Virus record (IMG/VR): IMGVR_UViG_3300025530_000412
Source: an uncultured virus (IMG/VR IMGVR_UViG_3300025530_000412)
Taxonomy: Duplodnaviria > Heunggongvirae > Uroviricota > Caudoviricetes
Strand: one strand, 5' to 3'
DNA: 64,000 bases
Shown: positions 1 to 64,000 of the stretch, piece by piece
Position numbering within the stretch: position 1 is the stretch's first letter
Layout of the letters: every line of letters starts with the position of its first letter
Made by a program: the position numbers and the translations under genes
Notes under the pieces: generated by a model
Told to the model about the DNA's origin: nothing
Seen by the model: only the letters and a program-made list of their open reading frames with translations
The model's database searches: none

Positions 1-432
1 ATGGCGAAACAAGCGAAAATTACGATGGAAAACGGCGCGGAAATCATCATTGATTTGTTCGAAAAAGACGCGCCGAACACGGTGGCCAATTTTGAAAAGC
101 TGGCCAACGACGGTTTCTACGACGGACTGGTGTTTCACCGCGTGATTCCCGGTTTTGTCGCCCAGGGAGGCTGCCCGTATGGGAACGGCACGGGCGGACC
201 GGGTTACACGATCAACTGTGAAATCAATCCGAACAAGCATGAGCGCGGATCGGTCGCGATGGCTCATGCCGGCCGAAATACGGGCGGCAGCCAGTTTTAC
301 ATTTGCTATCAGCCGCAACCGCATCTCGACGGGGAACATACGGTATTCGGCAAAGTGGTCAAAGGCATGGAACATGTCGACGCGTTTCGCGGCCGTGATC
401 GCATGAAGACCGTGACCGTCCAAGACGTGTGA
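1..432 (+). CDS. ppiB: Cyclophilin-type peptidyl-prolyl cis-trans isomerase (host gene)
   Basis: [28 protein letters not shown] and [10 protein letters not shown] cyclophilin motifs; GC-rich host codon usage. Confidence 0.97.
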
Positions 433-516
433 CCGGACCGGAGGCATACGAAGGCGAAAGCGGTCGTGGATGAAGCATGTGTACGGCGGAGCGAGCGTTG
501 TTGCGAACGGGCGATC

Positions 517-545
517 TGGTCAAATCGATTCGAATATAGTACAAT
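517..545 (+). promoter_or_regulatory. Host sigmaA-type promoter, probably for the rib operon leader
   Basis: TGGTCA-17 bp-TACAAT just upstream of the riboswitch-like fragment. Confidence 0.55.
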
Positions 546-560
546 ACGTGTAAATCTGAA

Positions 561-583
561 GTGACCTTCGGGGCGGGGTGAAA
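561..583 (+). ncRNA. 5' fragment of an FMN riboswitch (RFN element), truncated at the prophage junction (attL)
   Basis: CCTTCGGGGCGGGGTGAAA matches the RFN start (CTTCGGGGCAGGGTGAAA); the expected TTCCC.ACCGGCGGT continuation is replaced by AT-rich DNA; ppiB lies upstream of the rib operon in Bacillales. Confidence 0.65.
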
Positions 584-602
584 ACACTCTGTTTCAAAAT
601 TA

Positions 603-681
603 CCAAGACCCTTGTTAGATCAAGGGTCTTGGGTTATAATTTTTCAACAAAGGGGGATTCTGGTAGGATTTTGGCAGGATT
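603..681. repeat. attL arm region: 12-bp inverted repeat plus tandem TGGYAGGATT repeats (candidate integrase arm-type sites)
   Basis: CCAAGACCCTTG-ttagat-CAAGGGTCTTGG at 603-632; TGGTAGGATT t TGGCAGGATT at 661-681. Confidence 0.5.
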
Positions 682-719
682 CTTCACTAAAAATACATAT
701 CACTAAATACAATTAAAGG

Positions 720-1877
720 ATGATAAAAATGCCTATTTACAAAGACCCAAATGTCAAAAAGAACCCATGGTATTTTGCTTTTGAAATCAAAGATGAAAAT
801 GGGAAAAGAAAAACGATAAAAAAGAGGGGATTTAAAACAAAAGGAGAAGCTACGGAGGCAGAAATCGAAGTTAGAAACCAAATTTACAAAGGAACTTATG
901 TTAAACCGTCACAAGTTTTATTCGGTGATTACATTCAAAATTGGTTAAAAACAAAACAAGACTTAGGTGATCAGGCTAGATATAATAATTTCAATATCAT
1001 TAAGCACCATGTAAACCCCCATATTGGTCATATTCCTTTATCAAAAATTAATGTTGATGTTTTGGAAAATTATATCCATGAATTAAATCAAAAAAATCTT
1101 GCAAAAAGTTCAGTCAAAAAAATATTTACATTAGTTAACACTTCATTAAGGGCAGCAGTAAAAAAAGGGTTAATACCAAAAAATCCTGTAGATTTCCTAG
1201 ACTCTAAACCAAAAGAAGGTGGTAGAAAGGTTAATTGCTGGACTAAAGAAGAGGTTGTTCAATTTCTTAATGGATTCGAACATAGGCAAAAAATTATTTT
1301 TATACTAGCAATTTATACTGGAATGAGAATTGGAGAAATTTTGTCATTGCAAATGAAAAATATCGACTTTGAACAAGGAATAATTCATATCAAACAAACA
1401 CTTACATTTGATGCGAAAATTAAGGAAGGTGCTAAAACTGCATCTGGTAATAGATCAATTAAGGTGCCGAACAATGTATTAATCGAGATGAGAAAACATT
1501 GGGATTTAATCTTAAAAGAAAAAGAAGAAGCAGGAGATAAATACCAAGACAATGATTTATTCATTTGTACCAAAAATGGAACTCCCTTTACAAAACAAAA
1601 TTGCTATAATCTTTTTCAGAAGCTTGTAAAGCAAACAGGAGTAAGAAGGATAAGAGTGCATGATTTAAGGCATACATGTGCTTCATTATTGTTTCAGACA
1701 AATCCACCTACCAATCCAAAGGTAGTTCAAGAACTTTTAGGTCATTCATCAATAAGAATTACTTACGATTTATATTCTCATATGATGCCAAACATGCATG
1801 AACAGGCTGTAAATGCATTAGATAAATTATTAAGCAGTAGCAATAAATCACAAGGGACAGGGGAAAAGAGTGAATAA
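720..1877 (+). CDS. int: Phage tyrosine integrase with N-terminal arm-binding domain
   Basis: TGMRIGE (R), HDLRH (HxxR), LGHS and YSH (Y) catalytic motifs; KRGFKTKGEA arm-binding N-terminus. Confidence 0.95.
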   Translation: MIKMPIYKDPNVKKNPWYFAFEIKDENGKRKTIKKRGFKTKGEATEAEIEVRNQIYKGTYVKPSQVLFGDYIQNWLKTKQDLGDQARYNNFNIIKHHVNPHIGHIPLSKINVDVLENYIHELNQKNLAKSSVKKIFTLVNTSLRAAVKKGLIPKNPVDFLDSKPKEGGRKVNCWTKEEVVQFLNGFEHRQKIIFILAIYTGMRIGEILSLQMKNIDFEQGIIHIKQTLTFDAKIKEGAKTASGNRSIKVPNNVLIEMRKHWDLILKEKEEAGDKYQDNDLFICTKNGTPFTKQNCYNLFQKLVKQTGVRRIRVHDLRHTCASLLFQTNPPTNPKVVQELLGHSSIRITYDLYSHMMPNMHEQAVNALDKLLSSSNKSQGTGEKSE

Positions 1878-2202
1878 TCGATTCAAAGGGCTTATCAAAT
1901 GTAAAAATTGTGGCAAAAACTATAAATTCAAAATGTTTCGTAAGAAGCCAGCATATATCTGCTCGGGTTTCGCTAACTATGGAAAAGAATTTTGTTCAAG
2001 CTTCTTTATCGAAGAAGAGGAGATCATCAACGTCATCATTCGTCATTTAGAAATTCATAAAAAGAAAATTGAAAAGCCGGTAGAGGAATATGTTAAACAA
2101 ATAGAAGTAATAGAGGAGGGATACAGGATCATTTACAAAGATGGAACCAAATCTTTGATGAATGTGCCTAATGAACATGGTATGTTATGTATACGCTATT
2201 AA
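1870..2202 (+). CDS. Stand-alone recombinase zinc-ribbon-like protein
   Basis: FKGLIKCKNCG...YICSG...C pattern of serine-recombinase Zn ribbons; overlaps the integrase stop. Confidence 0.6.
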   Translation: MNNRFKGLIKCKNCGKNYKFKMFRKKPAYICSGFANYGKEFCSSFFIEEEEIINVIIRHLEIHKKKIEKPVEEYVKQIEVIEEGYRIIYKDGTKSLMNVPNEHGMLCIRY

Positions 2203-2341
2203 AAAAAGCCTCCCTCAAGTAATATGTCGTATAATGTCGAATTTAGGACAACAATGCAGATTTTTCAAATTTTACTTGAGGGAGGTTAATATATTGATAT
2301 TATTGATATTTTAGACTTTAATTAGGACAACAAAAATCAGT

Positions 2342-2737
2342 TTATTTTGACGTTGGAGGGAGTAATTCAACAGCAGATTCAATAGCAAATTCAATAATTA
2401 ATTTGTCATCCTCATCAATAGTAAAGCCCAATTTCTCTAAAGTGGCGATACACATATCAAACGCCATCTTCTTTTTATCTTCATTATCTTCATATGTAGC
2501 AATTACTTCAACAAAATCAACAATGTCTTCCACAACAACATGAATCACAATATATTTATCTTTAAAAGCTTGATCTTTACCATATTTCATAACTAAAATC
2601 TCAACAATCTTTAAAATCTTTTTAGATAAGTCGATACTATCTTTTTTGTACCACCCTTTTTTCTCCAAATACGGAACTAAAACAAATCCAATACAAACAA
2701 TAACTGCCACCACAATAATACTATACAATGTTTCCAT
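2342..2737 (-). CDS. Putative holin (LL-H-like), one N-terminal TM helix
   Basis: Hydrophobic N-terminus, C-terminal IESAV motif, adjacent to the endolysin. Confidence 0.6.
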   Translation of the reverse strand: METLYSIIVVAVIVCIGFVLVPYLEKKGWYKKDSIDLSKKILKIVEILVMKYGKDQAFKDKYIVIHVVVEDIVDFVEVIATYEDNEDKKKMAFDMCIATLEKLGFTIDEDDKLIIEFAIESAVELLPPTSK

Positions 2738-2756
2738 TAATAATTCACTCCTTTGC

Positions 2757-3596
2757 TTATTTCAAAAGTCCAGCGCGATCTAGAATCGTAACTAAGCGAT
2801 AAAAATCATAACTACCATTGTTGGGAGTATCGATTAGTCCTTTTTGAACGGCATTTTCAACGGCTTGTTTTGCCCAATCAGGAATCGCCTCTAATTTTTG
2901 ACGTTTTTCCAAATCAGCAATCTTTTTTTCCAATTGTTTAATTTGTTGTTGCAATTGTTGAATCATTTTTTCTTCTTCCTCCTTGTTTAATTTTTGATTC
3001 ATTACTGTTTTGACTTTTTCTTTGAATGTTTTCCACTCATTTGGGTTGTTCACAAACCACCTGTGGCAATCTTTCCAACCAACCACCTCCTGATGTGTCC
3101 ACAAATCCATAATTGGATCGAGTTTAAATTCAATGCAAAGGTCAGCACAACGTTCAACGAGTGTGTTATACGTTGCATCAGTCATTTTGCCTGTCCAGTC
3201 AACATGTGTACATTCAATTCCATATGTACAGTTGTTAGGGTACGGTTGTATTTTTTTAGATGAATTTGTATTTAGTCTTTCCCATGCAGCAGGAGTATAA
3301 ATTTGTGTAGCCCCTGCCTTATAAGGTCGATTAGTCCCTACATGGTAGGCCATTTCATCTTTTGGAATACAAATAATGATATCGCCATTAAGATCAATAA
3401 TTTCATGTGCTGAAGCATAAAGACTCTTTTTGGTTCTCAAAGACTCAAAATAATCTCTGTTATTTTTCGCTGTTGACATTGGATTTGCAACCCAATGCAC
3501 AACGATTCCAAGTATTTTTTTTATTTTTGTTTGTGGCCTTGAATAGGGATTGGGAGTTAAATATTGCTCAATAATTTTATAAGACAATGATATCAC
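2757..3596 (-). CDS. Endolysin, N-acetylmuramoyl-L-alanine amidase (Amidase_2)
   Basis: IVVHWVAN, ASAH, AYHVG, GIE, H-EV-GWKDC zinc-amidase motifs; C-terminal IPDWAK..AV cell-wall-binding segment. Confidence 0.9.
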   Translation of the reverse strand: MISLSYKIIEQYLTPNPYSRPQTKIKKILGIVVHWVANPMSTAKNNRDYFESLRTKKSLYASAHEIIDLNGDIIICIPKDEMAYHVGTNRPYKAGATQIYTPAAWERLNTNSSKKIQPYPNNCTYGIECTHVDWTGKMTDATYNTLVERCADLCIEFKLDPIMDLWTHQEVVGWKDCHRWFVNNPNEWKTFKEKVKTVMNQKLNKEEEEKMIQQLQQQIKQLEKKIADLEKRQKLEAIPDWAKQAVENAVQKGLIDTPNNGSYDFYRLVTILDRAGLLK

Positions 3597-3616
3597 CTCC
3601 TAAAAAAAATAATATA

Positions 3617-4084
3617 TTATTTTTTAAAGTCTTCATTCTTTTTTTCTTTGAACCTCTTTTCTTCTTGTAAAATCTTGTCTTCAAAGAATACAAGGTGCTT
3701 CTGTTTAGCCTCCTTTAAGTTTTCATAAATCGAACGAATCTCAATCAAACCAAAACCAGAAAGAAATACATATTTTAGATATTCACCAATGTAAAATGCG
3801 TGATTGGCAGCAATAAATAAAATTGCATAAGCCATAATTTTACCAACAAATCCAGAGTACATTTTTTTGGATAAAATCGCCCTTTTATTTACTTTTTCTG
3901 CCCATACTCTTGATGCAATGTCACATAGAATTAAAATAAATGCACTCATTAATTCTTTGGTAGTAAGTCCAGTTAAATAGCAAATATATCCTACGATCAC
4001 TCCCCCAACATAAAACAAATGATCTGTAAAAATCTTTACAAACTGGTCTTTTGTTGAAATTACCATAATTTTTAAGTAATCCAC
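3617..4084 (-). CDS. Phage holin family protein
   Basis: Several TM segments, S-KM-G-GK motif, E-RSI-ENL; upstream of the amidase. Confidence 0.8.
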   Translation of the reverse strand: MDYLKIMVISTKDQFVKIFTDHLFYVGGVIVGYICYLTGLTTKELMSAFILILCDIASRVWAEKVNKRAILSKKMYSGFVGKIMAYAILFIAANHAFYIGEYLKYVFLSGFGLIEIRSIYENLKEAKQKHLVFFEDKILQEEKRFKEKKNEDFKK

Positions 4085-4111
4085 TACTAATACCCCTTCC
4101 CTAATTAATAA

Positions 4112-4140
4112 AACACGGGGTACTCCAAGTACCCCGTGTT
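4112..4140. terminator. Intrinsic terminator hairpin
   Basis: AACACGGGGTAC-tccaa-GTACCCCGTGTT flanked by A/T runs. Confidence 0.75.
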
Positions 4141-4149
4141 AAAAACTCT

Positions 4150-7100
4150 TTATAATATAAAAGCATATGCAGTATTATATGGATCTTCTTGTACTATGAG
4201 TACGCTCTCTAGATCACTAATATAAAATACTTGAACGTTTAATCTTGTTTTTAAATCAAATGTTTCTCGATATGGAATCATAATACTTGACTTTAGGTAT
4301 CCAGAACGCACAAATATATGACCATGAAAATCCTCGTTTTTAAATACGCTAATATTTCCATCCAAATCTTTTTCTCTATGTTTAATTGCTATAATATGGG
4401 ACGGGAGATTTCCCCACCTTTTTTGTCTAACAGTTATACTCCCATCTATAGAACTTGAGAATACAACTGAGATACTACAATGAATCTTTGTACGAATTTG
4501 ACTAATTGAAGAATTTAATTTACTCCACTCGGTTCTTCTTGCAATAACTGAACCGGACAGTAATGATTTATCACTTCGTCTTACTATAATATTGCAATAA
4601 ATATCTGGATTGTTTACAAATAATTTTGAGGACAAATCTATTGGGAAACCTGTTTTCTTAATAGAAAAAGAAGAAGGAAGATTGCTCTTATCACTTCTTC
4701 TTACTTTCATTGTTGAATACACATTTTTTCTTATTACAGTAATGGATGATTCAATCATATAATTAAAATTGTAAATATGCATACTGGATACCAATTCTTT
4801 GTAATCCCATGTGGTACGGACATTTAATTTAGATGATAGATCTTTCCATCTGTTACTTCTAACAGTTAAACTCGCCTGTCTAACACTTAAATCCACACTT
4901 TTCGGAAAAGGATCAAAGTATTCGATCTCTAATTTTGGTTTAAATTGTGAATGTTCTCTACTACAAAAACTATAATATAATGGTATCGATTCATCAGTAG
5001 ATCGAATCATTAAGCCATTATTTTCTGTATCTCCGTTGTACCATCTATTTACAACATCCAGTATGTCAATCTCAATATAACCCTTTGTACTACCTACTGT
5101 CAAAGAAGCCACAGTATTTGTAGCCACAGGCTGATTTGCCCATGTTATTCCTAATTCCGTCCAGTCTTCTAATAGCTCTTTTATTTGTATTTGCAATTCC
5201 GGTTGAGAATCGTAATCAAAATATAACTTTAATATTGCCTTTGTTATCCTCATTTTTTCAGGAATATGATTAAGGTCAAATTTAATAAATGATCTATATA
5301 TATCATTTAAATCCTGACTGTATCCAAACAAAATTTTCTGTGTTGTACCATAATTCAGTCTCGGAACACTTGATCTAACAAAGGCATCTTGAATCGTTGC
5401 GGTTTCAACTGTGATTCTTGGCGGCGGTATTACATCCACGATACCCGTCATTTGCCCTTTAGGATTAACAGATAAAGTTGAAAACAATTGTGAAACTTGT
5501 TTTACATCAATTTGTGAATCTAAATTCAATGTATATACAGGAGAAATTTCAACTTTTCCCGTCATTCGACCATGAGAGCGAATATTAATATTACTTATTA
5601 ACGAATTATTATAAAGTACGTACAAATTGGATAACTTATCATATCCATAAAATCCATTTTCTAATTTTTTATAATCACTATTAATGTTTATTGATGATGT
5701 TAAATCGCCAAAAATTGATAAATCTTCAATAATCAATACTGGTCTGAATCCATTAACAGAATTTGCAATACTCGATGCTCTATCTGTATAATAACTTCCA
5801 GCACCAGCATTTCCTCTGCACATTCTATTAGAAGCTGAGTTGGTTGGTGTAGTTGAAGTCCAAGATGCAATTCCATTCCAATTCCATACCGCATTGTCTC
5901 CCGCTGTAATTGTTCCATTTAAAGTAGAGTTAACAATATATTTGCTCCATTCATTGTCTGTGTCTGTAGAAAATATGCCACCAGTAAGAAGTCGAATCGT
6001 GTATAAATAATTATTAGAAATGGGTTTAGTGTTAATAGGATCTATTACATCATTGTATATTTCTAACTCATCTAATATTCCATTAAACATCCTTGCTGTT
6101 TCGGTGTGACCAGAAATAGAAAGATTTCTAGTAGATGCAGATGTTTCTATTGCACTAGAAGTTCCAGTTACATGAGGGGTTGTCATATCATCAATATACA
6201 TTTTAACCCCGTCTGTATTGACAGTACCATCCCATGTTAACAAAATATCATGCCATTGACCATCACAAATATTTTTTGTTCCAGTGACCCTAAAACTTTC
6301 GGTTGTTCCATTGTAAAGTAAAAATACAATAGATCCATTAGTTTGAACAGCAACATTAGTACCCTTTTCAGCAAATGAAATTGCATTCCAAATTATGTAC
6401 TCTGCCGCAGTAGGAATTGTAGACTTCTTAATCTTAAACCTGATACTTTTTTTTCCTAATGGTATAACTGGAGAATTAAAAGTTATTTTATCTGTTCCAC
6501 TAAAACTTCTAGCATTTCCTCCATTATAACCTGTAACTATCGTTGTTCCAGTAATGTTTCCATTTCTTCGACTTAATGAATCAATTAAAATAGAACCACT
6601 TTCTTCAAAATGATACAGAGCTTCAAGCCGTTCTTGAATATTATATTTTAACTGTAACCCGCTCCCCGATGCCACTCCTACTGTATTTAATGTGTCCCAT
6701 GAAATAGAATGTTGAATATTTCTATCAGCTATTAATCGTTTAATTCCATTCCAATCTTCAACCATTATGAGATAAAAATCCCCATCTGGTGTTGCTGTGG
6801 ATGTAGCAGGAATAAAATCTGAAGTTTCTTGTCCCAATCTACTGAATGCACCAAATTGATTGCTTGACGCATTATAGTGGCAACGAATACGTTTTCCAAC
6901 TTCTAAATCTGAAATATCTAAGACCTCATCAGAATGAAGAAGTCTCCCATTTTCATCAATATCTACAGCGTCCCATAAAATGAGTTTATTTACTGAAGCA
7001 TCATTAGGAACAATAATTTCAACTTTATGTCTTCCCCACATCAATCCTGTATATTCAAATACTAATACACTTGGGAGTGCTGATGTCGCATAGTCACTAT

Positions 7101-7800
7101 ACGTATTAACAAGTAAATCATCGATATAAACAGGAATGCTATCGTGTCTATTAGAGTATCGTTGCATTACAAATCTGATGTTGCTTCCAATAAAATCAAA
7201 TCTTACTTTATCTCCTCTGACCGCTGAAAACATCCCTTCTCCTTGATAATATTGAGAAGGAACATCAGATAAACTATACCAACCAGATCCTACATACTGA
7301 AAGGCTGAATTTTTATTATCGTACCTTTTCCATCCCGGCTCAGGAGATGTAAGTCTAGATCCAACTGACGCTATAATATAGCCAATATCATCAATATCAA
7401 TAGCATCTAAATGAAAAAATTGACCTTCAATATTTGTGTAAATTTCTACTTGATGAATATCATAATTCAGTCCAATTTTTTCATATACCAATCTTTGAAA
7501 ATTAGCGTCTGTAGATGATCTTACTGAAAAATATTCTATTTCATCATCTATTTTTATAACTACACTTGTACTGTATTTTTGAGAAGAACTATACATTGGA
7601 GAAATTATTCTTAATTTCGTTCCTTTAAATTTAAAAAAGATTTTTGAATTTACACTATTAGAATATACAGTTGATCCTCTATAATGAGATGAATTTGACC
7701 AAGTTGACCATGTTCCATTATATGCTATACCATCGCTATTATTATCGTATCTTCTCCAACCAGATTCAGGAGATGTAAGTTGATCGCCAATATTAGCCAA
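4150..7800 (-). CDS. Multidomain tail fibre / receptor-binding protein (two N-terminal repeats, LamG-like, CLec-like and DNRLRE-like domains)
   Basis: Repeats GDQLTSPESGWRRYDN / GSRLTSPEPGWKRYDN; DGQWHDI...GILDELEIYN (LamG); GFRPVL; DAFVRS..P..NYG...RSFIKFDL...ITWANQP. Confidence 0.75.
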   Translation of the reverse strand: MANIGDQLTSPESGWRRYDNNSDGIAYNGTWSTWSNSSHYRGSTVYSNSVNSKIFFKFKGTKLRIISPMYSSSQKYSTSVVIKIDDEIEYFSVRSSTDANFQRLVYEKIGLNYDIHQVEIYTNIEGQFFHLDAIDIDDIGYIIASVGSRLTSPEPGWKRYDNKNSAFQYVGSGWYSLSDVPSQYYQGEGMFSAVRGDKVRFDFIGSNIRFVMQRYSNRHDSIPVYIDDLLVNTYSDYATSALPSVLVFEYTGLMWGRHKVEIIVPNDASVNKLILWDAVDIDENGRLLHSDEVLDISDLEVGKRIRCHYNASSNQFGAFSRLGQETSDFIPATSTATPDGDFYLIMVEDWNGIKRLIADRNIQHSISWDTLNTVGVASGSGLQLKYNIQERLEALYHFEESGSILIDSLSRRNGNITGTTIVTGYNGGNARSFSGTDKITFNSPVIPLGKKSIRFKIKKSTIPTAAEYIIWNAISFAEKGTNVAVQTNGSIVFLLYNGTTESFRVTGTKNICDGQWHDILLTWDGTVNTDGVKMYIDDMTTPHVTGTSSAIETSASTRNLSISGHTETARMFNGILDELEIYNDVIDPINTKPISNNYLYTIRLLTGGIFSTDTDNEWSKYIVNSTLNGTITAGDNAVWNWNGIASWTSTTPTNSASNRMCRGNAGAGSYYTDRASSIANSVNGFRPVLIIEDLSIFGDLTSSININSDYKKLENGFYGYDKLSNLYVLYNNSLISNINIRSHGRMTGKVEISPVYTLNLDSQIDVKQVSQLFSTLSVNPKGQMTGIVDVIPPPRITVETATIQDAFVRSSVPRLNYGTTQKILFGYSQDLNDIYRSFIKFDLNHIPEKMRITKAILKLYFDYDSQPELQIQIKELLEDWTELGITWANQPVATNTVASLTVGSTKGYIEIDILDVVNRWYNGDTENNGLMIRSTDESIPLYYSFCSREHSQFKPKLEIEYFDPFPKSVDLSVRQASLTVRSNRWKDLSSKLNVRTTWDYKELVSSMHIYNFNYMIESSITVIRKNVYSTMKVRRSDKSNLPSSFSIKKTGFPIDLSSKLFVNNPDIYCNIIVRRSDKSLLSGSVIARRTEWSKLNSSISQIRTKIHCSISVVFSSSIDGSITVRQKRWGNLPSHIIAIKHREKDLDGNISVFKNEDFHGHIFVRSGYLKSSIMIPYRETFDLKTRLNVQVFYISDLESVLIVQEDPYNTAYAFIL

Positions 7801-7805
7801 TTACC

Positions 7806-8924
7806 TTACACCTCCTTATATTCCAATACTGGTCTAAAGCCGACTAAATTAGTGTTAATATTATATGTTTCCCACGAAATTTGAAAATCATTATTTCTAC
7901 CTCTTATTATTCTTTTATCCGATGTGTTAGCTACATTCTCTCCCGCCTTCATTCCTAGCATTGCTGTTTCCTGACACCAAGTATAAACTCCACCGGAAAT
8001 ATGATGAAAAACATCATCTAAAGTTTTTCCATATTGAATTAAGTTTCTTGGAAAGTTTGCGATATATTTATCCCATTCATTGTTAGCAGGCCATCCTCCA
8101 TATCCTTGATCAGTAGTTGAACTATTTCCAAATCTATCAGAGTATGTAACTCCTCCTGAAAGAGATCTGATAATATTTATTTCTTTCATCATTTTTATTC
8201 TATTTATAATAACATATGGCCCCCCGTGATTTTCTAAAACTCTAATTCTGTATGATAAATAGCTAACATCATTATCTATTGAGAACCCCCTTACTTCGTT
8301 TACACTCCAAGCTGGTTGATTATTTTTTACATCTAAAATCTCCCAAGATATGTTATCATGTGAACCCTCAAATATCCAACTTTTAGGCGATGATGATATA
8401 TCAGCAGAGTTAAATGTTGCTTTTATTGTGTATTTTTTTATAACAATTGGATTTTCAAATTGGTAAGAAATCCAACCAGTTTTAACTCCATTAGCAGTAT
8501 TCCACGGATAAGGGGTGCTAGAATCATTACCACAAAATGCATTCCAAGCATCATAAGAGCTATTATAAATACTACTAGCACTAGCTACTCCACTTGGAGT
8601 AGTATTACTTGTCATTGGAGGAATCGCACTTACATCCCAAGGACACCCTTCTATATATTTTGCTCCATTTAATACATTCCATGAAATACTATGTTGTACA
8701 ACTCGGTCAGCAACTAGCAATCCTTTATTAACCTTTATAAAATAAAAACTGCCATTTGGTGTTTCCGAACCATTTATAGGTATTTCTGTATCAATTTCTC
8801 CACCTAAATTACTGAACGCTCCGCCTGTTCCACTATTGGCTTGATAATTGCATACTATATAATCACCAATTTCCATATCTTGAATTGTTGTACGTAAAAC
8901 CCCCGTTGTCGCTGGTACAGGCAT
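7806..8924 (-). CDS. Tail protein with a discoidin/F5-8 type C domain inside a CLec-like scaffold
   Basis: MTSNTTPSGVASASS...AWNAF...PKSWIFEGS...YRIRV; ends GFRPVLEY; likely ATG at 8924. Confidence 0.7.
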   Translation of the reverse strand: MPVPATTGVLRTTIQDMEIGDYIVCNYQANSGTGGAFSNLGGEIDTEIPINGSETPNGSFYFIKVNKGLLVADRVVQHSISWNVLNGAKYIEGCPWDVSAIPPMTSNTTPSGVASASSIYNSSYDAWNAFCGNDSSTPYPWNTANGVKTGWISYQFENPIVIKKYTIKATFNSADISSSPKSWIFEGSHDNISWEILDVKNNQPAWSVNEVRGFSIDNDVSYLSYRIRVLENHGGPYVIINRIKMMKEINIIRSLSGGVTYSDRFGNSSTTDQGYGGWPANNEWDKYIANFPRNLIQYGKTLDDVFHHISGGVYTWCQETAMLGMKAGENVANTSDKRIIRGRNNDFQISWETYNINTNLVGFRPVLEYKEV

Positions 8925-8984
8925 ATTTATATCACATCCTTTTCCATTGTATTGGAACACTAAAATAAAACAAAAAACCTGCCA

Positions 8985-10547
8985 TTAAGCAGGTTCAGCT
9001 TTTGCTAAAATATTAAAATAACCACCAGTCATAGCAAACTCATTTGATTTTACTCTTACATAAAATGAAACATCTTCACCGTCAGCGTATGTCCCATTAA
9101 ATCTTAATATAGGCTCAGGAATAAATGGATTTTGTGTTAAAGATATTTCAACTTCTACATGATCTGCAATATTTGGATTCTCGACATGAACTTGTAAATT
9201 ATTTATATCAAAACCAGAAAGATTGCGCAACCATACCCTTTGTGGAGTAGATGTTTGTCCTGCGATTAACAAGCCAATATTTAAGTATTTAAATACATTT
9301 CCTTTTTCATCAGCATAAATCCCATCTATACCTGTTCCATCATGAAATAAGAGTAAAGGTTTATTAAGCCATTTAATTGCCAATTTAGGTCTTATTGAAA
9401 TATTAGAATGAAATGGAGATGCAAAATGAATGTAATGAGTAATTACTCCTCGCTGATAATTAATAGTAAATCCATAAAAATTTTTACTAAGCGCATTTTT
9501 TAAATCGATTCTTTTCCACGTATTAGCACCAACGCTATTAGGTGGAAATTGCAAAAATGTTTGTTCACTATCTCTACTTGGTTGCTCACCATGACTCCAT
9601 GGTCTTTCTATTGTATTAAATGTAACTTGATAAGAAGAAGAACCATTTCTGTTAATACAATATAAATCAAGATAAAAATCAAGTATAACAGTATTAGAAG
9701 ATAACTCACTTTTAAATTGCTCAATAATTTGATAATATATCGCAGAATACCATATTGCAACGCCTGATGACATATTCATACCAAAAATTTCATCATTATG
9801 ATTGCCATCACTTCTATACATTTGTACTCCAGTTTGATCCTCAATAATAATCGAGGGGTCTATACAAACAGGATAGGCACTAGTTTCCAAAAACTGTTCA
9901 TCAGTTATTACAACAGTAAGTGTTTCAAATTCTCCATCATGTCCAAGAACATACTCTACTCCATCACTTCTAACACCATTTGCATCAATCATATAAGGTT
10001 TATCAAGTTTTGAAATTATTTCATTGGTGTCACTATTTAATATTGCTATATCACCATTATTTAATTGCGATACTGTCAATCCATGCATTTTTAATGTAAA
10101 TGTAAAACTTTTTTTATCCGTAGGACTTTTTATTATTATATTTTCTTTTAATCTATCATTAATAACCAAATATTGAACATCAATATTTGGATAACATTCG
10201 ATATATGTATATTCATTATTATTAATGGTTTTATCAATTGGGTGTGCATCTTTAAGTTTCAAATTTACCCATCGTTCAATTCCATTTTCATCAATAGTTT
10301 CAAAGCTAACCAAATGAATGTTTTCTTGCGTTGTGTCGGTAAAATATGCACGATAAATATTTTTTACAACAGCATCAGTAAACTCCCAAGTCATAACAGG
10401 TTCTATTGAAGTATCAATTTCTTTCCATTCGCCTGTTTCATCTTTATAATGGATTGGGTATGAATAAATTTCTTTTTGAAACTCACCATTCCCCAAATAA
10501 AATGTTTTGGAATAAGCATCTCTTTTTTTAATTACCTCAGTCGCCAC
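8985..10547 (-). CDS. Tail-associated protein with a WapA/RHS N-terminal-like region
   Basis: KRDAYSKTF..GNG...PIHYKD..G.WKEID, LKENIIIK, KPYMIDANG, YPVCIDPS. Confidence 0.55.
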   Translation of the reverse strand: MATEVIKKRDAYSKTFYLGNGEFQKEIYSYPIHYKDETGEWKEIDTSIEPVMTWEFTDAVVKNIYRAYFTDTTQENIHLVSFETIDENGIERWVNLKLKDAHPIDKTINNNEYTYIECYPNIDVQYLVINDRLKENIIIKSPTDKKSFTFTLKMHGLTVSQLNNGDIAILNSDTNEIISKLDKPYMIDANGVRSDGVEYVLGHDGEFETLTVVITDEQFLETSAYPVCIDPSIIIEDQTGVQMYRSDGNHNDEIFGMNMSSGVAIWYSAIYYQIIEQFKSELSSNTVILDFYLDLYCINRNGSSSYQVTFNTIERPWSHGEQPSRDSEQTFLQFPPNSVGANTWKRIDLKNALSKNFYGFTINYQRGVITHYIHFASPFHSNISIRPKLAIKWLNKPLLLFHDGTGIDGIYADEKGNVFKYLNIGLLIAGQTSTPQRVWLRNLSGFDINNLQVHVENPNIADHVEVEISLTQNPFIPEPILRFNGTYADGEDVSFYVRVKSNEFAMTGGYFNILAKAEPA

Positions 10548-11128
10548 GTAATTTCACCCCCAACGCCTTCAGATAAAGGTGCATCATATTCATCAATTAT
10601 CCTACCGTTTCCAATGATTAATAGCTTTCCATCCATCTTTTTGTTAGCAACCAATTTTAAATGAAATGTTGCTTGTTCGTTATAAGGAATCTGGCATATA
10701 GCTTGGAAGTTAATATTTATCCCATCTCCATATTCATTTTTTGTTTTATAACCAAAATTATATTGAGTAATACGACCCATAGATCGTCCAGTGCTTAAAT
10801 TACAAAACGATTCAGCATTTTTAAAAGCGATAATATCATTGTACAATTTACTTACTCCACTTAAAGAATAATTTGTATCATTGTATCGATAGATAAAATT
10901 AAATATCTTTCCTTGAATGACAAATATCCCTCTATATACCTCATAAAATAATTTGTGTCCACAGCCTATTAAACCAAATCTTATAATGGATTTCCTATCT
11001 ATATCATAAAAACTATTTTCCTTATGAGTTTTAAAATCAAATTCGGATAAATAAGACCCATTAGCATACTCTGCCAACCAAATAAAATCCTGTTCTACTG
11101 GTGAATATGGATTAACAAGATGAAACAT
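10532..11128 (-). CDS. Hypothetical phage tail-region protein
   Basis: ORF inside the tail operon; RBS GGGAGG before ATG 11128. Confidence 0.6.
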   Translation of the reverse strand: MFHLVNPYSPVEQDFIWLAEYANGSYLSEFDFKTHKENSFYDIDRKSIIRFGLIGCGHKLFYEVYRGIFVIQGKIFNFIYRYNDTNYSLSGVSKLYNDIIAFKNAESFCNLSTGRSMGRITQYNFGYKTKNEYGDGININFQAICQIPYNEQATFHLKLVANKKMDGKLLIIGNGRIIDEYDAPLSEGVGGEITWRLR

Positions 11129-11224
11129 AAAAATCCTCCCATTGTATTGTGAGTGTAAATAAAAAGGCATCCCCATATATTATTTGAGGATGCCCATAAT
11201 ACTCGTATAAAATTGTATTTTGTC

Positions 11225-11701
11225 TTAAATGTATTGATAAGCAATCCTTGTTAGAAAGCTAACATTTCCTGCTGTAGCCATAGCAGGAACATCAGCAACT
11301 AATGTTACTTTGGCAAAATTCGCTTTTGTAGCGGCAGTATTCATATTTCCATCATTGGCTGCACCAGAAATGATGCCGGGCGTGCCCTCCGCACCAATCA
11401 CTTTTGTAATAAGTCCTCCAATCCCATCATTAAATTCCGTTTCGCCCAATGAGTCCACTCTTACTTTAATCCACTTATCAACAACCAATTCCCCTGTGTT
11501 TCCTCCTGCATTATCTTTCGTTGTAATCGTACAGTTTGTCATGTCCGATAATGGACTTGAACCGCCTCTATTATTCCAAATCAAAAATGTTGTCGGTGCA
11601 GAAACAGTTCCCGCATCAACAGTACCAATATTCCATTCAGTTACTTGTGCTGTATTATTTGCATTGTACCAAAGTACTTCAGGTGCTGGCATAATTATCA
11701 T
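11225..11701 (-). CDS. Putative virion structural protein
   Basis: Small-residue-rich beta protein; strong RBS AAGGAG; followed by a terminator. Confidence 0.6.
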   Translation of the reverse strand: MIIMPAPEVLWYNANNTAQVTEWNIGTVDAGTVSAPTTFLIWNNRGGSSPLSDMTNCTITTKDNAGGNTGELVVDKWIKVRVDSLGETEFNDGIGGLITKVIGAEGTPGIISGAANDGNMNTAATKANFAKVTLVADVPAMATAGNVSFLTRIAYQYI

Positions 11702-11710
11702 ACTCCTTTT

Positions 11711-12874
11711 TTATATTTTAACTTCAATTTGTACAACAAAACTCCCCATTTCAACATCGGCTTGAAACAAGTTAATTCTAAAATAATCCCCTGCTTGAAC
11801 TTGGGGGTTATGAATAACATTATATGTACTTTTATTTTCACCAACTGCAAGAATAATATCGCACACATTTGACCAATTATTATTTGACAGAAAATTTGAC
11901 TCAGATATTTTTTCTATATTCATTACTGTGTTTTGTGTAACGCCTTCCGTTACACAAAAAGCATAAGCAGAAACAATTTCTCCATCAAAAGGAAAGCGAA
12001 TTACCGCTCTTTGAATTCCAAGTACTCTTGTATTTGGAATTACAAACACCATTGTTCTATATTCAAGTTTTTGGTGAAATTTTGTATAATCATCCGAACT
12101 CATAAGACCATCAGTTGTTTCGGATGCTAATGGGATAACCCCACCTGTCCAATTTTCAATTAATTCCCAACCGCCACCATTAATTCCATCAAATCGATAA
12201 ATATCACCAGTTTCTTTAACCATAACTCGCCAACCATTTTTAGGATTGGGGTATGTAGTGGCGATATCTTCAAAGGTATCAACAGGTTCCTTATAAATAA
12301 TGATGCTACTATCTCTAGCTTCTCTTGCCTCTTGAGCAGCCATTAATGCTTGTGTTCTTGCCCAATTTGCATTATCAGTAGCAGTATTGGCATTATTCGT
12401 TGCATTAATCGCATTCTGAATGATGACTTGAAGGTTATCAATGGCTAATTGTGTTTGATCTAGTTGGTTTTTTGCTTCATCAATAATATCCTGTAATGTC
12501 TTCACAATATCTGGGCTTCGATGTACCATGGCATAGACTCTAGAAGCAGGATACATAATAAAGCCGCGACCATAATATTCACATAAAAAGGTTTTCCCTT
12601 CTTGCGAAGGATGAAATTGCACGACTCCATTACTATAATTAACTAAGAATTGGCTTTCACCTATTTGTCTGACTCTTTCATAGGTTTCTTGAGAAATTTC
12701 CGTTAATCCTGATATTTTAACTTTGTGAGATTCAGAAGGAATTTCTAATAATGTAATAATGTTATTTATTACTGGCAACGAATCATACCTGTGCTTATAT
12801 GGGTCACTTGCATCTCCCTTTCGCCAATGGTATACAACGGGATCATTAAATTGTAAGTATGTTTGTATTGCCAA
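11711..12874 (-). CDS. Baseplate/tail-fibre attachment-like protein with a coiled-coil segment
   Basis: AINATNNANTATDNAN heptads; YPNPKNGW and LASETTDGLMS motifs typical of tail proteins. Confidence 0.6.
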   Translation of the reverse strand: MAIQTYLQFNDPVVYHWRKGDASDPYKHRYDSLPVINNIITLLEIPSESHKVKISGLTEISQETYERVRQIGESQFLVNYSNGVVQFHPSQEGKTFLCEYYGRGFIMYPASRVYAMVHRSPDIVKTLQDIIDEAKNQLDQTQLAIDNLQVIIQNAINATNNANTATDNANWARTQALMAAQEAREARDSSIIIYKEPVDTFEDIATTYPNPKNGWRVMVKETGDIYRFDGINGGGWELIENWTGGVIPLASETTDGLMSSDDYTKFHQKLEYRTMVFVIPNTRVLGIQRAVIRFPFDGEIVSAYAFCVTEGVTQNTVMNIEKISESNFLSNNNWSNVCDIILAVGENKSTYNVIHNPQVQAGDYFRINLFQADVEMGSFVVQIEVKI

Positions 12875-12891
12875 TATCTCACCTCCTTAAT

Positions 12892-13392
12892 TTAGCCAAT
12901 AAATACATTGCTACTTCCTTCTTGAATGGTTGTTGTATTTCCCAAATGTGTTGTTACTTGTGAACCAATAACTGCTACACTTTGACCACCAACATATACA
13001 TTCGATGAATTGCCAATGGTAATTTGACCGTAACCACTTCCTGATGTTCCGGGTCGTATGTTTCGATATTGGGTTGTGCTTGTATCTGGTGGAACAGAAG
13101 GATCAGCAATCCAAGATTCGTTTGTTTGGTCGCCAACTTTAGCTATGGGTTTCCCATTTACATAAACATTAGATGAAGTAACTACTTCGCCATTAATTTT
13201 TGCATGAGTACTACTTGAACCGGAATAAACCCAATCATAGACAGGGGGAACCCAGTAGATACAATTGCCATCTTCATCATAAGCACCACAATATCCCCCG
13301 CCTACTTGTTGATAAACATAAATGTCATATGTAACATGATTGTTTTTTACTGACTCAACAATTTTTGATGTGTTAAATGCTACCCCTGCCAT
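12892..13392 (-). CDS. PAAR-like spike-tip protein
   Basis: SSNVYVNGKPIAKVGD, SSNVYVGGQSVAVIGS and IQEGSSNVFIG repeats; RBS GGAGG before ATG 13392. Confidence 0.75.
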   Translation of the reverse strand: MAGVAFNTSKIVESVKNNHVTYDIYVYQQVGGGYCGAYDEDGNCIYWVPPVYDWVYSGSSSTHAKINGEVVTSSNVYVNGKPIAKVGDQTNESWIADPSVPPDTSTTQYRNIRPGTSGSGYGQITIGNSSNVYVGGQSVAVIGSQVTTHLGNTTTIQEGSSNVFIG

Positions 13393-13444
13393 AATTTCCT
13401 CCATTAAATTAAATAACCCGCCTTTTGGCGGGTTATTAATCAAA

Positions 13445-14134
13445 CTATTTCAGATTAATATAAAACGGAATTATATCTCTTGGCCCATTAATACTAACGT
13501 TAAAAATTACATTTTCACTATCAACATCAATATTACCCTTCTGAATAATTCCATTTTTAGTTTCTCCGGCTAATATAATATCCTCAAAATCTTTATCGTT
13601 AATAGTTCCAGCAACCTTAGCTTCTTTTCCGCTTACGTTATGATTGGCTCTCATAGGATGAGTAAAATATACTCTAATATAATCTTCTCTATTGTTGGTT
13701 ACAGTAACTTCAAAATCAGTCGAAGTTTCAGTGATTGTAATTGAATGAACTGTAATTACTACCCCATCTTTTTCTTTTGTTTGTGGCAATTTTGCAAAAA
13801 CAAACTCATCACTATCATTTGTTGTTAAATTTTTATTGCTATTAGATTCTTCAATGACATTTTCGTTTTCAATACTTGTCAGTGTAATCACCCCTTCACC
13901 AGTACCGTCAAATTCTACAGAATGATTTGTTAATTCTGCGACTTCACGAACTGGCAAATAAGTAGTCCCATTATTAATGAGAAGTGGTTTATTTTTTAAG
14001 GTCACTTCTTCACCATTAAGAATGATTTTATAATTTTTCACCTTTACTGATTTCACGACAAATTCTTCTGCTGCGTAACTGACACCTGAGAAAAACAAAG
14101 CCCCACAAAGAAATGCAATGACAATTTTCTTCAT
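13445..14134 (-). CDS. Moron: secreted protein with a copper amine oxidase N-terminal-like (stalk) domain
   Basis: Signal peptide MKKIVIAFLCGALFFSGVSYA; NGTTYLPVREVAE; own extended -10 (TGtgcTATAAT) and terminator at 13412-13437. Confidence 0.8.
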   Translation of the reverse strand: MKKIVIAFLCGALFFSGVSYAAEEFVVKSVKVKNYKIILNGEEVTLKNKPLLINNGTTYLPVREVAELTNHSVEFDGTGEGVITLTSIENENVIEESNSNKNLTTNDSDEFVFAKLPQTKEKDGVVITVHSITITETSTDFEVTVTNNREDYIRVYFTHPMRANHNVSGKEAKVAGTINDKDFEDIILAGETKNGIIQKGNIDVDSENVIFNVSINGPRDIIPFYINLK

Positions 14135-14216
14135 AATCTTACTCCCCTTTCCATGCTTTTCCTAAGATTATTATAGCACAGAAAGATTATTTTTGTAAGC
14201 ATAAAAAAATAAATTA

Positions 14217-17200
14217 TTAATTTAAATGTATACTTGAACCATTTAGTTTAATTTGACCAGTTGCATTTATATTAATTGCGCCAGTAATATTCATATTTAA
14301 CCCCGTTGTACTCAATGTAACCGAACTACCATTATGTAATTGAATTAAGATGGAATTACCATTTTCTGATATAGATATTTTTGAACCAGTAGAATGCTCC
14401 AATACAACTGCTCCATTTTCAGCAAATATTCGTATTTGCGAATCTTCAAAAAATATATTTCTCTCATATTCTGTAACACGAGCATAATATGTAAACTCCC
14501 ATAAATCAGTATATTTATATATAAATGATTTTCCTTTATTTCCTGTTCCTGAACCTTCTCCCATCTGTATATAAGGATAAGCGCCTAAACCAGTTCCATC
14601 AAATCCAATTATTAATTTCTCATGTTTGTTAATATTTAAATTGTATACGGGATAGGAAGTAACTTTGGTAGTAACCATTGATTTACTCGCATCTGTCCAA
14701 TATAACGGCGTTCCATCGTTGGTTGTTGCTTGTGCTCTCGAAGTAATTTGACCTGTTATCCATTTGGCTGTGTTATTTTCTGCGTTAATAAAATCAACGT
14801 ACATACCAACTGTATCTATTTTCCCCAATGTCTTTAGTTTATTAACTGTTAAATTAGCAATAAATCCGTCATCAGCCGTAACTGTATTAACTATAATATA
14901 CTGTGCAGTTATTGTACCAGCACCAATAATATCAAAATTATTCAAGTATAACTTTCTTTGTTCTGCATCTATTAATACTACATCTTCTGTCGCTCCACCA
15001 AATGGATCGGTAACTATTTTCAATCTTTTTGCTACTAGATCTTCTGCATGTAATATACCATTTAAATCTACGTAAAATTTCTTTGTCCAAAGGCTGCCAT
15101 TATTTCTTTCTATGCTTATTCCTTCTGTGGCATTAAGTTTCGTTCTTATTAAATTGTCACTTCTTTCAACTAAAATCCCATTCTGTGCATCGATCGTAAC
15201 CTTATTATAAGGAACGCCTAATAATAAAGAACTATACTTCAATGCATCAGTAATTTCATTAATAATCCTTCTTGCTTGGTCATAATAATTTTGAAATTTT
15301 TGAGTAAATTCCGTTCTATCTACGGTTGTGGTTTCATTCATATTTGCTAACAATGGTGTTATGTAATTGCCTAATTCTACATAAGCCGCTGTAAATGGAG
15401 GAATGTTTATGTGACTGATTGTTCCACCATCTCTAGCTGAATATTGATATTGCTGTGCTTGATACAATATTTTTTGATACTCCGTTTGTATGGTTTCCCA
15501 TTCTTGTTTAAGAGTTAATTTTTCAATTGGAGTTAATTTTCCATCCGTAATAATCTGTTGAAAGCGACCAATATTTAAATAATTAGTATTTGAATCAAGC
15601 AATAGATCGTCAAAATCATTTACAATTCTTAATCGTTTTGCTACTAAATCTTCTGCTCTAAATTCTCCTGATATATTGAAAAATAATTTTTTAACCCATG
15701 CCCCATTTTCAAAACGTTCAATTCCAATTCCTTCAGTGGCATTTAATTTACTTCTAACTAGTCCATCGGAACGAGTTACAATAATTCCGTTAATAGGATC
15801 GATACTGATCCCATTACTTAAAGTACCTTCAACATAATCCAGCCGAATTCCATTTCCATGAAAATAACCATCTAAGTCCAACCAAACCATATCAATATAG
15901 TTTAAACCGGATTTACGTTGAATTTTAAATCCATCATCTTCGGTCATAAAAACCCTGTTGACAATATTTGTATCATTACAATTGTCACTGGAATAACGAT
16001 TTAACATGATGCCAAATTTATCTGGATTTTCCTCAATTAACCCAAATTTCATAACTTCGCGATTACAACGGTCTGTGATGGTGGCTTTAGCCCCATGAAT
16101 TTCTAAGATGCCGTCGTCATCGCCAATGGTGACACGTTGGGTTAGAAGGATTTTCCCAAATAACCGTTCGGCAATAATTCCATCTGGTGTAATAGCCGTT
16201 TCATATCTTAATCCGCCTGATCTTGTAAGGGCCAATGCTCCATGTGTTGCCCTCAAAAATCTTAGCGAATCATTGGGGTCAAATATAGTTAAACCGTTTC
16301 GGTCATACACTACATATTCATTGCTGGCCATATTAATTTCGTTGGTAATTTTATCCCACAGATTATCAAAAAGTTTACTGATTTCGCTTACATCTGTAAC
16401 CGCTTTTCCCCATTTATTTTTCTCTAGACTAACCGTTGTTGATGTTCCAATACTTCTATATATGTACCTCTCTAACTTTCGATTTTCATCACTAATATCT
16501 TTTATGTTAGCGATTCTGAGTTGTATATTCCTGTCTTCAAAATCATATGATATCTCAATTATTTTCGCAGTTACTTTAGTGTTCATTCGTTCATATACAA
16601 CAGTAACATAATCCCCCAAAACCAATTTGTCCCAATTGCCTTGTTCTTCAATAACTTCTTTAAAATTCACGATATCAATATCAATAATCATTTGGGGCTT
16701 TTTAAATTCTTCAAACTTTTCTTTAGTTGCCTCATATAAATCGTGAGGGTCAATATAGTTTTGATCTTCAAACTCTCGTTCGATAATATAATTGCTTAGT
16801 TCATCCAATTGTTCTGTTGTAAAATTGTTTTCCATTGCCAAGATATTTCTAAGAGCTTCAATGTCATTATTTACGCTCTCTATTTGGTTATTTAACGTGT
16901 TAATTTCTAATTGCTTTTGAGAAATTTGCATCTGTTTATGGTCTAAACAATACTTTTCGATTAATGCATTCTCGTTACTCAAAGTGTCATATTCTTGTGT
17001 GGTAATGTTAGCAATTTGAATAAACACATCTACATTCGTAGCTGTTCCGTTAACATTTAATGCAATTGTACTCGTATTTTTAACCTTGCCCAATACTACC
17101 CAAGAACCCGCAGATAGATTCCTTTGAATCCCATCCAAACTAACTGTAATATTAGATGTTTGTGAAACTTTGCAAAGTACAACATAGGCATATTCAGGGC

Positions 17201-18275
17201 GTTTTGTCTTTTGGCTGATCGCAACAGGTGTCCCATTATACACAAATTTATGAAACCACATATTTTCGTCAAACTGTTGCGCGAGAACGATCTCATTAAT
17301 TTGCGCTTCTTGGTTTTTCAACGTAACCATTTCAATTTCTTTCTGACTAAGTGTGGATTGTAGGTTTTCTTTGTTTGTAAGATATGTATTAAATTCATTT
17401 TTCTTAGACTCAACTAATGCTTCATAATCCAATAGAGCATGGCACAATGAATCAGACATGTAATAACTGTGTTGGATTACCTGACCATTGGCATCACGTT
17501 CAAAAGGGTACATAAAATAGGAAAAATCTTGGATATAGTTCTGTCCAATTGGATTTACTCCATTAATGGACATGCCATCTTTACCAAATGCTTTTAGACG
17601 AGTGACCATCTCATCTGCATTGGACTCTTTTCCCATCGTCTTTAAATAATGGCCATACGAAAACTCAATTCCTCGATGGATGCCATGAAGTTCCGGTTTT
17701 ATAAAACTAACCAAACGATTTACCGTATCCCATTCGATAACCGCATTGTAAGTTTCACCAATTTGGTAAATCGCATCCAACACCGAAGTATTAGAAAAAT
17801 CAAATGAACGATATGTGGTTTCAAAATCAGCGTCTAGTGTTCCAATTCCCCAAGGGGTTTCTGCAAGCACATCTGTTAAAACATATCGAATATCCTTGGC
17901 TTCAACTTGATATCCTCGTAATAATTTATTTTTTAATTGATATGCTAATGAATAACAAAATACAGTTTTTGAATCTCCCTCTTCATCCATGCTATCTGTT
18001 ATTTTAACAATAATAAACCATTCTTTATAGTTACCAAACTCCATATAAATTAAGTATCTTTCTTTTAGTAAATCAACATTTTTATTTTTTACAAGTTGAT
18101 GATTGATATCTATCTCAAAAGGAATATCAAACTCCAAATCATTCAACTCAATTATTTTACTATTAAACCTTATATTATATGCTTCTGATAACTCAGCAAT
18201 AATTTCTCTATTTGGCCTAGTTAAATAAAGTCGCGGTTGCTCTGGTTTTTTGTTCCAATCAATAATCCCTAACAA
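14217..18275 (-). CDS. Tail hub/spike protein (prophage tail endopeptidase-like N-terminus, gp5/VgrG-like C-terminal beta repeats)
   Basis: VTRLKAFGKDG...QNYIQDFSYF, LGDYVTV, TAITPDGIIAERLFG; internal duplicated repeat; ends NITGAININATGQIKLNGSSIHLN. Confidence 0.8.
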   Translation of the reverse strand: MLGIIDWNKKPEQPRLYLTRPNREIIAELSEAYNIRFNSKIIELNDLEFDIPFEIDINHQLVKNKNVDLLKERYLIYMEFGNYKEWFIIVKITDSMDEEGDSKTVFCYSLAYQLKNKLLRGYQVEAKDIRYVLTDVLAETPWGIGTLDADFETTYRSFDFSNTSVLDAIYQIGETYNAVIEWDTVNRLVSFIKPELHGIHRGIEFSYGHYLKTMGKESNADEMVTRLKAFGKDGMSINGVNPIGQNYIQDFSYFMYPFERDANGQVIQHSYYMSDSLCHALLDYEALVESKKNEFNTYLTNKENLQSTLSQKEIEMVTLKNQEAQINEIVLAQQFDENMWFHKFVYNGTPVAISQKTKRPEYAYVVLCKVSQTSNITVSLDGIQRNLSAGSWVVLGKVKNTSTIALNVNGTATNVDVFIQIANITTQEYDTLSNENALIEKYCLDHKQMQISQKQLEINTLNNQIESVNNDIEALRNILAMENNFTTEQLDELSNYIIEREFEDQNYIDPHDLYEATKEKFEEFKKPQMIIDIDIVNFKEVIEEQGNWDKLVLGDYVTVVYERMNTKVTAKIIEISYDFEDRNIQLRIANIKDISDENRKLERYIYRSIGTSTTVSLEKNKWGKAVTDVSEISKLFDNLWDKITNEINMASNEYVVYDRNGLTIFDPNDSLRFLRATHGALALTRSGGLRYETAITPDGIIAERLFGKILLTQRVTIGDDDGILEIHGAKATITDRCNREVMKFGLIEENPDKFGIMLNRYSSDNCNDTNIVNRVFMTEDDGFKIQRKSGLNYIDMVWLDLDGYFHGNGIRLDYVEGTLSNGISIDPINGIIVTRSDGLVRSKLNATEGIGIERFENGAWVKKLFFNISGEFRAEDLVAKRLRIVNDFDDLLLDSNTNYLNIGRFQQIITDGKLTPIEKLTLKQEWETIQTEYQKILYQAQQYQYSARDGGTISHINIPPFTAAYVELGNYITPLLANMNETTTVDRTEFTQKFQNYYDQARRIINEITDALKYSSLLLGVPYNKVTIDAQNGILVERSDNLIRTKLNATEGISIERNNGSLWTKKFYVDLNGILHAEDLVAKRLKIVTDPFGGATEDVVLIDAEQRKLYLNNFDIIGAGTITAQYIIVNTVTADDGFIANLTVNKLKTLGKIDTVGMYVDFINAENNTAKWITGQITSRAQATTNDGTPLYWTDASKSMVTTKVTSYPVYNLNINKHEKLIIGFDGTGLGAYPYIQMGEGSGTGNKGKSFIYKYTDLWEFTYYARVTEYERNIFFEDSQIRIFAENGAVVLEHSTGSKISISENGNSILIQLHNGSSVTLSTTGLNMNITGAININATGQIKLNGSSIHLN

Positions 18276-18289
18276 AATTTCACCTCCTT

Positions 18290-18931
18290 TTATCTCAAAT
18301 ATTTATATTGATATCTAAATTGGATTTGTGCATTCCCCACCACACGCAATATATTTTCACCATAAACAAATTCAAGATATTCGTTATTGAAATTGCTATA
18401 CCTATATGTCATAGGCAAACTGGTTTCAATATATCTGCGCTCTCCATGTATATATAACTTTTCACCATCTAACAAGTTGGTAAATTTAAATTCTTGGTTG
18501 CCATTGGAAGTATTAATAATCGAAATATCGCCATTCCCCGTTTTCGTAATCCATATTTCCGGATAAATTTTTCTGTCTCCCTTATTTTCAAAATAAATAA
18601 TGGGCTCAAAATAAAAAGTAACCTTTGTTAAGCTTGGGCTTAAGTTAGCCTCATTTGTACTTTCGAAAACACGGTATCTAAATTTAACGTTTTTTAAAGA
18701 GATATGACTTTCTAAATCAGGTATCATTCCACCGTTCTCAACTTTTTTCCAGTCTGTCCAATCATAGCCCCCATCAAAAGATACACTGGTTTCAATGGCA
18801 ATATTCGTTCCTTCTGGTTCATTACTTTCCCAAGATATATTTGTAATTGCTCCATCTCCATCTAGATTCAAAGTAAAAATCGGTGATACACGCATACCTC
18901 TAAATTTTGCTAAATCTGACCACTTAGCCAT
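18290..18931 (-). CDS. Distal tail protein (Dit), C-terminal part
   Basis: ENKGD..IYPEIWI...FNNEYLEFVYGENILRV.G...FRYQYKY, a Dit C-terminus. Confidence 0.7.
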   Translation of the reverse strand: MAKWSDLAKFRGMRVSPIFTLNLDGDGAITNISWESNEPEGTNIAIETSVSFDGGYDWTDWKKVENGGMIPDLESHISLKNVKFRYRVFESTNEANLSPSLTKVTFYFEPIIYFENKGDRKIYPEIWITKTGNGDISIINTSNGNQEFKFTNLLDGEKLYIHGERRYIETSLPMTYRYSNFNNEYLEFVYGENILRVVGNAQIQFRYQYKYLR

Positions 18932-18948
18932 TTTTCATCATCCCATAC

Positions 18949-19584
18949 TTATTCAATTTTTCCAAATGGTCGAAAATGTGCTGCTACACCTTTTTCTTTC
19001 CATGTCACAATACGATAACCAACCCAAACGACTTGATTGTCATTTACTGATTCACCATCAACTATCGTCCATGTAGGTTCAGAAATTCCAGAAAGGCCTG
19101 CAACTGTACAAACATAAAATCGATTATTCTCTATAGATGGAAGAACTATATCACCTTCATTATAGTTTTTAGATGGAGTCCAGTATGAATATCCGTAAAT
19201 ATCTCTAACTGTTTCACCAGAAATCGTTGGAAATGATGGAACATTTACCCCACTATATCCAGATTGAACACATTCATAATAGTGACCATTATCATTGGGC
19301 GGAATGATCAGGTCGCCAACTGAATATGAAGTTAGGCTATTCCAAACTGGTGCAGCCATCCCTTCACGAAGATTTACCCAACCAACATAATCTCCAATGG
19401 ACGGATTCTTTTTATAAACACGTCTACTTATTTTCCAAAAACCACTAGCAGGTGCTTCATCCATATAAATATCAGCAATTTCATCTAGTTTCGAAAAGTT
19501 GTTATATAAATCCATGATCGTTTGATGAATTTGATCTTCAATTTCAGGTAATATCAAACCGATGTTAGAACTTACACTTGACAC
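18949..19584 (-). CDS. Carbohydrate-binding-repeat protein inserted between the Dit halves
   Basis: Two W.....Y..GD.I.P...N...Y.C...G.SG...P repeats; RBS AGAGGTGA before GTG 19584. Confidence 0.65.
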   Translation of the reverse strand: MSSVSSNIGLILPEIEDQIHQTIMDLYNNFSKLDEIADIYMDEAPASGFWKISRRVYKKNPSIGDYVGWVNLREGMAAPVWNSLTSYSVGDLIIPPNDNGHYYECVQSGYSGVNVPSFPTISGETVRDIYGYSYWTPSKNYNEGDIVLPSIENNRFYVCTVAGLSGISEPTWTIVDGESVNDNQVVWVGYRIVTWKEKGVAAHFRPFGKIE

Positions 19585-19600
19585 AAAATCACCTCTTTGC

Positions 19601-20194
19601 TTATAGATCTTTCCATTGCGTAGAAGACGGTAAGTCTGACCATTTCGTTTTATTCGGATGTAAAACAAGTCTTCCATTTGCATCTACAATCAAATTGTTT
19701 AATTCCCCTTGACTCATATTTGAGTCCTCTATTGTTTGTGGCGTTTCATTCCAATCATAAATTTTGGTCAGGCTCAGGGGGCTGTAAACATAAGGGCTGT
19801 CGCAGCGCACCGTTAAATTGATGTAACCTTCAGATAGGCAGTTGTGAATTAATGTAGGGTTATCAACGAAAAGAGCATAATAGATTTTCTCAGGTTCATC
19901 CGAAAAGATGAGCGGCTTATAATACTCATGATCGGTTAGCCATCTTGCCACTTTATTGATCAATTCTCTATTCCATCTTTCTTCAAAAGCAAAGGATACA
20001 TTAAATTGTAAAGGCTGACGATCAATCCCTTGAAAATATGGCCTGTCATTGCCTCTTATCGATGTTTCCCTTATTTCTCTTCCTGCGACAAAGGGTTCCT
20101 CTTGCATCCCTGAGCTAATGTTTACATTAATGATTCCAAAGCTATTTGATGGTATGCCATCAAAAATAAAGTATTCGCTTGAACGAATAGCCAT
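19601..20194 (-). CDS. Distal tail protein (Dit), N-terminal part
   Basis: YFIFDGIPS..FGI, ARWL...YKPLIFSDEPEKIYYA, CDSPYVYS; immediately after the tape-measure gene. Confidence 0.75.
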   Translation of the reverse strand: MAIRSSEYFIFDGIPSNSFGIINVNISSGMQEEPFVAGREIRETSIRGNDRPYFQGIDRQPLQFNVSFAFEERWNRELINKVARWLTDHEYYKPLIFSDEPEKIYYALFVDNPTLIHNCLSEGYINLTVRCDSPYVYSPLSLTKIYDWNETPQTIEDSNMSQGELNNLIVDANGRLVLHPNKTKWSDLPSSTQWKDL

Positions 20195-20244
20195 ATCTCC
20201 ACCACCAAAGAATAAATTTAAGGGACTAGATATTTTCTAGTCCC

Positions 20245-23200
20245 TTAATTATTTAGTACAACTCCTCTTGCTGTTAAACGCTTAACAATCGTTGATGCAA
20301 CATCTTCCGCACTTTTACGATCTCCAGTTACCTTATCAATATAAATATTAATATTATTTATTCGATTTCCTTCACCAGTTCGTTGATTAATCAAGTTTGC
20401 AAGATTAAAACTACTCAGCATTTTCGATAATGAATCAATTGGATTCTTTAACACCAATTCACCATGCTTCAATATACTAAGTTCTTCATTATTTTTTAGA
20501 TTCAATAATTTGTGAAGTTTTTGAGCCAATGAAAATTTACTTGGATCTCCAACTACTCCACCTTCATGATACAAACGTAATCCATCTTTATACCAAACGC
20601 CTTTTGATTTATATATATTCCCTCCAAGAAACTCAGCATATTGCTCATTTATTCTCTCTAGTTCTTTGCGCTGCGCATCTGAGGCAAAAAACCATTCTTC
20701 GCTATTCTTTTTCATTAGTTCAATGATTCTTTTTTCAAAATCATTTTTTGGTTGATAATATTGACTTTCGTCTCTTGGTTTTGGTGCTGCTGGATTTGAG
20801 TAATCTATTGATTCAAGCATCGATTGTGCTTGTTGTAATTTTTTTATAAAATTATCATCAATGGATTGTCCAATAGAAATCATATGACTTTCAACTTGAT
20901 TTTTTAACCCTGCAATACTTGTATTAATATTTTCTATTTTGCCATCAATAATATTCTGTCTTAAATCCATAAAAAACTGATCGTTTTTCAATAATTCTTC
21001 CCAAAACTTCTTCTCGTCCTCTAATTGCTTCTCTAATCTGTTCTTTATGGTTTCATGTATTTTATCTTCGCTTTTCTTAATATTATCAATTTCTTTCTTC
21101 TTGTTATCTAAAGTGTCTTGTAAGGCTTCCTTGCGTAATTCTATTTGTCGATTACGCATAAATTCTTCAGTTTCCTCAATTAATTCAGCCAATTCTTTTT
21201 GTAATTCCGCTCTTCTTGCTTTCGCTTCAATAGAATTATCAAGAGATAATTCGTCTATTTTTTTCTGTAACTCTAGTTGTTTTTGCTGTTTTTTGGTTAA
21301 TTCCTTTTGATAATCTTCTTCATCTTTAGTCCTATCTAATGATTTTAATTGTGCGTTAATTATTTCCTCAAATCGTCCATACTCATCATCTAAATTCTCG
21401 ATTCGCTTCTTGTGCCTTTCATCTTCAAGTTTGATTTGTTCTTGAATATGATCAATTGCCAAATCACGCTGTTTTTCTAATGCTTTTTTGTATATATCAA
21501 CTATTTCATCAGCGGTGTTTTCGATATAATCTTTCCATAAATCTGCTGCTTCTTTTTGAATATCATAAGTTCTCTTAGCATTTTCTCGTTTTTCTTCCTC
21601 AGCTTTTCTTTGCTTATCTAACAATTCTTCCTCAATCTGCTTTGCAATATTGACAAGTTCTTTTTCATTAGAAATAATACTTCTTTCCCAAGATTCAATT
21701 GAAGATTTTAATTGTATAATTTTTTGATTATTTTTGTCTATCTGTTCTGTTAATTTATGATATTCTTCGCTACTCTGAGATAACCGTTTTCTTTGATTGC
21801 TTAGAGTTAAATTCTGATTTTCAAGACTTTTTATATGATCTTTAGTAAGGTTTTGCATCTGACGATACAATTCAATTTGTAATTCTAGTTCTTGTCTATA
21901 TTCAGCCGAAGTTTCATTTAATCTTGTCTGTCGCGTTTCTGATTGGTCAAGTTGAAGTTCTAATTCACTAATTTTATTTGCATATTCATCAATAATATAT
22001 GGATCGAATTTTTTAGATTTTGATTCAGTGTCGCCAAAACTTGGAGTCTCCAATTCCTTTCTTAATTGCTCTAGTCTTTTTTGAAGCTCTTCTGCATTTT
22101 TCCTTCTTTCTTCTTCTGATTTACCATAATTTATTGTATCATTATATAATTTTATATATTCTTCATAGGCCCTTTTTTCACTTTGTAAAAATTGTTCAAA
22201 CGCTTTGTCATAGGCCATCTTTTGAAATAAATTTATATTTGGTGCCCCATATTTTTTCTCAAATTCTTCACGTAAAAATGCTTCATCTGACATAAGTATG
22301 GGCTTTGAAGTTAAAAGGGGCTTATCAATTTTGGCTAATTCTTCTCTAGCCGTTTTTAAGTCATATATCTTAGATATTTCGATATCATAACTTTCTAATC
22401 TCTTTCCCAATTCCTTAATTACTGCATCGGACATTTGAGTTTGCGATTGAATAGCAGTAATCTGATCATTAATTCTTTCTGCCCTCAGTGCAATAATAGC
22501 TTCTTTTTCAATTTTCCAACCATTGGTTGTTTTATGTATATGATTTATTAATTGAGGATATTTTATTATCAAATCAAAAACTGTTTCTGCATTTAATGTT
22601 TGATTACTATTCAAATCTCGTAATACAGCATTTAATTCTTTAATCTCTGATAGATAATTTTTAATTGAATCTGTTGCATTATCAGTCTGATCAGCCATTT
22701 CATCCAATTCAGTATTAACATACTGCAATTCGTTTGACATTCCAGACAATATAATCTTAAATATTTTCATAGAATCAATATTTTCATCTGGAATAAATTT
22801 AATATTCAACTTTTTAAATAGATTTAACAAATCATCGATACTTGCATCTTCTGGCAATTTTGTTAGTTCAATAATTAACTTTCTAACAGTACCACTAACT
22901 TGATCAATAGTTTTCCCTTCGGTTGCCCAAATTTTAGCCCATTCATGAATTATTCCTCTAATTTTATCATTAACTTTTATCCCTTGTTCTGATAAATCAT
23001 CCATTATTTTTTCAAAGGCTTTGTAGTTATTTAAAATTATATTATTTAAAGTTTTCTTATAATTTTCTTCAGATTTTGCTAATTTATCCTGATATTTTTC
23101 TATTTCTCTTTGATGTCTACTAATTTCTTCTCGTGCAAATTGTAAATATTCGCTACTTACTTTTCCTGAACTAATTCTCTCTTGATATTCCCTGATAGAT

Positions 23201-24093
23201 TGCTCATGTTTCTTGATATTTTTTATATACTTCTCAATTGCCTGTTGTTCTTTCTCTAATCTTTCAATCTGTTCTGATTCCTCTTTTTTATAAGCATTTA
23301 TTGCTCGTTCCTTTTCTAACCTAACTTCTTCTTTTAATATTTCCAATCTCTCTTTAGCTAATTCAATGTTTTCTGCATAAGCTTCTCCATATTCGTTTAC
23401 GGCTTCAATTGCAACACCATACTCGCTTACAAAAAGTCTTTGTATTTCGCGCATTCTTTGCTGATCTTCAATTGTTTTATCAGTTTTATTTAATAATCCT
23501 TCATATTCTTTAATCAATTGTTCTAAGCCAGTGGACTGAAAATTTAAATCTTCTAATCGATCTTCAAATTGCTCTATTTCATTATTAGCCTCTGCCAAAT
23601 AATTAATAAGTAATTCTAATCCATATCCTAATGCAACAAATACTGCTCCTACTACAGTTGCCGAAGCCAATCCACGCAACGCAGCAGTAGCAGCACGTGC
23701 AGATACGCCAAGTGCTGTAATACCTTTTCCAAGAGAAATTGATGCAATAGTTAATGTACGAAAATTTTTGCTCAATGCCCCTGCTGCAAAACCTGCTGTT
23801 CCTAATACTACTGGTAAAACACCAAAATTATCAACAAGTCCCTTTAATTGATTAGCTAATCCTTTAGCAAATTCAGTTAAAACTATAATAGAGTCTGTTA
23901 ATAAAGCATCACCCATTGCAAGACCCAATTCAGTCCATGCGTTTTTCATCATATTAATTCTTGCTTCGAGCGATTGTAAATATTTCTCATTTTCTCTTAC
24001 GGCTGAACCATATGAATTTAGAGCAGCTTTTGTTGCATCAATAGACAGTTGTTGGCCTTGCATCAAAGCCAAGAAACGGCTCAACTGGTATCT
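20245..24093 (-). CDS. Tape measure protein, exon 2
   Basis: Resumes RYQLSRFLALM...ENEKYLQSLEARIN; long coiled coil; C-terminal YHEGGVVG...ILKHGELVL. Confidence 0.88.
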   Translation of the reverse strand, partial: RYQLSRFLALMQGQQLSIDATKAALNSYGSAVRENEKYLQSLEARINMMKNAWTELGLAMGDALLTDSIIVLTEFAKGLANQLKGLVDNFGVLPVVLGTAGFAAGALSKNFRTLTIASISLGKGITALGVSARAATAALRGLASATVVGAVFVALGYGLELLINYLAEANNEIEQFEDRLEDLNFQSTGLEQLIKEYEGLLNKTDKTIEDQQRMREIQRLFVSEYGVAIEAVNEYGEAYAENIELAKERLEILKEEVRLEKERAINAYKKEESEQIERLEKEQQAIEKYIKNIKKHEQSIREYQERISSGKVSSEYLQFAREEISRHQREIEKYQDKLAKSEENYKKTLNNIILNNYKAFEKIMDDLSEQGIKVNDKIRGIIHEWAKIWATEGKTIDQVSGTVRKLIIELTKLPEDASIDDLLNLFKKLNIKFIPDENIDSMKIFKIILSGMSNELQYVNTELDEMADQTDNATDSIKNYLSEIKELNAVLRDLNSNQTLNAETVFDLIIKYPQLINHIHKTTNGWKIEKEAIIALRAERINDQITAIQSQTQMSDAVIKELGKRLESYDIEISKIYDLKTAREELAKIDKPLLTSKPILMSDEAFLREEFEKKYGAPNINLFQKMAYDKAFEQFLQSEKRAYEEYIKLYNDTINYGKSEEERRKNAEELQKRLEQLRKELETPSFGDTESKSKKFDPYIIDEYANKISELELQLDQSETRQTRLNETSAEYRQELELQIELYRQMQNLTKDHIKSLENQNLTLSNQRKRLSQSSEEYHKLTEQIDKNNQKIIQLKSSIESWERSIISNEKELVNIAKQIEEELLDKQRKAEEEKRENAKRTYDIQKEAADLWKDYIENTADEIVDIYKKALEKQRDLAIDHIQEQIKLEDERHKKRIENLDDEYGRFEEIINAQLKSLDRTKDEEDYQKELTKKQQKQLELQKKIDELSLDNSIEAKARRAELQKELAELIEETEEFMRNRQIELRKEALQDTLDNKKKEIDNIKKSEDKIHETIKNRLEKQLEDEKKFWEELLKNDQFFMDLRQNIIDGKIENINTSIAGLKNQVESHMISIGQSIDDNFIKKLQQAQSMLESIDYSNPAAPKPRDESQYYQPKNDFEKRIIELMKKNSEEWFFASDAQRKELERINEQYAEFLGGNIYKSKGVWYKDGLRLYHEGGVVGDPSKFSLAQKLHKLLNLKNNEELSILKHGELVLKNPIDSLSKMLSSFNLANLINQRTGEGNRINNINIYIDKVTGDRKSAEDVASTIVKRLTARGVVLNN

Positions 24094-24432
24094 CAATCTG
24101 TTACTTTCACCCATTAGGGCTACTGACTATAGATTAAATCTATAGCGGGGAGGGTACTTCCAAGAGTGTCTTTACACTCGACCTTCCCTCTCTATGTTTC
24201 CATAGAGTTCAGACTATATCATCATCTTACTATAAGATGGTTGGCGTATAGTCGTTACGGATTTTAATAAGTATATATATTAGGCTGAGTAAGAAATTTT
24301 ATTAAATTATATTTCAGCCTAAATGTATACTTATTAACCTTTCCTCGGTATTTCCCTCGTCTTTACGTTAGGGGGTTTACCGATATAGCCAACTTTTTTC
24401 TATTCAATCACTTGAATAGTGGGCAAATTTTT
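24094..24432 (-). ncRNA. Group I self-splicing intron (339 nt, no ORF) in the tape-measure gene
   Basis: 5' splice site after U in GCGGGU with P1 partner GCCC; P7 elements CGACUAUA / GAUAUAGUC; terminal G; removal joins ...TLAG to RYQLSRF in frame. Confidence 0.88.
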
Positions 24433-26253
24433 ACCCGCCAGTGTCACCGCTATATTCTGTTGCTGTTCTGCCGATAACGAATTCCATTTTTCCTGAAGTT
24501 CTGAAATAATTTGTGTAGCTGACTTCATTTCTCCACTGGCATCTTTTATTTTAATTCCAATGGAATCGAGGGCATCAATACTTGAGTCCATCGTTGTTAA
24601 ACGAGAGTAAATCGTTTTTAGTGCATTCCCAATGACACTACCCGATTCTCTTGTTTGAACACCAATAGCAGTAGCATGACCAATCATTTCTTCTAAAGTT
24701 ACATTAAATGCAACTGCCGTACTTCCTGCACGTTGTAATGCTAAAGCCAAATCCTTGGTTGTAATTGCGAAGTTGTTATCTACTTCGTTGAGAGCATCAA
24801 TTATTCTAACAGAATCTTCAGCTTTAACATTAAATATTGTCATCGCCGCTGTCATAGCAGACATTGATTCTTCAACTGTCAGTTCTGAAACGTTCGCTGC
24901 TAATACAGCAGCCTCTGTGAGATATTTAATTTGATCTTCTCCAAATCCCTGTCTTGCAAATCCAATTGCCGCTTCATTAATATCCTGAATACTTTTTCCT
25001 AATTGGTTGGCCAATTTAATATTTGTTTGCAAAATATCTGATAACTCAACTTGATCTGGCAGCACTCTTGCCAATTCAGTCATTTGAGTATCGATTTCAA
25101 TAATATTTCTAACGGCTTCTCTTAATCCCCTTATTGGAGCATAAAAACTTGTCATTGCAAGCATCCAGACGGGGACTCTTTTGGCAGCAATTTCCAGTTG
25201 TTTTAATACTCCTAGTTGACTAGCATGTGCTTGTTTCAATGCATTTTCTTGCAAATAAATGCTTCCAGTGGTTTTATCAATAGTACCTTTTAATATTCTA
25301 TTTTGATTTTCATTTTCTTTAAGTGTTGCAGTCCATTTTCCAGTGGTACTATTTAATGATATTTCTCTAATTTCTCTATCTTTAAATGCTTCATTTAATG
25401 CTAATACATTCTTTAATTGATTTTCAGTTACTTCATTACCAATTAAATCATTTGACTGACCTATTAAGGTTCCGCGTTTTCTAATTTCTTGAATTCTTTT
25501 TGCATTCGTTTCAATTTCTTTAAGAGATGTAGATAATTCCTTCATTCGTTTATCTACATCAGGTACACTTCTGTTTAAACTATTAACGTCATCCAGCCAT
25601 TTACTTAATGCATTATGATCAATATCTTCTCCAAAACGTCTTGTTAAATCATCAACATTAATTCTAGCTTGTTGTTGATATAATTTAATTGTGTGTTCTA
25701 AGTTTTTATTATATTTTTCTCTTTGTCCAATATTATCTTTAATAATATTGCTTGTAACTTTTCCTTGTTCATTATATTTTATTATTTGACGGTTTAAATC
25801 TTCTGTTTGTCTAATTTCTTGAGTGAGAATTTGTGTACCATCTTTATTAACTCTATATGTCTTTTGATATTCCAATCCTAATCGTTCGACATCATCACTT
25901 AATTGTTGAACAGTTTTAGTTTGCTCTTTGATCTTTTCCGTTGTGCTTGTAATTATTTGTCCATCAGCCAACTGTCGTTGAATTATTTTTTTAGTAGTTC
26001 CATCAGCGTATTCAAATTCTTTGATTGTTTCGCTAACTACTCTTTTTTGTTCATCAGAAACTTTTTTCAATTTTTCAGCAGCATTAATAAAACTTTCAAC
26101 ATGCTTTTGAAAATCCTGTGGAACTTCTACTCTTAATTTTAATTTATTTATTTTCTTTTCTATTCCCTTAATCGCTGCATTAATTTCACCAATTGATTTT
26201 CCGGTATTTAATGTTGCAGTAATTAAAATAAGCAAATCGTCTCGACTTAGCAC
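24433..26253 (-). CDS. Tape measure protein, exon 1 (TP901-type core)
   Basis: IDTQMTELARV, FARQGF, DALNEVDNNFA, TRESGSVIGNALKTIYSRL, W..LS..QQQNIAVTLAG. Confidence 0.9.
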
Positions 26254-26333
26254 ATTTTCACCCCTTTCAAATCAAAAGAGGTAATATCATGAAGATATTA
26301 CCTCTTTAATAATAAATATTTGTATCTGTTTAT

Positions 26334-26585
26334 TTATGCACAGTGTCCCTTGTTATTTATGTAATTACTATTGAATAAGAAAACCGCATCCCTCAGTTCA
26401 TCTAAATCCCAATCCCACCAATTTGCAAACCCAACTACCTTATCATCAGGCCAACTAATTATTTCCTCATACACATCTTCATCCTCAATGTGAACATCCA
26501 CATACTCCAAGTAATCTAAAAACTCCTGCTTACCATCACAAGCTCTGTCCATCAATCGAATCAATTCTTTTGAATCCATTGTCAA
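26334..26585 (-). CDS. Small acidic hypothetical protein (moron)
   Basis: D/E-rich 83 aa; own TTGACA-17-TATTAT promoter and terminator at 26275-26307. Confidence 0.6.
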   Translation of the reverse strand: MTMDSKELIRLMDRACDGKQEFLDYLEYVDVHIEDEDVYEEIISWPDDKVVGFANWWDWDLDELRDAVFLFNSNYINNKGHCA

Positions 26586-26740
26586 CCCTCCGAAAACAGT
26601 TTAATATTAAACTTACTAATGTAATAATATACCATATAATTATCCTTGTCAATATAATTTTAAACTATAAGGTTTAGTAATAAAATTTATTGAAAATAAT
26701 TAAATTATCCGTTAAAATATTTTTACAAGGAGTGAATTAG

Positions 26741-27106
26741 ATGGATTCAATAAAGAATCAAATCAAAATAATACTTATACAACAGGGTTACAAATTAACT
26801 GAAATAGTTGAAGAAATTAATAAACGTTTTAATAAAAAAGATACAGTTCAAAATTTAAACAATAAATTGTCAAAGGGTACTATTCGCTATACCGAAATTT
26901 TAGAAATTGCTGAAACACTTGGATATGATCTTGTTTGGGTTCCCAAAAGATTTAGATCAAATTTCACAACAATGCCAATTTATAATTACTTACACTATCC
27001 AGATGATGTTATAGGTGAAATTTACAAAAAATACGGTATTGACTGGCCTACAAAAGTGCAATTTTACAAAGATTCAATGAACAACAACATAACACCTGAA
27101 GAATAA
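26741..27106 (+). CDS. HTH transcriptional regulator (XRE-like)
   Basis: IKIILIQQGYKLTEIVEEIN...VQNLNNKLSKGTIRYTEILEIAETLGY; TTGAAA-17-TAAAAT promoter at 26690-26718. Confidence 0.75.
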   Translation: MDSIKNQIKIILIQQGYKLTEIVEEINKRFNKKDTVQNLNNKLSKGTIRYTEILEIAETLGYDLVWVPKRFRSNFTTMPIYNYLHYPDDVIGEIYKKYGIDWPTKVQFYKDSMNNNITPEE

Positions 27107-27163
27107 ATCTTTCTTGCCTAAAGCGTCTGCATTTACCCCTTTGCAGACGCAAATGCAAACGAT

Positions 27164-27442
27164 TTAATCAAGAAAATATCTGCGTATGCGTTTATGCATA
27201 TTTGGAAAATAATTCAATAGTTCTTCATAACTTAATTCGCGCACATTATATCCAACGTCTATACCACTTTCACCACATTTAGAACAAATCCAAGAGTGTT
27301 GAAGAGGATAAGATGACAAAATATATGAAGCATATACTTTATCATGTTCAAAATCTGATCTACATTTATTTGTCATTTTCATAACAAATCTGCTCCATAA
27401 TTTCACACCAACGATCATGTTGAATTGCAGATTCACCTTCAA
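27164..27442 (-). CDS. Small hypothetical Zn-finger-like protein (true start probably near 27380)
   Basis: WICSKCGESG motif; N-terminus overlaps the upstream gene. Confidence 0.4.
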   Translation of the reverse strand: MKVNLQFNMIVGVKLWSRFVMKMTNKCRSDFEHDKVYASYILSSYPLQHSWICSKCGESGIDVGYNVRELSYEELLNYFPNMHKRIRRYFLD

Positions 27443-27797
27443 ATTCTTGGTTACAATTTAATACAGACTCTTTAACACTTAAAAGCATTTCTTTATTGCT
27501 TTCTGATTCTTCAATAACTACCTCTTCATTCAATAATTCTGTATAATCTTTATTAAAAGAAACCAAGTCTTTCACATCAAATTGTTTAACCCCATTTACT
27601 TCAACAATCTTAGGGTTTCCATTTTCGTCTAAATTTGAATGTTCTTTAATTAATTGCATATGTTCTTCTTTGAATAATTTATATTTTTCAGTTAATAAAT
27701 TAATAAAACGGACTCTCATTCGGGATGATTTGCCTGACAATTTGAGTTTATAGAGGAATTCAATGAAAGGTTCTAATTCGTGGTTATATAATTTCAA
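27366..27797 (-). CDS. Conserved phage hypothetical protein (DUF1617-like)
   Basis: L.GKSSRMR.RFI...LIKEHSNLDENGNP. Confidence 0.6.
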   Translation of the reverse strand: MKLYNHELEPFIEFLYKLKLSGKSSRMRVRFINLLTEKYKLFKEEHMQLIKEHSNLDENGNPKIVEVNGVKQFDVKDLVSFNKDYTELLNEEVVIEESESNKEMLLSVKESVLNCNQEFEGESAIQHDRWCEIMEQICYENDK

Positions 27798-27825
27798 AAG
27801 ATCATCTCCCTTTAAAATTTATATT

Positions 27826-28824
27826 TTAACCAAATATTTTATTTTTTTCTTCTGCAAAATCGCGCAAATCATAATGTTTAATAGTAGTTGATACATCATT
27901 ATGATGAGCAATATATTTTGAAACTAATGCCAAATCTACGCCTTGTTCCAACAAATATGTCACACAAGACGCTTTAAACAAATGAGGATTAATACGTCTA
28001 CCAAGTATATTTGAAAGTTTCCTTGAACAAAAATCATTAGCCCATTGTTCTGATACTGGTACAATTTCCCCGCCATACTTAACAGTAAAAATATATTCAT
28101 GATCGTATCCACGTTTATCTGCCCATAACTTCATGTATTTTAAGGCTTCAAGATTGATCATGTAAGGCTCCTGCTTTCCGTCTTCTCCTCTGCCCTTTAA
28201 ACGAACAATATGACTTAACACATAGTTTTGTCCTTCTGGTATAGGGTAACTAAGAATTTCTGTTTTAAATTGAGGAATTTCTGCGCGTCTTGCGCCAACA
28301 TTAAATGCTGTAGCTACCCAAGCAGCACCCAAATAATCTTCTTCATTTAATAAAACATCCATCATTAATTCATAATCTTCTTTAGTAATTTTTACCTTTT
28401 CATAAACATGATTTGTTGGAATTGGAGGTAAGCCCCTTGTAAAATTACGAAAATTTTTATATTCTTCTTCGTCATCTGCAACCATATTCTCTATATAATT
28501 ACAAAAACTTGACACTACTGATTTCTTGAACTTTTTTGCATTTGATGACATTTTCCTTGAATCTAAATAATTTATATATCTTTGAAAATCTCTTTTTGAA
28601 ATTTTGGTTATGGGTTTATCAGAAAGCGATTGATGAACCCACCAGAAAAATTGTCGTATTCCCGATCTATACTGAACAAGCGTTTTAGGAGATAATGACG
28701 AATTCATTTCTAAAAATTCTTCAGCAAGTCTCCTATGTTCACTTGATACTTGCATCCATTTTTCATCTGTTACTTCTGGTAATTTATCAGCACGATCACG
28801 AACCATATTCTTTTTTATGTTCAT
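27826..28824 (-). CDS. Tyrosine recombinase family protein in the tail operon (SPbeta YomM-like position)
   Basis: GARRAE, KGRG, INPHLFK, AHHN..TT..HYD. Confidence 0.85.
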   Translation of the reverse strand: MNIKKNMVRDRADKLPEVTDEKWMQVSSEHRRLAEEFLEMNSSLSPKTLVQYRSGIRQFFWWVHQSLSDKPITKISKRDFQRYINYLDSRKMSSNAKKFKKSVVSSFCNYIENMVADDEEEYKNFRNFTRGLPPIPTNHVYEKVKITKEDYELMMDVLLNEEDYLGAAWVATAFNVGARRAEIPQFKTEILSYPIPEGQNYVLSHIVRLKGRGEDGKQEPYMINLEALKYMKLWADKRGYDHEYIFTVKYGGEIVPVSEQWANDFCSRKLSNILGRRINPHLFKASCVTYLLEQGVDLALVSKYIAHHNDVSTTIKHYDLRDFAEEKNKIFG

Positions 28825-28832
28825 TAAATCAC

Positions 28833-29351
28833 CTACCTTGGTTCAACATTTAAGCCTTGTCGTTTCAGACCCTTGTAAAGCGCATATTTTGCTTTGCCTG
28901 TATTCTCTAATTCTTCTTTAGTCGGTTCATGAAATGGTCTTGGAGGTGGTCTTTTCCCACTTAATATATCCCATTCATATCCATCTCCAGTTTCAACAAC
29001 CATGGGAACATCTCTATCAAGCCTTGGAATACCACTCTGGAAAAATTCACCTGTTATTATATCCAAATCAGGAGTAGTACCTTCCCAATCACTTCTAATA
29101 TTTCTTAAAGCAATTGTATTATCATTAATTACTGTAATTTGCATATTTTCATAATCTGTTAGACCACCATTATCCATTTTACGGTCGTATGCTTTAGGTT
29201 TATATTTGGGATAGACTTCTTCATAGATTACTTCTCTCATGGTTTCTTTTGCTGTTTGAGCAACTTCATTTTGTAATGCTGAAGCAATTTTTTTGTTTAA
29301 TATTTTTTCTAATTCTTTTAGATTATTGATTTTTATCAAAATAATCACCAC
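28833..29351 (-). CDS. Head-tail/tail completion protein (HK97 gp10-like)
   Basis: VY..Y.PKAYDR...GGL, VETG.GY...PRPF motif. Confidence 0.6.
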   Translation of the reverse strand: MVIILIKINNLKELEKILNKKIASALQNEVAQTAKETMREVIYEEVYPKYKPKAYDRKMDNGGLTDYENMQITVINDNTIALRNIRSDWEGTTPDLDIITGEFFQSGIPRLDRDVPMVVETGDGYEWDILSGKRPPPRPFHEPTKEELENTGKAKYALYKGLKRQGLNVEPR

Positions 29352-29360
29352 TTTTTATAT

Positions 29361-29876
29361 TTAACTTTTAATTTTGTTTTCATTATCAACTTCCTCTTCA
29401 TCTTTATTTTCATTCAATACTGCTTTAATCCCCATTTCTCCAAGTAATTGACCAATATTTTTAGAAACTTTATCAATTTCTGTTTTTACTAATTCAAGTT
29501 GATCTTTAGGGAAGCCATTTTTATTACCATCAAATAATACATCCATAATGCCTAAATCAAGAAGTGCATTAGATACCTGAATTAATTTTTCAATATTGTC
29601 TATTGGGGGAACTGGAATATCAGTAAAATATTTTACAATTAAAGTATTGATTAATGAAGTTGTTCGCATTAGCGTTTCTTCATTAACATTTTTTTGTTTT
29701 CGTAAATCCTCAAGAATTATAATATAATCCAAAATCATTTTTTGAATTTTTGTTTTCCTAAATTTTATGTCAACTTGAACTGGATAGTCTCCGCAGACAT
29801 AAATTGTTTTACGTTGATCGAATTCGCTATTTAATTTATTAATTGTTGCCAGTGTGAGTTTTTTTTGTTTTGGCAT
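29361..29876 (-). CDS. Putative tail assembly chaperone
   Basis: Follows the major tail protein; IVKYFTDI. Confidence 0.5.
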   Translation of the reverse strand: MPKQKKLTLATINKLNSEFDQRKTIYVCGDYPVQVDIKFRKTKIQKMILDYIIILEDLRKQKNVNEETLMRTTSLINTLIVKYFTDIPVPPIDNIEKLIQVSNALLDLGIMDVLFDGNKNGFPKDQLELVKTEIDKVSKNIGQLLGEMGIKAVLNENKDEEEVDNENKIKS

Positions 29877-29940
29877 TAAATCATCTCTCCCTAATTATTA
29901 AATACTAAAAGGGCGTATCATTTGATACGCCCTTTTTGTT

Positions 29941-30720
29941 TTATGCATCTTCATAGATAACCATATCGTATAGTGTATCTACACCATTAATTTTAACCGG
30001 AAACACATCAATAGTAAGTGATAGCGTGCTAGGATCTCCTGTTGGAGAATTAGTAATCGTAAAGTTTGGTTGTAATTTTGCTTTATAATATTTCAATTGG
30101 GCAGATACAATTTCACCAGAAATTTCATCAGAATACACAGTGTCACCAACCATAAAAATATATGGAGGAAATCCTTTTGCAGTAAAGGATAGTTTATGTG
30201 AACTTGTTGCGCTCCATCTATAAAATACCATAACTTCTTCACCAATATTTACTGTAGAACCAACAGCTAATTGAACTTCATTTGCATTAATACTTTCAAC
30301 AGTTTGTGATTGACCCAAAATTCCATTTACATATGAAAATACTGCAATATCTGCTGTCGTACCCACAGGAGTTTTAGACAAGGTAATAACCTTTTCACCA
30401 GTTCCGCCATCTTGAACCGTTAAAGTTTCATTTTTGTAAATATCATTTGCACCTGAAGAAATATTTTCACCAGCAAGTAATGCTAGATGTTGCATTGAAA
30501 AAATTTGAGTTTCAACAGTTACCGTAGTTTCTTTATCACCATGCCATGCAATACGCCTTGGGTTTCCAGATCCACCTCTCGCATAAACTGTTTCTGCGGT
30601 ATTTTCTGTCTGTGCTGAAGTTGCATAATCCATTGTTAAAATGGGATTTTTAGTAACATAATCAAAAAAGGTAAAATTCATAATTTCCCTAGAACCATAA
30701 CGCCCTAAATTTAATGCCAT
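29941..30720 (-). CDS. Major tail tube protein
   Basis: YARGGSGNPRRIAW, F.IT.SPTGDPS; strong RBS; flanked by terminators. Confidence 0.75.
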   Translation of the reverse strand: MALNLGRYGSREIMNFTFFDYVTKNPILTMDYATSAQTENTAETVYARGGSGNPRRIAWHGDKETTVTVETQIFSMQHLALLAGENISSGANDIYKNETLTVQDGGTGEKVITLSKTPVGTTADIAVFSYVNGILGQSQTVESINANEVQLAVGSTVNIGEEVMVFYRWSATSSHKLSFTAKGFPPYIFMVGDTVYSDEISGEIVSAQLKYYKAKLQPNFTITNSPTGDPSTLSLTIDVFPVKINGVDTLYDMVIYEDA

Positions 30721-30771
30721 TTATATATTCCTCCTTATTTAATATAAAAATAAAAAATCTCCTTTCGGAGA

Positions 30772-31497
30772 TTAGAATTTGCCTTTTGTAATCCACTCAG
30801 GTAGTTTTTCATCTTTACCCAAATAACCATTTGCCCATACGCGCAACAATCTTGTGTGTTTTTCTTTTATATTTAACCTTTCAAAGTGTTCATAAACTTG
30901 ATAAATTGTTAAATTGCCAACATTGAATATATTTATTCCATTCCCGTCAGCATTACACAACACAGATAGCATATCTTTTAATCCTAATGAATCATCTTCA
31001 TTTTTCTTATATTGACTTCTTAATTTCTGTAATTTCTCATACATTTCTTTTGCCTTATTATTTTTAAATTTTAAAGGTTTATTATCATCAATAACCCCAT
31101 TCGATTCTTTTATAATCTTTGCAACTGCTTCATAATTATTTCTATTCAAAAACTCTTTTCCTTTTACAAAAAAAGATGATGTTGAATATATAAATTCAAC
31201 ATCGTCCTCATGAATAAAAAATTTTAATGCCTGTATTAATTCTTCCCTTATTACCGGAATCAAAATAAATAAATCAAATGCATTATCATTTTCAATTTCT
31301 TTAAACCTGTCATCATCTAAGTTAAATAAATATTTAAATACCGTTTCTTTATTAAAAGTTGCAATTGCTAAATAAATGCTGTATTGTATCTCCCCAATTT
31401 CTACAATACTATTAATTGTTGGAGAATATATATTTACACCATTTATTTGTACTGGTTTTCCCAAAAAGTAATTTAGGCGATTATCCACTGTAATCAC
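30772..31497 (-). CDS. Phage tail-region structural/hypothetical protein
   Basis: IYSPT...I..IG, NLTIYQ..EHF.R pattern; operon position. Confidence 0.6.
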   Translation of the reverse strand: MITVDNRLNYFLGKPVQINGVNIYSPTINSIVEIGEIQYSIYLAIATFNKETVFKYLFNLDDDRFKEIENDNAFDLFILIPVIREELIQALKFFIHEDDVEFIYSTSSFFVKGKEFLNRNNYEAVAKIIKESNGVIDDNKPLKFKNNKAKEMYEKLQKLRSQYKKNEDDSLGLKDMLSVLCNADGNGINIFNVGNLTIYQVYEHFERLNIKEKHTRLLRVWANGYLGKDEKLPEWITKGKF

Positions 31498-32025
31498 CTA
31501 ATTCCACTCATAAGGCTTATAAGCAATATAACTTCCAAGATAATCATTATTAATATAAATTTCATCCATTTTATCAAACTCAAGCTTTCCTATTCCAATT
31601 CCTCGCACATCATTCATTAATTTATCAATTTCAGAAATAATATAATCATAACGCAAAAATCCATAGTCTGTTGTAATCAAACTTTTATGAGTAATTGCAA
31701 ATATTTGAATTAAACCAGACTTGAATTTATTTCCACCTTTTGTTAATCGATAATTTCTAAATGAAAACAAAATATATGATGATGCTTCTGAAGAAGTTTC
31801 AGGAATACGATAATAAGGATATATTTTGTCCATTATTAATTCGGAGGGATCAACAATATCAGGTTGATCTAAAAAGTTTGAACTGGTATATTTTAATGCC
31901 TTGCATATACCTTGAGATGAAAGAATTCTTTCAATTATTGTCATTTTATCTTTACTTAAATCTTGTAACCTTGATATTTCAATCCCCTCCTTTAAAATAG
32001 ACTTTTCATTTGTATCCTTGACCAA
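31498..32025 (-). CDS. Putative tail terminator/neck protein
   Basis: IYPYYRIP, RYDYI..EID.L....GIG.L. Confidence 0.55.
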   Translation of the reverse strand: MVKDTNEKSILKEGIEISRLQDLSKDKMTIIERILSSQGICKALKYTSSNFLDQPDIVDPSELIMDKIYPYYRIPETSSEASSYILFSFRNYRLTKGGNKFKSGLIQIFAITHKSLITTDYGFLRYDYIISEIDKLMNDVRGIGIGKLEFDKMDEIYINNDYLGSYIAYKPYEWN

Positions 32026-32993
32026 GCAATAACGGTATTATCACTATTCAAAGTTGCTTTCAATTGAACATATCCTGATATTGCACCATTATTTTTTACA
32101 ATACAATTTGTTCCCGTTTGACTTGTAATTGTTGCTAATGTCGTGGAACTAGCCCGATCATCTGCAAACAATTGCCATGTTACCGTTTCATTTGGCACTA
32201 ATGTTGAGCCATCATACACTTCAATGAAATATTCTTTTTGCTGATTTTTTCTTATCTCATATGGTGTAGTAGATGTGGACTTTATAACTAATGTTAGTCC
32301 GGTAACTGGTAATGAAGGAGTAGTATCCTCATTTTCTGAAGTGTAATAATCAGCTATACCTAATTCTAAATTATCAGTTGCAGGATTAAATTGGTCATCT
32401 TTTAAATTAAGATTTACCAATCCCTCTTCACTGACATAATCAAAATCAATTACTTTAAATACACTTCCTCCAAATATAAAGCGCACGTCTCTTTTTATTT
32501 TTATTGTATGTTCATTTTTCTGAACAACTACTTGTCTACGTCCATCTGGAAGTGTCATAACCTTGTCTGAATAAGTTCCAAAGTTAGCTTTGGTTCCATA
32601 ATAAAATATACAAGGGTAAGAGTGGATTGTTCCACTTTCATCTTTCCATTTAAGATTGGCATTACATTTTTCAATAAAGCCTGTTTGATATACATCTTTA
32701 GAATGATCAGCAGATATGCATATCCAGTTTTCATTATTCCAATTAACAATCCATCCTGCTTCAATTGTATCATTAGGTTTCATAATAATTTTTTTTGTGG
32801 TGGGTGTTTTTGTATCCTCTACAATCCATACCCACGTACTTTCTGTATTATCATTCAAATAAACTTCTTTTGCAGAAGGATTATCTAAAAAAGAATTAAG
32901 AACAGTATTTTGAACATCATTAATATATACATTTTTTAATGAATAAGCATTATAAGAATCGTTTCTTTTTATATATTTATCTTTATAACTCAT
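31992..32993 (-). CDS. Putative head closure/neck protein with C-terminal Ig-like domain
   Basis: CNANLKW, RFIFGG..FKV, DNLELGIADYY. Confidence 0.6.
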   Translation of the reverse strand: MSYKDKYIKRNDSYNAYSLKNVYINDVQNTVLNSFLDNPSAKEVYLNDNTESTWVWIVEDTKTPTTKKIIMKPNDTIEAGWIVNWNNENWICISADHSKDVYQTGFIEKCNANLKWKDESGTIHSYPCIFYYGTKANFGTYSDKVMTLPDGRRQVVVQKNEHTIKIKRDVRFIFGGSVFKVIDFDYVSEEGLVNLNLKDDQFNPATDNLELGIADYYTSENEDTTPSLPVTGLTLVIKSTSTTPYEIRKNQQKEYFIEVYDGSTLVPNETVTWQLFADDRASSTTLATITSQTGTNCIVKNNGAISGYVQLKATLNSDNTVIAWSRIQMKSLF

Positions 32994-33418
32994 TTTAAAT
33001 CACTCAAATTTCCATTATTATATGTGTAATCTAAAATTAATTTATTTGCTTCTTTCCTCTTTACATCTCGTAACATTATCAATTTTTCAAGATGATTTGC
33101 TTGAGATGTCATTTTAAAATCTTTACTACTTATAAATTGTTTGAGATTTTGTAAAGAAATAATCATTGGATTTAAATATTCAATTACCATCAAAGTTCCT
33201 AAAATAAGAATTTCTTCATCAGATAAAGTTTGATTAAATTGTGTGTCGTCACGACTAGATAAATCCTTTAAACATTTACGAAACTTTGGAATACTGTTTA
33301 ATAAATATCTCTTTTTCAATTCATCATCGGTATCCTGTTCCATAAATACAGGATCGTGAATTTGACTTAGAAAAACATCATAAATGTCAGTAAAAGGAGT
33401 AGCCATAAAATCACACAC
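32990..33418 (-). CDS. Putative head-tail adaptor
   Basis: TPFTDIYDVFL..I.D, L.DEEI.IL, DFKMTSQANHL. Confidence 0.6.
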   Translation of the reverse strand: MCDFMATPFTDIYDVFLSQIHDPVFMEQDTDDELKKRYLLNSIPKFRKCLKDLSSRDDTQFNQTLSDEEILILGTLMVIEYLNPMIISLQNLKQFISSKDFKMTSQANHLEKLIMLRDVKRKEANKLILDYTYNNGNLSDLK

Positions 33419-33424
33419 CCAATA

Positions 33425-34024
33425 TTAAATATTTGGGTCTAAAGATTCACCCAATCCATCTTCAATTGCTCTAATAATATGAATATTTGTTAATTCACCA
33501 TTTACATATTTTTCTTTTGCAAAACCATAAATCAAGCGTTTTGCATTTGAATTTGCTTCTTTTACTACTTTTAATATTTGTTCGGGTTCAGAAGTTAATA
33601 ATCTTTCTAAATCTTCAGGAGTTACAACTTCTTGTTGAAATCTTTCTAAATTCAAATATTCAATAACCTCATCATCCAAAACACGAATCCAACCTCTTGT
33701 TAAGAATTTGCGTGCAGAAGATAGCATGGTGCGAAGTTCACGTAATTCCATTACATCTTCATCACCATACCGTTCAAATTTCCACACTTTGCCCGTTCTT
33801 GGATCAATATAAGTCAATCTACCCTGAACTCCACTAGCAATTGGAACAAGCATATTTTCATCAAGTTTTTTTCTAACATTTGTTTTCGATTGTTGTTCAG
33901 CAACTTTATTATCCTTGTTATTATAATCCAACTCATTATAATCTAATTTTTCATTTTTAAGTTCTGTATTAACTTCGTTAGGCTTAACAACCGTTTTTTT
34001 CATTCCAGCATTTCCTTTTGCCAA
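33425..34024 (-). CDS. Head-region hypothetical protein (YonA-like position)
   Basis: Directly downstream of the capsid gene; W.F..YGD. Confidence 0.55.
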   Translation of the reverse strand: MAKGNAGMKKTVVKPNEVNTELKNEKLDYNELDYNNKDNKVAEQQSKTNVRKKLDENMLVPIASGVQGRLTYIDPRTGKVWKFERYGDEDVMELRELRTMLSSARKFLTRGWIRVLDDEVIEYLNLERFQQEVVTPEDLERLLTSEPEQILKVVKEANSNAKRLIYGFAKEKYVNGELTNIHIIRAIEDGLGESLDPNI

Positions 34025-34096
34025 TTTATACTCATCTCCCTTTATTTTTGTAAAAAATACAGGAGAGGATATTTTCTCCTCTCCTGTAAATTAATA

Positions 34097-35092
34097 TTAT
34101 TGAAGAATATATACGCCGTAAATATCACCAGAAACAGCAGCAGCCCCATATTTTCTACGCACTACATATTCTTGACTGTCATCTGCATTTTGTTGATCAG
34201 TAACTTCTTTGATCAACGTTCCACCTTCCATAACGAATTTAATCATTTTTTCATTACCATTAGGAAGGATTAGCAAGAAATCATTATCAATAATAAAATC
34301 ATATGTTCCAACTTTATGTGCTTGAGGAATAATACCAAATTGAATACCATCAACGGTTTCAAAGAAACCATTTTGATTACGACTATCTTTCATAGAATCA
34401 GAAATATAATTAGAATTGGGAACAGCTTTGCTTACTGCAATACGAGTACCAATAACCATTGGTTCTAGTCCAGTAGCGGCACGAACATGTTCAACAATCA
34501 AATTGAACTCTTCTAGATCCCAAGCGCCAGTATGAGAAAACGGAGCGGTAACCCCACTATATGCACCTTTAATCGCAGTATAAATAGTTTCTTGAATTTT
34601 ATTGGTAAATGACCGTTCTACACGATTAACCAAATCATTCCAGTCTACACGACCAGCAAGGAAGCGTTCCAATTCATCATAAAACTTAACACCTTCCCAC
34701 CCAGTCTCAATTTGGAACGGTTGCATTTCACCAATACGTTGTCTACGAAGGTTATTAGTTCCACCAGCAATAGAACTTACACGGAATAGTTCACGATTCG
34801 GTGGACGGAATTGAAGTTTGTCACCAAAGGCTACACTACGATAATCTACAAAGCGTTCAAATTGATTTTTCAAACCTTCTTCTAAACGAACATCAAGAAC
34901 TTCTTCAATGATTTCAAAGATAGCTGTTTGATTTCTGCGGAATTTTTTATAATCAAATTTGCCATCTTCCATGCCAGCTAATTCATTAAGTGCCCTACGA
35001 AACGTTTCATTAGCTTCATCAACAGAAAAATTAGTTACTTTTCCAAAAGAAAGATCAATACCTAGATCGATAATAGCTTTAACATTTTCCAT
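34097..35092 (-). CDS. Major capsid protein
   Basis: IFEIIEEVLD, FVDYRSVAFGD, LRRQRI, ELERFLAGRVDW; high-expression codon bias. Confidence 0.8.
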   Translation of the reverse strand: MENVKAIIDLGIDLSFGKVTNFSVDEANETFRRALNELAGMEDGKFDYKKFRRNQTAIFEIIEEVLDVRLEEGLKNQFERFVDYRSVAFGDKLQFRPPNRELFRVSSIAGGTNNLRRQRIGEMQPFQIETGWEGVKFYDELERFLAGRVDWNDLVNRVERSFTNKIQETIYTAIKGAYSGVTAPFSHTGAWDLEEFNLIVEHVRAATGLEPMVIGTRIAVSKAVPNSNYISDSMKDSRNQNGFFETVDGIQFGIIPQAHKVGTYDFIIDNDFLLILPNGNEKMIKFVMEGGTLIKEVTDQQNADDSQEYVVRRKYGAAAVSGDIYGVYILQ

Positions 35093-35139
35093 ATTTCTAT
35101 ATTCCTCCTAATTAATAATAATTTAACTTTTAATTTAAA

Positions 35140-35628
35140 TTAGCATTTAACTACACGATAAACCGTGCAATCTTCACCATATACCTTTTCTTTAGCAATA
35201 ACTACAGCAGCAAAACGAGTTCCGCCAGAAAGATCAGCAGCAGGAACAAGTTTTACACTTCCATTTTCAGGAACAAGATATTGACCAACAACACTAGTGC
35301 CGTTAATCATATTGTCAGTTACAGTTACGATGTCACCAACAGTAAAATGATAAGCGCGTGCAGGTTTATTAGCTTTATTGTAAAAATCACCTAATCCTTC
35401 ACGTTGAGGATCATAAAGAAGTTCAGGAGACGCAACAAGTAGAACTTCTTGAGTTGCTACGTCAGTTGGAGCAGATGCTTCCACAACCTCTCCACCTGCA
35501 TTTGCAACTAAACCACCAATTGCAACTACAGAGCCATTGTCTAGATCCACAGTTGCTTGAATAGATTCAATATTTCCCGCATATACAGCTTGAAGTTTGT
35601 CAAGTCTCACAATACCATGATTTGCCAT
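35140..35628 (-). CDS. Capsid decoration/cement protein
   Basis: Between scaffold and capsid genes; LDNG.VV, FYN.A.KPARAY....GD. Confidence 0.6.
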   Translation of the reverse strand: MANHGIVRLDKLQAVYAGNIESIQATVDLDNGSVVAIGGLVANAGGEVVEASAPTDVATQEVLLVASPELLYDPQREGLGDFYNKANKPARAYHFTVGDIVTVTDNMINGTSVVGQYLVPENGSVKLVPAADLSGGTRFAAVVIAKEKVYGEDCTVYRVVKC

Positions 35629-35725
35629 TATTTAATTTCCTCCTTATAATTTAAAAAATATTATTTTTAATATAAAAAACACATCTTGATATAAGATGTG
35701 TTTTAAACAAATTTCAAATTTAAAT

Positions 35726-37327
35726 TTACTTATGTCTGTATTTTTCAATTAATTCTTCATACGACTTTCCAGTTTTCTTTGGTTGAACTGGTTCATTCAT
35801 TTGTAAATCAATAATTTTTGGTTTATCTTGAATAGAAAAATTAAGTTTTGCTTTTTTCTTGCCAACTAAAGCAAATAATCTATCTTTGATTTCATCAAGT
35901 TCCATATTATCTTTGTTATTTTTAACCTCTGCCATTTCTTCTTCAGTCAACTCTTTCGCAAAAGCAGTAAAGATTTCATTTTCTGCTTCTTCTCGTTCTG
36001 CTTTAAGTTTAGCAGCATATTCAGCATTCAATTTTGTATATTCATCTTCAATAGCAGTATAACGATCTTTGAGAGTATTGAATTGTTCTACAAGTTGTTG
36101 ATATTCTGTTTGTTTTGTTGATAATTTTGATTCGGCATCAGTTTTATATGTAGAAAATTCATTATTAATTTTTTCAATTTCATATTGGTTTCTCTCAACT
36201 GACATCAAGGAAATTGCTTCTGTTCCATCCTCAATATCTTGAGGAACCCATTTAATTCTTTTCTTAGTTGAAAAATCAATAGTAATTTTGTCACCATTTA
36301 CAGTGTAATTAATGCCAACAGGTAGATAATTATTTTGAGTATCTTCTGCGTATACTCGATTTTCATCATGATCAATGTACCAATAAGCCCTTACAGTATC
36401 TCCCCAACGATCAACAACTTTTTCTTGTGACAGAATTGCTCGAAGTTCTTGCTCAAATTGTTTAGCAGTTAAAGCAAAATCAGTTTGTGTAGGCTTATTT
36501 TTATTTTGTGATTCAACACGTTTGATCAATTCATTTTCTAACTCTTCAAGTGTATATTTTTCCAAATTAGCTTTTAGTTCAGCAACATCTTCTTCTTTAA
36601 GTGTTGGATATTTATTAAAAAGTTCAAGTTTTTCGTCCACTTGATTGCCTCCTTTGTTATCATCTTTAACATTAATTTGTGAAAATGTACTGTTGAATTC
36701 TTTTAATAATTCAATATAATCTTCTTGGTAATTGTATTGTGTAAATAGTTCAAGTTCACTTCCACGCATAGCTGGAATTACATCATCACCCAAAAGACAC
36801 AATCCTTCAAATTTAAATTCGGTAAATTCAAACAATCCATCTTTGTTGAATTTTCCTTTAATCGATTCTGGTTGTAATTCCATTGATTGGCCTTTAACTC
36901 CATCTCTTTGTATAATATCAATACATTCAGGAAACTTCGTATGTAATAAAACTTCAGCAGTTAAAAACTCCCTCTTAATACCATCATCACACATTTTCCA
37001 CTCGAATTTGGCATTATTGCTTTCAGGCACAATGCCATACATTCTACCCAAGTATTCAATCTTAACACCATTTTTGTCAATAATAAGACGCTGTTCATGC
37101 CCCTTAAAATCTGTCTGATTTAAATTATTTACTTCTATAAATCCCAATACAGGAATATTTGCAAGAGATGGAATTGCCGCTTCTATAACTTCTTTGCTAA
37201 ATATTGAATTGTTTAGATTTTTTCCAGTGTGACAAATCCAAACTTTTCCTCGAACAAATCTACTATCACCAATTTGTTCAATTGTTTCAAATTGAACAGG
37301 AATACTTGTATTTAAACTGAACTTCAA
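35726..37327 (-). CDS. Prohead protease/scaffold fusion
   Basis: HTGKNLNNS, DFKGHE, QSMEL, GLCLLG.DV.PAM; C-terminal coiled coil. Confidence 0.75.
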   Translation of the reverse strand: MKFSLNTSIPVQFETIEQIGDSRFVRGKVWICHTGKNLNNSIFSKEVIEAAIPSLANIPVLGFIEVNNLNQTDFKGHEQRLIIDKNGVKIEYLGRMYGIVPESNNAKFEWKMCDDGIKREFLTAEVLLHTKFPECIDIIQRDGVKGQSMELQPESIKGKFNKDGLFEFTEFKFEGLCLLGDDVIPAMRGSELELFTQYNYQEDYIELLKEFNSTFSQINVKDDNKGGNQVDEKLELFNKYPTLKEEDVAELKANLEKYTLEELENELIKRVESQNKNKPTQTDFALTAKQFEQELRAILSQEKVVDRWGDTVRAYWYIDHDENRVYAEDTQNNYLPVGINYTVNGDKITIDFSTKKRIKWVPQDIEDGTEAISLMSVERNQYEIEKINNEFSTYKTDAESKLSTKQTEYQQLVEQFNTLKDRYTAIEDEYTKLNAEYAAKLKAEREEAENEIFTAFAKELTEEEMAEVKNNKDNMELDEIKDRLFALVGKKKAKLNFSIQDKPKIIDLQMNEPVQPKKTGKSYEELIEKYRHK

Positions 37328-37358
37328 TATCTCACCTCCTTGACAAAATCAAAACATT

Positions 37359-38852
37359 TTACTCAGCATTGCTATCATTTTCACGAGTAACAATTCCACT
37401 TTCTAATAATTCAGTTTCATCTTTTAAGGGTCTTCCACCATCATTAGTTTTTCCTCCTGTGGAAGTATGACTTGAACTTAATGGAATTAATTTGTCTGTC
37501 AATTCTAGTACATCATTCTCTAAATAAGCATTAATATACATTGAACTAGGTTGCATTCCTAATATAGAAATCAATTCATTTTTTACTGGAATTCCAAATT
37601 GAGCAGCCTTTAATCTTGTATCAAAATAATCTTTAACATTAAATTTAGTTGTTTCAAGAATTCTTACTCTAAATTTATACTGTCCTCTCTGCTCACTTTT
37701 TAGATATTCATTAATCCATCTCTCAAATTCTTTTACTAATGGAATTAGGGTAGCTTCATCAGCTTGAACCGAATACTTTAATGATGTGCTTGAATCATTA
37801 TTGCCAAACAATAATTCAGATACGCCAGCTTCATTCCAATACTGACTTGTAGCTTCGCTAACTTTATTTTTATCTACTGTATCTTTTTCAAATTCTACCG
37901 GTTCAATATCCATTGGAGTAGTAATAATCCCAACTTGTGGTGGCAATGAAGACGAAATATTATCATGAAATATTTTTACATAATCCTCAGAAATTAAGAA
38001 CTCATCTTTTTCTGCATCTTTTCCGTCTTTCATTGGAATTTTTTGAAATAATATTTTATAATTCCCAATTTCCTCTTTACCTTTGTTCATTGCTTTGAAA
38101 TCTGCAATATCCAAAATTCCTTCAAACAATCCTACAAGTGGTGGAATTGGGTAAGTCCAAGGACTTGTTTTAATACATATTGCATTTGGAGATTCAATTT
38201 TTACCCAATAATCTGCTGTTTTATTTTTCTGGTTCTTTAATTGATTATAAATTGTTGTAAACTCTTCTGGGTAATTAGAAAGTAATTGTTCATTGTTGTT
38301 AAAAATAGAAAAATTAAAAGAATATCCATACAATCCAGTTTCAAAATTAATATATGAGATAGTACAATAATCAGGATTTAATTGTTGAATATAAAATCCA
38401 TTTTTGCTTGGACGCGCAAAACCATAAAAAACACCATCTATATATGAATTGATACGAATCTTTAACGATTCATGTTTAATATTCATTTTTTCAATGGAAG
38501 ATATTGACTTTAAATATGCTTTCTTATATTTTTCTTTATCTGTAGTAGCAGGATCAATGTCATAACCTTCTATAACATAATCAAAATTATATAATGTTGA
38601 ATAATAATTGATTAAACTCCTATAATGTGGAGAAGTAAAATACAATGCTCTAGAAATTTCACGTAATTTTTTTTGATTATTTGATTGCGATATATCTTTT
38701 AAATATCGTTTCAATTCATCCTTTGTAAATGTTGAAACTACACTTTCCTTTTTATATAAAGTTAAATCAATAAGGTTTAATTGTCTAAAGATTTGGAACA
38801 TTTTTTGACGAAGTTCTCGCAATTCCTCTTGTGTCGGCAATGATTGTTGCAA
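37359..38852 (-). CDS. Portal protein
   Basis: Follows terL; LREISRALY, C-terminal PLSSSHT..G...GGRP. Confidence 0.75.
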   Translation of the reverse strand: MQQSLPTQEELRELRQKMFQIFRQLNLIDLTLYKKESVVSTFTKDELKRYLKDISQSNNQKKLREISRALYFTSPHYRSLINYYSTLYNFDYVIEGYDIDPATTDKEKYKKAYLKSISSIEKMNIKHESLKIRINSYIDGVFYGFARPSKNGFYIQQLNPDYCTISYINFETGLYGYSFNFSIFNNNEQLLSNYPEEFTTIYNQLKNQKNKTADYWVKIESPNAICIKTSPWTYPIPPLVGLFEGILDIADFKAMNKGKEEIGNYKILFQKIPMKDGKDAEKDEFLISEDYVKIFHDNISSSLPPQVGIITTPMDIEPVEFEKDTVDKNKVSEATSQYWNEAGVSELLFGNNDSSTSLKYSVQADEATLIPLVKEFERWINEYLKSEQRGQYKFRVRILETTKFNVKDYFDTRLKAAQFGIPVKNELISILGMQPSSMYINAYLENDVLELTDKLIPLSSSHTSTGGKTNDGGRPLKDETELLESGIVTRENDSNAE

Positions 38853-38876
38853 TTGTACTTTGGCTTTAATGACACG

Positions 38877-40649
38877 TCACCTCCTTGCATATATATTTGG
38901 TTTGTGTATTAATAAATACTTATATGGATCGATATTTTGCTTTTCTGCTACTTTTTCCATAAAATTTTTGATATACCAAAGTACCATAGATAAACTACTA
39001 TATCTATCTTTATCAACTCTTTTTGTTACTTGTTCAACAGTTAATTTTCCACTTTGTAAATGTTTTATTTTTAAATTTGCAATTTCTTCAATTAATCTGT
39101 CTGTTTGAATATGTGGATAAATTCTTTTTGCAAACTCTTTATCATTTATATCATAATTATTTTCAGAAACTTTTTCTAATAATTGAAGTTTTTTGCTTTC
39201 TACCATATCAATAAAATTAACAATAATATCATGATTAATTCCTTGTGCGGTTAAAGCGTAAACAACTTTCTCAGCATTATTTGTTTCTGGTTCATGATCT
39301 GTATTTATAGTCTTCCAGCAACCCAAACTTTCACCACTTATTGGATCTGTCGTCTCTTTTAATAATTCATCCAATAAGCCTGAACCTACACCATTAGTAT
39401 CCACAACAACTACACTTGCTTTATATACATTTCTGATTTTTTTTACTTCTATTGCTTGAGCAGAAAAATTTAATCCGTTAGGTAAATTGATTAAATTAAC
39501 AAGAGAAAGCATTGTAATTCTGCCTTCTTTATTTCTTTTTATTTTAACAACTGCAATAGAAGTTTGGTTATTACTTTCTGATTGTGAACGTGCAACGTCT
39601 ACTCCAATAGCATATTCAGATGTTTTCTTTCCATCATGCGAAAATTCAGGTGCAGATAAAGTTCTTAAATCTAATAATTTATTTATATCAACTAATGCTC
39701 CATCTGTTGCACCGATCCATTTAGATTCATAGTTCATAGCAAAATAAGTTGGTGATAATCTTGATTTTTTATCAAGTATGGCAGATTTAGGTTCTCCACG
39801 CCCATAATTAACTGCAAGTTGCCAATCAGAACCCAAAACTATTTTTCCTTTTAATTCTGCCATTTCATCAATCATTTTTATATTTCTTTCAAACTCATCA
39901 GATCCTCTAAAACCTGAAGTAGTAAAAAAATTAATTTGACCATTTAATTCTTCTGGGTTAACGACAGCTTTTTTACCAATAGTACGTCTTGGAACATTTG
40001 GAATTGGCTCCAAAACATCTTCAAATAATTCGTTATTTAATAGTGCTGCTTCTTCAATCTGTAATCTTTTTCTTCTTTGTCCCTTACTACTTTGAGCATT
40101 GGCTAGAACGTCAATTCTCCCACCAGAAATAAATCTGATTTCTGCACTATCTTTTGTAAATGAAGGATTTCCAGCTACTTCATTTTGTATTAATGGGTAA
40201 AATTTAATGATTTCACGCCATTTATCTTCAAGAATTTTACTTGCGTTTTGTAGCGTTTGAGCAGTCATTGATATCTCAATATCTGGATACCAAATAGCCG
40301 CATGAACCATACCTAATACTTCACAAAATGTTTTTCCATAACCTCGGGGAAAAACACCATACATAGAAACAAATCTTGCTATACATCTTAAAAATATTCT
40401 TTGGTCTAAATCTAATCTAATACCACCAGTTTCAGGAGTAATTAAGTCATACCAAAGATCAGGAAACCAACGTGCCCAACTTACAAAATCAATATATTTA
40501 TGTAAATTAGCCATAAAACTATCTTTTTGTTTATCACTAACCATCGAAACAGTTGGATTAAAAGCTGGATTCCTAGTGTCGATTCTATTTCTTGTATGTT
40601 TAGCATTATCTGATTGAAAATGTTTATAACTCGCCATCCTGCTCTTCAC
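38877..40649 (-). CDS. terL: Terminase large subunit
   Basis: Walker A FPRGYGKT, Walker B LQIEEA, nuclease GVDVAR, VVDTNGVG, KDRYSS. Confidence 0.9.
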   Translation of the reverse strand: MKSRMASYKHFQSDNAKHTRNRIDTRNPAFNPTVSMVSDKQKDSFMANLHKYIDFVSWARWFPDLWYDLITPETGGIRLDLDQRIFLRCIARFVSMYGVFPRGYGKTFCEVLGMVHAAIWYPDIEISMTAQTLQNASKILEDKWREIIKFYPLIQNEVAGNPSFTKDSAEIRFISGGRIDVLANAQSSKGQRRKRLQIEEAALLNNELFEDVLEPIPNVPRRTIGKKAVVNPEELNGQINFFTTSGFRGSDEFERNIKMIDEMAELKGKIVLGSDWQLAVNYGRGEPKSAILDKKSRLSPTYFAMNYESKWIGATDGALVDINKLLDLRTLSAPEFSHDGKKTSEYAIGVDVARSQSESNNQTSIAVVKIKRNKEGRITMLSLVNLINLPNGLNFSAQAIEVKKIRNVYKASVVVVDTNGVGSGLLDELLKETTDPISGESLGCWKTINTDHEPETNNAEKVVYALTAQGINHDIIVNFIDMVESKKLQLLEKVSENNYDINDKEFAKRIYPHIQTDRLIEEIANLKIKHLQSGKLTVEQVTKRVDKDRYSSLSMVLWYIKNFMEKVAEKQNIDPYKYLLIHKPNIYARR

Positions 40650-41520
40650 CAGCCATCATTTGTTCATATTCTTTTTTTCTTTCTTCATAAAACTTATAGA
40701 TATCTTCATATTTAGCAGGTGGCAAACCTTTTAAATCTCTTGCATAATTTATGTAGCACCATAATGTAAAATCTGCTCTATCTTGTGGTCTTGCTTTAAA
40801 TTTAGGTAATATTGGTATAATATCAACTGCTTGCTCAACCGTTCTAACCAATTGAGAAAATGTATCCAATCCATCAGACAAATCAGCTTTAGAAAGTTGT
40901 GATGGATTAATTTTTGCAGATGCAGCAGCATCTTTTGCAAGTTTGCCCCAAGCTTCAGCTTCTTTATAAGCTCCTTTTTGTGTAGCTAATTCCTCTTTTA
41001 CTCTGTAACGAACATAAATTTTTAATGCTTCTGTATGCATTGCTGTTCTTTCTGGATAATTTACTCTCAATTCTTGATATTTTTTTTCAAATAATTTAAT
41101 TTCTTCTAGTGGATAATCTCCCCATTTTTCAATTAATTCTTTATTGCTAACTATTTGAGTTTTATTTTCACTATCTTTTATGTTAATTAATTCATCTTTA
41201 CTTTCAAAAATACTATCATCCCACGTTAAGCCTTGAAATTGCCTTAATGAATTTGCCATTCGCATATAATTGCCGAATGGATCTTTGTCACTTTTTTCAA
41301 GTGCTTTATTCCAATATTCAAGGATAAAAGGAATGTCAAGTGTTCTTAGTATAGAATAAACAGAATTCATGTCTTCATAATCAATCATTTCTTTTATGCA
41401 ATCTTTGCAAATAGGAGATTTGCCGTCGGTAAGTTTACTATTTGAATTATAAAAATTTGATATTTTTTTATCTTTATTGCATTTGGTACACTTTTTATAT
41501 AGCTCTTTTCTCCCTTTCAT
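40624..41520 (-). CDS. Putative terminase small subunit (Zn-finger N-terminus)
   Basis: CTKC...ICKDC; directly upstream of and overlapping terL; likely ATG at 41520. Confidence 0.6.
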   Translation of the reverse strand: MKGRKELYKKCTKCNKDKKISNFYNSNSKLTDGKSPICKDCIKEMIDYEDMNSVYSILRTLDIPFILEYWNKALEKSDKDPFGNYMRMANSLRQFQGLTWDDSIFESKDELINIKDSENKTQIVSNKELIEKWGDYPLEEIKLFEKKYQELRVNYPERTAMHTEALKIYVRYRVKEELATQKGAYKEAEAWGKLAKDAAASAKINPSQLSKADLSDGLDTFSQLVRTVEQAVDIIPILPKFKARPQDRADFTLWCYINYARDLKGLPPAKYEDIYKFYEERKKEYEQMMAGEEQDGEL

Positions 41521-41802
41521 AATTTCACCCTCTTTCTCCCCCTTTTGTTTTAAAAAATCATGAGAAGGAAGACGAGGGAGATAGCGTCTATTTTTCAGAA
41601 CCTTACTACCGAGGTTCCTCCTTCTCATGAAAAAATATAAATATATAAATAAAAACACTCCAACTTACGTTGAAGTGCTTGACATTTATATATTTACACT
41701 GCAACCGTCAGAAAGCCTCTGCCTTTAGGCATGGGGATGAATGGCGGTAAATATTGACAATAAAATAAAATATATTAAAATAAAAATAAAGGAGATGATA
41801 TA

Positions 41803-42861
41803 TTGCAATCACTAACAATCAAAATAAGATTTTTTCCAACTAATCCAATTATATTGAAACAATTATCTCAAGAATATATTAAAATTGTAAATCAATTAAC
41901 AAAACAAGCAGTTGATAATGATTCATTTCCGAAAATCACGACAAAAAATATCCAAACATCACTCCCATCTGCTATTTGTAATCAAGCAATTAGAGATGCA
42001 AAAAGTGTTTTTAATAAATATAGAAAAACTAAAAAGTTATCTGTACTTAAAAAACCTGTGTATTATATTAATAATCAAAACTATACAATTTTAGATAATG
42101 CGATTGCTTTTCCTATTTCTATTAACGGTAAAACAAAGAAAACGTATTTTAAAGCCATTCCAACAGAGAAAGATATGAAATTAATTAAAAAATCTAAACT
42201 TGGTCTTATGCGTATTGTTGAAAAATCAGGCAAATGGTATGCTCAAGTTTCAATTCAGATTCCAGAACAAGAAGATGTTAATAGTGAAAATATAATGGGT
42301 GTTGATCTTGGATTAAAAGTTCCTGCTGTATGTGTAACATCAACAGGTAAAACTAGATTTTTTGGTAACGGTAGACAAATAAAATATATTCGTCGCAAAT
42401 ACCAATCACGTAGAAAAAAATTAGGAAAACTTAAAAAGTTACATGCAATCAAGAAACTAGGAAACAAAGAAAGTCGATGGATGAAAGATCAAAATCATAA
42501 AATTAGTAGACAGATTATAAATTTTGCTATCAAAGAAAATGTATCAGCAATTAAACTCGAAATTTTGGCGAATATTCGCCAAACGACAAGAACAAGTCGT
42601 AAAAACGCAAAGAATCTGCATAATTGGTCGTTTTATCAGTTGCAAAAGTTTATTGAGTACAAAGCTAATTTAGCAGGAATTAAAGTTGTATATGTGAATC
42701 CAGCATATACTTCGCAAACTTGCCCTTGTTGTGGAACAAGGAATCGTGCAGATGATCGAAAATACGAATGTTCATGCGGATTCAAAACACATCGAGATCA
42801 GGTTGGAGCGATAAATATTATGCGTCAACCTGTGACAGATGGTAACAGTCTGTCAGCCTAA
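41803..42861 (+). CDS. tnpB: RNA-guided endonuclease TnpB
   Basis: RuvC-I GVDLG, RuvC-II KLE, Zn finger CPCCG...CSCG, RuvC-III HRD..GAINI. Confidence 0.93.
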   Translation: MQSLTIKIRFFPTNPIILKQLSQEYIKIVNQLTKQAVDNDSFPKITTKNIQTSLPSAICNQAIRDAKSVFNKYRKTKKLSVLKKPVYYINNQNYTILDNAIAFPISINGKTKKTYFKAIPTEKDMKLIKKSKLGLMRIVEKSGKWYAQVSIQIPEQEDVNSENIMGVDLGLKVPAVCVTSTGKTRFFGNGRQIKYIRRKYQSRRKKLGKLKKLHAIKKLGNKESRWMKDQNHKISRQIINFAIKENVSAIKLEILANIRQTTRTSRKNAKNLHNWSFYQLQKFIEYKANLAGIKVVYVNPAYTSQTCPCCGTRNRADDRKYECSCGFKTHRDQVGAINIMRQPVTDGNSLSA

Positions 42862-42989
42862 GAACCTATATGGTCTGTCTTAGGATGGGCTGATGACACA
42901 GCCCTTAACTTGGAGATTGCATGAAGCAGAAATGCATGAGTGCGTTAATCATCCAAGAATCCCCCGCCTTTAGGTGTGGGGAGTGTCAA
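42780..42989 (+). ncRNA. Predicted omegaRNA (reRNA) scaffold; 5' boundary approximate
   Basis: Region from the tnpB 3' end to the right-end TCAA, as established for TnpB elements. Confidence 0.6.
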
Positions 42990-43318
42990 AAATTTAAATG
43001 TTGCTTTAATACTTCCAAATTCTTTGCTTTAATTTGAATATCAGCAATCTCATTTTCAATATATGAAATAGTACTTGCATACGTATATAAATCAAATAAT
43101 ACTTCTTTTGCTTCTTTTAATGTTTTACATTTTCTTAATTGCTTAGCATACTGTTCAATTACATTGTCTACATTAATCTCCAATTTAGGGATCATTATTA
43201 AATCGATATCTTCGGGTTCATCGATCAAATAAACGTCACCAAATTCATCATCTTCAAAATCATTAATTTGTTCTTCATTCAATTTATCCACCTCCAAACG
43301 GAAGCAGAGGATTCGCAT
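42986..43318 (-). CDS. Acidic hypothetical protein (true start probably near 43282)
   Basis: RBS GGAGGTGG before TTG; stop codon supplied by the IS right end. Confidence 0.6.
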   Translation of the reverse strand: MRILCFRLEVDKLNEEQINDFEDDEFGDVYLIDEPEDIDLIMIPKLEINVDNVIEQYAKQLRKCKTLKEAKEVLFDLYTYASTISYIENEIADIQIKAKNLEVLKQHLNF

Positions 43319-43391
43319 GTTTCACATATTGCGATTCATACTACGTGAACCTCACACGACTAAAGCCGCTGGTGTGTGTCAGCGCGAATTT

Positions 43392-44627
43392 TCAAACATA
43401 ATGAATACTCTCCAACTCTTCTAAGCTATACTCAAACAACATAAAACGCTTATGTCCACCAACATATCCATTATCTTGATGCCATTTATCTGTTTTGTTT
43501 CTGGTTGCTAATGTTCTAACCATCATACCGAACACATCTTTAGCGTCTTCAATATGAATATGTCCCATATGTATTTCTCTATTTTTGGCTTTTGCCCATA
43601 AATCAGGAAACTCAATGGGGAATATGTTATGCAAATTTTTTCTTGCTTTATCCCCATGTGTAATTCCAATGAAGTTATCTCCAAATACATGTACTTTTCT
43701 TTCTTGAAAAGAATCATCAAATTCAACTTGAGGAAATCTAGCTTTTAAAAATTGTACAAAAGCCCAACTCATTGATTCATCATGATTTCCTTTTGCATAC
43801 ATAACCTTTACATTACTGGATTGTTTAATAGCAACTTCAATTAATGGCTCATAAAATACTCGACAATCATTCCATGCTTTTACCATATCTACATTTTCGA
43901 TAATTGTCCCATTCGCTGTACTTGAACGAAAATTGTCGTGATGAAATAGATCCTGACCAACTACAAACAAAACTTCTTTCCATTTACTTTGACTTAATTT
44001 ATGTATAATCTTTACTTGGGTTGGTTTGTAATATTCATAATCTGATATTCCAAAATGAGCATCAAATAATGGAATTTCCAATAATCTATTATTATTTACT
44101 TTTATTTTTTCAATTTCAATATGTAATGGATTGGTTTGTTTTATAGTCTCTAATAGTTTATTAAAATCAAATGTATTTTGTTTTGGTCTTACAGTTATTT
44201 GGCTCGCATATAATTGAAGCACTCCATCTTGTTTGCTATAGGTATTCCAAATATTTGATCTGGCAGAGACTAATTCCCAAGCATTGGAATCATATCCATG
44301 TGCCTTCAATAAAAACTCAGGATTTTTTGAATCCTCAAAACTCATTTTTACCAATTTATTGCTTGATTGAGTGCCATCTTTATGTATTTCTACTGTTTCT
44401 TTAAATGATTTTTCTTTTAAAATATCACTTTTATTTTCATTTTTACTTTCTTTATTCTTTTTAAATACTTGATTTTTTACCCAACATCGCAACATTTCTC
44501 CATCAGTGAATATATCTCCACCATATTGATTGGCTATTTGTTGCCAAGTTAAATCAAGTAAACCTTCACGTTTTTTTATGCCCAATTCAAGGAGTTTATC
44601 TTTATTCAAGAAATCACCCCTTAACAT
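43392..44627 (-). CDS. Calcineurin-like metallophosphoesterase (YonJ-like)
   Basis: DAHFG, GQDLFH.D, GNHD, THGD, GHIH. Confidence 0.8.
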   Translation of the reverse strand: MLRGDFLNKDKLLELGIKKREGLLDLTWQQIANQYGGDIFTDGEMLRCWVKNQVFKKNKESKNENKSDILKEKSFKETVEIHKDGTQSSNKLVKMSFEDSKNPEFLLKAHGYDSNAWELVSARSNIWNTYSKQDGVLQLYASQITVRPKQNTFDFNKLLETIKQTNPLHIEIEKIKVNNNRLLEIPLFDAHFGISDYEYYKPTQVKIIHKLSQSKWKEVLFVVGQDLFHHDNFRSSTANGTIIENVDMVKAWNDCRVFYEPLIEVAIKQSSNVKVMYAKGNHDESMSWAFVQFLKARFPQVEFDDSFQERKVHVFGDNFIGITHGDKARKNLHNIFPIEFPDLWAKAKNREIHMGHIHIEDAKDVFGMMVRTLATRNKTDKWHQDNGYVGGHKRFMLFEYSLEELESIHYV

Positions 44628-44806
44628 TCTTTGGGTTCGACAGGAAACTCCTCTTTCAAAGTGAGTGAAACCAATTTCCCATCAAACCTACGCAATTCTG
44701 CAAGTAAATCATAAACAAAAACACCGTTTTTATCTTCCTCTGTAATTTCCATCGTATCCACATCTAGAACGCCATTAAATTGGACAGAATTATTTCTTTT
44801 TGCCAT
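44621..44806 (-). CDS. YonK-like small protein
   Basis: MAKRNNSV.F.G.LD...MEITE..K...YDL...L..FDGK.VS. Confidence 0.7.
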   Translation of the reverse strand: MAKRNNSVQFNGVLDVDTMEITEEDKNGVFVYDLLAELRRFDGKLVSLTLKEEFPVEPKEC

Positions 44807-44829
44807 TACATCAACTCCCTAAATTTTTT

Positions 44830-45483
44830 TCACCAAGTTAATGTATCTGCGTGAGTAGCAAGTTTTCCTCTAAAATTATGTGTTAAACTACATATTTTAA
44901 CATAAGATTCATTTTTAAAATGCTCTATGTATGGAACAAATCCACTTTTATCTGGATTAGGTAAATCATTTTGTCCATCATGACCAATCATTATTACTTT
45001 GCAATCATCATGAATTCTAGTTAAGACTTTTTTCAATTCTCCACGAGTGAAATTTTGTGCTTCATCAATGATTACAACCTTCCCTTTAAGGTTCATACCT
45101 CTAGCAAAAACATGAGACATGGGATATACCCATACTTCTCCGCGTTTTAATAAGTCTGGTCTTTCTGGATTAAATATTACTCGTTCAGGATCTTCATTTA
45201 TTTCAATTAACGCATCTTTCAAGGGGGTAATATATGACTCTTCTTTTTCTCTTTGGTTTCCGGGTCTAAAGCCCATCGTTCTTTCTTCAACAGGACTGAA
45301 TATATAATAAAGTGGTTTATTTAATAATTTGGCAACGGCAACAGCTAATGTAGTTTTTCCTGTTCCTGCTTTTGCATTGACAATAGTGAACTGGTAGTCA
45401 AAAATTGCATTCACATATTCTTTTTGCTCTTCAGTAAGCTTTGGAGCAAATCCAAATAAAAGATTATCTTTTGGTAGTGGCAT
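44830..45483 (-). CDS. phoH: PhoH-family ATPase
   Basis: AKAGTGKT, GFRPG, RGMNL, IIDEAQN, GHDGQND. Confidence 0.88.
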   Translation of the reverse strand: MPLPKDNLLFGFAPKLTEEQKEYVNAIFDYQFTIVNAKAGTGKTTLAVAVAKLLNKPLYYIFSPVEERTMGFRPGNQREKEESYITPLKDALIEINEDPERVIFNPERPDLLKRGEVWVYPMSHVFARGMNLKGKVVIIDEAQNFTRGELKKVLTRIHDDCKVIMIGHDGQNDLPNPDKSGFVPYIEHFKNESYVKICSLTHNFRGKLATHADTLTW

Positions 45484-45582
45484 AATAAACCCCCATATCT
45501 ATATCTAAAAATTTACGATTCGACGCTATGCAACCATTTGAGGAAATTCATAGTTGCATAGCGTCACTATTAGAGGGGTATA

Positions 45583-45861
45583 TTAAGAATTGCGTACTGC
45601 TTCTTTTAGTTTTGCTCCAGCCTTAAATGCAGGGGATACACGACTAGGTACTTGAATAGTTTCTCCAGTTTGAAGATTACGAGCAGTACGCGCAGCGCGT
45701 TTTCGAGTTAGAAATTTTCCAAAGCCACTAATGTTTACATCTTGACCTTGAGCAAGGGCTTCAGTCACAACGTCAGTAAAAGCTTCTACAACTGTACTAA
45801 CATCTTTTTTAGTGTAACCTGTATTTTTTGAAATTGCTGTAATTAAATCTGCTTTGTTCAT
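45583..45861 (-). CDS. hup: Histone-like DNA-binding protein HU
   Basis: MNKADLI, GFGKF, RAARTARN.QTGE, PAFKAG. Confidence 0.95.
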   Translation of the reverse strand: MNKADLITAISKNTGYTKKDVSTVVEAFTDVVTEALAQGQDVNISGFGKFLTRKRAARTARNLQTGETIQVPSRVSPAFKAGAKLKEAVRNS

Positions 45862-45970
45862 AAATTGATCAATCTCCCTTTAAATTTTTGTTTTTTGAGA
45901 AAGTAAAATATTCATACCCTCTCATACTATATACTGTAATTAGGCACTTATTTGTTATATTTTGACGTAA

Positions 45971-47575
45971 TTATCTACAATTTTTACAAAAACTATGTAA
46001 TCCATCCTTATTCCTTTTGTCTGGACTAAAATATTTTGTTGTTGCTAATCTATTTTGTTTACATTTTGCACATGTCTTATAAGTTCCCTTAACCTTATAG
46101 GTAAAGATCCAATCTTCTCGATCTTGTAAATATGTACTAGCTATCATTTTAGGAATAGTATCATTATAAATTTTTGATAATCTATCTTCGGTTAATTTTA
46201 CACCGTATTTTTTATATATCTTCTCAATAATATCTTTGGCTTCATATCCGTCAATCTTCATAATCAAAATATCTTTAATGTAATCATCAAATAAAGTTTT
46301 TTCAATTAACTCATCTAATACAAATAAGATTGCCCACATGTCATGATCAGGTTGATAATATACACTTTGCTTAAGTTGACTGTAGTAATTAATCAATTCT
46401 AAAATATGTTTCTCTTTAGCAAAATCAATTCTGTTTTCTGATACTAATACATAGTCACCATATACAATTTGCCCATCAACGTATTTATCTGAAAAATATC
46501 CTGTATCTTCATCAAAATTAAAAACTGTTGATTCCTTTGTTAATCTTTTAAAATGAATAATACCAGCTAATTTTTCTTTCATTATCACTATTTCAGATGA
46601 CAAGTCCTTAAATAATTTCTTTAACATATATAACTGTTTTTCGCCGTATTTAGTTACAATTGCTTTTTCACATTCTTTTTTAATGTTGCTGTTCTTACCA
46701 TGACCTAATACTTTTCTTAAGTATTGTAATACATCATATACTTCTTTGATTTCAGGATATTTTACCAAATCTTCGCTAGTTATTTTTATTTTTTTGTTGA
46801 TTGTGAATATTTTAGGTATCTTTTCAACTTCTTCCTTGCTACCAAGTAAAATTTCTTTCTTACTCCCCAAATTCATGTTCTTCTTTGTTTTTTTAAGTTT
46901 TACAGTACTTCCCCATTCAACACTTTTCTTTTTTTGTGTTTGATTTTTATATTTAGGAAATACCAAATAATCAACAATAGTACTTAAACCAAGTAAAGAA
47001 GTATCATTTTCTGTCAAGAAATCAGATTTTGATTTAATTTGTTTTTTTGCAAATAATGGTGAACTAATATAATTTATTAACCATTCTATCTTTTCATTGG
47101 TTAACACCTTATTTAAATGTTCAACTCGATCTTCTGCAAATTCTAAATTATAATCTAATTGTTTGATAATAGAATATAAAAATTGTTGGATGCTTCCGTC
47201 AACATGCCACTTTTTCTGTTTTGACCACTCATCTCTTTTTTGTTGCCACGGTCTTTTTATTTCCTCTAGGTTATAACCATAATCGATTTCATTACTTCTA
47301 AACTGATTAATCCAATAATTTTTTCTTTCATTCAATTTATCAGGATCGTCAAGTGTTTCAAGAATAATAAATTCAAATGAATCTTGCTTGTATTTATTCC
47401 AAGCATCCTGCAATCTCTTATTTTTATGCTCTCCCTTGTTTAATTTTTTGATCAATGGTGCCTTGTATGTATTAATATTTTTTGTTGAATTAATAAACAT
47501 TTTATTTGTATGTTTGTTTGTAATGCAATAAATTCCTAGTTGAGAATCATTCATCATTGTCCCTTGTATCACCAC
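45971..47575 (-). CDS. Protein with a GIY-YIG-like N-terminus, C-terminal HTH-like segment and Zn finger
   Basis: GIYCITN...MFINS, HKNKRLQDAWNKY...F.FIILE, GYNL; CAKC...FCKNC. Confidence 0.6.
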   Translation of the reverse strand: MVIQGTMMNDSQLGIYCITNKHTNKMFINSTKNINTYKAPLIKKLNKGEHKNKRLQDAWNKYKQDSFEFIILETLDDPDKLNERKNYWINQFRSNEIDYGYNLEEIKRPWQQKRDEWSKQKKWHVDGSIQQFLYSIIKQLDYNLEFAEDRVEHLNKVLTNEKIEWLINYISSPLFAKKQIKSKSDFLTENDTSLLGLSTIVDYLVFPKYKNQTQKKKSVEWGSTVKLKKTKKNMNLGSKKEILLGSKEEVEKIPKIFTINKKIKITSEDLVKYPEIKEVYDVLQYLRKVLGHGKNSNIKKECEKAIVTKYGEKQLYMLKKLFKDLSSEIVIMKEKLAGIIHFKRLTKESTVFNFDEDTGYFSDKYVDGQIVYGDYVLVSENRIDFAKEKHILELINYYSQLKQSVYYQPDHDMWAILFVLDELIEKTLFDDYIKDILIMKIDGYEAKDIIEKIYKKYGVKLTEDRLSKIYNDTIPKMIASTYLQDREDWIFTYKVKGTYKTCAKCKQNRLATTKYFSPDKRNKDGLHSFCKNCR

Positions 47576-47765
47576 CTTTCTTATTTAAATTTAATAGTTG
47601 AATATAATAATCATCATCCGTATCTTCAATATATTCTTTATACAATCGTCCACTAGTAATATGTTCTAAAAAATATGGTAATTCATCCCCTTCTTTTGTA
47701 TAAAAAATATGAGGCACTTCATAATATTTAATTGCTTGATATTTTATTTTATTTGCGTTTTTCAT
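47547..47765 (-). CDS. Hypothetical protein
   Basis: ORF overlapping the next gene; upstream RBS and divergent promoter. Confidence 0.45.
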   Translation of the reverse strand: MKNANKIKYQAIKYYEVPHIFYTKEGDELPYFLEHITSGRLYKEYIEDTDDDYYIQLLNLNKKGGDTRDNDE

Positions 47766-47880
47766 TTCAATCTTTATTCAATTATTTAGAATAAAATAAT
47801 TGCCTCCTTTCTGATTATATTCTTACTTTTAGAATATCATAAAATTAATAAAATATCAATATTTATAATATTTTACGTTA

Positions 47881-47909
47881 TTGACTTTTCATAAAAATGC
47901 CTATATACT
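47881..47909 (+). promoter_or_regulatory. sigmaA promoter
   Basis: TTGACT-17-TATACT. Confidence 0.7.
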
Positions 47910-47945
47910 TAAAGTATATACCAAATTTTTGAAAGGAGTATGTAA

Positions 47946-49004
47946 ATGAATTCCATAAATTATGCAAACAATGTAACTAGATTAAATCAAAATACTGTAT
48001 TTGATCATATTCAAATCTTCCTTCGTAATAAAGCAAAAAGTAGCAAAAACACAGCCATAAAATACGAAAAAGATATACGAGATTTTTTTATGTATTTAAG
48101 AAACAAAAATATTGAAGATTTAACTACTGATGATTTGAAGGTAATTAATGCAGAAGTGTTGGATTATCAATCATATCTCTCTGATCGATTTAAAAATTCC
48201 ACCGTAAATAGTAAATTAGTGGCAGTAAAAAGTTTGTATAAATTTTTTCAAAAAAATAATTATGATGTGAACCCACACGCACTTGATGTAGATGATCTAC
48301 CAGATGATTCAACCAGAATAGGATTCTTATCTCCTGATGAAGTGTTTTTATTGGCTGAGTTAGCGCTTAAATATGAAACCCACAATCGCTATATGAAATA
48401 TGCTTTAATTCTTTTAGCCTTTGCAACCAGCATGAGGCAAAATGCTTTATTACAGTTAGAATATAAACACATTAGACAATGTGATAAAGATCCTAACAAA
48501 TATATTATTGAACCAGACTTTTTGGATAAAGGCAAGAAAATTTACAAAGAAATCCATGCAGACCTTTATCAAATTCTTCTTCAAGCAAAAGAAAAAGATG
48601 TGCGAAAACGTACCGATGACAAACTATTCACAATAGATGCTAAAGGTATTTCTCAAATGATGCAACGACTTTGTAAAATTGCTGGTTTTGATCCAAGAAG
48701 AAACATCTCTTTTCACAGTATCCGAAAAGCTGGCGCAGATTTTGCTTATGAATTTACTGGTGGGGATATGACGGCTGTAACTGCTCAAGGTTCTTGGAGT
48801 TCTCCTGATGTGCCTTATAAGTATTATCTTAAACCACAAACAAATATCACAGGGATTGCAGCTTTTGAAAAAATTGATGATGATGTATTTGATCAATTGA
48901 CCCATGAAGAATTATTGATGTTAGTAAAAAAACAAGGAAATGGTTTTGGACAAAAACTACGGAGGGAGGCACAAAATATTATAAATAATAGAAAAAACAA
49001 TTGA
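47946..49004 (+). CDS. Tyrosine recombinase family protein
   Basis: SAM-like N-terminus; TSMR, DKGK, FHSIRK, QGSW, YY. Confidence 0.85.
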   Translation: MNSINYANNVTRLNQNTVFDHIQIFLRNKAKSSKNTAIKYEKDIRDFFMYLRNKNIEDLTTDDLKVINAEVLDYQSYLSDRFKNSTVNSKLVAVKSLYKFFQKNNYDVNPHALDVDDLPDDSTRIGFLSPDEVFLLAELALKYETHNRYMKYALILLAFATSMRQNALLQLEYKHIRQCDKDPNKYIIEPDFLDKGKKIYKEIHADLYQILLQAKEKDVRKRTDDKLFTIDAKGISQMMQRLCKIAGFDPRRNISFHSIRKAGADFAYEFTGGDMTAVTAQGSWSSPDVPYKYYLKPQTNITGIAAFEKIDDDVFDQLTHEELLMLVKKQGNGFGQKLRREAQNIINNRKNN

Positions 49005-49080
49005 CAACAATACTCTTTATTGTTATTTTGTTTTTAAACATAAAATATATTATATAATTACTAAACATACCCACACATGA

Positions 49081-51321
49081 GTGTGTGGGAATATTATTAC
49101 TAAGGAGATGAAAGCGTTAATGAGTGATATTATTAAACTTAAATTAATTCCTACTTACGACTTATTCCCAAAAACAACAACGGATTTTCGTGTTTATTCT
49201 TGTATAACTCATGATACAAATGCACCAATCAAACTAAATAAATTTAATAATTTTGTAATTTCAGGGGAAATGCAAAAATTAACCCTTGGTGAAGAGTACA
49301 TAGCAGAAATTCAAGAAACCAATCACCCACGATATGGTATAGGATATAAAGTCATTAATATTAAACAAGACATTCCACAAACGATTGAAGGACAATATGC
49401 TTTTTTAAGAACAATCATTCCAGAAAGTTATGTAAATGCGATCCAAGAAGCATATCCAAATGAAACAAATATCATTCAATTTATTCGTGAAGGGAAATTA
49501 GATTATTCTAAAATTAAAGGTATTGGGGATGTAGTATTTCAACGCATTCAAGATGCTGTAAATGAAAATCTTGATATTCAAGATGCATTGGTTGAACTAT
49601 CTTCATTAGGCGTTACACATACCATCATAAAAAAAATTATTAATCATTTTGGTGGAAATACAACATATGCACTACAAAAAATAAAAGAAAATATTTACAT
49701 ACTTTGTGAAGAAATATCTGGAATTGGATTTAAAAAAGTGGATGAATATGCATTAAAAAGTGGAATAAAAGAAGATTCTCCATATCGAATTAATGCTTGT
49801 ATTGAATATATTTTGACTAGAGAAGAAGATAATGGTCATTGTTGGATTGAAAAAGATGAGTTGATTGAAAAAGTAATGGATGAAGCGAATTTGGAATACA
49901 AAATCATTTCAGATCATTTAAAAAGTGAATTATTTATTAAAGATCAAAGGTTTTATAGTGATAGTTGGAGAATTGGACTATATAGAAATTATCATTATGA
50001 AAGTAAAATTGCTGAATACTTGATGGAATTAATGAATCATCCAGTGACTACAATTATAAATGATTTAGATGATAGAATTAAAAGAATTGAGCAAGAGCAA
50101 GGTTTTAAATTTACAGATGAACAAATTCATGCAATTAAAACTTGTGTAGAAAACAATGTTGTTATTATTTCAGGTAAAGCAGGATCAGGTAAAACGACGA
50201 TTTTAAAAGGTGTATTAGGTGTACTTAATGAGTATACATACAATACATGTTCCTTATCTGGCAAGGCTTCGCAACGCATTATTGAAGCAACAGGACTTGA
50301 ATCTAAAACAATTCATAGACTATTGGGTTACAACCCTGCAAATGGATTTGCTTATGACCGAGAATATCGATTGCCTCATGATATTATTGTTCTTGATGAA
50401 GCATCGATGGTAAACAATTTTATTTTTTATAAATTGGTTTCTGCTATTAAAGACGGTGGTAAGTTAATTATTTTAGGTGACATTCAACAATTGCCTCCAA
50501 TTGGATCTGGTTTAGTATTATTGGATCTCATTCATAGTAAAGTTGTTCCTGTTTGTGAATTAACAAAAGTGCACAGACAAGCACAGAAAAGTGGAATTTT
50601 ATCTCATGCCAATATGGTCAGAGAAGGAATTCAAATTAATGATCGTGGAGATTTTAAAAACAAAACCGTAGGCGAACTTCAAGATTTAACTTTAATTCCC
50701 TTTGAACGTAAACCAGATATTGCTTCGCACATCATTGATATTTGTAAAAAAGTCAAAGACCGGATTGATTTAAGAGAATTTCAAATTATTGTACCAATGA
50801 AAGAAAGAGGTAGCCTAAGTACAAAAGCATTGAATTTAGAGTTACAACAAATTTTTAACCCTAATCCTAATGCTGGATTAAAAAGAAATGGCTTTGAATT
50901 TAAAGTTGGAGATAAAATTATCAAGAGAGGTAATGATTATAATAATGATGTGTACAACGGGACATTGGGATTTATTGAATGGATTGATCTAGACGAAAAA
51001 ACAGCAGGATTCAGGTTTGTGGGTAAAGATGAAATTGTGGTCTATACACAAGAGGATATGAAAGATATTGATATGGCATATGCACTTAGCACTCATGCAT
51101 CGCAAGGTTCACAATTTGAAAATGTTATTTTTGCAATTGATTTTAGTGCATATAAACTTTTAAGTCGTCAATTGATTTACACGGGATTAACAAGAGCAAG
51201 CAAGAAATGTATGTTTTTATTTGAAAATGAAGCATTGAGATATGCTATTGATAATAATGAGGTTGTACAGAGGAATACGTTTTTGTTGGAGATGTTGAAG
51301 GAGTATGAGAATAAAAAATAA
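49081..51321 (+). CDS. recD2: RecD2-like SF1B helicase
   Basis: GKAGSGKTT, TIHRLL, LDEASM, GDIQQLPPIG, HRQA, HASQGSQF, YTGLTRA; HhH motifs KIKGIG and ISGIGFK. Confidence 0.92.
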   Translation: MCGNIITKEMKALMSDIIKLKLIPTYDLFPKTTTDFRVYSCITHDTNAPIKLNKFNNFVISGEMQKLTLGEEYIAEIQETNHPRYGIGYKVINIKQDIPQTIEGQYAFLRTIIPESYVNAIQEAYPNETNIIQFIREGKLDYSKIKGIGDVVFQRIQDAVNENLDIQDALVELSSLGVTHTIIKKIINHFGGNTTYALQKIKENIYILCEEISGIGFKKVDEYALKSGIKEDSPYRINACIEYILTREEDNGHCWIEKDELIEKVMDEANLEYKIISDHLKSELFIKDQRFYSDSWRIGLYRNYHYESKIAEYLMELMNHPVTTIINDLDDRIKRIEQEQGFKFTDEQIHAIKTCVENNVVIISGKAGSGKTTILKGVLGVLNEYTYNTCSLSGKASQRIIEATGLESKTIHRLLGYNPANGFAYDREYRLPHDIIVLDEASMVNNFIFYKLVSAIKDGGKLIILGDIQQLPPIGSGLVLLDLIHSKVVPVCELTKVHRQAQKSGILSHANMVREGIQINDRGDFKNKTVGELQDLTLIPFERKPDIASHIIDICKKVKDRIDLREFQIIVPMKERGSLSTKALNLELQQIFNPNPNAGLKRNGFEFKVGDKIIKRGNDYNNDVYNGTLGFIEWIDLDEKTAGFRFVGKDEIVVYTQEDMKDIDMAYALSTHASQGSQFENVIFAIDFSAYKLLSRQLIYTGLTRASKKCMFLFENEALRYAIDNNEVVQRNTFLLEMLKEYENKK

Positions 51322-51373
51322 ATACATATTGACTTTATAATTTAAACAAATTATCATCAATAATGTGCCCATC

Positions 51374-51520
51374 TATTTTGCAGATATTTCTGCTAAATAA
51401 AGTGCCGACTTTATATTTTGCAGAAATATCTGCAAATCGTCATTTCTATTTTGCAGAAATTTCTGCTCTGAGCAACAAGTAATAAAAAGAATAAACTATA
51501 CAAAGAATAAACTATTAAAA
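51374..51520. repeat. Iteron-like palindromic direct repeats plus AT-rich repeats (candidate replication origin)
   Basis: TATTTTGCAGAWATWTCTGC x3 at 51374, 51414 and 51447; AAAGAATAAACTAT x2 downstream. Confidence 0.65.
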
Positions 51521-51526
51521 AGAATA

Positions 51527-52300
51527 ATGCGACAAAATAATTTCATCCAAGGGGGTGATTATTTGACTGTAGCTAAAAAAGAAGAAAATTATATTATTAT
51601 CCCAAATTGTGTTTTTATTGATACTATTAAATATCAATCAAAACATTTAACTATTGATGAGTTATACTTATATGCTTGGTTATATAGAGATCGAATACCC
51701 GATAATTGGATTACAAGAACCAGCATTGATATGATTAATAATCTTTGTTACAAATTTGCAAATGGAGATGAATCCAGAAACAAAAGGACGATTAAACAAT
51801 TATTAATTAATTTAAAAAATAAAGGATATATTGAAACAATAGGTGTTAGTGAAATTCATGAAAAAATGAAAAATTCAGATTCACTTGAAATTGAATTTTT
51901 ATCTGTAGACTCGTCTATTGGTTATAATAGTAATATTACTTATTCAATTTTTGATCAGTTTGAAGATCCATTAGAATTTTTTATTTATGCATATATTGAT
52001 TGCTTTGGAGATACAGGAAGAAGTTTGTCTTATTATAAATGGAGTAAACTAGCAAAAAAATCTGAATCCACAATTAGAAGTGTAATTGAAAAAATGAATT
52101 CTTATCAATTCAAGCCAAGGATATGGAAGTTTTCTGGTGATTATTATCAAAACGAATATGGAGATGTAAAGCAATATGAAAATACATATTATACTAGACC
52201 AAGTGAGGAAATCATTAAGAAATGGAATAGGTTTTATATGAAAGAAGTGAATAATGAATGGGAACTGGCTTTTGGATATAAAGGAAATAAAAAAAAATAA
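51527..52300 (+). CDS. Putative wHTH replication initiator-like protein
   Basis: YIIIPN..., ELYLYAWL, IK.LL.NLKNKGYI; second wHTH-like segment; next to the iterons. Confidence 0.5.
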   Translation: MRQNNFIQGGDYLTVAKKEENYIIIPNCVFIDTIKYQSKHLTIDELYLYAWLYRDRIPDNWITRTSIDMINNLCYKFANGDESRNKRTIKQLLINLKNKGYIETIGVSEIHEKMKNSDSLEIEFLSVDSSIGYNSNITYSIFDQFEDPLEFFIYAYIDCFGDTGRSLSYYKWSKLAKKSESTIRSVIEKMNSYQFKPRIWKFSGDYYQNEYGDVKQYENTYYTRPSEEIIKKWNRFYMKEVNNEWELAFGYKGNKKK

Positions 52301-52309
52301 TAACAATAC

Positions 52310-53083
52310 TTGGGAAGAGGAAATTCCATTTTAATTTTAAGGGAGGATAATATGAACAATAATATACTTATTCCAGTAGTAGCTTTTTTGGATGATGAAC
52401 AATATAAATTAGATTCAAATGAATTATATTTATATTCATTGTTGTATAGATATAAAATAATTTATGATAATATTACTTTAATTAATATTGATACAATATC
52501 ACAATTAATGAAAAATAAATTTTATGTAATGAAACCTAATGGAGACGACACTAGAAATAAAAATAGAATAAAAAATATATTAATAAATCTTAAAGAAAAA
52601 AATTATATTAATTTTAATAATGACAAAATAAAATATACTACAGTTCTAATTATTAAATTTAATTATGAAAATAGAGCTTGTTATGATATACCATATAATG
52701 TGTTTGATAAAATTGAATTTCCAAAAGAATTATTAAATTATATAATACAAAAATATAATTTATTACATTTAAAGAAAAGAAAAATAAGAAATTATGAAAG
52801 TGGATATGAAAAATGGAAAACAACCGTGTTAGAAAATGATAATTATACCTGTAAAATATGCAATATTACAAACCAATTTGATGATAGTATTATTCTTCAT
52901 GCTCACCATAAAGATGGCTATGACTGGTGTATAGAAAGAAGAACTGATCCCACTAACGGTGTAACCTTATGCGATGGTTGTCATACTGAATTTCATATTT
53001 TATATGGTTATGGTGGTAATACAGAACAGCAATATATTGAATTCTATGAAAACAAAAAGAAGAATTCTCGATTAAACGCCTGA
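52310..53083 (+). CDS. wHTH paralogue fused to an HNH endonuclease domain
   Basis: N-terminus paralogous to the previous gene; DNYTCKIC, LHAHH, NGVTLCDGCH..FH. Confidence 0.75.
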   Translation: MGRGNSILILREDNMNNNILIPVVAFLDDEQYKLDSNELYLYSLLYRYKIIYDNITLINIDTISQLMKNKFYVMKPNGDDTRNKNRIKNILINLKEKNYINFNNDKIKYTTVLIIKFNYENRACYDIPYNVFDKIEFPKELLNYIIQKYNLLHLKKRKIRNYESGYEKWKTTVLENDNYTCKICNITNQFDDSIILHAHHKDGYDWCIERRTDPTNGVTLCDGCHTEFHILYGYGGNTEQQYIEFYENKKKNSRLNA

Positions 53084-53098
53084 TGTTAGGCGTTTTTT
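53074..53098 (+). terminator. Intrinsic terminator
   Basis: AACGCCTG-atgt-TAGGCGTT followed by a T run. Confidence 0.75.
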
Positions 53099-53881
53099 TA
53101 TTTGTAGAGGGATTATAAAATTGTGATCGATGGTAGGATTTTGTGTTATCGCAAAAAAGATTTTTTGCAGAATGAAATAAGCAATAATTGTTGATATTAA
53201 AAGAAAATTTGGAGTAGCGAGCATGTTATATAATTGTGGATATAGTGGATAAATCGTATATTTGTTGATGTGACAAGGTTTTTGAAATATTATAGTGGTG
53301 ATATGGGGAGTTTTAGGGTGATTTGGTGGAGATGAAATTTGTTGATATAATGGGATTTTTACGATGTGTGATACGATTATTTTTTGGGAAAAATGTGGTA
53401 GAAAATGGTAAATATGAGTAATCGTGGATTGAAATTTTAGGGTGTGGGGATGGAAGTGCTAGGGGCACATTTTGGTAAAAAATGGTAAAAATGAATGTAA
53501 ACTATCCCCCCTCATAGCTGAATACTGCCTATATATGTATAAGTATATTGGGTGAAGTGAGTAGCAGTAAGTATATAGTGACTGTATAGAAATAGTATGA
53601 AGGATTGGAAAGAAATGTAAATATCATTTATAAATGGCAAAAGCATTCCGAATGTGAAAATGGGAATATATGGCAAAATCGTATATGTAACATGGCGCGT
53701 GAGTCGCAAGACATATCCACTCCACAAAAACACATGTCTACCCATCATAAACATATGTCCACCATACATAAACATATATATACCACCAACAGACAAACAT
53801 AATAAATAAATTCTATCACACACCAACAAACTAATAAAAAACATTTTAAAAATAAAATATAATAGTACATAAAAAAACCTA

Positions 53882-53910
53882 TTGCATTATTTTCGATTTC
53901 ATGCTATATT
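53882..53910 (+). promoter_or_regulatory. Early-region sigmaA promoter with extended -10
   Basis: TTGCAT-17-TATATT with TG at -15/-14 and A-rich UP-like upstream sequence. Confidence 0.7.
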
Positions 53911-53916
53911 TGAATC

Positions 53917-54425
53917 AAACAATAAAAGGAATTGAACAACAGCAACGACGACAATCACTTTCCCTCCCTGCTCGGACTGCTTATACCGTATCAAGCGATA
54001 CGGACGGCAACGAATCCGATCAAAGGGGAAGACATTGAAAACGTCTAGCACGCTGAATCAATTCCCTACATAGTTACTTGGCAGGATGCGAACGCAAGAT
54101 AGCTTGCACTAGCATCCGGGGAAGTCGCTGAACAGCGCAAGCTGAACGGCGCAAGGGCTGATCTTTGAAAATAAAATATTATTTACACGCGAGTTATTCG
54201 CGTGCGTGGAAACGGCGATCCACGTTACAACAGCTTGTCAAAATGTGGACAGGCTGTCCGTACACGAAACAGCGTGGCAGCACTTCGTGGAACCTGGGGA
54301 GTCCACGGAGGCGACTGTATGAGCGAGATATACCGTCAAAAAAGCCCCTAGTCAGCTATCTGACTTGAAAGGGTACGCTTATTTCGTATCATATAGGCAC
54401 GGTAGGAGTCCGGCACAACCCCCAC
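53917..54425 (+). ncRNA. Candidate large structured non-coding RNA / leader (family not recognised)
   Basis: GC-rich island with no credible ORF; many hairpins (CCGTATC/GATACGG, GGATGC/GCATCC, CACGCGAG/TTCGCGTG, ACAGCTTGTC/GACAGGCTGT, CTTCGTGGA/TCCACGGAG). Confidence 0.6.
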
Positions 54426-54470
54426 ATTATTCCGCTTTTTCTGTCCCCTTGCAAGAAGGGAGAAATAATA

Positions 54471-54617
54471 ATGAAAACAATTATTTTAAAAGATATGGAT
54501 AAATTAGAACATGATAAAAATGTAGGTTTTTATGACAAAGAACTTGATATGTTTTTTGACACTTTAGAACAATGGTTATTATTTAAACATGGCAAAACGT
54601 GGAGTGAAGTTATTTAA
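54471..54617 (+). CDS. 48-aa hypothetical protein enclosed by a 27-bp inverted repeat (absent from the ORF track)
   Basis: RBS AAGGGAG; MKTIILKDMDKLEHDKNVGFYDKELDMFFDTLEQWLLFKHGKTWSEVI*. Confidence 0.6.
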   Translation: MKTIILKDMDKLEHDKNVGFYDKELDMFFDTLEQWLLFKHGKTWSEVI

Positions 54618-54684
54618 GAAGAATAAAAATAATAATGCAAGGGGATAGAAAAAGCGGAATAAAAATAAAAAAGGAGGCACAAAA

Positions 54685-54933
54685 ATGATTATTTATCAAA
54701 ATGATTATATTACAATCAAGAAAAAAAATGTTTTTGGAAAGATTGGTTTAAGTGGTTATAACTCAAAAAATAATGCAACAATAACAGCATTTGCAAAGAA
54801 TGAAGCAGAAATAAATGAAAAAATAAAATATATAATTAACGAACTAAAAAAAGATAACAGTGTTATAAATTTAACTGAAAAACTAACAAAAATCGAAAAT
54901 AATTTTCTAAAAACAGTTTTTAACCATGAATAG
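54685..54933 (+). CDS. Hypothetical early protein
   Basis: RBS AAGGAGG. Confidence 0.65.
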   Translation: MIIYQNDYITIKKKNVFGKIGLSGYNSKNNATITAFAKNEAEINEKIKYIINELKKDNSVINLTEKLTKIENNFLKTVFNHE

Positions 54934-55043
54934 ATTTTATTTAATTGTCCAACATTGCAAATGGCGCATAACAGCCACGTTGTGCGCCTTATGGAGTGTT
55001 GGACGCTCCAAAAAAATAAAATATTACATAGGAGGAACAAACA

Positions 55044-55340
55044 ATGCAAGTAAAATTCATGTACAACGGCATAAAGGTTGACGGCAAACTGTATCGCGCC
55101 TATTACTGGCCGTGTACTTCCCGAAACATGCCGGAAGGAACGATCATCATTCGCGCGAAGGATTACGAGAGTTTCCCGAAAATTCCGGGTCTACGTACAA
55201 TAAACAACACGGACACGATGACGGATTATTTCGAAAAGGATCGAATTTACGTTGAGCCGAATAACCAATGGTATCCGCAAGTTCTTTCGGCGTATAAAAA
55301 ACTGCAAGAGCGGCGCGAACGTCGAAGGAACCCCGCCTGA
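55044..55340 (+). CDS. Hypothetical early protein; stop codon lies in the hammerhead core
   Basis: RBS AGGAGG; ends CCC GCC TGA. Confidence 0.7.
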   Translation: MQVKFMYNGIKVDGKLYRAYYWPCTSRNMPEGTIIIRAKDYESFPKIPGLRTINNTDTMTDYFEKDRIYVEPNNQWYPQVLSAYKKLQERRERRRNPA

Positions 55341-55394
55341 CGATGGCCCGGTGGCTCCGGGTCGAAACGCCCATAAGGGCGTCGCGGGAAGCCG
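55332..55394 (+). ncRNA. Type I hammerhead ribozyme 1
   Basis: Stem I CCCGC/GCGGG; CUGACGA; stem II GGCCCGG/CCGGGUC; GAAAC; stem III GCCC/GGGC; GUC cleavage after 55383; loop II UGGCU pairs with 3' AGCCG. Confidence 0.9.
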
Positions 55395-55421
55395 CAAAAT
55401 CAAATGAGGGAGTGAACAAAA

Positions 55422-55619
55422 ATGGCAAAACGTTACTTCGATGGTGAGTATGTCGGTCTTAACAACGTGACTTACAGCGGATACTACACCGTTGAAGGTA
55501 ACGTAGTAGTCAGGTTTACGACAGACGACGGCGAAACTTTTGATCCCGTCGGCGCAACACTCGAAGACGTGTTGACCTTCACGGAGTTACCGGAAGAACG
55601 AAGAAGAAATACCGTCTGA
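55422..55619 (+). CDS. Hypothetical early protein
   Basis: RBS GAGGGAG directly after ribozyme 1. Confidence 0.65.
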   Translation: MAKRYFDGEYVGLNNVTYSGYYTVEGNVVVRFTTDDGETFDPVGATLEDVLTFTELPEERRRNTV

Positions 55620-55644
55620 TTTGTACATATTAAGGAGTGATAAC

Positions 55645-55980
55645 ATGACTATGACTAAAAAAATCATCATCAATGTTCGTCCTATCATTTCAAATCTTCT
55701 CGCCGATTGGGACGGAGAAGGAAAACAAAGTCAATATATCAGACGTAACAAAAAGCTGATACTTGAATTTGTTGAAAATCTAGTCAATGACATTTCGGTC
55801 CCTTATGATTTACAATATATCAATAGTTACAAATTAGACATTGAAAATAGGGAAGTGATAATAACATACACTTGGATAGAACAAGACAATATTTATGACT
55901 GGTGCGAAGGAATGAAACTTAATTTGCAAGTCATTTCTGATCATATATGGCAAAAAGGCTTGACATGCATAGTAAAATGA
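55645..55980 (+). CDS. Hypothetical protein, paralogue copy 1 (MTMTKKIIINVRP family)
   Basis: RBS AAGGAGTG; near-identical to 56824..57156. Confidence 0.7.
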   Translation: MTMTKKIIINVRPIISNLLADWDGEGKQSQYIRRNKKLILEFVENLVNDISVPYDLQYINSYKLDIENREVIITYTWIEQDNIYDWCEGMKLNLQVISDHIWQKGLTCIVK

Positions 55981-56003
55981 AAATATATGGGAGGAACAAA
56001 CAA

Positions 56004-56249
56004 ATGTGGATGCAAATTAACGAAAATATTGATACCGGAATTGTTTCTGTCACATTATACGACGGATACGGCAACATTCTTGAACAAAAAGAGAATATGA
56101 CGGAAGACGTTGCTGAAAGTTATGTCCTTATGCTCAATGACAATTATTGTTTTTCGCAAAACATGAGAGTAGAAAACAACATTTACAAAAATGGAGAACT
56201 TTTTCGCACATTTCATCATTTTTTTAGTGACTTTATTGCAAGTTTTTGA
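56004..56249 (+). CDS. Hypothetical early protein
   Basis: RBS GGGAGG before ATG 56004. Confidence 0.6.
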   Translation: MWMQINENIDTGIVSVTLYDGYGNILEQKENMTEDVAESYVLMLNDNYCFSQNMRVENNIYKNGELFRTFHHFFSDFIASF

Positions 56250-56307
56250 ATGTTTATCTTGAACATAAGTTATCAGTTTTTCCGTTTACGAATTGGAGGG
56301 ATTGACC

Positions 56308-56481
56308 ATGTATAACAGAATTGGACCACAAGCCGAATACAAATTCCGTTGTGCTAAACATCAAGTATACACTCGCTGCGGGAAGATGATCGAAGTCATG
56401 GCGGACGGAAAAAAGGAAGCAAGAAAGATTGTCGAGTCACACGGATATGCAGTTGCTTTTGTAACACGCATTCCCGCCTGA
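56308..56481 (+). CDS. Hypothetical early protein; stop codon lies in the hammerhead core
   Basis: RBS GGAGGG before ATG 56308; ends CCC GCC TGA. Confidence 0.6.
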   Translation: MYNRIGPQAEYKFRCAKHQVYTRCGKMIEVMADGKKEARKIVESHGYAVAFVTRIPA

Positions 56482-56552
56482 CGAGCGCGAAGGCGCCTTT
56501 GGGCCCGCTGGCTACGGGCCGAAACCGGGCTTGTCCCGGTCGCGGGAAGCCG
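56471..56552 (+). ncRNA. Type I hammerhead ribozyme 2, with an extra hairpin before stem II
   Basis: Stem I UUCCCGC/GCGGGAA; CUGACGA; 17-nt insert; stem II GGCCCG/CGGGCC; GAAAC; stem III CGGG/CCCG; GUC cleavage after 56541; same UGGCU/AGCCG pseudoknot. Confidence 0.82.
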
Positions 56553-56577
56553 CAAAACTATGAAAGGGTGATTAGAT

Positions 56578-56802
56578 ATGGAAAAGCATCTGGTTTATTA
56601 CGGTTCTGGAGAAAGCCGGGAAAATCCCGGCGTTGGCGTCGATTTCATGAAGGCCGACGTGGATGGAATCGAGTTGTATGCCGAGATGCCGCCGGTGGAA
56701 GGTGATGAAACCGGGACGTATGACGCGTTGAAAGCTGAAATCCTTGCCCAAGCGCAGGCGCACGGGATCGACGTTTCTTGCCTAGTATTTTGGAATGATT
56801 GA
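56578..56802 (+). CDS. Acidic hypothetical early protein
   Basis: RBS AAGGGTG after ribozyme 2. Confidence 0.65.
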   Translation: MEKHLVYYGSGESRENPGVGVDFMKADVDGIELYAEMPPVEGDETGTYDALKAEILAQAQAHGIDVSCLVFWND

Positions 56803-56823
56803 GCATGATTAAGGAGTGATAAC

Positions 56824-57156
56824 ATGACTATGACTAAAAAAATCATCATCAATGTTCGTCCCATTATTTCTAGATTGCTCGACGATTGGGACGGAGAAGG
56901 AACGCAAAAACAATATATTAAACGTAACAAAAAATTGATATTTGAATATGTCGAAAATCTAATCAATGATGTTTCATCTCCTGACTTGCACTATATAAAA
57001 AATTACAAACTGGATATCGAGAATAGAGAAGTAGTTATCATATTCACATGGACGGAACAAGATAATATTTATGACTGGATGGAAGGAATGAAACACAATT
57101 TACAAGCTATTTCTAACCATATATGGCAAAAAGGTTTGACGTGTGTAACAGTTTAA
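56824..57156 (+). CDS. Hypothetical protein, paralogue copy 2
   Basis: Duplicate of 55645..55980 including the upstream TTAAGGAGTGATAAC. Confidence 0.7.
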   Translation: MTMTKKIIINVRPIISRLLDDWDGEGTQKQYIKRNKKLIFEYVENLINDVSSPDLHYIKNYKLDIENREVVIIFTWTEQDNIYDWMEGMKHNLQAISNHIWQKGLTCVTV

Positions 57157-57157
57157 C

Positions 57158-57231
57158 AGTCGTTCCGGCGACTCTAAACAGCGCATTAAGCCGGAAGCGT
57201 TAGACCGCATATAACAGCGGTCTAGGTTGCG
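57158..57231 (+). ncRNA. Pistol self-cleaving ribozyme
   Basis: P1 AGUCG/CGACU; loop UUCCGG pairs with CCGGAA; CUAAACAG; P2 CGCA/UGCG; UUAAG; GCG; P3 UAGACCGC/GCGGUCUA; G-U cleavage at 57226/57227. Confidence 0.9.
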
Positions 57232-57254
57232 AATAACAGAACGGGGGGAATAAC

Positions 57255-57560
57255 ATGGCAATAAGACTTAATCAAGAACAATTATTTACGGTCTGTCGGA
57301 TACTATCCAAGGATTTACATAATATTTACATAACAGAACACGCCGAACAACGCATGGAACAACGTAAAATATCATATGATGATATAATAAATGCGCTGTC
57401 GAATCCTATTGAATTATTAGACATTCGTTTAACAGAAAAGAGATATTACGCATATAAAATTCATGGGAGTGATAAAAACAAACATATTGTTTTTGTAATT
57501 GACGAAAAAACACGGACAATACATGTTGTTACAGTCATAAATAAACTATATAATCATTAA
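57255..57560 (+). CDS. DUF4258-like (RelE/BrnT-fold) putative RNase toxin
   Basis: ITEHAEQRMEQRKISYDDI..AL, HIVF...VVTV. Confidence 0.7.
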   Translation: MAIRLNQEQLFTVCRILSKDLHNIYITEHAEQRMEQRKISYDDIINALSNPIELLDIRLTEKRYYAYKIHGSDKNKHIVFVIDEKTRTIHVVTVINKLYNH

Positions 57561-57583
57561 TAACAATAAAAAAGGGTGATAAC

Positions 57584-57769
57584 ATGACTACAGATATTAA
57601 CAATTTGTTGTGCGTTGAGTGCGGAAATAGAGGATTCATACAAATAACAGTTAACAAAAACAATAACAACATTCCTGCGCTTCAATGTAAACATTGCATG
57701 TCTGTACTATACGGACATGAAGCAATGCAAATTATAACAGCGCAAAATGAACAATCAGCAACCAAATAA
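57584..57769 (+). CDS. YgiT/YokU-type zinc-finger protein (putative antitoxin partner)
   Basis: CVECG...NIPALQCKHC. Confidence 0.65.
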   Translation: MTTDINNLLCVECGNRGFIQITVNKNNNNIPALQCKHCMSVLYGHEAMQIITAQNEQSATK

Positions 57770-57840
57770 CAAGTATTCCATCTTATTGCCTGTTTTTTAT
57801 TTTAAATAATATCAAATATTATATTTGGAGGCGATATAAA

Positions 57841-58089
57841 ATGATTCTTTATAAAACTATTATTGACATTGAAAACTATCCTGCGGAAGTGGTTTTTGAA
57901 CGTTGTATAAATTCACCAGAGCATGGATTGACGAATGCTGAAGTGATGGTTATTTATGATAATATGGGAATTGACATTATTTCCTATGATCCCAATTTTA
58001 ACTATGAAGAATATCTTAACAGCAAACAATTTGAAGACAAAGTATATGATTCTGCAATTGATCGTTACGAACGACAAATGAATTTATAA
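57841..58089 (+). CDS. Acidic hypothetical protein
   Basis: RBS GGAGG. Confidence 0.6.
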   Translation: MILYKTIIDIENYPAEVVFERCINSPEHGLTNAEVMVIYDNMGIDIISYDPNFNYEEYLNSKQFEDKVYDSAIDRYERQMNL

Positions 58090-58226
58090 CAATCCAAGCA
58101 GAGCCGATCCGCTTAATTTTCATATCCAGTTAAAAGCAGGATTTTATTCCTGCTATGGACTTGTAAACATTTGCTTTATGAGTCGATAGCAGGAATAAAA
58201 TAATATAAATTAAGGAGTGAAATAAC

Positions 58227-58583
58227 ATGACAAAAAACGGTTTATATTTCAAACTTAAAGACGATAAGCATGTTTTTGGGAATGTCTATTCAGATAATAT
58301 CAAAATAACAGAAAAATGCATCTTTTTTAATGTGGCAGGAGAAACAAAAAGAATTTATAAAGATGATTGTATTTTTTGGGCAATAGTCCCAAATATAACA
58401 TTAGCTGAACATGAAAAGTTAAAGAAAAAACATGAAGCATTATTATCAGAAAATGGATTATTACTCGAAAATGGGAAAATTTTACAATATATCAACGGTC
58501 AATTTATTATTGACAATGAAGAATTTATTATAGGAGAAGAGGCATATTGTATTATTACTGGAAGGGAATTAATCTATTCATAA
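58227..58583 (+). CDS. Hypothetical protein
   Basis: RBS AAGGAGTG. Confidence 0.65.
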   Translation: MTKNGLYFKLKDDKHVFGNVYSDNIKITEKCIFFNVAGETKRIYKDDCIFWAIVPNITLAEHEKLKKKHEALLSENGLLLENGKILQYINGQFIIDNEEFIIGEEAYCIITGRELIYS

Positions 58584-58610
58584 AAAAGAGAAAATAAAAT
58601 TATAACAGGA

Positions 58611-58856
58611 GTGATAAAAATGATAATCAAATTGCATGAAAGATATAAATGTAAATCAAAACTAATCGAAAAAGTTATCAATAACAAGGGCTGGAAAATC
58701 AAAATTGTAGACGATCAAGTAGTAAGCAATAATATTGATCAAGATTTTATCGATTATTTTTGTGGATGGGAACAAACATATTCACCAACTACAACATGGA
58801 AACGATTGAAACCAAATGTAAAACCATTCTATGTAATAGGAGTGATGATCCAATGA
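58611..58856 (+). CDS. Hypothetical protein
   Basis: RBS GGAGTG. Confidence 0.55.
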   Translation: MIKMIIKLHERYKCKSKLIEKVINNKGWKIKIVDDQVVSNNIDQDFIDYFCGWEQTYSPTTTWKRLKPNVKPFYVIGVMIQ

Positions 58857-59070
58857 CTGACCAACAATTGAAAAAAACATCATCAACTTCATGAAACGTG
58901 CAAATAAACCTGTCACCATTGATGAAATCATTGATAACAGCGGTTTAACAAAAGATTTTTGGCTGATTAAAAGTATATTGAACCAATTGAAATTGTTTGG
59001 AGTGATTGAAGAATATAAAGAAGGATTAGAAAAAAGAAAATATGTCTTGTCGAGTCAACATAAAATATAA
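58853..59070 (+). pseudogene. Small wHTH-like gene frameshifted at an A7 run
   Basis: MTDQQLKK then IINFMKRANKPVTIDEII...L.QL...GVI in another frame; one extra A at 58871-58877 restores the frame. Confidence 0.45.
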
Positions 59071-59255
59071 TATAATCTATTCAAATAAGACGAAAGGAGG
59101 ATTGAAAATGAAAATGAAAATTCTGCATTTTCTTTTCCGTCTTGTCTTTCCTCAAAGTCGTTTTAAACCTATTCATAACATGACATACGATGAATTACTG
59201 GAATTTATTGAACATGCTTGATTAAAATAAAATAATAATAAAGGGGAAATGAAAA

Positions 59256-60443
59256 ATGAGTGTAACAGCAGCAGAAAAACAATATGTGTTGAATCAGGAA
59301 ACCGGAAAAATCGAATTACATTTCAATAAATCCGAATACCAAGCATTAACAGCAGACCAAAAAGCAAACCTGAAACGTTTCTTCTTGTGGTCGCCTCAAC
59401 GCCAAGCATGGGTTTCACGTTCAAAGAATAGTCATTACATGGCAATTCGAACGGCTGAACAGTTTGGTTTTACAAACGGCGGAAAAGTGGGTGAAAAGCT
59501 TACATATGCGGAAGAATTGCAACGGAAAGTAGATCGAGCAGAAAGACGTGCCGAACGTTATGAAAAATATGCAGAAAATGCAGAAAAACGTGCTGAAATG
59601 TTGCAAGCAGAAATGAATGAGTATTTGCGAAATCATGATATTGCTTTTTTCACACAACCGATCATTGCAGGACATGCTGCATCGGAAGCTTTTGCTAGAC
59701 AAAGACAACGCATATACGACAGATATCATAAAGGTTTTGAAGAATATCGAAAAAGTGAATACTTCAAGCAAAAGGCCATAACAGCCCATCAAACCGCAAG
59801 CATGACACAATTACAAGACCGTTCATATCTTAATAACAGAATTCAAGAATGTGAAGCGAATATAAGAAAGTATGAACGGTTGATTGTAACAGCAGAAGAA
59901 AAAAATAATCAAGAATGGTTACAATCTTTATTAGATAAAATGGAATATGAAGTGGATAAGTTGGCATTTTTTCAAAATAAATTAGACGCGATTGGTAAAA
60001 TATATACAAAAAATGATATTAAATCAGGTTATTTAGTTAAAATTCAAAATGATTGGGCGGAAGTTATAAAAGCAAATTCAAAAACAATTGAAGTAAAATT
60101 TCCATGGAATAATTGGACATTGAAATATAATTATGCAGAAATTCAAGAAGTCAAAATTCCTGAAGACTGGAAGGAGGAGAAAAAAGAAATCAAAAATCCG
60201 TTTAACATTGGTGACATCCTTGTAAGGAAAAATATTGCTGGTACTGCTGTTATTTCAGCTTATCAAGTTGTGAAAGTGACAGAAAAAAGCGTAACAATCC
60301 AAAAAATTGCTATTGAAGAAGGAAAACCAATCAGGGATAAATTTGTAACAGACAAGCAAGAAAGACGACAAGTAAAACAAGACAGAAGCGGAAATTTTGT
60401 TGTGAATGACGGCGACTGGTATTTGTACCAATATACTGCTTAA
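59256..60443 (+). CDS. DUF3560-like protein
   Basis: RAERRAERY...AE, FFTQPIIAGH.AS, YLNNRI.ECEA..RK. Confidence 0.7.
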   Translation: MSVTAAEKQYVLNQETGKIELHFNKSEYQALTADQKANLKRFFLWSPQRQAWVSRSKNSHYMAIRTAEQFGFTNGGKVGEKLTYAEELQRKVDRAERRAERYEKYAENAEKRAEMLQAEMNEYLRNHDIAFFTQPIIAGHAASEAFARQRQRIYDRYHKGFEEYRKSEYFKQKAITAHQTASMTQLQDRSYLNNRIQECEANIRKYERLIVTAEEKNNQEWLQSLLDKMEYEVDKLAFFQNKLDAIGKIYTKNDIKSGYLVKIQNDWAEVIKANSKTIEVKFPWNNWTLKYNYAEIQEVKIPEDWKEEKKEIKNPFNIGDILVRKNIAGTAVISAYQVVKVTEKSVTIQKIAIEEGKPIRDKFVTDKQERRQVKQDRSGNFVVNDGDWYLYQYTA

Positions 60444-60449
60444 TAACCA

Positions 60450-60485
60450 TAACAGGCACATAGTATAATTACTATGTGCCTGTTA
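60450..60485. terminator. 16-bp hairpin (terminator or processing stem)
   Basis: TAACAGGCACATAGTA-taat-TACTATGTGCCTGTTA. Confidence 0.6.
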
Positions 60486-60688
60486 AAATCTACATTTTAA
60501 CAGAAGGGAGCAAATAAAGATGTTTGAATTAATAGAATTAAAGACTGGTCGTGTAATTGAACGTCACAATTATTCTTTTCAAGAATTTATTGAAAATAAA
60601 TATTCTAGGTTTTGCTCATTACAAACTGAAAATGGTTTAATAATTGGTGATGTTCGTCCTGATTTAGTATGGCGCGAAGTTAAATAAA

Positions 60689-60997
60689 ATGAAAAAATTG
60701 TATCGCCTTTCAAGAAGTGAAGACAAATTGGAATGGATCGAATGTACTGGAACCGAAGTAAAAGTAGAAGGATACATATTATACTATGTAAAAAACGTAA
60801 AATTCTATGGTTATTATTCTAATTGTTTAATCGAGCCAAGGACAGGCATTTCTGTTGCACAAGGTAAAACCAAAAATCTTTGCACTGAAGACTTTAAAAG
60901 AAATTTGCAAAAAATTGGTCATGACGATTTTGAAAAACAAATAACAGAATGTATCAAGAAATATGGGGAATCACCATTGTATAACAAGACAGTTTAA
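60689..60997 (+). CDS. Hypothetical protein
   Basis: ORF in the early operon; EPRTG.SV motif. Confidence 0.6.
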   Translation: MKKLYRLSRSEDKLEWIECTGTEVKVEGYILYYVKNVKFYGYYSNCLIEPRTGISVAQGKTKNLCTEDFKRNLQKIGHDDFEKQITECIKKYGESPLYNKTV

Positions 60998-61048
60998 ATA
61001 ACAAAAATTAAAAAACTAAAATAATAATATTAAAAGGAGTGTTATAAA

Positions 61049-61633
61049 ATGATTCAGATTTCAACTTCTCCATGGGGATATATTCATCATTGCAAAACTG
61101 TTGTCGATGGTGTTTATATTGTTGAAACTGCTAGTCATGGCGGAATTATGATCCATAAAGATATTGCAGAACAATTGCTTTCAAAATATGCAAGAGCAAA
61201 AGGATCAAGATTCCAAGATTATTATTGCTATGAAGAGGATTGCGACTATGCTATTCCAGTTTTCGAAATGAAACATTTTTGGCAAAAATTCTTTAGAAAT
61301 AAAGATAACAGCGAAATCGAAAATATTCTCATGAAGTCGTTAAGTCTTTGGAACGCTGATTATTTGATTGCTATTGGTGTAACTCCACTTGAAAAACAAT
61401 ACAAACAATATCTTGCCAACAAAAAAGAAGAAGAAATGAGAAGAAATAAAGACGAAAATTTAATTATAGCAGCGTGGGGTGACTGGCACACGAAAAGAAA
61501 GGGAATCAATCTAGTGTTAACAGCCGACGGAAAATATCACTATGTAACTGAAAAAAGTTACAAACCTTTTGACGGATTGTATCTTTTGAGTAATTGTGAA
61601 ATTGTTGAAAGTGACGTTCCTTATTCTGCATAA
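61049..61633 (+). CDS. DUF7007-like hypothetical protein
   Basis: SPWG.I, V.TASHGG, YEEDCD.AI. Confidence 0.65.
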   Translation: MIQISTSPWGYIHHCKTVVDGVYIVETASHGGIMIHKDIAEQLLSKYARAKGSRFQDYYCYEEDCDYAIPVFEMKHFWQKFFRNKDNSEIENILMKSLSLWNADYLIAIGVTPLEKQYKQYLANKKEEEMRRNKDENLIIAAWGDWHTKRKGINLVLTADGKYHYVTEKSYKPFDGLYLLSNCEIVESDVPYSA

Positions 61634-61827
61634 AATATAGGGGATTATTCGAAATGGATAGTCCCCCAAAGATTCTCAAAGGGGTGATATATAATGCGCT
61701 TTATTTACGGCAAGAAAATCAATAACAAAATTTTTGTTCGCACGAAAAAAGGGAACTGGATTGAATTTGCTTTACTTTTTGTAGAATAAAAAGTAAAATA
61801 TATATAAAAAAACGGAGGTTATATCAA

Positions 61828-62159
61828 ATGAAATAAACAATTGCTCATGTTAAGTACGAAAATCATGTAAAAGAATCGCTACTTTCAGGAAAACCAGTTA
61901 ATTATGATTTAAAAGACTTTATTCCTCAAAAATAACAGCAAGAAAACAACAAGACAGTGTACAAAATATGAAAAAATAGTCTATGATATATTCAAAAAAG
62001 CAAAAGAAATTTTTCCTAAAATGCATGATGGTATGTTCATAAGACATGGTTATATTGCTGAAGAAATGGCTTATTTAATGAGTCAATGTAATATTATCGA
62101 AGAAGCAAGAGAGTTATATAATACATGGAAACATATTACATATAACACACCATGTCATA
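61828..62159 (+). pseudogene. Degraded small gene
   Basis: Good RBS (GGAGG) followed by ATG AAA TAA and further in-frame stops. Confidence 0.35.
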
Positions 62160-62201
62160 AATATTAAAAAGTCGATAAAACAAGTCTTTTAATAAGAAAG
62201 G

Positions 62202-62432
62202 GTGGAAAATATGAAACAATATACAATTGATTTTGTGTATTTGGATAATTATGAAATAACGGCATATAATAATGGTAAAATGGAATATTCTGATATTGTT
62301 CGATCATATGAACTAGATGGTTATGTATCTGCTTTGGAAACGCAAGGTTATAGGCGAGAGGTTATAGGCGAGCCTATGATGTTAAAAAATATAAAGAAGA
62401 ATTTAACGAAGCTAAAGAGAAATATGAAATAG
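62202..62432 (+). CDS. Hypothetical protein
   Basis: RBS AAGGGTGG. Confidence 0.5.
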   Translation: MENMKQYTIDFVYLDNYEITAYNNGKMEYSDIVRSYELDGYVSALETQGYRREVIGEPMMLKNIKKNLTKLKRNMK

Positions 62433-62474
62433 CAAAAAAGAAATACAAAACAGCGTTAAAAAATCCACTAATTA

Positions 62475-63107
62475 TTGTTAATCAATAAATTCAAACGTTT
62501 GGAGGATAAAGCAATGAAAAAACATGTTTTTATCAAAGTTTTTGAAAGAATTGTTGAACTTCTTAAAAACGAACAAGATAAAATTGATATTAATAATACA
62601 AATGATCTTGATATAGTAGATGAATATTTTTTATTCGATGATTTGATTTCAAAGTTTTCATTGAAAATTGATACGTTGCAAGGTAAAAGTTTTGCGAACT
62701 TTGATTTTTTTCCCGACTGGAAGGAAGAAAATAAGGAAATGAAACAAAATAAATTTTTCCATTACATTAATTTGATTGGAACAGAATTCATCGATGTTGG
62801 TGACGTTGCAAAAATGATGGGATGGGATACCTATCAAGTTTATGACAGATTGGAGGAATTGCCGATACCAGTCCATAATGGATTAAAAAAATTGTGGGCA
62901 AAACATGATTTTGAACATAAAGAGCAAAGAGCAACACTAAGTCAAGTTTTGACAGTTGCGGAAGCGGCAAAAAAATATAATGTTTCAAACGATACTATTA
63001 TTAAACTGTGTCAAGCAAAAAAGATCGCCGCAAGACAGACAGAAGATGGCGAATGGCTTATTGGGCGCGAAGGTTTGCATAATTATTTTAAAAGTATTAT
63101 TGAATAA
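62475..63107 (+). CDS. DNA-binding protein with a C-terminal excisionase/MerR-like HTH
   Basis: LTVAEAAKKYNVSNDTIIKLCQ..KI.A......WLI. Confidence 0.7.
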   Translation: MLINKFKRLEDKAMKKHVFIKVFERIVELLKNEQDKIDINNTNDLDIVDEYFLFDDLISKFSLKIDTLQGKSFANFDFFPDWKEENKEMKQNKFFHYINLIGTEFIDVGDVAKMMGWDTYQVYDRLEELPIPVHNGLKKLWAKHDFEHKEQRATLSQVLTVAEAAKKYNVSNDTIIKLCQAKKIAARQTEDGEWLIGREGLHNYFKSIIE

Positions 63108-63124
63108 AGAGGGGTGTAATAACA

Positions 63125-63850
63125 ATGACAGTTAAATTTAGACATCCTGATTACTTGTTTTTATTTGATATTGACAAAACGTTAGAACATTTAAAATCAC
63201 TTAAAGATAATATTCAAAAACCTTTCATTATGGATGCTGGCACACTGAATAATAATCTTTTTGACAATTCATATAACAGTTATGATGTTGGATATTATAT
63301 TCACAATTCTGTTTTAGAATTAATGCAATTTTTGACGAAAAAAAATAACATTTGGGAAATATGCGAAGTTGCTTTTAATGAAGACTACGAATGGGGAGAA
63401 AAAAGAAATAAAGATTTATTGTATAAATCATTTTACAAATATTCTCTTAAAGATGAATATGTTAAACCAGCAATCACAATTATTGACAAATGGATCGAAG
63501 AAACGGAAGATATATATAACAAAATGAAAGAAGAACAAGAGGAAGAAAAACAAAGACGTGAAATGTATAAGAACAAATATTCTATTATTGAAGTATATAA
63601 ACTTATTAAACCATCAGGCGGAGAAAATGGACAAGATGGCTATTATGATGGTTTAATTAGGAATAACAGTACTGGACAAACTGTTAGAATGGTCGCGCGA
63701 AATGTGTTTGACTTTGGATTTTATACTTATCCCAAACGACTTGAGGGGACAAACGATGTCTTTAATAGAGAGGTATGGACAGAAGAAGAAAGAAATGTAT
63801 CAAATTGGATTTGTGATTTTCCACCGTTTACAACAAGGACTCGTATGTAA
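63125..63850 (+). CDS. Hypothetical protein
   Basis: RBS GAGGGGTG; RNVFDFG motif. Confidence 0.65.
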   Translation: MTVKFRHPDYLFLFDIDKTLEHLKSLKDNIQKPFIMDAGTLNNNLFDNSYNSYDVGYYIHNSVLELMQFLTKKNNIWEICEVAFNEDYEWGEKRNKDLLYKSFYKYSLKDEYVKPAITIIDKWIEETEDIYNKMKEEQEEEKQRREMYKNKYSIIEVYKLIKPSGGENGQDGYYDGLIRNNSTGQTVRMVARNVFDFGFYTYPKRLEGTNDVFNREVWTEEERNVSNWICDFPPFTTRTRM

Positions 63851-64000
63851 TTAATAATTGGAGGGATATTTATTATGCGAAATTTAACAGAGTTGAAACA
63901 AAAAACGTTGGAATACTGTGAAAGAGTAAGGAAAAGCGGAGGTTTAACAGCAGAATACCAATTGGGACAAAAAACGTTACCAGATCATTGAGCCAAAAAA

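Follow-up and report, generated by a model that had tools for sequence, protein, structure and literature searches.

A highly structured leader RNA, possibly with the layout of a ribosomal RNA operon leader, in a putative Paenibacillus prophage

Introduction

Phages are known to place processing signals in the leaders of their operons. The lambda N leader contains an RNase III site, and the immunity RNAs of P4 (CI) and of P1 and P7 (c4) are short RNAs that are released by processing from the leader of their own operon and base-pair with known targets. Host factors also act on such leaders: the NusB:NusE complex binds the boxA of the lambda nut site (PMC2800207). In the ribosomal RNA (rrn) operons of B. 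subtilis, boxA (consensus AUGAUCUUUGAAA) is reported to lie just after a small 5' hairpin and to bind NusB (2026 mBio, PMC13753749), and the leader-trailer helix and antitermination complex of E. coli are treated in PMC10250234. A further kind of large RNA is represented by GOLLD and ROOL, which exceed 500 nt, contain many helices and are carried by prophages (PMC12286853, PMC5737381).

Here we analyse a GC-rich stretch within 64,000 nt of DNA from an uncultured virus (hereafter the window). On balance we regard this stretch, from ~53917 to ~54445, as an untranslated 5' leader of ~530 nt that heads a plus-strand operon of a Paenibacillus prophage. The leader RNA is made, is highly structured, belongs to the plus strand and is non-coding. 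We lean towards the reading that its architecture is that of a ribosomal RNA operon leader, with a small hairpin, a boxA, a structured RNA and a helix for double-strand processing.

Results

Genomic context and promoter of the leader

The window corresponds to the minus strand of a provirus record in IMG/VR. A partial cyclophilin gene at its left end (1-432, 54% GC) adjoins an integrase gene (720-1877), and the closest relatives of this cyclophilin are from Paenibacillus, that of P. cisolokensis being 90% identical. The left end of the window thus looks like host flank, with a phage of 31% GC residing in a host of roughly 50% GC. Elsewhere in the window we noted a TnpB-like gene (41803-42990, with OrfB_IS605 and Cas12f1-like TNB domains) and then a GC-rich patch (42821-42990) that may be a TnpB guide RNA. 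On the minus strand, a 534-aa protein (45971-47575) has an N-terminal GIY-YIG homing-endonuclease domain and matches the phage sigma-factor family phrog_5767 (E 2.7e-55).

Upstream of the leader, the preceding operon is closed by a terminator-like hairpin (53074-53095). An AT-rich, gene-free gap carries three direct repeats of ~20 nt (AAACA[C/T]AT[G/A]T[C/A]..ACC) at 53700-53800, 110-200 nt upstream of the promoter, and these may be operators or iterons. The promoter itself (53882-53910, plus strand), as read from the sequence, consists of TTGCAT (53882-53887), a 17-nt spacer and the extended -10 element TGcTATATT (53902-53910), from which transcription would start near 53917. The first-pass annotation had described a strong sigmaA promoter here. 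The site is present and its layout is shared with a sister phage, G001 (TTGCGT-17-TGtTATTAT), but its strength is less clear: the -35 box agrees with the consensus at only 3/6 positions, and a consensus promoter scan did not list the site 53882-53910.

The leader is transcribed

Contigs matching the leader with 0 mismatches are present in two metatranscriptome runs from two studies, at 53932-54437 (X3) and 53969-54414 (X4); being contigs, they carry no strand and their ends are only approximate. In X3 the unbroken leader makes up a whole contig of 506 nt, and in X4 the contig spans most of the leader. The next RNA contigs cover 54448-54645 (X3) and 54458-54645 (X4). RNA cover is absent in both runs over 53400-53931, no contig lying upstream of 53932, and over 54669-54950, and these gaps argue against DNA carry-over; it is also absent in both over 55374-55937. 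That contigs stop at the same place in two studies is a weak hint of true ends. The leader has the highest depth of the operon in both runs (70.7 and 118.4, compared with 49.8 and 75.3 for the piece carrying the first ORF), depth being one value per contig that cannot rank stability.

The plus strand is indicated by conserved G.U pairs that are valid only on that strand, four in the 3' domain of the leader and one in the long-range helix of each phage, as the first-pass annotation had argued from its G-U pairs.

Composition, coding content and fold

The leader is one of the few GC islands in the window, with a GC content of 0.48 over 53911-54470 compared with 0.27-0.35 in its flanks and ~0.30 in the surrounding DNA. 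All six reading frames are interrupted (10/5/5 stops on the plus strand, 8/7/6 on the minus strand), and the longest ORF, with a TTG start, is 67 aa. Seven translations of leader ORFs matched no family in Pfam and PHROGs (best E 0.043), and a test for a protein-coding gene found no open frame in the leader with a family match or a conserved frame. One-base indels separate the window leader from the G001 leader within the conserved part. A weak three-base periodicity of GC content is seen over the first 244 nt (0.57/0.37/0.54). The neighbouring GC islands at 55031-55650 and 56321-56840, unlike the leader, carry ORFs with ribosome-binding sites.

The minimum free energy (MFE) of the leader is -191.8 kcal/mol, whereas shuffles average -149.4 +/- 7.1 (z -5.97; 0/100 shuffles as good); on the minus strand the value is z -6.39. 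Two control islands, likewise GC-rich and of comparable length but coding, reach only z -1.90 (55044-55597) and z -0.77 (56300-56802), so that the fold signal of the leader is not a by-product of its GC content. The earlier description of a GC-rich, structured, non-coding leader is therefore borne out by composition, fold, stops in six frames and the lack of any protein family. Two observations that would have spoken against it, a missing transcript and a translated ORF, were not made: RNA contigs are present, and no conserved ORF was found.

Several modules can be recognized along the plus strand. In the MFE structure, module A (53928-54065) is closed by GGAAUUGA/UCAAUUCC and contains a weak boxA-like sequence, GACAUUGAAAAC, at 54031. 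It has no counterpart in G001, whose leader begins only ~30 nt before the next hairpin. This hairpin (54084-54126, defined by the G001 alignment) has the form GGAUGC...GCAUCC with an apical AUAG loop and is followed by GGGGAAGUC; in G001, 2 double changes maintain the pairing of its inner stem, and the CAUCCGGGGAA block has the same sequence. Behind the boxA lie an AT-rich linker and variable middle hairpins of the MFE structure (54172-54259), which align poorly to G001 or are deleted there, the middle hairpins being specific to the window phage.

A predicted boxA of the ribosomal RNA type

The sequence TGATCTTTGAAAA (54159-54171) occurs once in the 64 kb, on the plus strand, with 0.02 occurrences expected. 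It is identical at 13/13 positions to the boxA of all three P. amylolyticus rrn leaders read (L125, L127 and L129), each of which contains TTGATCTTTGAAAACTGAAC. In the rrn leaders of G002, the closest host relative, which start AAGTCGCC and pass through a small hairpin to TGTTCTTTGAAAAC (also written AAGUCGCC-hairpin-...UGUUCUUUGAAAAC), the boxA matches it at 12/13 positions, and it agrees with the B. subtilis consensus at 12/13 positions. Complete Paenibacillus genomes served as the source of rrn leaders, the 16S model having matched nothing in the draft genome G003.

A small hairpin is predicted just upstream of the boxA, which may correspond to the layout of host rrn leaders and to that described in PMC13753749. 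The whole module of AAGUCGC, small hairpin and boxA (54122-54171, plus strand), delimited by alignment to a Paenibacillus rrn leader, scores 26 over 55 columns against rrn leader L124, compared with 19.1 +/- 2.4 for shuffles, 5/300 of which score as high. Judged by its sequence, the motif at 54159 is a genuine rrn-type boxA. The first-pass annotation had pointed to two boxA-like motifs; this one stands, but the second, GACATTGAAAAC (54031-54042), matches the rrn boxA region at only 9/12 positions by manual count and was not recovered as a boxA in a scan at <=1 mismatch.

The G001 leader has no boxA, its aligned site reading CACATTGACAAC, and in the 13 kb of G001 scanned, boxA matches at <=2 mismatches occur only outside the leader and at chance level. 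Some 30 nt of the G001 leader (L011 about 7905-7935, minus strand) match Paenibacillus rnpB at 25/30 positions (GGAAAGTCC...GGCAGG.TGC), with a score of 35 compared with 18.4 +/- 2.1 for shuffles (maximum 28; z about 8). This rnpB-like piece occupies the place of the rrn-leader-like piece of the window phage, and both follow GGGGAA(A)GUC. The leader is thus a mosaic, with an rrn-leader-like piece in the window phage and a 30-nt rnpB match at the same place in G001.

The window leader itself has no significant likeness to Paenibacillus rnpB (score 23, shuffles 19.3 +/- 2.6). An RNase P RNA was rejected as a candidate: RF00010 and RF00011 match neither the window nor the G001 leader, and the archaeal RNase P model gave a trivial 8-bit match only.

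The 3' domain is conserved in a sister phage

Only one true homologue of the leader was found, in the sister phage G001, a viral contig of 73 kb. The two leaders have in common the AUAG-loop hairpin followed by CAUCCGGGGAA(A)GUC, the block GGCAGCACU and a 3' domain of ~165 nt (54260-54426, plus strand). Folded together with G001 by RNAalifold, this domain forms seven helices and includes a nested junction. All 96/96 cells of its 48 pairs are paired, with 14 double changes, 1 one-sided change and 0 broken pairs, in one pairwise comparison within a family of two members whose structure derives from the same two sequences. None of 500 shuffles (0/500) reaches these values, and controls slid by 1-3 columns show 0-2 double changes and 32-45% pairing. 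The covariation that the first-pass annotation had suggested looking for is therefore present, but in two sequences only.

The 3' domain combines a multi-helix junction with single-stranded blocks that are invariant. At its end, a block of 24 nt (54396-54419) is identical in G001 and includes an invariant hairpin (54397-54414) with the 7-nt loop UAGGAGU. This loop resembles a Shine-Dalgarno sequence and lies ~60 nt upstream of the start codon of the first ORF.

In a third relative, a compost DNA contig (X6), the match is confined to 54153-54423 (21 mismatches, 3 indels) and the surroundings differ: the contig has neither the downstream helix, the first ORF nor the upstream hairpin of the window phage. 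Given the limits of this match, the segment that runs from the boxA site to the end of the 3' domain behaves as a module. The 3' domain is the only part common to all three relatives seen and hence the common core of the leader family. We consider it a candidate new structured RNA.

A long-range helix encloses the first ORF

Directly behind the 3' domain, an inverted repeat of 27 nt (96% complementary) forms the two arms of a predicted 27-bp long-range helix on the plus strand, at 54427-54453 and 54636-54662. The helix encloses the first ORF of the operon (ORF48, 48 aa, 54471-54617, plus strand), whose protein is 81% identical to its G001 counterpart and matched no family in Pfam and PHROG. 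The helix dominates the MFE structure of 54395-54680 (z -6.55), and two concerted double changes preserve it in G001.

The RNA contigs break at both arms. On the left, the contigs end at 54437 and resume at 54448 in X3, and end at 54414 and resume at 54458 in X4; on the right, the contigs of both runs end at 54645. The two arms share no 31-mer, which makes an assembly-graph break at the helix unlikely. A double-strand-specific nuclease would leave contig breaks of this kind, and the helix may be cleaved in both arms. It seems that the leader is severed from the downstream genes and persists as RNA.

Ribozymes and duplicated cassettes further along the operon

A Pistol ribozyme (RF02679, 63.8 bits, E 2.7e-9) lies at 57158-57231, between an ORF of 110 aa and a DUF4258 gene, and two more are found on one strand of G001 (L011 5002-5073 and 2759-2831). 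Pistol ribozymes are associated with phages, and an example from Paenibacillus polymyxa cleaves (PMC4604425). The published cleavage junction is GU after P3 (Harris et al. 2015, PMC4604425), which the Rfam alignment places at 57226|57227 here. The RNA contigs of both runs end at 57196/57197, ~30 nt short of this junction, and for this reason we treat RNA contig ends as approximate.

Two hammerhead-like modules that Rfam does not call were seen in the window (55331-55399 and 56473-56557) and one in G001 (L011 6284-6367, minus strand). Their layout is CCCGC-CUGACGA-stem II-GAAAC-stem III-GUC-GCGGG, with the stop codon of the upstream ORF inside CUGA; in copy 2, a further hairpin is inserted between CUGACGA and stem II. 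All three copies give a three-helix topology, stem III having 3 compensatory pairs, and runs X3 and X5 contain variants in different contexts. In both metatranscriptome runs, the downstream RNA contigs begin at 56551. Contigs of both metatranscriptome runs also end at 55341, which is 42 nt short of the predicted hammerhead cut. This shared end may stem from the assembly graph, since related modules co-occur in the same samples.

A cassette is duplicated in tandem at 55629-55967 and 56808-57143 (87% and 79% identity) and encodes paralogous proteins of 111 and 110 aa, for which Pfam and PHROG searches returned no known family. Each copy lies downstream of a hammerhead-like module, with a small GC-rich ORF between them.

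Searches for known families and further homologues

The first-pass annotation could assign the leader to no known family, and the Rfam/Infernal search agrees. Over the whole window only the Pistol ribozyme matches, and the leader alone, at E <= 10, gives three noise matches (E 1 to 7.7). ROOL was rejected (RF03087 has no match in the leader at E <= 10); GOLLD, which we take to be an Rfam family, would have been covered by the all-family scans that gave nothing in the leader. An array of self-cleaving ribozymes was likewise rejected for the leader, no ribozyme family matching 53880-54680 at E <= 10. As a weak further hint, the X3 and X4 contigs are continuous in the leader but broken at the Pistol and hammerhead-like sites.

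Homologues proved equally scarce. The leader had no blastn match among phage and plasmid records. In the viral collection, no related locus was reached through the neighbouring proteins of 257 and 82 aa, and an alignment search with ORF48 found G001 only; eight relatives of the upstream 257-aa protein are recorded, 7 of them in Logan assemblies only. DNA patterns gave the same picture in that collection, with 0 loci for a 20-mer and 1 locus, G001, for a 21-mer. The pattern ATGAGCGA...GTCAAAAAAG occurred at 24 loci there, of which 1 is G001 and 23 have no other blastn similarity. A pattern from the hairpin block found 2 loci, G001 and L154, and the latter was rejected: by eye it shows nothing more and is apparently coding sequence.

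A metagenome scan with an 18-mer returned 15 loci, namely G001 and 14 others that share just 18-22 nt, on contigs of 47-75% GC with no Rfam family. No homologue was found in 401 Paenibacillaceae genomes, where the matches at E <= 0.01 (in 12 genomes) are all 21-44 nt long, scattered across the query and in unrelated contexts.

Discussion

We favour an rrn-like organization of the leader and propose the following sequence of events. The boxA would load NusB and S10 onto RNA polymerase. The polymerase so equipped would cross the untranslated RNA and the many short genes behind it without premature termination, chiefly of the Rho type. RNase III, which is specific for double strands, would then cut both arms of the long-range helix, and this cleavage would free the leader together with a clamped mini-mRNA for the 48-aa ORF. 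Two alternatives had been offered by the first-pass annotation, a large ncRNA and a cis-acting antiterminator; these are not exclusive, as the RNA has the appearance of an rrn-style leader that persists after its release.

Several observations speak against the rrn-like reading. The family has two members, the RNA evidence consists of contigs, and boxA is missing in G001. Moreover, no intrinsic terminator is predicted on the plus strand from 53500 to 64000, so that read-through of classical terminators would have no visible target. The proposal of a processive antiterminator keeps its rrn-type boxA but is qualified by these last two points.

A different reading, which we hold possible but clearly the lesser prospect, is that the released RNA of ~530 nt, or its 3' domain, acts in trans as an independent phage ncRNA of a new class, boxA and helix only serving its synthesis and release. 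The 3' domain is what all three relatives share, and in X6 the module stands alone as if it were an autonomous unit. The invariant 24-nt block, with its hairpin displaying UAGGAGU, would suit a trans-acting RNA as well, and the high contig depth of the leader in both runs points weakly the same way. Depth per contig, however, is no measure of stability, and the ORF48 piece is nearly as deep. Such an RNA would also be very rare, with 1 homologue in the viral and metagenome collections and 0 in the 401 Paenibacillaceae genomes, and it matches no known family. The likeness to GOLLD and ROOL drawn by the first-pass annotation thus survives insofar as the RNA is real, transcribed and structured, but not as a match to ROOL or any other Rfam family. 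More speculatively, and in our estimate rather unlikely, the leader may be a large phage ncRNA, of a new class, that mimics the stable-RNA genes of the host, with an rrn 5' hairpin and boxA in the window phage and the rnpB-like piece in G001. It would in this way borrow the host machinery for rRNA transcription and processing, and its 165-nt core, released by RNase III, would act on a host or phage target.

Less probable again is that the 3' domain acts in cis, either as a modifier of RNA polymerase or as a regulator that senses a ligand or a protein (put/EAR-like or riboswitch-like). Its multi-helix junction and invariant single-stranded blocks would fit such a role, as would its place at the head of a long operon in both phages and its retention in G001, which lacks boxA. 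Against this, there are no predicted terminators to be read through and no Rfam match, and the domain in X6 does not precede the same ORF, which argues against a switch dedicated to ORF48. That the leader has no function, being either GC-rich, host-like DNA that was captured or the remains of a gene, and folds by chance, is highly improbable: the GC content of the island equals that of the host flank, the leader is mosaic in both phages and its first 244 nt are weakly periodic, but its compensatory changes with no broken pair, its one-base indels between phages, its expression, the lack of an ORF or protein family and a fold signal that is absent from coding GC islands all argue otherwise.

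If the rrn-like reading is true, a phage of Gram-positive bacteria borrows the signals of ribosomal RNA operons, boxA and leader-trailer helix, for a long untranslated RNA and an operon of tiny genes. A non-exhaustive literature search, at the level of titles and the beginnings of abstracts, returned no description of a phage of Gram-positive bacteria that carries a boxA of the rrn type. The metatranscriptomes further hint that one phage transcript is cut in several places, namely in a duplex, in two hammerhead-like modules and in a Pistol ribozyme.

Among described systems, the P4 CI and P1/P7 c4 RNAs resemble the leader in the release by processing that we propose for it, and differ from it in length. 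With RNase P RNA there is a likeness in G001 only, where a hairpin is followed by the 25/30 match described above. The leader shares size, number of helices and a prophage location with GOLLD and ROOL; unlike these, it belongs to an mRNA and is not a gene in its own right, has only two members and matches no Rfam model. The lambda nut/N leader is closer: it too is a boxA-bearing leader of a phage operon, engages host Nus factors and is processed at a double-stranded site ahead of its first gene, as we propose for the window phage. In the window phage, however, we identified neither a boxB nor an N-like protein, and an rrn-type boxA of the host would need no phage factor; the host is Gram-positive and the leader is ~10x longer. 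Bacterial rrn leaders show the order of elements that we propose for the phage leader, namely promoter, small hairpin, boxA, structured untranslated RNA and a long-range helix round the first product, which in rrn operons is the leader-trailer helix cut by RNase III. They differ from the phage leader in that their helix encloses 16S rRNA instead of a 48-aa ORF, and in the position of boxA, which lies ~45-60 nt from the start in the host rrn leaders read and 242 nt from the inferred start in the phage. The phage-borne element has, in addition, a conserved domain of 165 nt.

Follow-up and report, generated by a model that had tools for sequence, protein, structure and literature searches.

The window, a stretch of 64,000 nucleotides from an uncultured virus (a large SPbeta-like phage), is part of a virus record of 77,676 bases and contains a late-gene domain on the - strand followed by genes on the + strand (Table 1). 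Among the latter is an early/accessory block, all of whose genes are on the + strand, and this segment carries families of unknown function (DUF3560, DUF932 and DUF7007) and is itself subject to fast turnover. That the block is the first DNA to be transcribed is plausible from the gene layout. The genes upstream end at a terminator-like hairpin, and the transcription unit of the block must therefore start downstream of that hairpin. Iteron-like repeats with a spacing of 77 bp are found near the block, at 53260-53494. Inside the block is a GC-richer island with duplicated genes and a repeated structured element; it has the appearance of a later insertion that the word described below has yet to populate. 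A by-eye reading of the repeated element (55330-55399 and 56470-56557) as a hammerhead ribozyme was rejected, as it gave no Rfam match at E <= 1.

Table 1 Features of the window and their coordinates.
Feature	Position	Strand	Remarks
Late-gene domain, genes on -	2300..47500	-	ATAACA depleted on the + DNA strand, antisense to the genes
Terminator-like hairpin and T run	53074..53095	+	Ends the upstream genes
Strongly folded non-coding stretch	53890..54470	+	Directly precedes the array; high abundance in two RNA libraries
(A)TAACA(G/A) array, window part	54782..64000	+	32 TAACAG on +, 3 on -
GC-richer island, ~0.42 GC	55040..57140	+	Single TAACAG copy (56313)
Pistol ribozyme match	57158..57231	+	RF02679, 63.8 bits; contains the copy at 57212
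DUF3560 gene	59256..60443	+	6 TAACAG copies
Hairpin with 16-bp stem, after the DUF3560 gene	60450..60485	+	Arms formed by the + copy at 60450 and the - hit at 60480

An earlier note on this DNA had described a strand-specific enrichment of TAACAG in the block. By direct count we found all 32 of the + strand positions that it listed between 54782 and 63950, and 10 + strand copies in positions 1-54781, in agreement with its rough figure for the preceding 53 kb. Copies on the - strand of the block were indeed few, but there are three of them (60247, 60480 and 63681) instead of about two. The frame count bore out that copies occur both in ORFs and in intergenic DNA, and the copy reported within the pistol ribozyme does fall inside the match, with others just upstream (57146 and 57154) and just downstream (57234) of it. 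In the whole record (G000) the array extends beyond the window to approximately 67.8 kb, with 43 copies on the + strand and 5 on the - strand in 54.7-67.8 kb (13.1 kb). This corresponds to 3.3 copies per kb, whereas the coding strand of the late genes has about a tenth of that density. The borders of the block are sharp against the co-oriented flanking genes, as TAACAG is absent (0 copies) from 46-54.7 kb, where genes are likewise on the + strand, and only 5 further + copies were found beyond the array, out to 74 kb.

Chance, composition and codon usage can be ruled out as the cause of the array by shuffle, codon and Markov nulls, the tests for which the earlier note had called. The whole window contains 59 copies on both strands, compared with a mean of 31.4 and a maximum of 45 in 100 dinucleotide shuffles. 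For the codon nulls we used the 30 genes in 54685-68018, in which 34 in-gene copies were observed. Within-gene synonymous shuffling gave 9.4 +/- 2.5 copies (largest 20), pooled synonymous shuffling 6.2 +/- 2.3 and codon permutation 2.95 +/- 1.7, and the observed count was never reached (0/2000, 0/1000 and 0/2000 simulated sets, respectively). TAACAG was also the top hexamer in 54-75 kb under an order-2 Markov model (48 observed vs 7.3 expected, z = 15.1), remained the top one under a conservative maximal-order model (43 vs 23.7) and ranked first, together with ATAACA, in a genome-wide scan for local clusters (p ~1e-19).

At its core the word reads (A)TAACA(G/A), and 6-7 of its positions are informative. 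A logo built from 303 copies had flanks without conservation within +/-40 nt, and neither a promoter-like second element nor a hairpin was conserved with the word over that distance. The copies are spaced nearly at random (CV 0.95), with no regular spacing. Among the 48 + strand copies located after 47.8 kb, 38 are inside genes, 26 in the frame xTA-ACA-Gxx and 12 in the frame xxT-AAC-AGx, and the remaining 10 are intergenic; the presence of copies in two frames as well as in spacers led us to reject a peptide motif. Mutational conversion from a one-letter neighbour was ruled out too, since no neighbour hexamer is depleted in the block, and the only neighbours that are co-enriched there are TAACAA (2.7x) and TAACAT (2.4x).

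Using the DUF3560 gene as a handle to find relatives, we identified the same array in four distinct and very diverged large phages, with TAACAG counts on the + and - strands of 44/3 (L001), 34/5 (L003), 32/3 (L005) and 19/2 (L008, in which ATAACA is found 56 times on + and 8 times on -). In whole records of these relatives the array forms one small-gene block of 9-16 kb beside the late/early switch, has a density of 3.7-5.2 TAACAR per kb and is invariably placed at the start of the rightward gene domain. The motif-bearing relatives have few genes in common at the DNA level and copies turn over between homologous DUF3560 genes, which points to selection acting on density. Searches with the DUF932 and DUF7007 proteins for closer relatives found nothing new. 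The expectation that the enrichment would recur in related SPbeta-like phages therefore held for the four diverged relatives but failed for SPbeta, where the local-cluster scan detected no TAACAG/ATAACA cluster, and for more distant relatives. Apparent polar words in L013, L021, L023 and L114 were discarded, being tandem repeats inside genes. A RecD2-like helicase is encoded by 4/4 motif-bearing relatives but by neither SPbeta nor the motif-less G005, and is the only protein of the helicase-nuclease kind common to all four.

Outside the block the same orientation is selected against. In the late domain of the whole record, ATAACA occurs 10 times on the + strand vs 26.0 expected, rank 12 from the lowest of 1666 hexamers, while the complement orientation is as frequent as expected (21 vs 23.4). 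Outside the block of G003 there are 20 copies on the + strand vs 73 on the - strand, the former against an expectation of 68.5 (third lowest of 2424 hexamers) and with the complement ordinary; the late (-) gene domain alone has 8 vs 31.0 (rank 5 of 2172). The corresponding counts are 38 vs 74 in G004, and the purge is absent in G001 and G002. Where it is strong, that is in two relatives and in the late domain of the whole record, it affects the same DNA strand whichever the direction of the genes. In the late (-) genes (8 vs 28 in G003, 11 vs 20 in G000) the depletion affects the antisense strand, with the sense strand near expectation. The sense/antisense ratios of ATAACA are opposite in + and - genes of G003 (Fisher p = 4.5e-7), and TGTTAT/ATAACA is the top polar hexamer in both of its gene-orientation domains. 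That the purge tracks the DNA strand and not gene direction favours a polar signal at the DNA level over a purely mRNA-level one.

As a positive control we used SPbeta, in which AGCGG occurs 50 times on + vs 6 times on -, regardless of gene orientation, indicating that Chi-type selection can purge one orientation in phages of this type. AGCGG is the Chi sequence of B. subtilis (PMC3321194). In the array-bearing phages this polarity of the AGCGG type is absent (23/19 in G000, 23/24 in G003). The polarity of host Chi/SRS words in SPbeta thus resembles the present case in the purging of one orientation irrespective of genes, but it is uniform and includes no dense reversed block.

The host was approached through proxies only, as the search for the real host reached a ppiB DNA identity of 82-83% at best. 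In the rows checked of 136 Paenibacillaceae genomes TAACAG was at or below its reversed control (highest ratio 0.97). In 400 kb of G019 it was below expectation and without skew (22 vs 15), and in 400 kb of Paenibacillus chitinolyticus (G008) it was not polar (6:6 in + genes, 20:17 in - genes); the polar words of P. chitinolyticus are G-rich and include the complement of AGCGG. A host Chi, which would be over-represented and strand-skewed on the chromosome, is therefore not supported in these proxies, and the reader of the word would be phage-specified or come from an unsampled host. The array is present in weak form in a related prophage (L020) of the culturable strain P. chitinolyticus NBRC 15660. 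An analogous case is a Clostridia-MAG element (L030) with DUF3560, DUF262-like and integrase-fold genes, in which AGCGGAA is found 28 times on + and 2 times on -, in all frames, and 926 times vs 272 for the reversed control in the host MAG.

Taken together, one strand of an early/accessory block of ~13 kb carries the word 3-5 times per kb, and selection acts against it on that strand elsewhere, strongly so in two relatives and in the late domain of the present genome. The proposal of the earlier note that it is a polar cis signal on the early region is strengthened by the nulls, by the diverged relatives and by the constant position of the block at the late/early switch, and the array looks like a selected directional signal for which we can name a candidate reader only. 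The note had offered a protein-coating site, a Chi-like or translocation motif and an RNA-binding or antitermination site without choosing among them; a DNA-level directional signal is favoured by the strand purge, but the host's own Chi is disfavoured in the proxies tested. The reading we put forward, with a probability of about 0.3, is that the word controls, in a Chi-like manner, an enzyme that tracks DNA one way, and that it is probably distinct from the ordinary Chi of the host. (A)TAACA(G/A), or its complement on the other strand, would act in cis as an orientation-dependent DNA signal, and its putative reader would be an enzyme travelling one way along phage DNA, our first choice being a helicase-nuclease of the RecBCD/AddAB/RecD kind. 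Once inside the block from one side, the enzyme would then meet the dense co-oriented array and be switched or stopped after a few hundred bases at most. Against this, the Chi words known so far are rich in G and T, and sequence reading is not known for RecD2 helicases. It also speaks against a Chi-like word that there is no good reason for its purge outside the block, that this purge is missing from G001 and G002, and that the contig ends of G003, which carry a 357-bp repeat, lie ~10 kb away from the block and coincide with neither border. We give a similar probability to a reading in which the word belongs to a private polarity code, with a phage-specified reader and a genome divided into two oppositely polarised domains (the dense block and the purged rest), in which it would be a cis 'address' telling a one-way DNA machine in which segment it is.

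For a Chi-like word we propose a parallel with lambdoid phages in which recombination genes are missing and Chi is clustered at the exposed end. In phages LLS of E. coli and MD8 of P. aeruginosa, both without recombination modules, co-oriented Chi clusters lie near the open end (PMC12315714). As here, a short asymmetric word (in our case within the 5-8 nt of such words) is nearly one-stranded and concentrated in one part of the genome, and in MD8 it is the most frequent word of the phage although not of the host. In contrast, the word of LLS and MD8 is the host's known Chi, in one orientation genome-wide and with 8 letters at ~0.5 per kb, whereas ours is shorter (6-7 letters) and denser (3-5 per kb), does not behave like a Chi in the proxies tested, and is accompanied by opposite polarity and active purge in the rest of the genome. 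Literature searches found no paper on a two-domain, reversed-array architecture in phages, none on a TAACAG motif in phages among the titles listed and nothing relevant, by title or abstract, on Chi sites in conjugation leading regions. KOPS/SRS translocase-guiding words are host-wide G-rich octamers whose polarity flips at a defined point and whose non-permissive orientation is purged. The flip at a set point and the purge are common to both systems, but the present word is far denser and lacks, in the 400 kb of G019 or G008, the host-wide skew following replichores.

A signal read in RNA or during transcription is a doubtful alternative, in which the nascent rightward transcript, or the non-template strand, would display (A)UAACA(G/A) and early transcripts would thereby be marked for an elongation or stability factor, or for a sequence-specific RNase that shuts early genes off later (the RegB RNase of T4 acts at GGAG), and depletion elsewhere would prevent early or antisense rightward transcription. 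Every copy counted for the array is on the coding strand, in a block of co-oriented genes that is preceded by a terminator and a long leader and is transcribed in two metatranscriptome runs. Self-cleaving ribozymes demonstrate heavy processing of the transcript, a MazF/PemK RNase gene lies 5 kb downstream, and sense-strand depletion in + genes outside the block fits temporal control. Because all block genes are on +, DNA and RNA readings are inseparable within it. In the late (-) genes, however, it is the antisense strand that is depleted, while an RNase target would be selected on the mRNA sense strand only; this is not expected of an mRNA reader, except where antisense read-through plays a part, and it weakens the RNA-binding or antitermination option of the earlier note. 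Moreover, homologues of the MazF gene occur in 3/4 relatives but not in G004, predicted RNA accessibility is the same for copies and composition-matched hexamers (0.196 vs 0.171, p = 0.15), and RNA contigs pass through copies unbroken (three of them in 59738-59989, for example), although the RNA and DNA runs, being contigs only, cannot show cleavage or ends at the word, and gaps in RNA cover (such as 49-53.6 kb in X3) do not indicate silence. Somewhat less probable is that the copies are bound by a phage protein acting on DNA as a silencer or polar barrier, which might, for instance, block RNA polymerase or a replication fork arriving from one side; its sites would be densely set over the early block and kept out of the rest of the genome in the blocking orientation. 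The domain-limited pattern with its sharp borders fits such a barrier, as does the orientation-specific purge if it is harmful one way only, and the block encodes HTH and ParB-like (DUF262) proteins, a DUF262 gene being near the right border in G000, G001, G002 and G003. One-sided blocks are exemplified by Tus-Ter and by the stoperators of L5 (cluster A mycobacteriophages), 13-bp, mostly intergenic and transcription-oriented sites bound by the repressor gp71, which are likewise many, dispersed, asymmetric and under an orientation rule across the phage genome. Nevertheless, the word has only 6-7 specified bases with unconserved flanks, which is short for a specific double-strand DNA site, it lies mostly in genes and not in promoter or intergenic DNA like the 13-15 bp sites of stoperators or SPBRE-MrpR, its purge follows the DNA strand and not transcription, and no candidate protein apart from the helicase is kept in all motif-bearing genomes. 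The SPbeta repressor site SPBRE is also unlike it, being a 15-bp motif at ~10 promoters (PMC10516654).

The two oppositely polarised domains could alternatively reflect replication geometry, which we think unlikely: the complement (C/T)TGTTAT, which the block carries on - and the rest of the genome on +, would be a start or loading word for primase on the lagging-strand template, with an origin at the block's far border, forks diverging from it and a linear genome ending at the switch, as in T7-like geometry. The domains are compatible with primase sites, a primer copied from the word would begin with A, and the iteron-like repeats are near the block; but the origin is only assumed, trinucleotides are the usual primase words, and neither the 7-25-fold higher density in the block nor the purge from the leading-strand template is explained. 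We regard as improbable a packaging or ejection signal, which would be recognised by the terminase motor or as the DNA enters and would serve to define or handle the last-packaged or first-injected early-gene segment. Both processes run one way over the whole genome and would thus give genome-wide strand polarity, and the block genes are dispensable and turn over fast, yet lone copies elsewhere should be harmless to headful termination or pac recognition, so that the purge is not predicted. Furthermore, the distance from terminase genes to block varies from ~10 to 42 kb among the genomes compared, and DNA depth is flat across the block (40-43), with no sign of a terminal repeat in what is probably a prophage sample. 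Finally, it is very improbable that the array arose incidentally, through restriction acting on a site of asymmetric sequence. TAACAG resembles Type III or BREX-type sites with A at position 5, for which a strand bias is reportedly known in T7, and one-strand purge of an asymmetric hexamer outside the block would agree with this. However, such sites would lie in one orientation genome-wide without enrichment, which is not what we found; avoidance cannot yield a 10-fold enrichment that beats codon nulls, and the opposite orientations of block and rest would create the inverted pairs that such enzymes cut.

Short one-way DNA words such as Chi and KOPS organise the repair and movement of bacterial chromosomes, and the recognition of such words in phages has only just begun. 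The interest of the present array is that it is kept across phages with almost no genes in common, that it is sharply bounded and ultra-dense over early genes, and that the same orientation is purged elsewhere. The hypothesis is testable in the culturable P. chitinolyticus strain and its prophage. Should a nuclease-helicase prove to be the reader, the array would shield in cis those genes that the phage needs first, and should the reader be encoded by the phage, the array would constitute a new self-marking system.

In a single stretch of small early genes, the word TAACAG lies almost entirely on one strand. A direct count re-found every + strand position given by the earlier note for 54782-63950 (32/32), as well as the roughly 10 + strand copies it had placed before the array (10 in the preceding 54.8 kb); of its claim of about 2 copies on the - strand in 54782-63950, the one-strand excess stood but the figure did not, as we counted 3. 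The window makes up most of a 77,676-base virus record, in which the array extends past the window to about 67.8 kb (window orientation); 54.7-67.8 kb holds 43 + and 5 - copies, a density of 3.3 per kb. No copies were found in 46-54.7 kb, despite genes also lying on + there, and only 5 further + copies occur past the array, out to 74 kb. Late genes carry 0.31 per kb on their coding strand, so that the block is enriched about 10-fold. Within the block, a GC-richer island (55.0-57.1 kb) holds one copy.

This enrichment exceeds chance or coding effects. The 30 genes of 54685-68018 hold 34 copies, and the strand-specific excess claimed by the earlier note survived a codon-preserving null, as synonymous shuffling within genes gave 9.4 +/- 2.5 copies and 0/2000 shuffles reached 34. 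Codon permutation of these 30 genes gave 2.95 (0/2000) and pooled synonymous shuffling 6.2 (0/1000). Among hexamers, TAACAG ranks highest both by order-2 Markov z (15.1) and under the conservative maximal-order model (43 versus 23.7 expected). It also leads a local-cluster scan of all hexamers, together with ATAACA (p about 1e-19), while SPbeta shows no comparable cluster under the same scan. Among the 48 + strand copies after 47.8 kb, 26 read xTA-ACA-Gxx, 12 read xxT-AAC-AGx and 10 are intergenic. When 303 copies taken from five genomes are aligned as a logo, information is confined to A(66%)-T-A-A-C-A-(G 52% / A 48%), with no further conserved position within 40 nt on either side. Among the one-letter neighbours, mild co-enrichment is limited to TAACAA (2.7x) and TAACAT (2.4x). 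Spacing is near random (CV 0.95).

In order to find relatives we used the DUF3560 protein encoded in the block as query, which gave 14 viral-contig records. The recurrence implied by the earlier claim was borne out in part of this set, one-strand enrichment being strong in 5/14 records, which represent four distinct phages (+/- copies: L001, 44/3; L003 = L004, 34/5; L005, 32/3; L008, 19/2, with ATAACA at 56/8). L002 is borderline (7/0) and the array is absent from the other 8/14 DUF3560 records (L006, L007, L111-L116). In 19 loci of named genomes (Brevibacillus, Paenibacillus, Clostridia and others) TAACAG is unenriched, except for a weak signal in a prophage of P. chitinolyticus NBRC 15660, L020 (TAACAG 14/8, AACAGC 17/4). 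The array-positive phages have very few genes in common with the window, and copies turn over inside the shared DUF3560 gene, indicating that density is maintained rather than individual sites. In whole records the array is a single block of 9-16 kb with 3.7-5.2 TAACAR per kb, always placed where the rightward small-gene domain starts, adjoining the late-gene switch, and its borders are sharp relative to co-oriented neighbouring genes.

The element carrying the window is an SPbeta-like prophage, with which SPbeta has several late genes in common. Features of the region are collected in the table. Several start codons other than those of the 110-aa paralogues are also preceded by TAACA in the spacer.

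Features of the window's genome (G000) in and around the block; G001-G003 are relatives; for features past the window, L012 coordinates are also given
Feature	Coordinates	Strand	Remarks
Host cyclophilin gene and integrase	window start		
Late genes: lysis, tail (YomG_N), portal/terminase-type, others	to 47.5 kb	-	
TnpB / IS605 OrfB-type gene (Cas12f1-like TNB domain)	41803-42861	+	inserted amid late genes, opposite strand
Start of + domain: integrase-fold (YopR-like) gene, RecD2-like helicase, two HNH-like paralogues		+	
Terminator-like hairpin with T run	53074-53095		followed by 1.6 kb of non-coding DNA, then the block
77-bp-spaced direct repeats, two pairs	53260-53494		non-coding, between upstream genes and candidate structured RNA; could be iterons or operators
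GC-rich non-coding stretch (candidate structured RNA)	53890-54470	+	directly before the array
27-nt inverted repeat	54427-54453 / 54636-54662		96% complementary; flanks the 48-codon ORF
48-codon ORF	54471-54617		81% conserved in G001
GC-rich repeated element, two copies	55330-55399; 56470-56557		one common to L001 at 87% identity; no Rfam match
Two paralogous 110-aa genes	55645-55980; 56824-57156		DNA identity 79-87%; common ribosome-site context GGAGTGATAACATG
Small block genes, mostly without assigned function: DUF4258, DUF3560, DUF7007, HTH_17, DUF7680, DUF932		+	
DUF262/GmrSD_N gene			right border of block
GC-rich hairpin without T run (GGGCTAGG, loop, CCTAGCCC)	genome 68025-68045 (past window; L012 9632-9652)		near the array's right border in G000 and G001; directly after DUF262 gene in G000; conserved in G001 (oriented) 17661-17680
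MazF/PemK-family gene	genome 72808-73218 (past window; L012 4459-4869)		5 kb beyond block; lacks an obvious antitoxin ORF just before it; homologues in G001, G002, G003

The non-coding stretch before the array has a very strong predicted fold (MFE -194 kcal/mol, z -5.9), no Rfam match at E <= 1 and, in two metatranscriptome runs, the deepest RNA contigs of 44.5-64 kb (53932-54437, depth 70.7; 53969-54414, depth 118), which together make it a candidate new abundant structured RNA of ~450-500 nt. Part of it is conserved in L001 (54309-54636, 78% identity). Contigs in both RNA runs begin at 56551, just past the second copy of the repeated element, and stop at 57196/57197, within the Pistol ribozyme. 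One contig stops at 55341, at the first copy. These limits suggest that self-cleaving elements cut the early transcript into units.

Because every block gene is on +, readings at the DNA and RNA level are inseparable within the block but separable outside it. In G003, a relative with balanced gene orientations, the strand that carries the block has 20 ATAACA outside it and the other strand 73; with 68.5 expected in place of the 20, ATAACA ranks third in depletion among 2424 hexamers, after two palindromes, and its complement has ordinary frequency. The depletion holds in the + gene domain (11 versus 31.3 expected) and in the late - domain (8 versus 31.0, rank 5/2172), where the depleted strand is antisense, so that sense/antisense ratios are opposite between the gene classes (Fisher p = 4.5e-7). 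TGTTAT/ATAACA is also the top hexamer polar across both domains. In the related G004 this pattern is weaker (38 versus 74; late domain 8 versus 18.6), and it is also present in the window's late domain (10 versus 26.0 expected, rank 12/1666), whereas the same counts revealed no purge in G001 or G002. The orientation used in the block is purged elsewhere in 3/5 genomes; since G003 and G004 are related, the independent support for the strong purge amounts to about two lineages, with the window's late domain in addition.

The host appears Paenibacillales-like (best ppiB DNA identity 82-83%), and as no species match was found among 136 + 401 genomes, Chi tests were made on host proxies. TAACAG did not exceed its reversed control in the genomes checked of 136 Paenibacillaceae (highest ratio found 0.97), a crude control given that TAA is a stop codon. 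In 400 kb of the proxy G019 it stood at 22:15, under expectation, and in 400 kb of P. chitinolyticus at 6:6 and 20:17; polar words of the latter are G-rich, among them the complement of AGCGG and GGAAGCGG. TAACAG as the host's Chi is thus unsupported in every proxy tested. AGCGG itself is non-polar in the phages (G000 23/19, G003 23/24).

AGCGG is the B. subtilis Chi (PMC3321194). In the whole SPbeta record (L009-L011, NC_001884) it occurs 50 times on + and 6 on -, independently of gene orientation, and further G-rich words are as polar (AGGGGA, 39:3 and 23:2; AGAAGGG, 13:1 and 11:1), so that this prophage obeys the polarity rules of the host chromosome; AGAAGGG is SRS-like. In L030, an element of a Clostridia MAG encoding DUF3560, three ParB-like (GmrSD_N/DUF6551) proteins and one integrase-fold protein, about 6000-17000 (+) carries, over about 10 kb and in every frame, AGCGGAA at 28/2 and GCGGAA at 48/10. 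Its host MAG has 926 AGCGGAA versus 272 for the reversed control, in constant orientation along the contig, and the density in L030 is about 10 times higher. The L030 array probably represents a genuine Chi cluster. Chi clusters with a shared orientation, located close to the open DNA end, are documented in lambdoid phages that lack recombination modules (PMC12315714), with 20/23 top-strand Chi in LLS and 32/32 in MD8.

Several kinds of reader were weighed, with T7 EcoP15I bias, L5 stoperators, RegB, KOPS/SRS, T7 primase and origin, and Firmicute primase trinucleotides as comparison systems. A signal in nascent RNA or transcription would suit a block in which all genes are co-oriented, and RNA contigs of two metatranscriptome runs cover block parts at low depth, continuing across word copies, although contigs cannot reveal ends or cleavage. 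The copies do not differ from composition-matched hexamers in predicted RNA accessibility. A purge that follows the DNA strand in both gene classes matches what a directional DNA-strand signal predicts, and would not be expected from a reader of mRNA only; we regard an RNA signal as doubtful. A polar protein barrier or silencer, acting on the DNA, seems rather unlikely, and an effect of replication or primase geometry unlikely. That the word serves packaging or ejection is quite improbable, and that it is a by-product of restriction very improbable.

Our first-ranked reading, with a probability of about 0.3, is a Chi-like word that controls a helicase-nuclease, because no other kind of co-oriented word cluster is documented in phages, because Chi-type purging is seen in SPbeta, and because a RecD2-like helicase is the sole relevant protein common to 4/4 positive relatives. 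Confidence stays low because the block and the rest are reversed in polarity, the purge lacks an explanation and the host tests were negative. If the word were read as CTGTTAT on -, a choice of strand not fixed by the sequence, the array would face an enzyme coming in from the switch side, and transcription of the early genes would run inward from the switch-side end. Whichever reader is involved, TAACAG is a selected, clade-limited, one-strand label of the early block of these phages, and we infer that its reader travels one way along DNA.

Follow-up and report, generated by a model that had tools for sequence, protein, structure and literature searches.

The window analysed here, a stretch of 64,000 nt from an uncultured virus of the Caudoviricetes (IMG/VR record IMGVR_UViG_3300025530_000412), carries a run of small prophage genes that appears to be punctuated by three ribozymes, two predicted type I hammerheads and, as the third intercistronic member of this array, a pistol (Table 1). 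The original prediction held that two unrelated ORFs both end in Pro-Ala-stop, that this stop is at the same time the UGA of a hammerhead core and that CCCGC forms the 5' strand of stem I; it was borne out. Both ORFs end in CCC GCC TGA, with their stops at 55338-55340 and 56479-56481; the TGA corresponds to U4-G5-A6 of CUGACGA in a type I hammerhead, and the last two codons of both genes make up the 5' strand of stem I plus C3. Shine-Dalgarno sequences precede ORF1 (AGGAGG, 55030-55035) and ORF5 (GGAGGG, 56295-56300). Behind the ribozymes, the 65-aa gene starts 38 nt 3' of the predicted cleavage site of hammerhead 1 and the 74-aa gene 36 nt 3' of that of hammerhead 2. The pistol matches its Rfam model over the full length (model positions 1-68 of 68), and the stop codon TAA of the 110-aa gene ends 1 nt 5' of this ribozyme.

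Table 1. Genes and predicted ribozymes of the array, in positions of the window.
Feature	Position	Strand	Description or evidence
ORF1	55044..55340	+	98 aa; phage protein, function not known; 3' end CCC GCC TGA
Hammerhead 1, type I (predicted)	55332..55395	+	Sequence, fold, R1 score, covariation
Gene after hammerhead 1	55422..55619	+	65 aa; RBS GAGGGAG
ORF5	56308..56481	+	57 aa; small, Cys-containing, function not known; 3' end ATT CCC GCC TGA
Hammerhead 2, type I variant (predicted)	56473..56553	+	Sequence, R1 score, same insert in L061 and L103
Gene after hammerhead 2	56578..56802	+	74 aa
Gene before pistol	56824..57156	+	110 aa; paralogue of 55645-55980; stop TAA 57154-57156
Pistol ribozyme	57158..57231	+	Rfam RF02679, 63.8 bits (gathering score 34.5)
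Gene after pistol	57255..57560	+	101 aa; DUF4258, Pfam PF14076, E 3.5e-11

In hammerhead 1, CCCGC (55332-55336) pairs with GCGGG (55384-55388) to form stem I, and the core CUGACGA (55337-55343) is followed by one extra U after A9, at 55344. Stem II (55345-55351 with 55357-55363) carries the loop UGGCU, and GAAA (55364-55367) leads into stem III (55367-55372 with 55377-55382). C17 is at 55383, cleavage is predicted between 55383 and 55384, and the 3' tail AGCCG (55390-55394) is complementary to loop II, a putative pseudoknot; the minimum-free-energy fold is a three-way junction. Hammerhead 2 has the same stem I (56473-56477 with 56542-56546) and core (56478-56484), followed by a 17-nt insert between A9 and stem II that consists of a 12-nt hairpin (56485-56496) and a 5-nt linker; the same insert is present at loci L061 and L103. 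Its stem II is formed by 56502-56507 with 56515-56520 and its stem III by 56524-56529 with 56535-56540, C17 is at 56541, the predicted cleavage site lies between 56541 and 56542, and the tail is AAGCCGC (56547-56553). Both copies contain CUGACGA, GAAA and an A-U pair followed by C17, and they are identical over 12 nt at the 5' end and 19 nt at the 3' end. The motif together with its 3' half was matched twice in the window and not once in 100 shuffles.

Rfam hammerhead families gave no match at the gathering score in the whole window or in stretches of 121 and 141 nt, and on these two stretches no Rfam 15 hammerhead model matched at E values up to 10. We therefore built a covariance model of our own (R1), which scored 81.1 bits for hammerhead 1 and 51.0 bits for hammerhead 2, the latter aligned with a 29-nt insert in stem II; no third R1 match was present within the window. 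The missing Rfam match is a limit of the models and says nothing about a feature that defines the hammerhead class. As a first pattern scan of viral sequences returned many false matches without stem I, matches were filtered for YYGC before the core and U-H-GCGGG after it. Among 149 unique homologues, the core positions C3 U4 G5 A6 N7 G8 A9, G12 A13 A14, A15.1-U16.1 and H17 were invariant or nearly so, and 90% of the cells were paired, compared with 25-43% when the pairing was slid. Changes on both sides were seen for 11 pairs (6/7 in stem II and 5/6 in stem III), compensatory cells numbered 426 versus 173 in shuffles, and the covariation score was 0.322 versus at most 0.080 in slid controls; in this set the search pattern itself prescribed stem I and the 3' tail. 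Loop II GGC was complementary to tail GCC in 134-148 of the 149 homologues, with the tail fixed by the pattern and no double-sided change. In a search anchored on stem II, stem I was found to covary as well (CCCGU/ACGGG, CGCCU/AGGCG, CCCAC/GUGGG and CCGCC/GGCGG). Judged from sequence, 55332-55395 and 56473-56553 are thus type I hammerheads that look active. Contigs with homologues can hold several hammerheads in one orientation.

Both overlapping ORFs look like real genes under purifying selection. ORF1 differs from its 90% orthologue in L270 by 26 synonymous and 10 non-synonymous codon changes and from another orthologue by 38 and 23, and for ORF5 the comparison with an orthologue gave 22 and 9. 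ORF1 matches PHROG 18160 and 18717 (E 2e-7) and has 16 homologues, of which the close relatives are 98 aa long with the tails NPA, NLA or NHA. As the PHROG profiles span 167 and 185 positions, we considered that ORF1 might be cut short at the ribozyme; this was rejected, as the protein is full length in the alignment of the 16 homologues and only short tails vary. Homologues of ORF5 are P0017 and P0018, and a single viral locus of its family, L322, was found.

RNA evidence came from contigs of two metatranscriptome runs, which were compared with DNA contigs. ORF1 is covered by RNA contigs of both runs, and ORF5 is covered by RNA contigs as well. At the cleavage site of hammerhead 2 the RNA contigs show gaps (56529-56550 and 56498-56550) where the DNA contigs are uninterrupted; in both runs contigs start at 56551 and end at 57196/57197 inside the pistol, where a DNA contig goes on. 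These breaks hint at cleavage in vivo at hammerhead 2 and at the pistol. At hammerhead 1 the RNA contigs of both runs end at 55341, 42 nt before the predicted cleavage site, an early end for which poor priming in the terminal hairpins is the only explanation that we can offer. The RNA runs did not cover 55342-55936, and no circular junction was listed for their contigs.

Whether homologous hammerheads keep the in-frame core UGA had been named as a check on the original prediction, and the position of the upstream stop was surveyed among 190 pattern matches. After removal of 25 duplicates (no difference across the ribozyme and the 120 nt before it), 8 matches with less than 150 nt of flank and 3 further ones without an ORF of at least 45 codons, 154 instances remained, the two of the window included. 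The upstream gene was defined, without a gene finder, as the longest ORF of at least 45 codons that has an RBS-like motif or runs off the end of the locus. The core UGA served as the upstream stop in 41 of the 154 instances, which are related to one another and do not count as independent events; the next commonest single position reached 21. This stop occurred in 25 of 59 unrelated families of upstream genes. A further 47/154 stops lay at -9 to -15 nt, abutting stem I, and 54/154 lay further upstream than -15 nt (48 at -16 to -60 and 6 beyond). The longest ORF read through the ribozyme in at most 12/154, and for 10 of these 12 another ORF is available whose stop lies at the core or upstream of it. 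A second sample, obtained by anchoring on stem II and sharing some members with the first, had the core UGA as the stop in 4 of 29 instances. The in-frame UGA is therefore recurrent, not conserved, and common but optional; the part of the prediction that did stand is that the frame is not random, with read-through nearly absent. Of 81 distinct combinations of family and offset, 45 were in frame 0 (binomial test with an expectation of one third, p = 3e-5).

Single gene families hold both the overlapping and the non-overlapping state, with small changes between them. In one example TAA has become AAA and a 1-nt deletion follows, which adds KNPA; in another a 6-aa tail is lost (...FAEPYSF* versus ...MTFLA*). 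If the UGA were a backup stop, genes stopping upstream would be expected to prefer its frame; they showed no such preference (20:20:16), and the base after the stop (N7) did not differ between overlapping and non-overlapping instances (p = 0.32). A second in-frame stop before the cleavage site was present in only 8 of the 41 core-UGA cases.

Where orthologues of the two genes lack this hammerhead, they end at the same codon, as in L224 for ORF1 and in L322 for ORF5; the L322 orthologue is of equal length, ends in ATA CCG CAA TAA and has no ribozyme 3' of it. The ORF1 orthologue in L270 ends in NPA-UGA within a hammerhead too, whose stems II and III and downstream gene differ from those in the window. 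Most ORF1 relatives in viral contigs have no hammerhead directly 3', and in L225 a twister-sister ribozyme adjoins them.

We favour the explanation that these are intercistronic processing ribozymes placed flush against the upstream gene, and that the overlap is a tolerated and often re-created form of packing, not a dedicated device; we hold this to be probable, with modest confidence. Each predicted hammerhead begins within the last two codons of the upstream gene, and cleavage would take place at the 3' end of the ribozyme, 43 nt after the first stop and 60 nt after the second. The 5' product would retain the whole ORF including its stop, with the ribozyme hairpins and a 2',3'-cyclic phosphate as a cap, while the 3' product would begin with a 5'-OH, followed by the 3' strand of stem I, a brief leader and the next gene's RBS. 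The function that we infer is processing of the intercistronic mRNA. Only in the frame of the UGA could an ORF enter the GC-rich ribozyme and yet reach a stop ahead of the cleavage site. An ORF that entered in one of the two remaining frames would extend past this site, and cleavage would deprive it of its stop, which would explain why read-through frames are rare; such stop-less mRNAs would be selected against, and the two frames thereby removed. Termination at the core UGA would require the ribosome to open stem I, the core and some of stem II transiently, and translation and the folded ribozyme would therefore be mutually exclusive at that moment, as a by-product of the packing.

Several observations count against packing as the whole explanation. 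The excess of core-UGA stops (41 versus 21, and 45/81 for frame 0) could reflect selection for the overlap. Our own counterargument, which is qualitative, is that the UGA acts as a neutral sink, as all in-frame truncations and extensions end at the same codon. For ORF1 and ORF5 alike, the core UGA coincides with the native stop of the orthologues, a precision that random junction formation does not predict. In the ORF1 family the overlap also persists down to about 80% identity, across all three tails.

It had also been suggested that the recurrence with different ORFs reflects either selection or a role of the ribozyme as a recombination anchor, and the second half of this suggestion, a cassette boundary, has real support in neighbours shuffled on both sides and in the homology with L270. 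According to this explanation the near-identical hammerhead, of which 37 nt span stem I, core and stem II and 15 nt belong to the 3' half, would be a crossover site at which phages exchange gene cassettes, and Pro-Ala-stop would spread with the module; we regard it as a possible but rather unlikely account of the overlap. Neighbours are related many-to-many, with upstream family 0 (40 instances) meeting 17 downstream families, upstream family 1 meeting 7, and downstream family 0 meeting 6 upstream families. DNA homology between the window and L270 runs from 3 nt before the start codon of ORF1 to about 30 nt into the hammerhead, where it ends. Stem I reads CCCGC/GCGGG in 21 of 31 instances although the search did not fix it, which is unusually uniform for a helix free to covary; the shared ends of the two window hammerheads and the common orientation of several hammerheads per contig point the same way. 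Against this, stems II and III follow neither neighbour cleanly: 1.1% and 1.8% were identical for the same upstream and a different downstream gene and 2.6% and 7.8% for the reverse, over a baseline of 0.6% and 0.3%. The breakpoints are therefore not mapped to the ribozyme. Within one upstream family the stop lies anywhere from -9 to -51 relative to the ribozyme, which puts many junctions 5' of it and not inside. Moreover, a crossover in the ribozyme carries an existing overlap along and does not create one.

The original prediction went on to propose that cleavage may depend on translation of the upstream ORF. If so, termination at the core UGA would be selected because ribosome traffic gates the folding of the ribozyme: cleavage might be delayed during upstream translation, the 5' strand of stem I might be stripped so that the 3' product is released and re-ligation prevented, or the ribosome could protect the ribozyme against misfolding with the coding RNA before it. 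Going by the established footprint of the ribosome, UGA in the A site would place the 5' strand of stem I in the P and E sites, with the core and the start of stem II inside the mRNA channel, a geometry that would suit such coupling. Likewise, the stop lies at 0 or at -9 to -15 in 88/154 instances, from where a terminating ribosome could reach stem I, frame 0 is in excess at the level of families, and the core UGA exactly replaces the native stop in both window genes. Pistol-like ribozymes hug upstream stops in a similar way: among 51 with an upstream ORF, the stop was within -2 to +2 nt of the ribozyme in 19, at +5 to +14 in 11 and inside the ribozyme in 12. However, the 54 stops more than 15 nt upstream include 48 at 16-60 nt, too far away for a terminating ribosome, and changes between the two states are seen within single gene families. 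Neither the base after the stop nor the frame in genes stopping upstream shows a shift or a preferred backup UGA, and short distances are expected anyway in gene-dense phage genomes. The hosts of homologous hammerheads are mostly Clostridia; in Firmicutes transcription is said to outrun translation, and a fast ribozyme would therefore usually cut before the first ribosome arrives. The RNA contigs, too, suggest that cleavage happens in the community sample. A translation-sensing switch is thus physically plausible but unsupported, with no sign of it so far, and we consider selection for such coupling unlikely.

Leader-peptide attenuators, in which the position of the ribosome on a short ORF decides the fold of the downstream RNA, are how the hypothesised switch would work. 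They have a conserved geometry and alternative pairings, unlike the hammerheads, whose stop ranges from 0 to -51 and for which no alternative fold was identified. It is more speculative still, and in our view improbable, that at least two ribozyme classes, hammerhead and pistol, sit on or against upstream stop codons because they make use of the terminating ribosome in their mechanism. If true, the ribosome could set the timing of cleavage, promote release of the 3' product or insulate folding; mRNA processing in the operon would depend on translation of the gene before, with the core UGA as the tightest form of coupling.

That the overlap is a coincidence or artefact, the ORFs being no genes or the motifs no ribozymes, might be argued from the missing Rfam hammerhead match (E up to 10 on the 121- and 141-nt stretches) and from an identification made here on sequence alone, and is close to refuted and highly improbable given the invariant core, the strong covariation, purifying selection on both ORFs, the family of 16 homologues of ORF1 and the RNA contigs covering both genes.

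Arrays of this kind are known from prophages. Hammerheads in clusters were described on either side of individual genes or small groups of genes, in vitro cleavage was seen with arrays from three bacteria, and processing of long phage transcripts was proposed as their role (Perreault et al., 2011; PMC3088659). The array in the window resembles them in a putative pseudoknot tertiary contact, in several copies per operon and in small unrelated genes near integrase genes. Unlike here, the terms "stop codon" and "translation" are absent from the main text of that paper, the part used for this comparison, and the core UGA as an upstream stop is not described there; the two window copies for their part escaped Rfam 15. 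No paper on a hammerhead core UGA serving as stop codon was found in the main texts of the openly searchable literature. The pseudoknot hammerhead of PMC11300833 was set aside, as its architecture is another one, with a pseudoknot in place of helix II.

Pistol, twister and twister-sister ribozymes (RF02679, RF02681) occur in the same phage gene neighbourhoods as hammerheads, according to the available text of a review (PMC6765202), and differ from them in fold and cleavage site. Like the hammerheads, the window pistol lies in the array in the same orientation, flush behind a stop, and 30 of the 51 pistol-like ribozymes have their stop within -2 to +14 nt; the pistol has no obligatory core triplet at its 5' edge that reads as a stop, yet upstream ORFs stop inside it in 12/51. 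Short gene overlaps of the ATGA and TAATG types in compact genomes of prokaryotes and phages, a topic of PMC10666635 and PMC2174442, offer another parallel: one triplet has two functions in one permitting frame, and the arrangement is frequent, labile and not conserved among orthologues. In contrast to these, the second function in the hammerhead case would be that of a catalytic-core triplet of an RNA enzyme instead of a start codon, and the last two codons are set by a helix.

The same 2019 review states, in that text, that more work is needed to define the purpose of self-cleaving ribozymes, and in bacteria and phages this is still an active question. The survey puts numbers on a rule of placement, flush with or overlapping the upstream stop and about 45 nt before the next start, and makes testable the hypothesis that ribosome traffic hinders or helps ribozyme folding. 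Annotators should note that in such genes an RNA helix would set the final Pro-Ala codons. If packing is all there is to the overlap, which we think more likely, it is an ordinary, tidy case of dual coding in an element of a known kind. The catalytic-core triplet doubles as stop codon in about a quarter of cases, and two overlaps in one window are unremarkable (about 27% per instance, and about 7% for both if independent).

The stretch represents the minus strand of a 77.7-kb IMG/VR provirus record and carries a run of small genes, within which two hammerhead ribozymes and a pistol ribozyme are located. ORF1, the 98-aa ORF that ends in hammerhead 1, has 16 homologues and weak PHROG matches to two families; its synonymous versus non-synonymous codon differences amount to 26 versus 10 against the homologous locus L270, and to 38 versus 23 against L224, an orthologue without this hammerhead. 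For the 57-aa ORF, which ends in hammerhead 2, two close homologues were found, and the comparison with L322, again an orthologue without the hammerhead, gave 22 synonymous and 9 non-synonymous codon differences. Contigs from two metatranscriptome runs span both ORFs, which look like real genes and are presumably translated.

Features of the small-gene array, its ribozymes and its surroundings
Feature	Position	Strand	Details
Run of small genes	~54.5-58.6 kb	+	
Integrase, exonuclease V/helicase and HNH endonuclease genes	upstream of the run	+	
Excisionase-like gene	62.5 kb, further downstream of the run		
ORF1	55044-55340	+	98 aa; preceded by AGGAGG; terminal codons CCC GCC TGA
57-aa ORF	56308-56481	+	preceded by GGAGGG; terminal codons CCC GCC TGA
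Hammerhead 1, stem I	55332-55336 / 55384-55388	+	CCCGC / GCGGG
Hammerhead 1, core	55337-55343	+	CUGACGA
Hammerhead 1, stem II			7 bp, loop UGGCU
Hammerhead 1, GAAA, then stem III			6 bp, first pair A15.1-U16.1
Hammerhead 1, tail	55390-55394	+	AGCCG, complementary to loop II
Hammerhead 2	56473-56553	+	ends identical to hammerhead 1; predicted cleavage 56541|56542
Pistol ribozyme	57158-57231	+	same array; starts 1 nt after the TAA of the gene 56824-57156, ends 23 nt before the next start

The original prediction had both ORFs ending Pro-Ala-stop inside a hammerhead, with the TGA in the catalytic core and CCCGC as the 5′ strand of stem I, and this anatomy is exact on the sequence: U4-G5-A6 of the two cores supply the stop codons (55338-55340 and 56479-56481), and the Pro and Ala codons form stem I plus C3. 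Both ribozymes are textbook hammerheads of type I. In hammerhead 1, C17 lies at 55383, which puts the predicted cleavage at 55383|55384. Between A9 and stem II, at the site of a single U in hammerhead 1, hammerhead 2 has an insert made of a 12-nt GC hairpin with a GNRA-type loop and a 5-nt linker (56485-56501); the same insert is present in two other loci (L061 and L103), and no description of such a core-adjacent hairpin was found in the available portion of PMC3088659.

No hammerhead model of Rfam 15 matched, and relaxing the cutoff to E 10 on 121- and 141-nt stretches brought up none; the only Rfam ribozyme passing in the window was the pistol (63.8 bits). Homologues were therefore gathered by pattern scans. 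The first, with the core and the 3′ half fixed, gave at least 123 stretches in viral contigs, and the second, stricter and applied to one genome per prokaryotic species, gave 98; together they yielded 151 unique hammerhead sequences among the matches listed, and the genome records carrying hammerheads were mostly Clostridia MAGs (Christensenellales, Oscillospiraceae, Limiplasma). When 148 of the 151 were aligned with hammerhead 1, the core columns were invariant, the written structure had standard pairs in 90% of 3412 cells, and 11 pairs were altered on both sides. Compensatory cells numbered 426 versus 173 ± 13 in shuffles, and the covariation score was 0.322 compared to 0.105 shuffled and at most 0.080 with partners slid by 1-3 columns; the covarying pairs are those of stems II and III; the search patterns held stem I and the tail constant. 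A third scan, anchored on stem II (31 matches), found stem I as CCCGC/GCGGG in 21 and changed on both sides in the remaining ones (CCCGU/ACGGG, CGCCU/AGGCG, CCCAC/GUGGG, CCGCC/GGCGG, UCCGC/GCGGA). A covariance model built from the alignment matched the window exactly twice, at the two hammerheads (81.1 and 51.0 bits). At sequence level the ribozyme identity of both is established, and both are real by all tests available of that kind.

Merging the first two scans gave 190 matches among those listed, and 165 after removal of copies identical over the ribozyme and 120 nt upstream; 8 with too little flank and 3 without an ORF were dropped, leaving 154 instances, the window's two included. The longest ORF of at least 45 codons with an RBS-like motif or running off the locus was called as the upstream gene. 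Among the matches listed, this gene stopped exactly at the core UGA (offset 0) in 41 of the 154, at −9 to −15, abutting stem I, in 47 (mode −13, 21 cases), at −16 to −60 in 48 and further upstream in 6, while in 12 the longest ORF crossed the ribozyme (in 10 of these another good ORF terminated no further than the core). The core-UGA genes had the tails Pro-Ala (36) or Leu-Ala (5), and the upstream proteins fell into 59 families among the matches listed, 25 with at least one member stopping at the core UGA and 19 with all members doing so. The stem-II-anchored sample, partly overlapping the other two, had the stop at the core UGA in 4 of 29 and at −9 to −15 in 12 of 29. The in-frame UGA, whose retention in homologues had been proposed as a check, is at 41/154 among the matches listed and 4/29 recurrent in unrelated genes, not conserved. 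Downstream, the next start codon followed the cleavage site at a median distance of 45 nt (quartiles 42-58; found in 145/154 among the matches listed), and at 38 and 36 nt for hammerheads 1 and 2 of the window.

Several signs argue for more than chance. Among the matches listed, the core UGA is the commonest single stop position by a factor of two, and the UGA frame accounts for 45 of 81 distinct combinations of family and offset (p = 3e-5 versus one third). In both window genes the core UGA also lies at the exact codon where the orthologues lacking this hammerhead terminate (KRA-TGA in L224 versus NPA-TGA in ORF1; ATA CCG CAA TAA in L322 versus ATT CCC GCC TGA in the 57-aa ORF). Other observations, all among the matches listed, argue against a dedicated function of the overlap. 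Genes stopping upstream showed no frame preference (20:20:16), and thus none for an in-frame UGA as such; N7, the base after the core UGA, was mostly C whether or not the UGA served as stop (family level 20/27 versus 30/49, p = 0.32); and single families contained both states, small changes apart. In family 18, TAA became AAA and, with a 1-nt deletion, KNPA was added; in family 1 a 6-residue tail was lost (...FAEPYSF-stop versus ...MTFLA-stop); family 0 had offsets of −9 to −51 and one member at 0. Offset 0 would moreover act as a sink, as any in-frame fusion of a gene end with the ribozyme would reach the same UGA, whether the gene is truncated or loses its native stop, unlike each upstream offset, which would represent one junction only. 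This argument is qualitative, and the excess of core-UGA stops remains a point against reading the overlap as packing.

In hammerhead 1 both non-UGA frames lack a stop before the cleavage site, and in the UGA frame a second stop precedes that site in only 8 of 41 homologues among the matches listed. Most ORFs that run into the ribozyme in another frame would therefore extend past the cleavage site and lose their stop on cleavage, and the near absence of these two frames needs no switch. The core-UGA overlap occurs often and is labile, in phage elements of a known kind; a translation-sensing switch, with cleavage depending on translation of the upstream ORF, is possible but unsupported.

Perreault et al. 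(2011; PMC3088659) reported prophage hammerheads in clusters, with pseudoknots, and suggested that they process transcripts; the terms "stop codon" and "translation" are absent from the text of that paper; "stop codon" is also absent from the available portions of a 2019 review (PMC6765202) and of the cyPhyRNA-seq paper (PMC8782182). PMC13725137, in the part available, concerns RNA viruses, and PMC11300833, likewise in part, another kind of pseudoknot hammerhead. No published description of a hammerhead overlapping a stop codon was found in openly accessible main texts, so that the overlap is apparently undescribed there, though the kind of ribozyme is known.

Stop-hugging is not specific to hammerheads. 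A regular expression gave 75 pistol-like matches in viral contigs (the Rfam check covering the window's copy only), and 51 had a callable upstream ORF. Its stop ended within −2 to +2 nt of the ribozyme's first base in 19/51, within +5 to +14 nt in 11/51, inside the ribozyme in 12/51 and at least 25 nt upstream in 9/51; within −2 to +14 nt there were 30/51. The placement of hammerheads and pistols together suggests a general rule (stop codon, ribozyme, short leader with RBS, next gene), and the core UGA is the tightest version of this order allowed by the hammerhead sequence. The contig L225, which carries a relative of ORF1, holds three hammerhead-model matches and a twister-sister ribozyme (3160-3229, 44.7 bits) within ~1.4 kb, a further mixed-class ribozyme array.

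Beyond the directly observed anatomy, family-wide fold conservation, stop positions and neighbour shuffling, we propose that self-cleavage would split the message between genes. The upstream piece would retain its ORF and stop, its 3′ end being formed by the ribozyme hairpins and carrying a cyclic phosphate, and the downstream piece would carry a 5′-OH, GCGGGAAGCCGC and then the leader. Judging from known ribosome footprints, once the core UGA is in the A site the 5′ strand of stem I would lie in the P and E sites, with the core plus the start of stem II occupying the channel, and the ribozyme would have to unfold; stops at −9 to −15 would put stem I at the channel entrance. Any such effect would depend on timing, with none expected where cleavage precedes the first ribosome.

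Of the words sampled from the stretch, 57% and 45% were present in two metatranscriptome runs from two bioreactor studies, and the contigs of these runs were compared with DNA contigs over 54900-57400. In both RNA runs a contig started at 56551, 9 nt downstream of where the hammerhead 2 product is predicted to begin, and ended at 57196 or 57197, ~30 nt before the pistol cleavage site; contigs upstream of hammerhead 2 ended at 56528 and 56497. DNA contigs from two other runs traversed all three ribozymes, the only nearby breaks being at a duplicated gene pair. The RNA breaks fit cleavage at hammerhead 2 and the pistol, as a weak hint. At hammerhead 1, the contig over ORF1 ended in both RNA runs exactly at 55341, one base past the stop, with the predicted cleavage site still 42 nt away, and contigs of neither run covered 55342-55936; our guess for the shared end is poor priming in two terminal hairpins.

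Among the matches listed, genes are shuffled on either side of the hammerheads: upstream families 0 (40 instances) and 1 (16 instances) are followed by 17 and 7 different downstream families, and downstream family 0 (11 instances) is preceded by 6 different upstream families. In L270, a metagenome contig, ORF1 is 90% identical and likewise ends NPA-UGA in a hammerhead; this hammerhead differs from hammerhead 1 in stems II and III and has U at N7, another gene follows, and DNA homology to the window is confined to the segment between 3 nt ahead of the start codon and a point ~30 nt inside the ribozyme. The suggestion that the ribozyme is a recombination anchor is supported in a weak form, with ribozymes marking cassette boundaries (shuffled neighbours, L270); crossovers inside the ribozyme do not follow from this, and the identity of stems II and III tracks neither the upstream nor the downstream neighbour clearly.

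A motif, AGCUUCCAAAUCAA, occurs just downstream of many hammerheads (before the RBS), and just upstream of others, there sometimes within coding sequence (examples are the loci L013, L034, L078 and L087); the window has the AAAUCAAA part only, at 55396-55404. The 3′ cleavage product has GGAAGC at its 5′ end, the complement of GCUUCC in the motif, which could thus form an alternative hairpin after cleavage.

The small-gene array also includes two paralogous genes 1.2 kb apart, 55645-55980 (111 aa) and 56824-57156 (110 aa), both with the start MTMTKKIIINVRPIIS; a ribozyme follows the second only, and DNA contigs are interrupted at the repeat that the pair forms. Immediately 5′ of the array, 53925-54465 comprises 541 nt without a credible ORF and with higher G+C than its surroundings. 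Its predicted fold (−191.8 kcal/mol, z −6.2, 0/100 shuffles equally good) makes it a candidate large structured RNA; neither Rfam (E up to 10) nor blastn against the phage collection gave a match. On the minus strand, 45971-47575 encodes 534 aa in which an N-terminal GIY-YIG homing-endonuclease-like part (PHROG 5123, E 3e-10) is fused to a phage sigma factor (PHROG 5767, E 3e-55).
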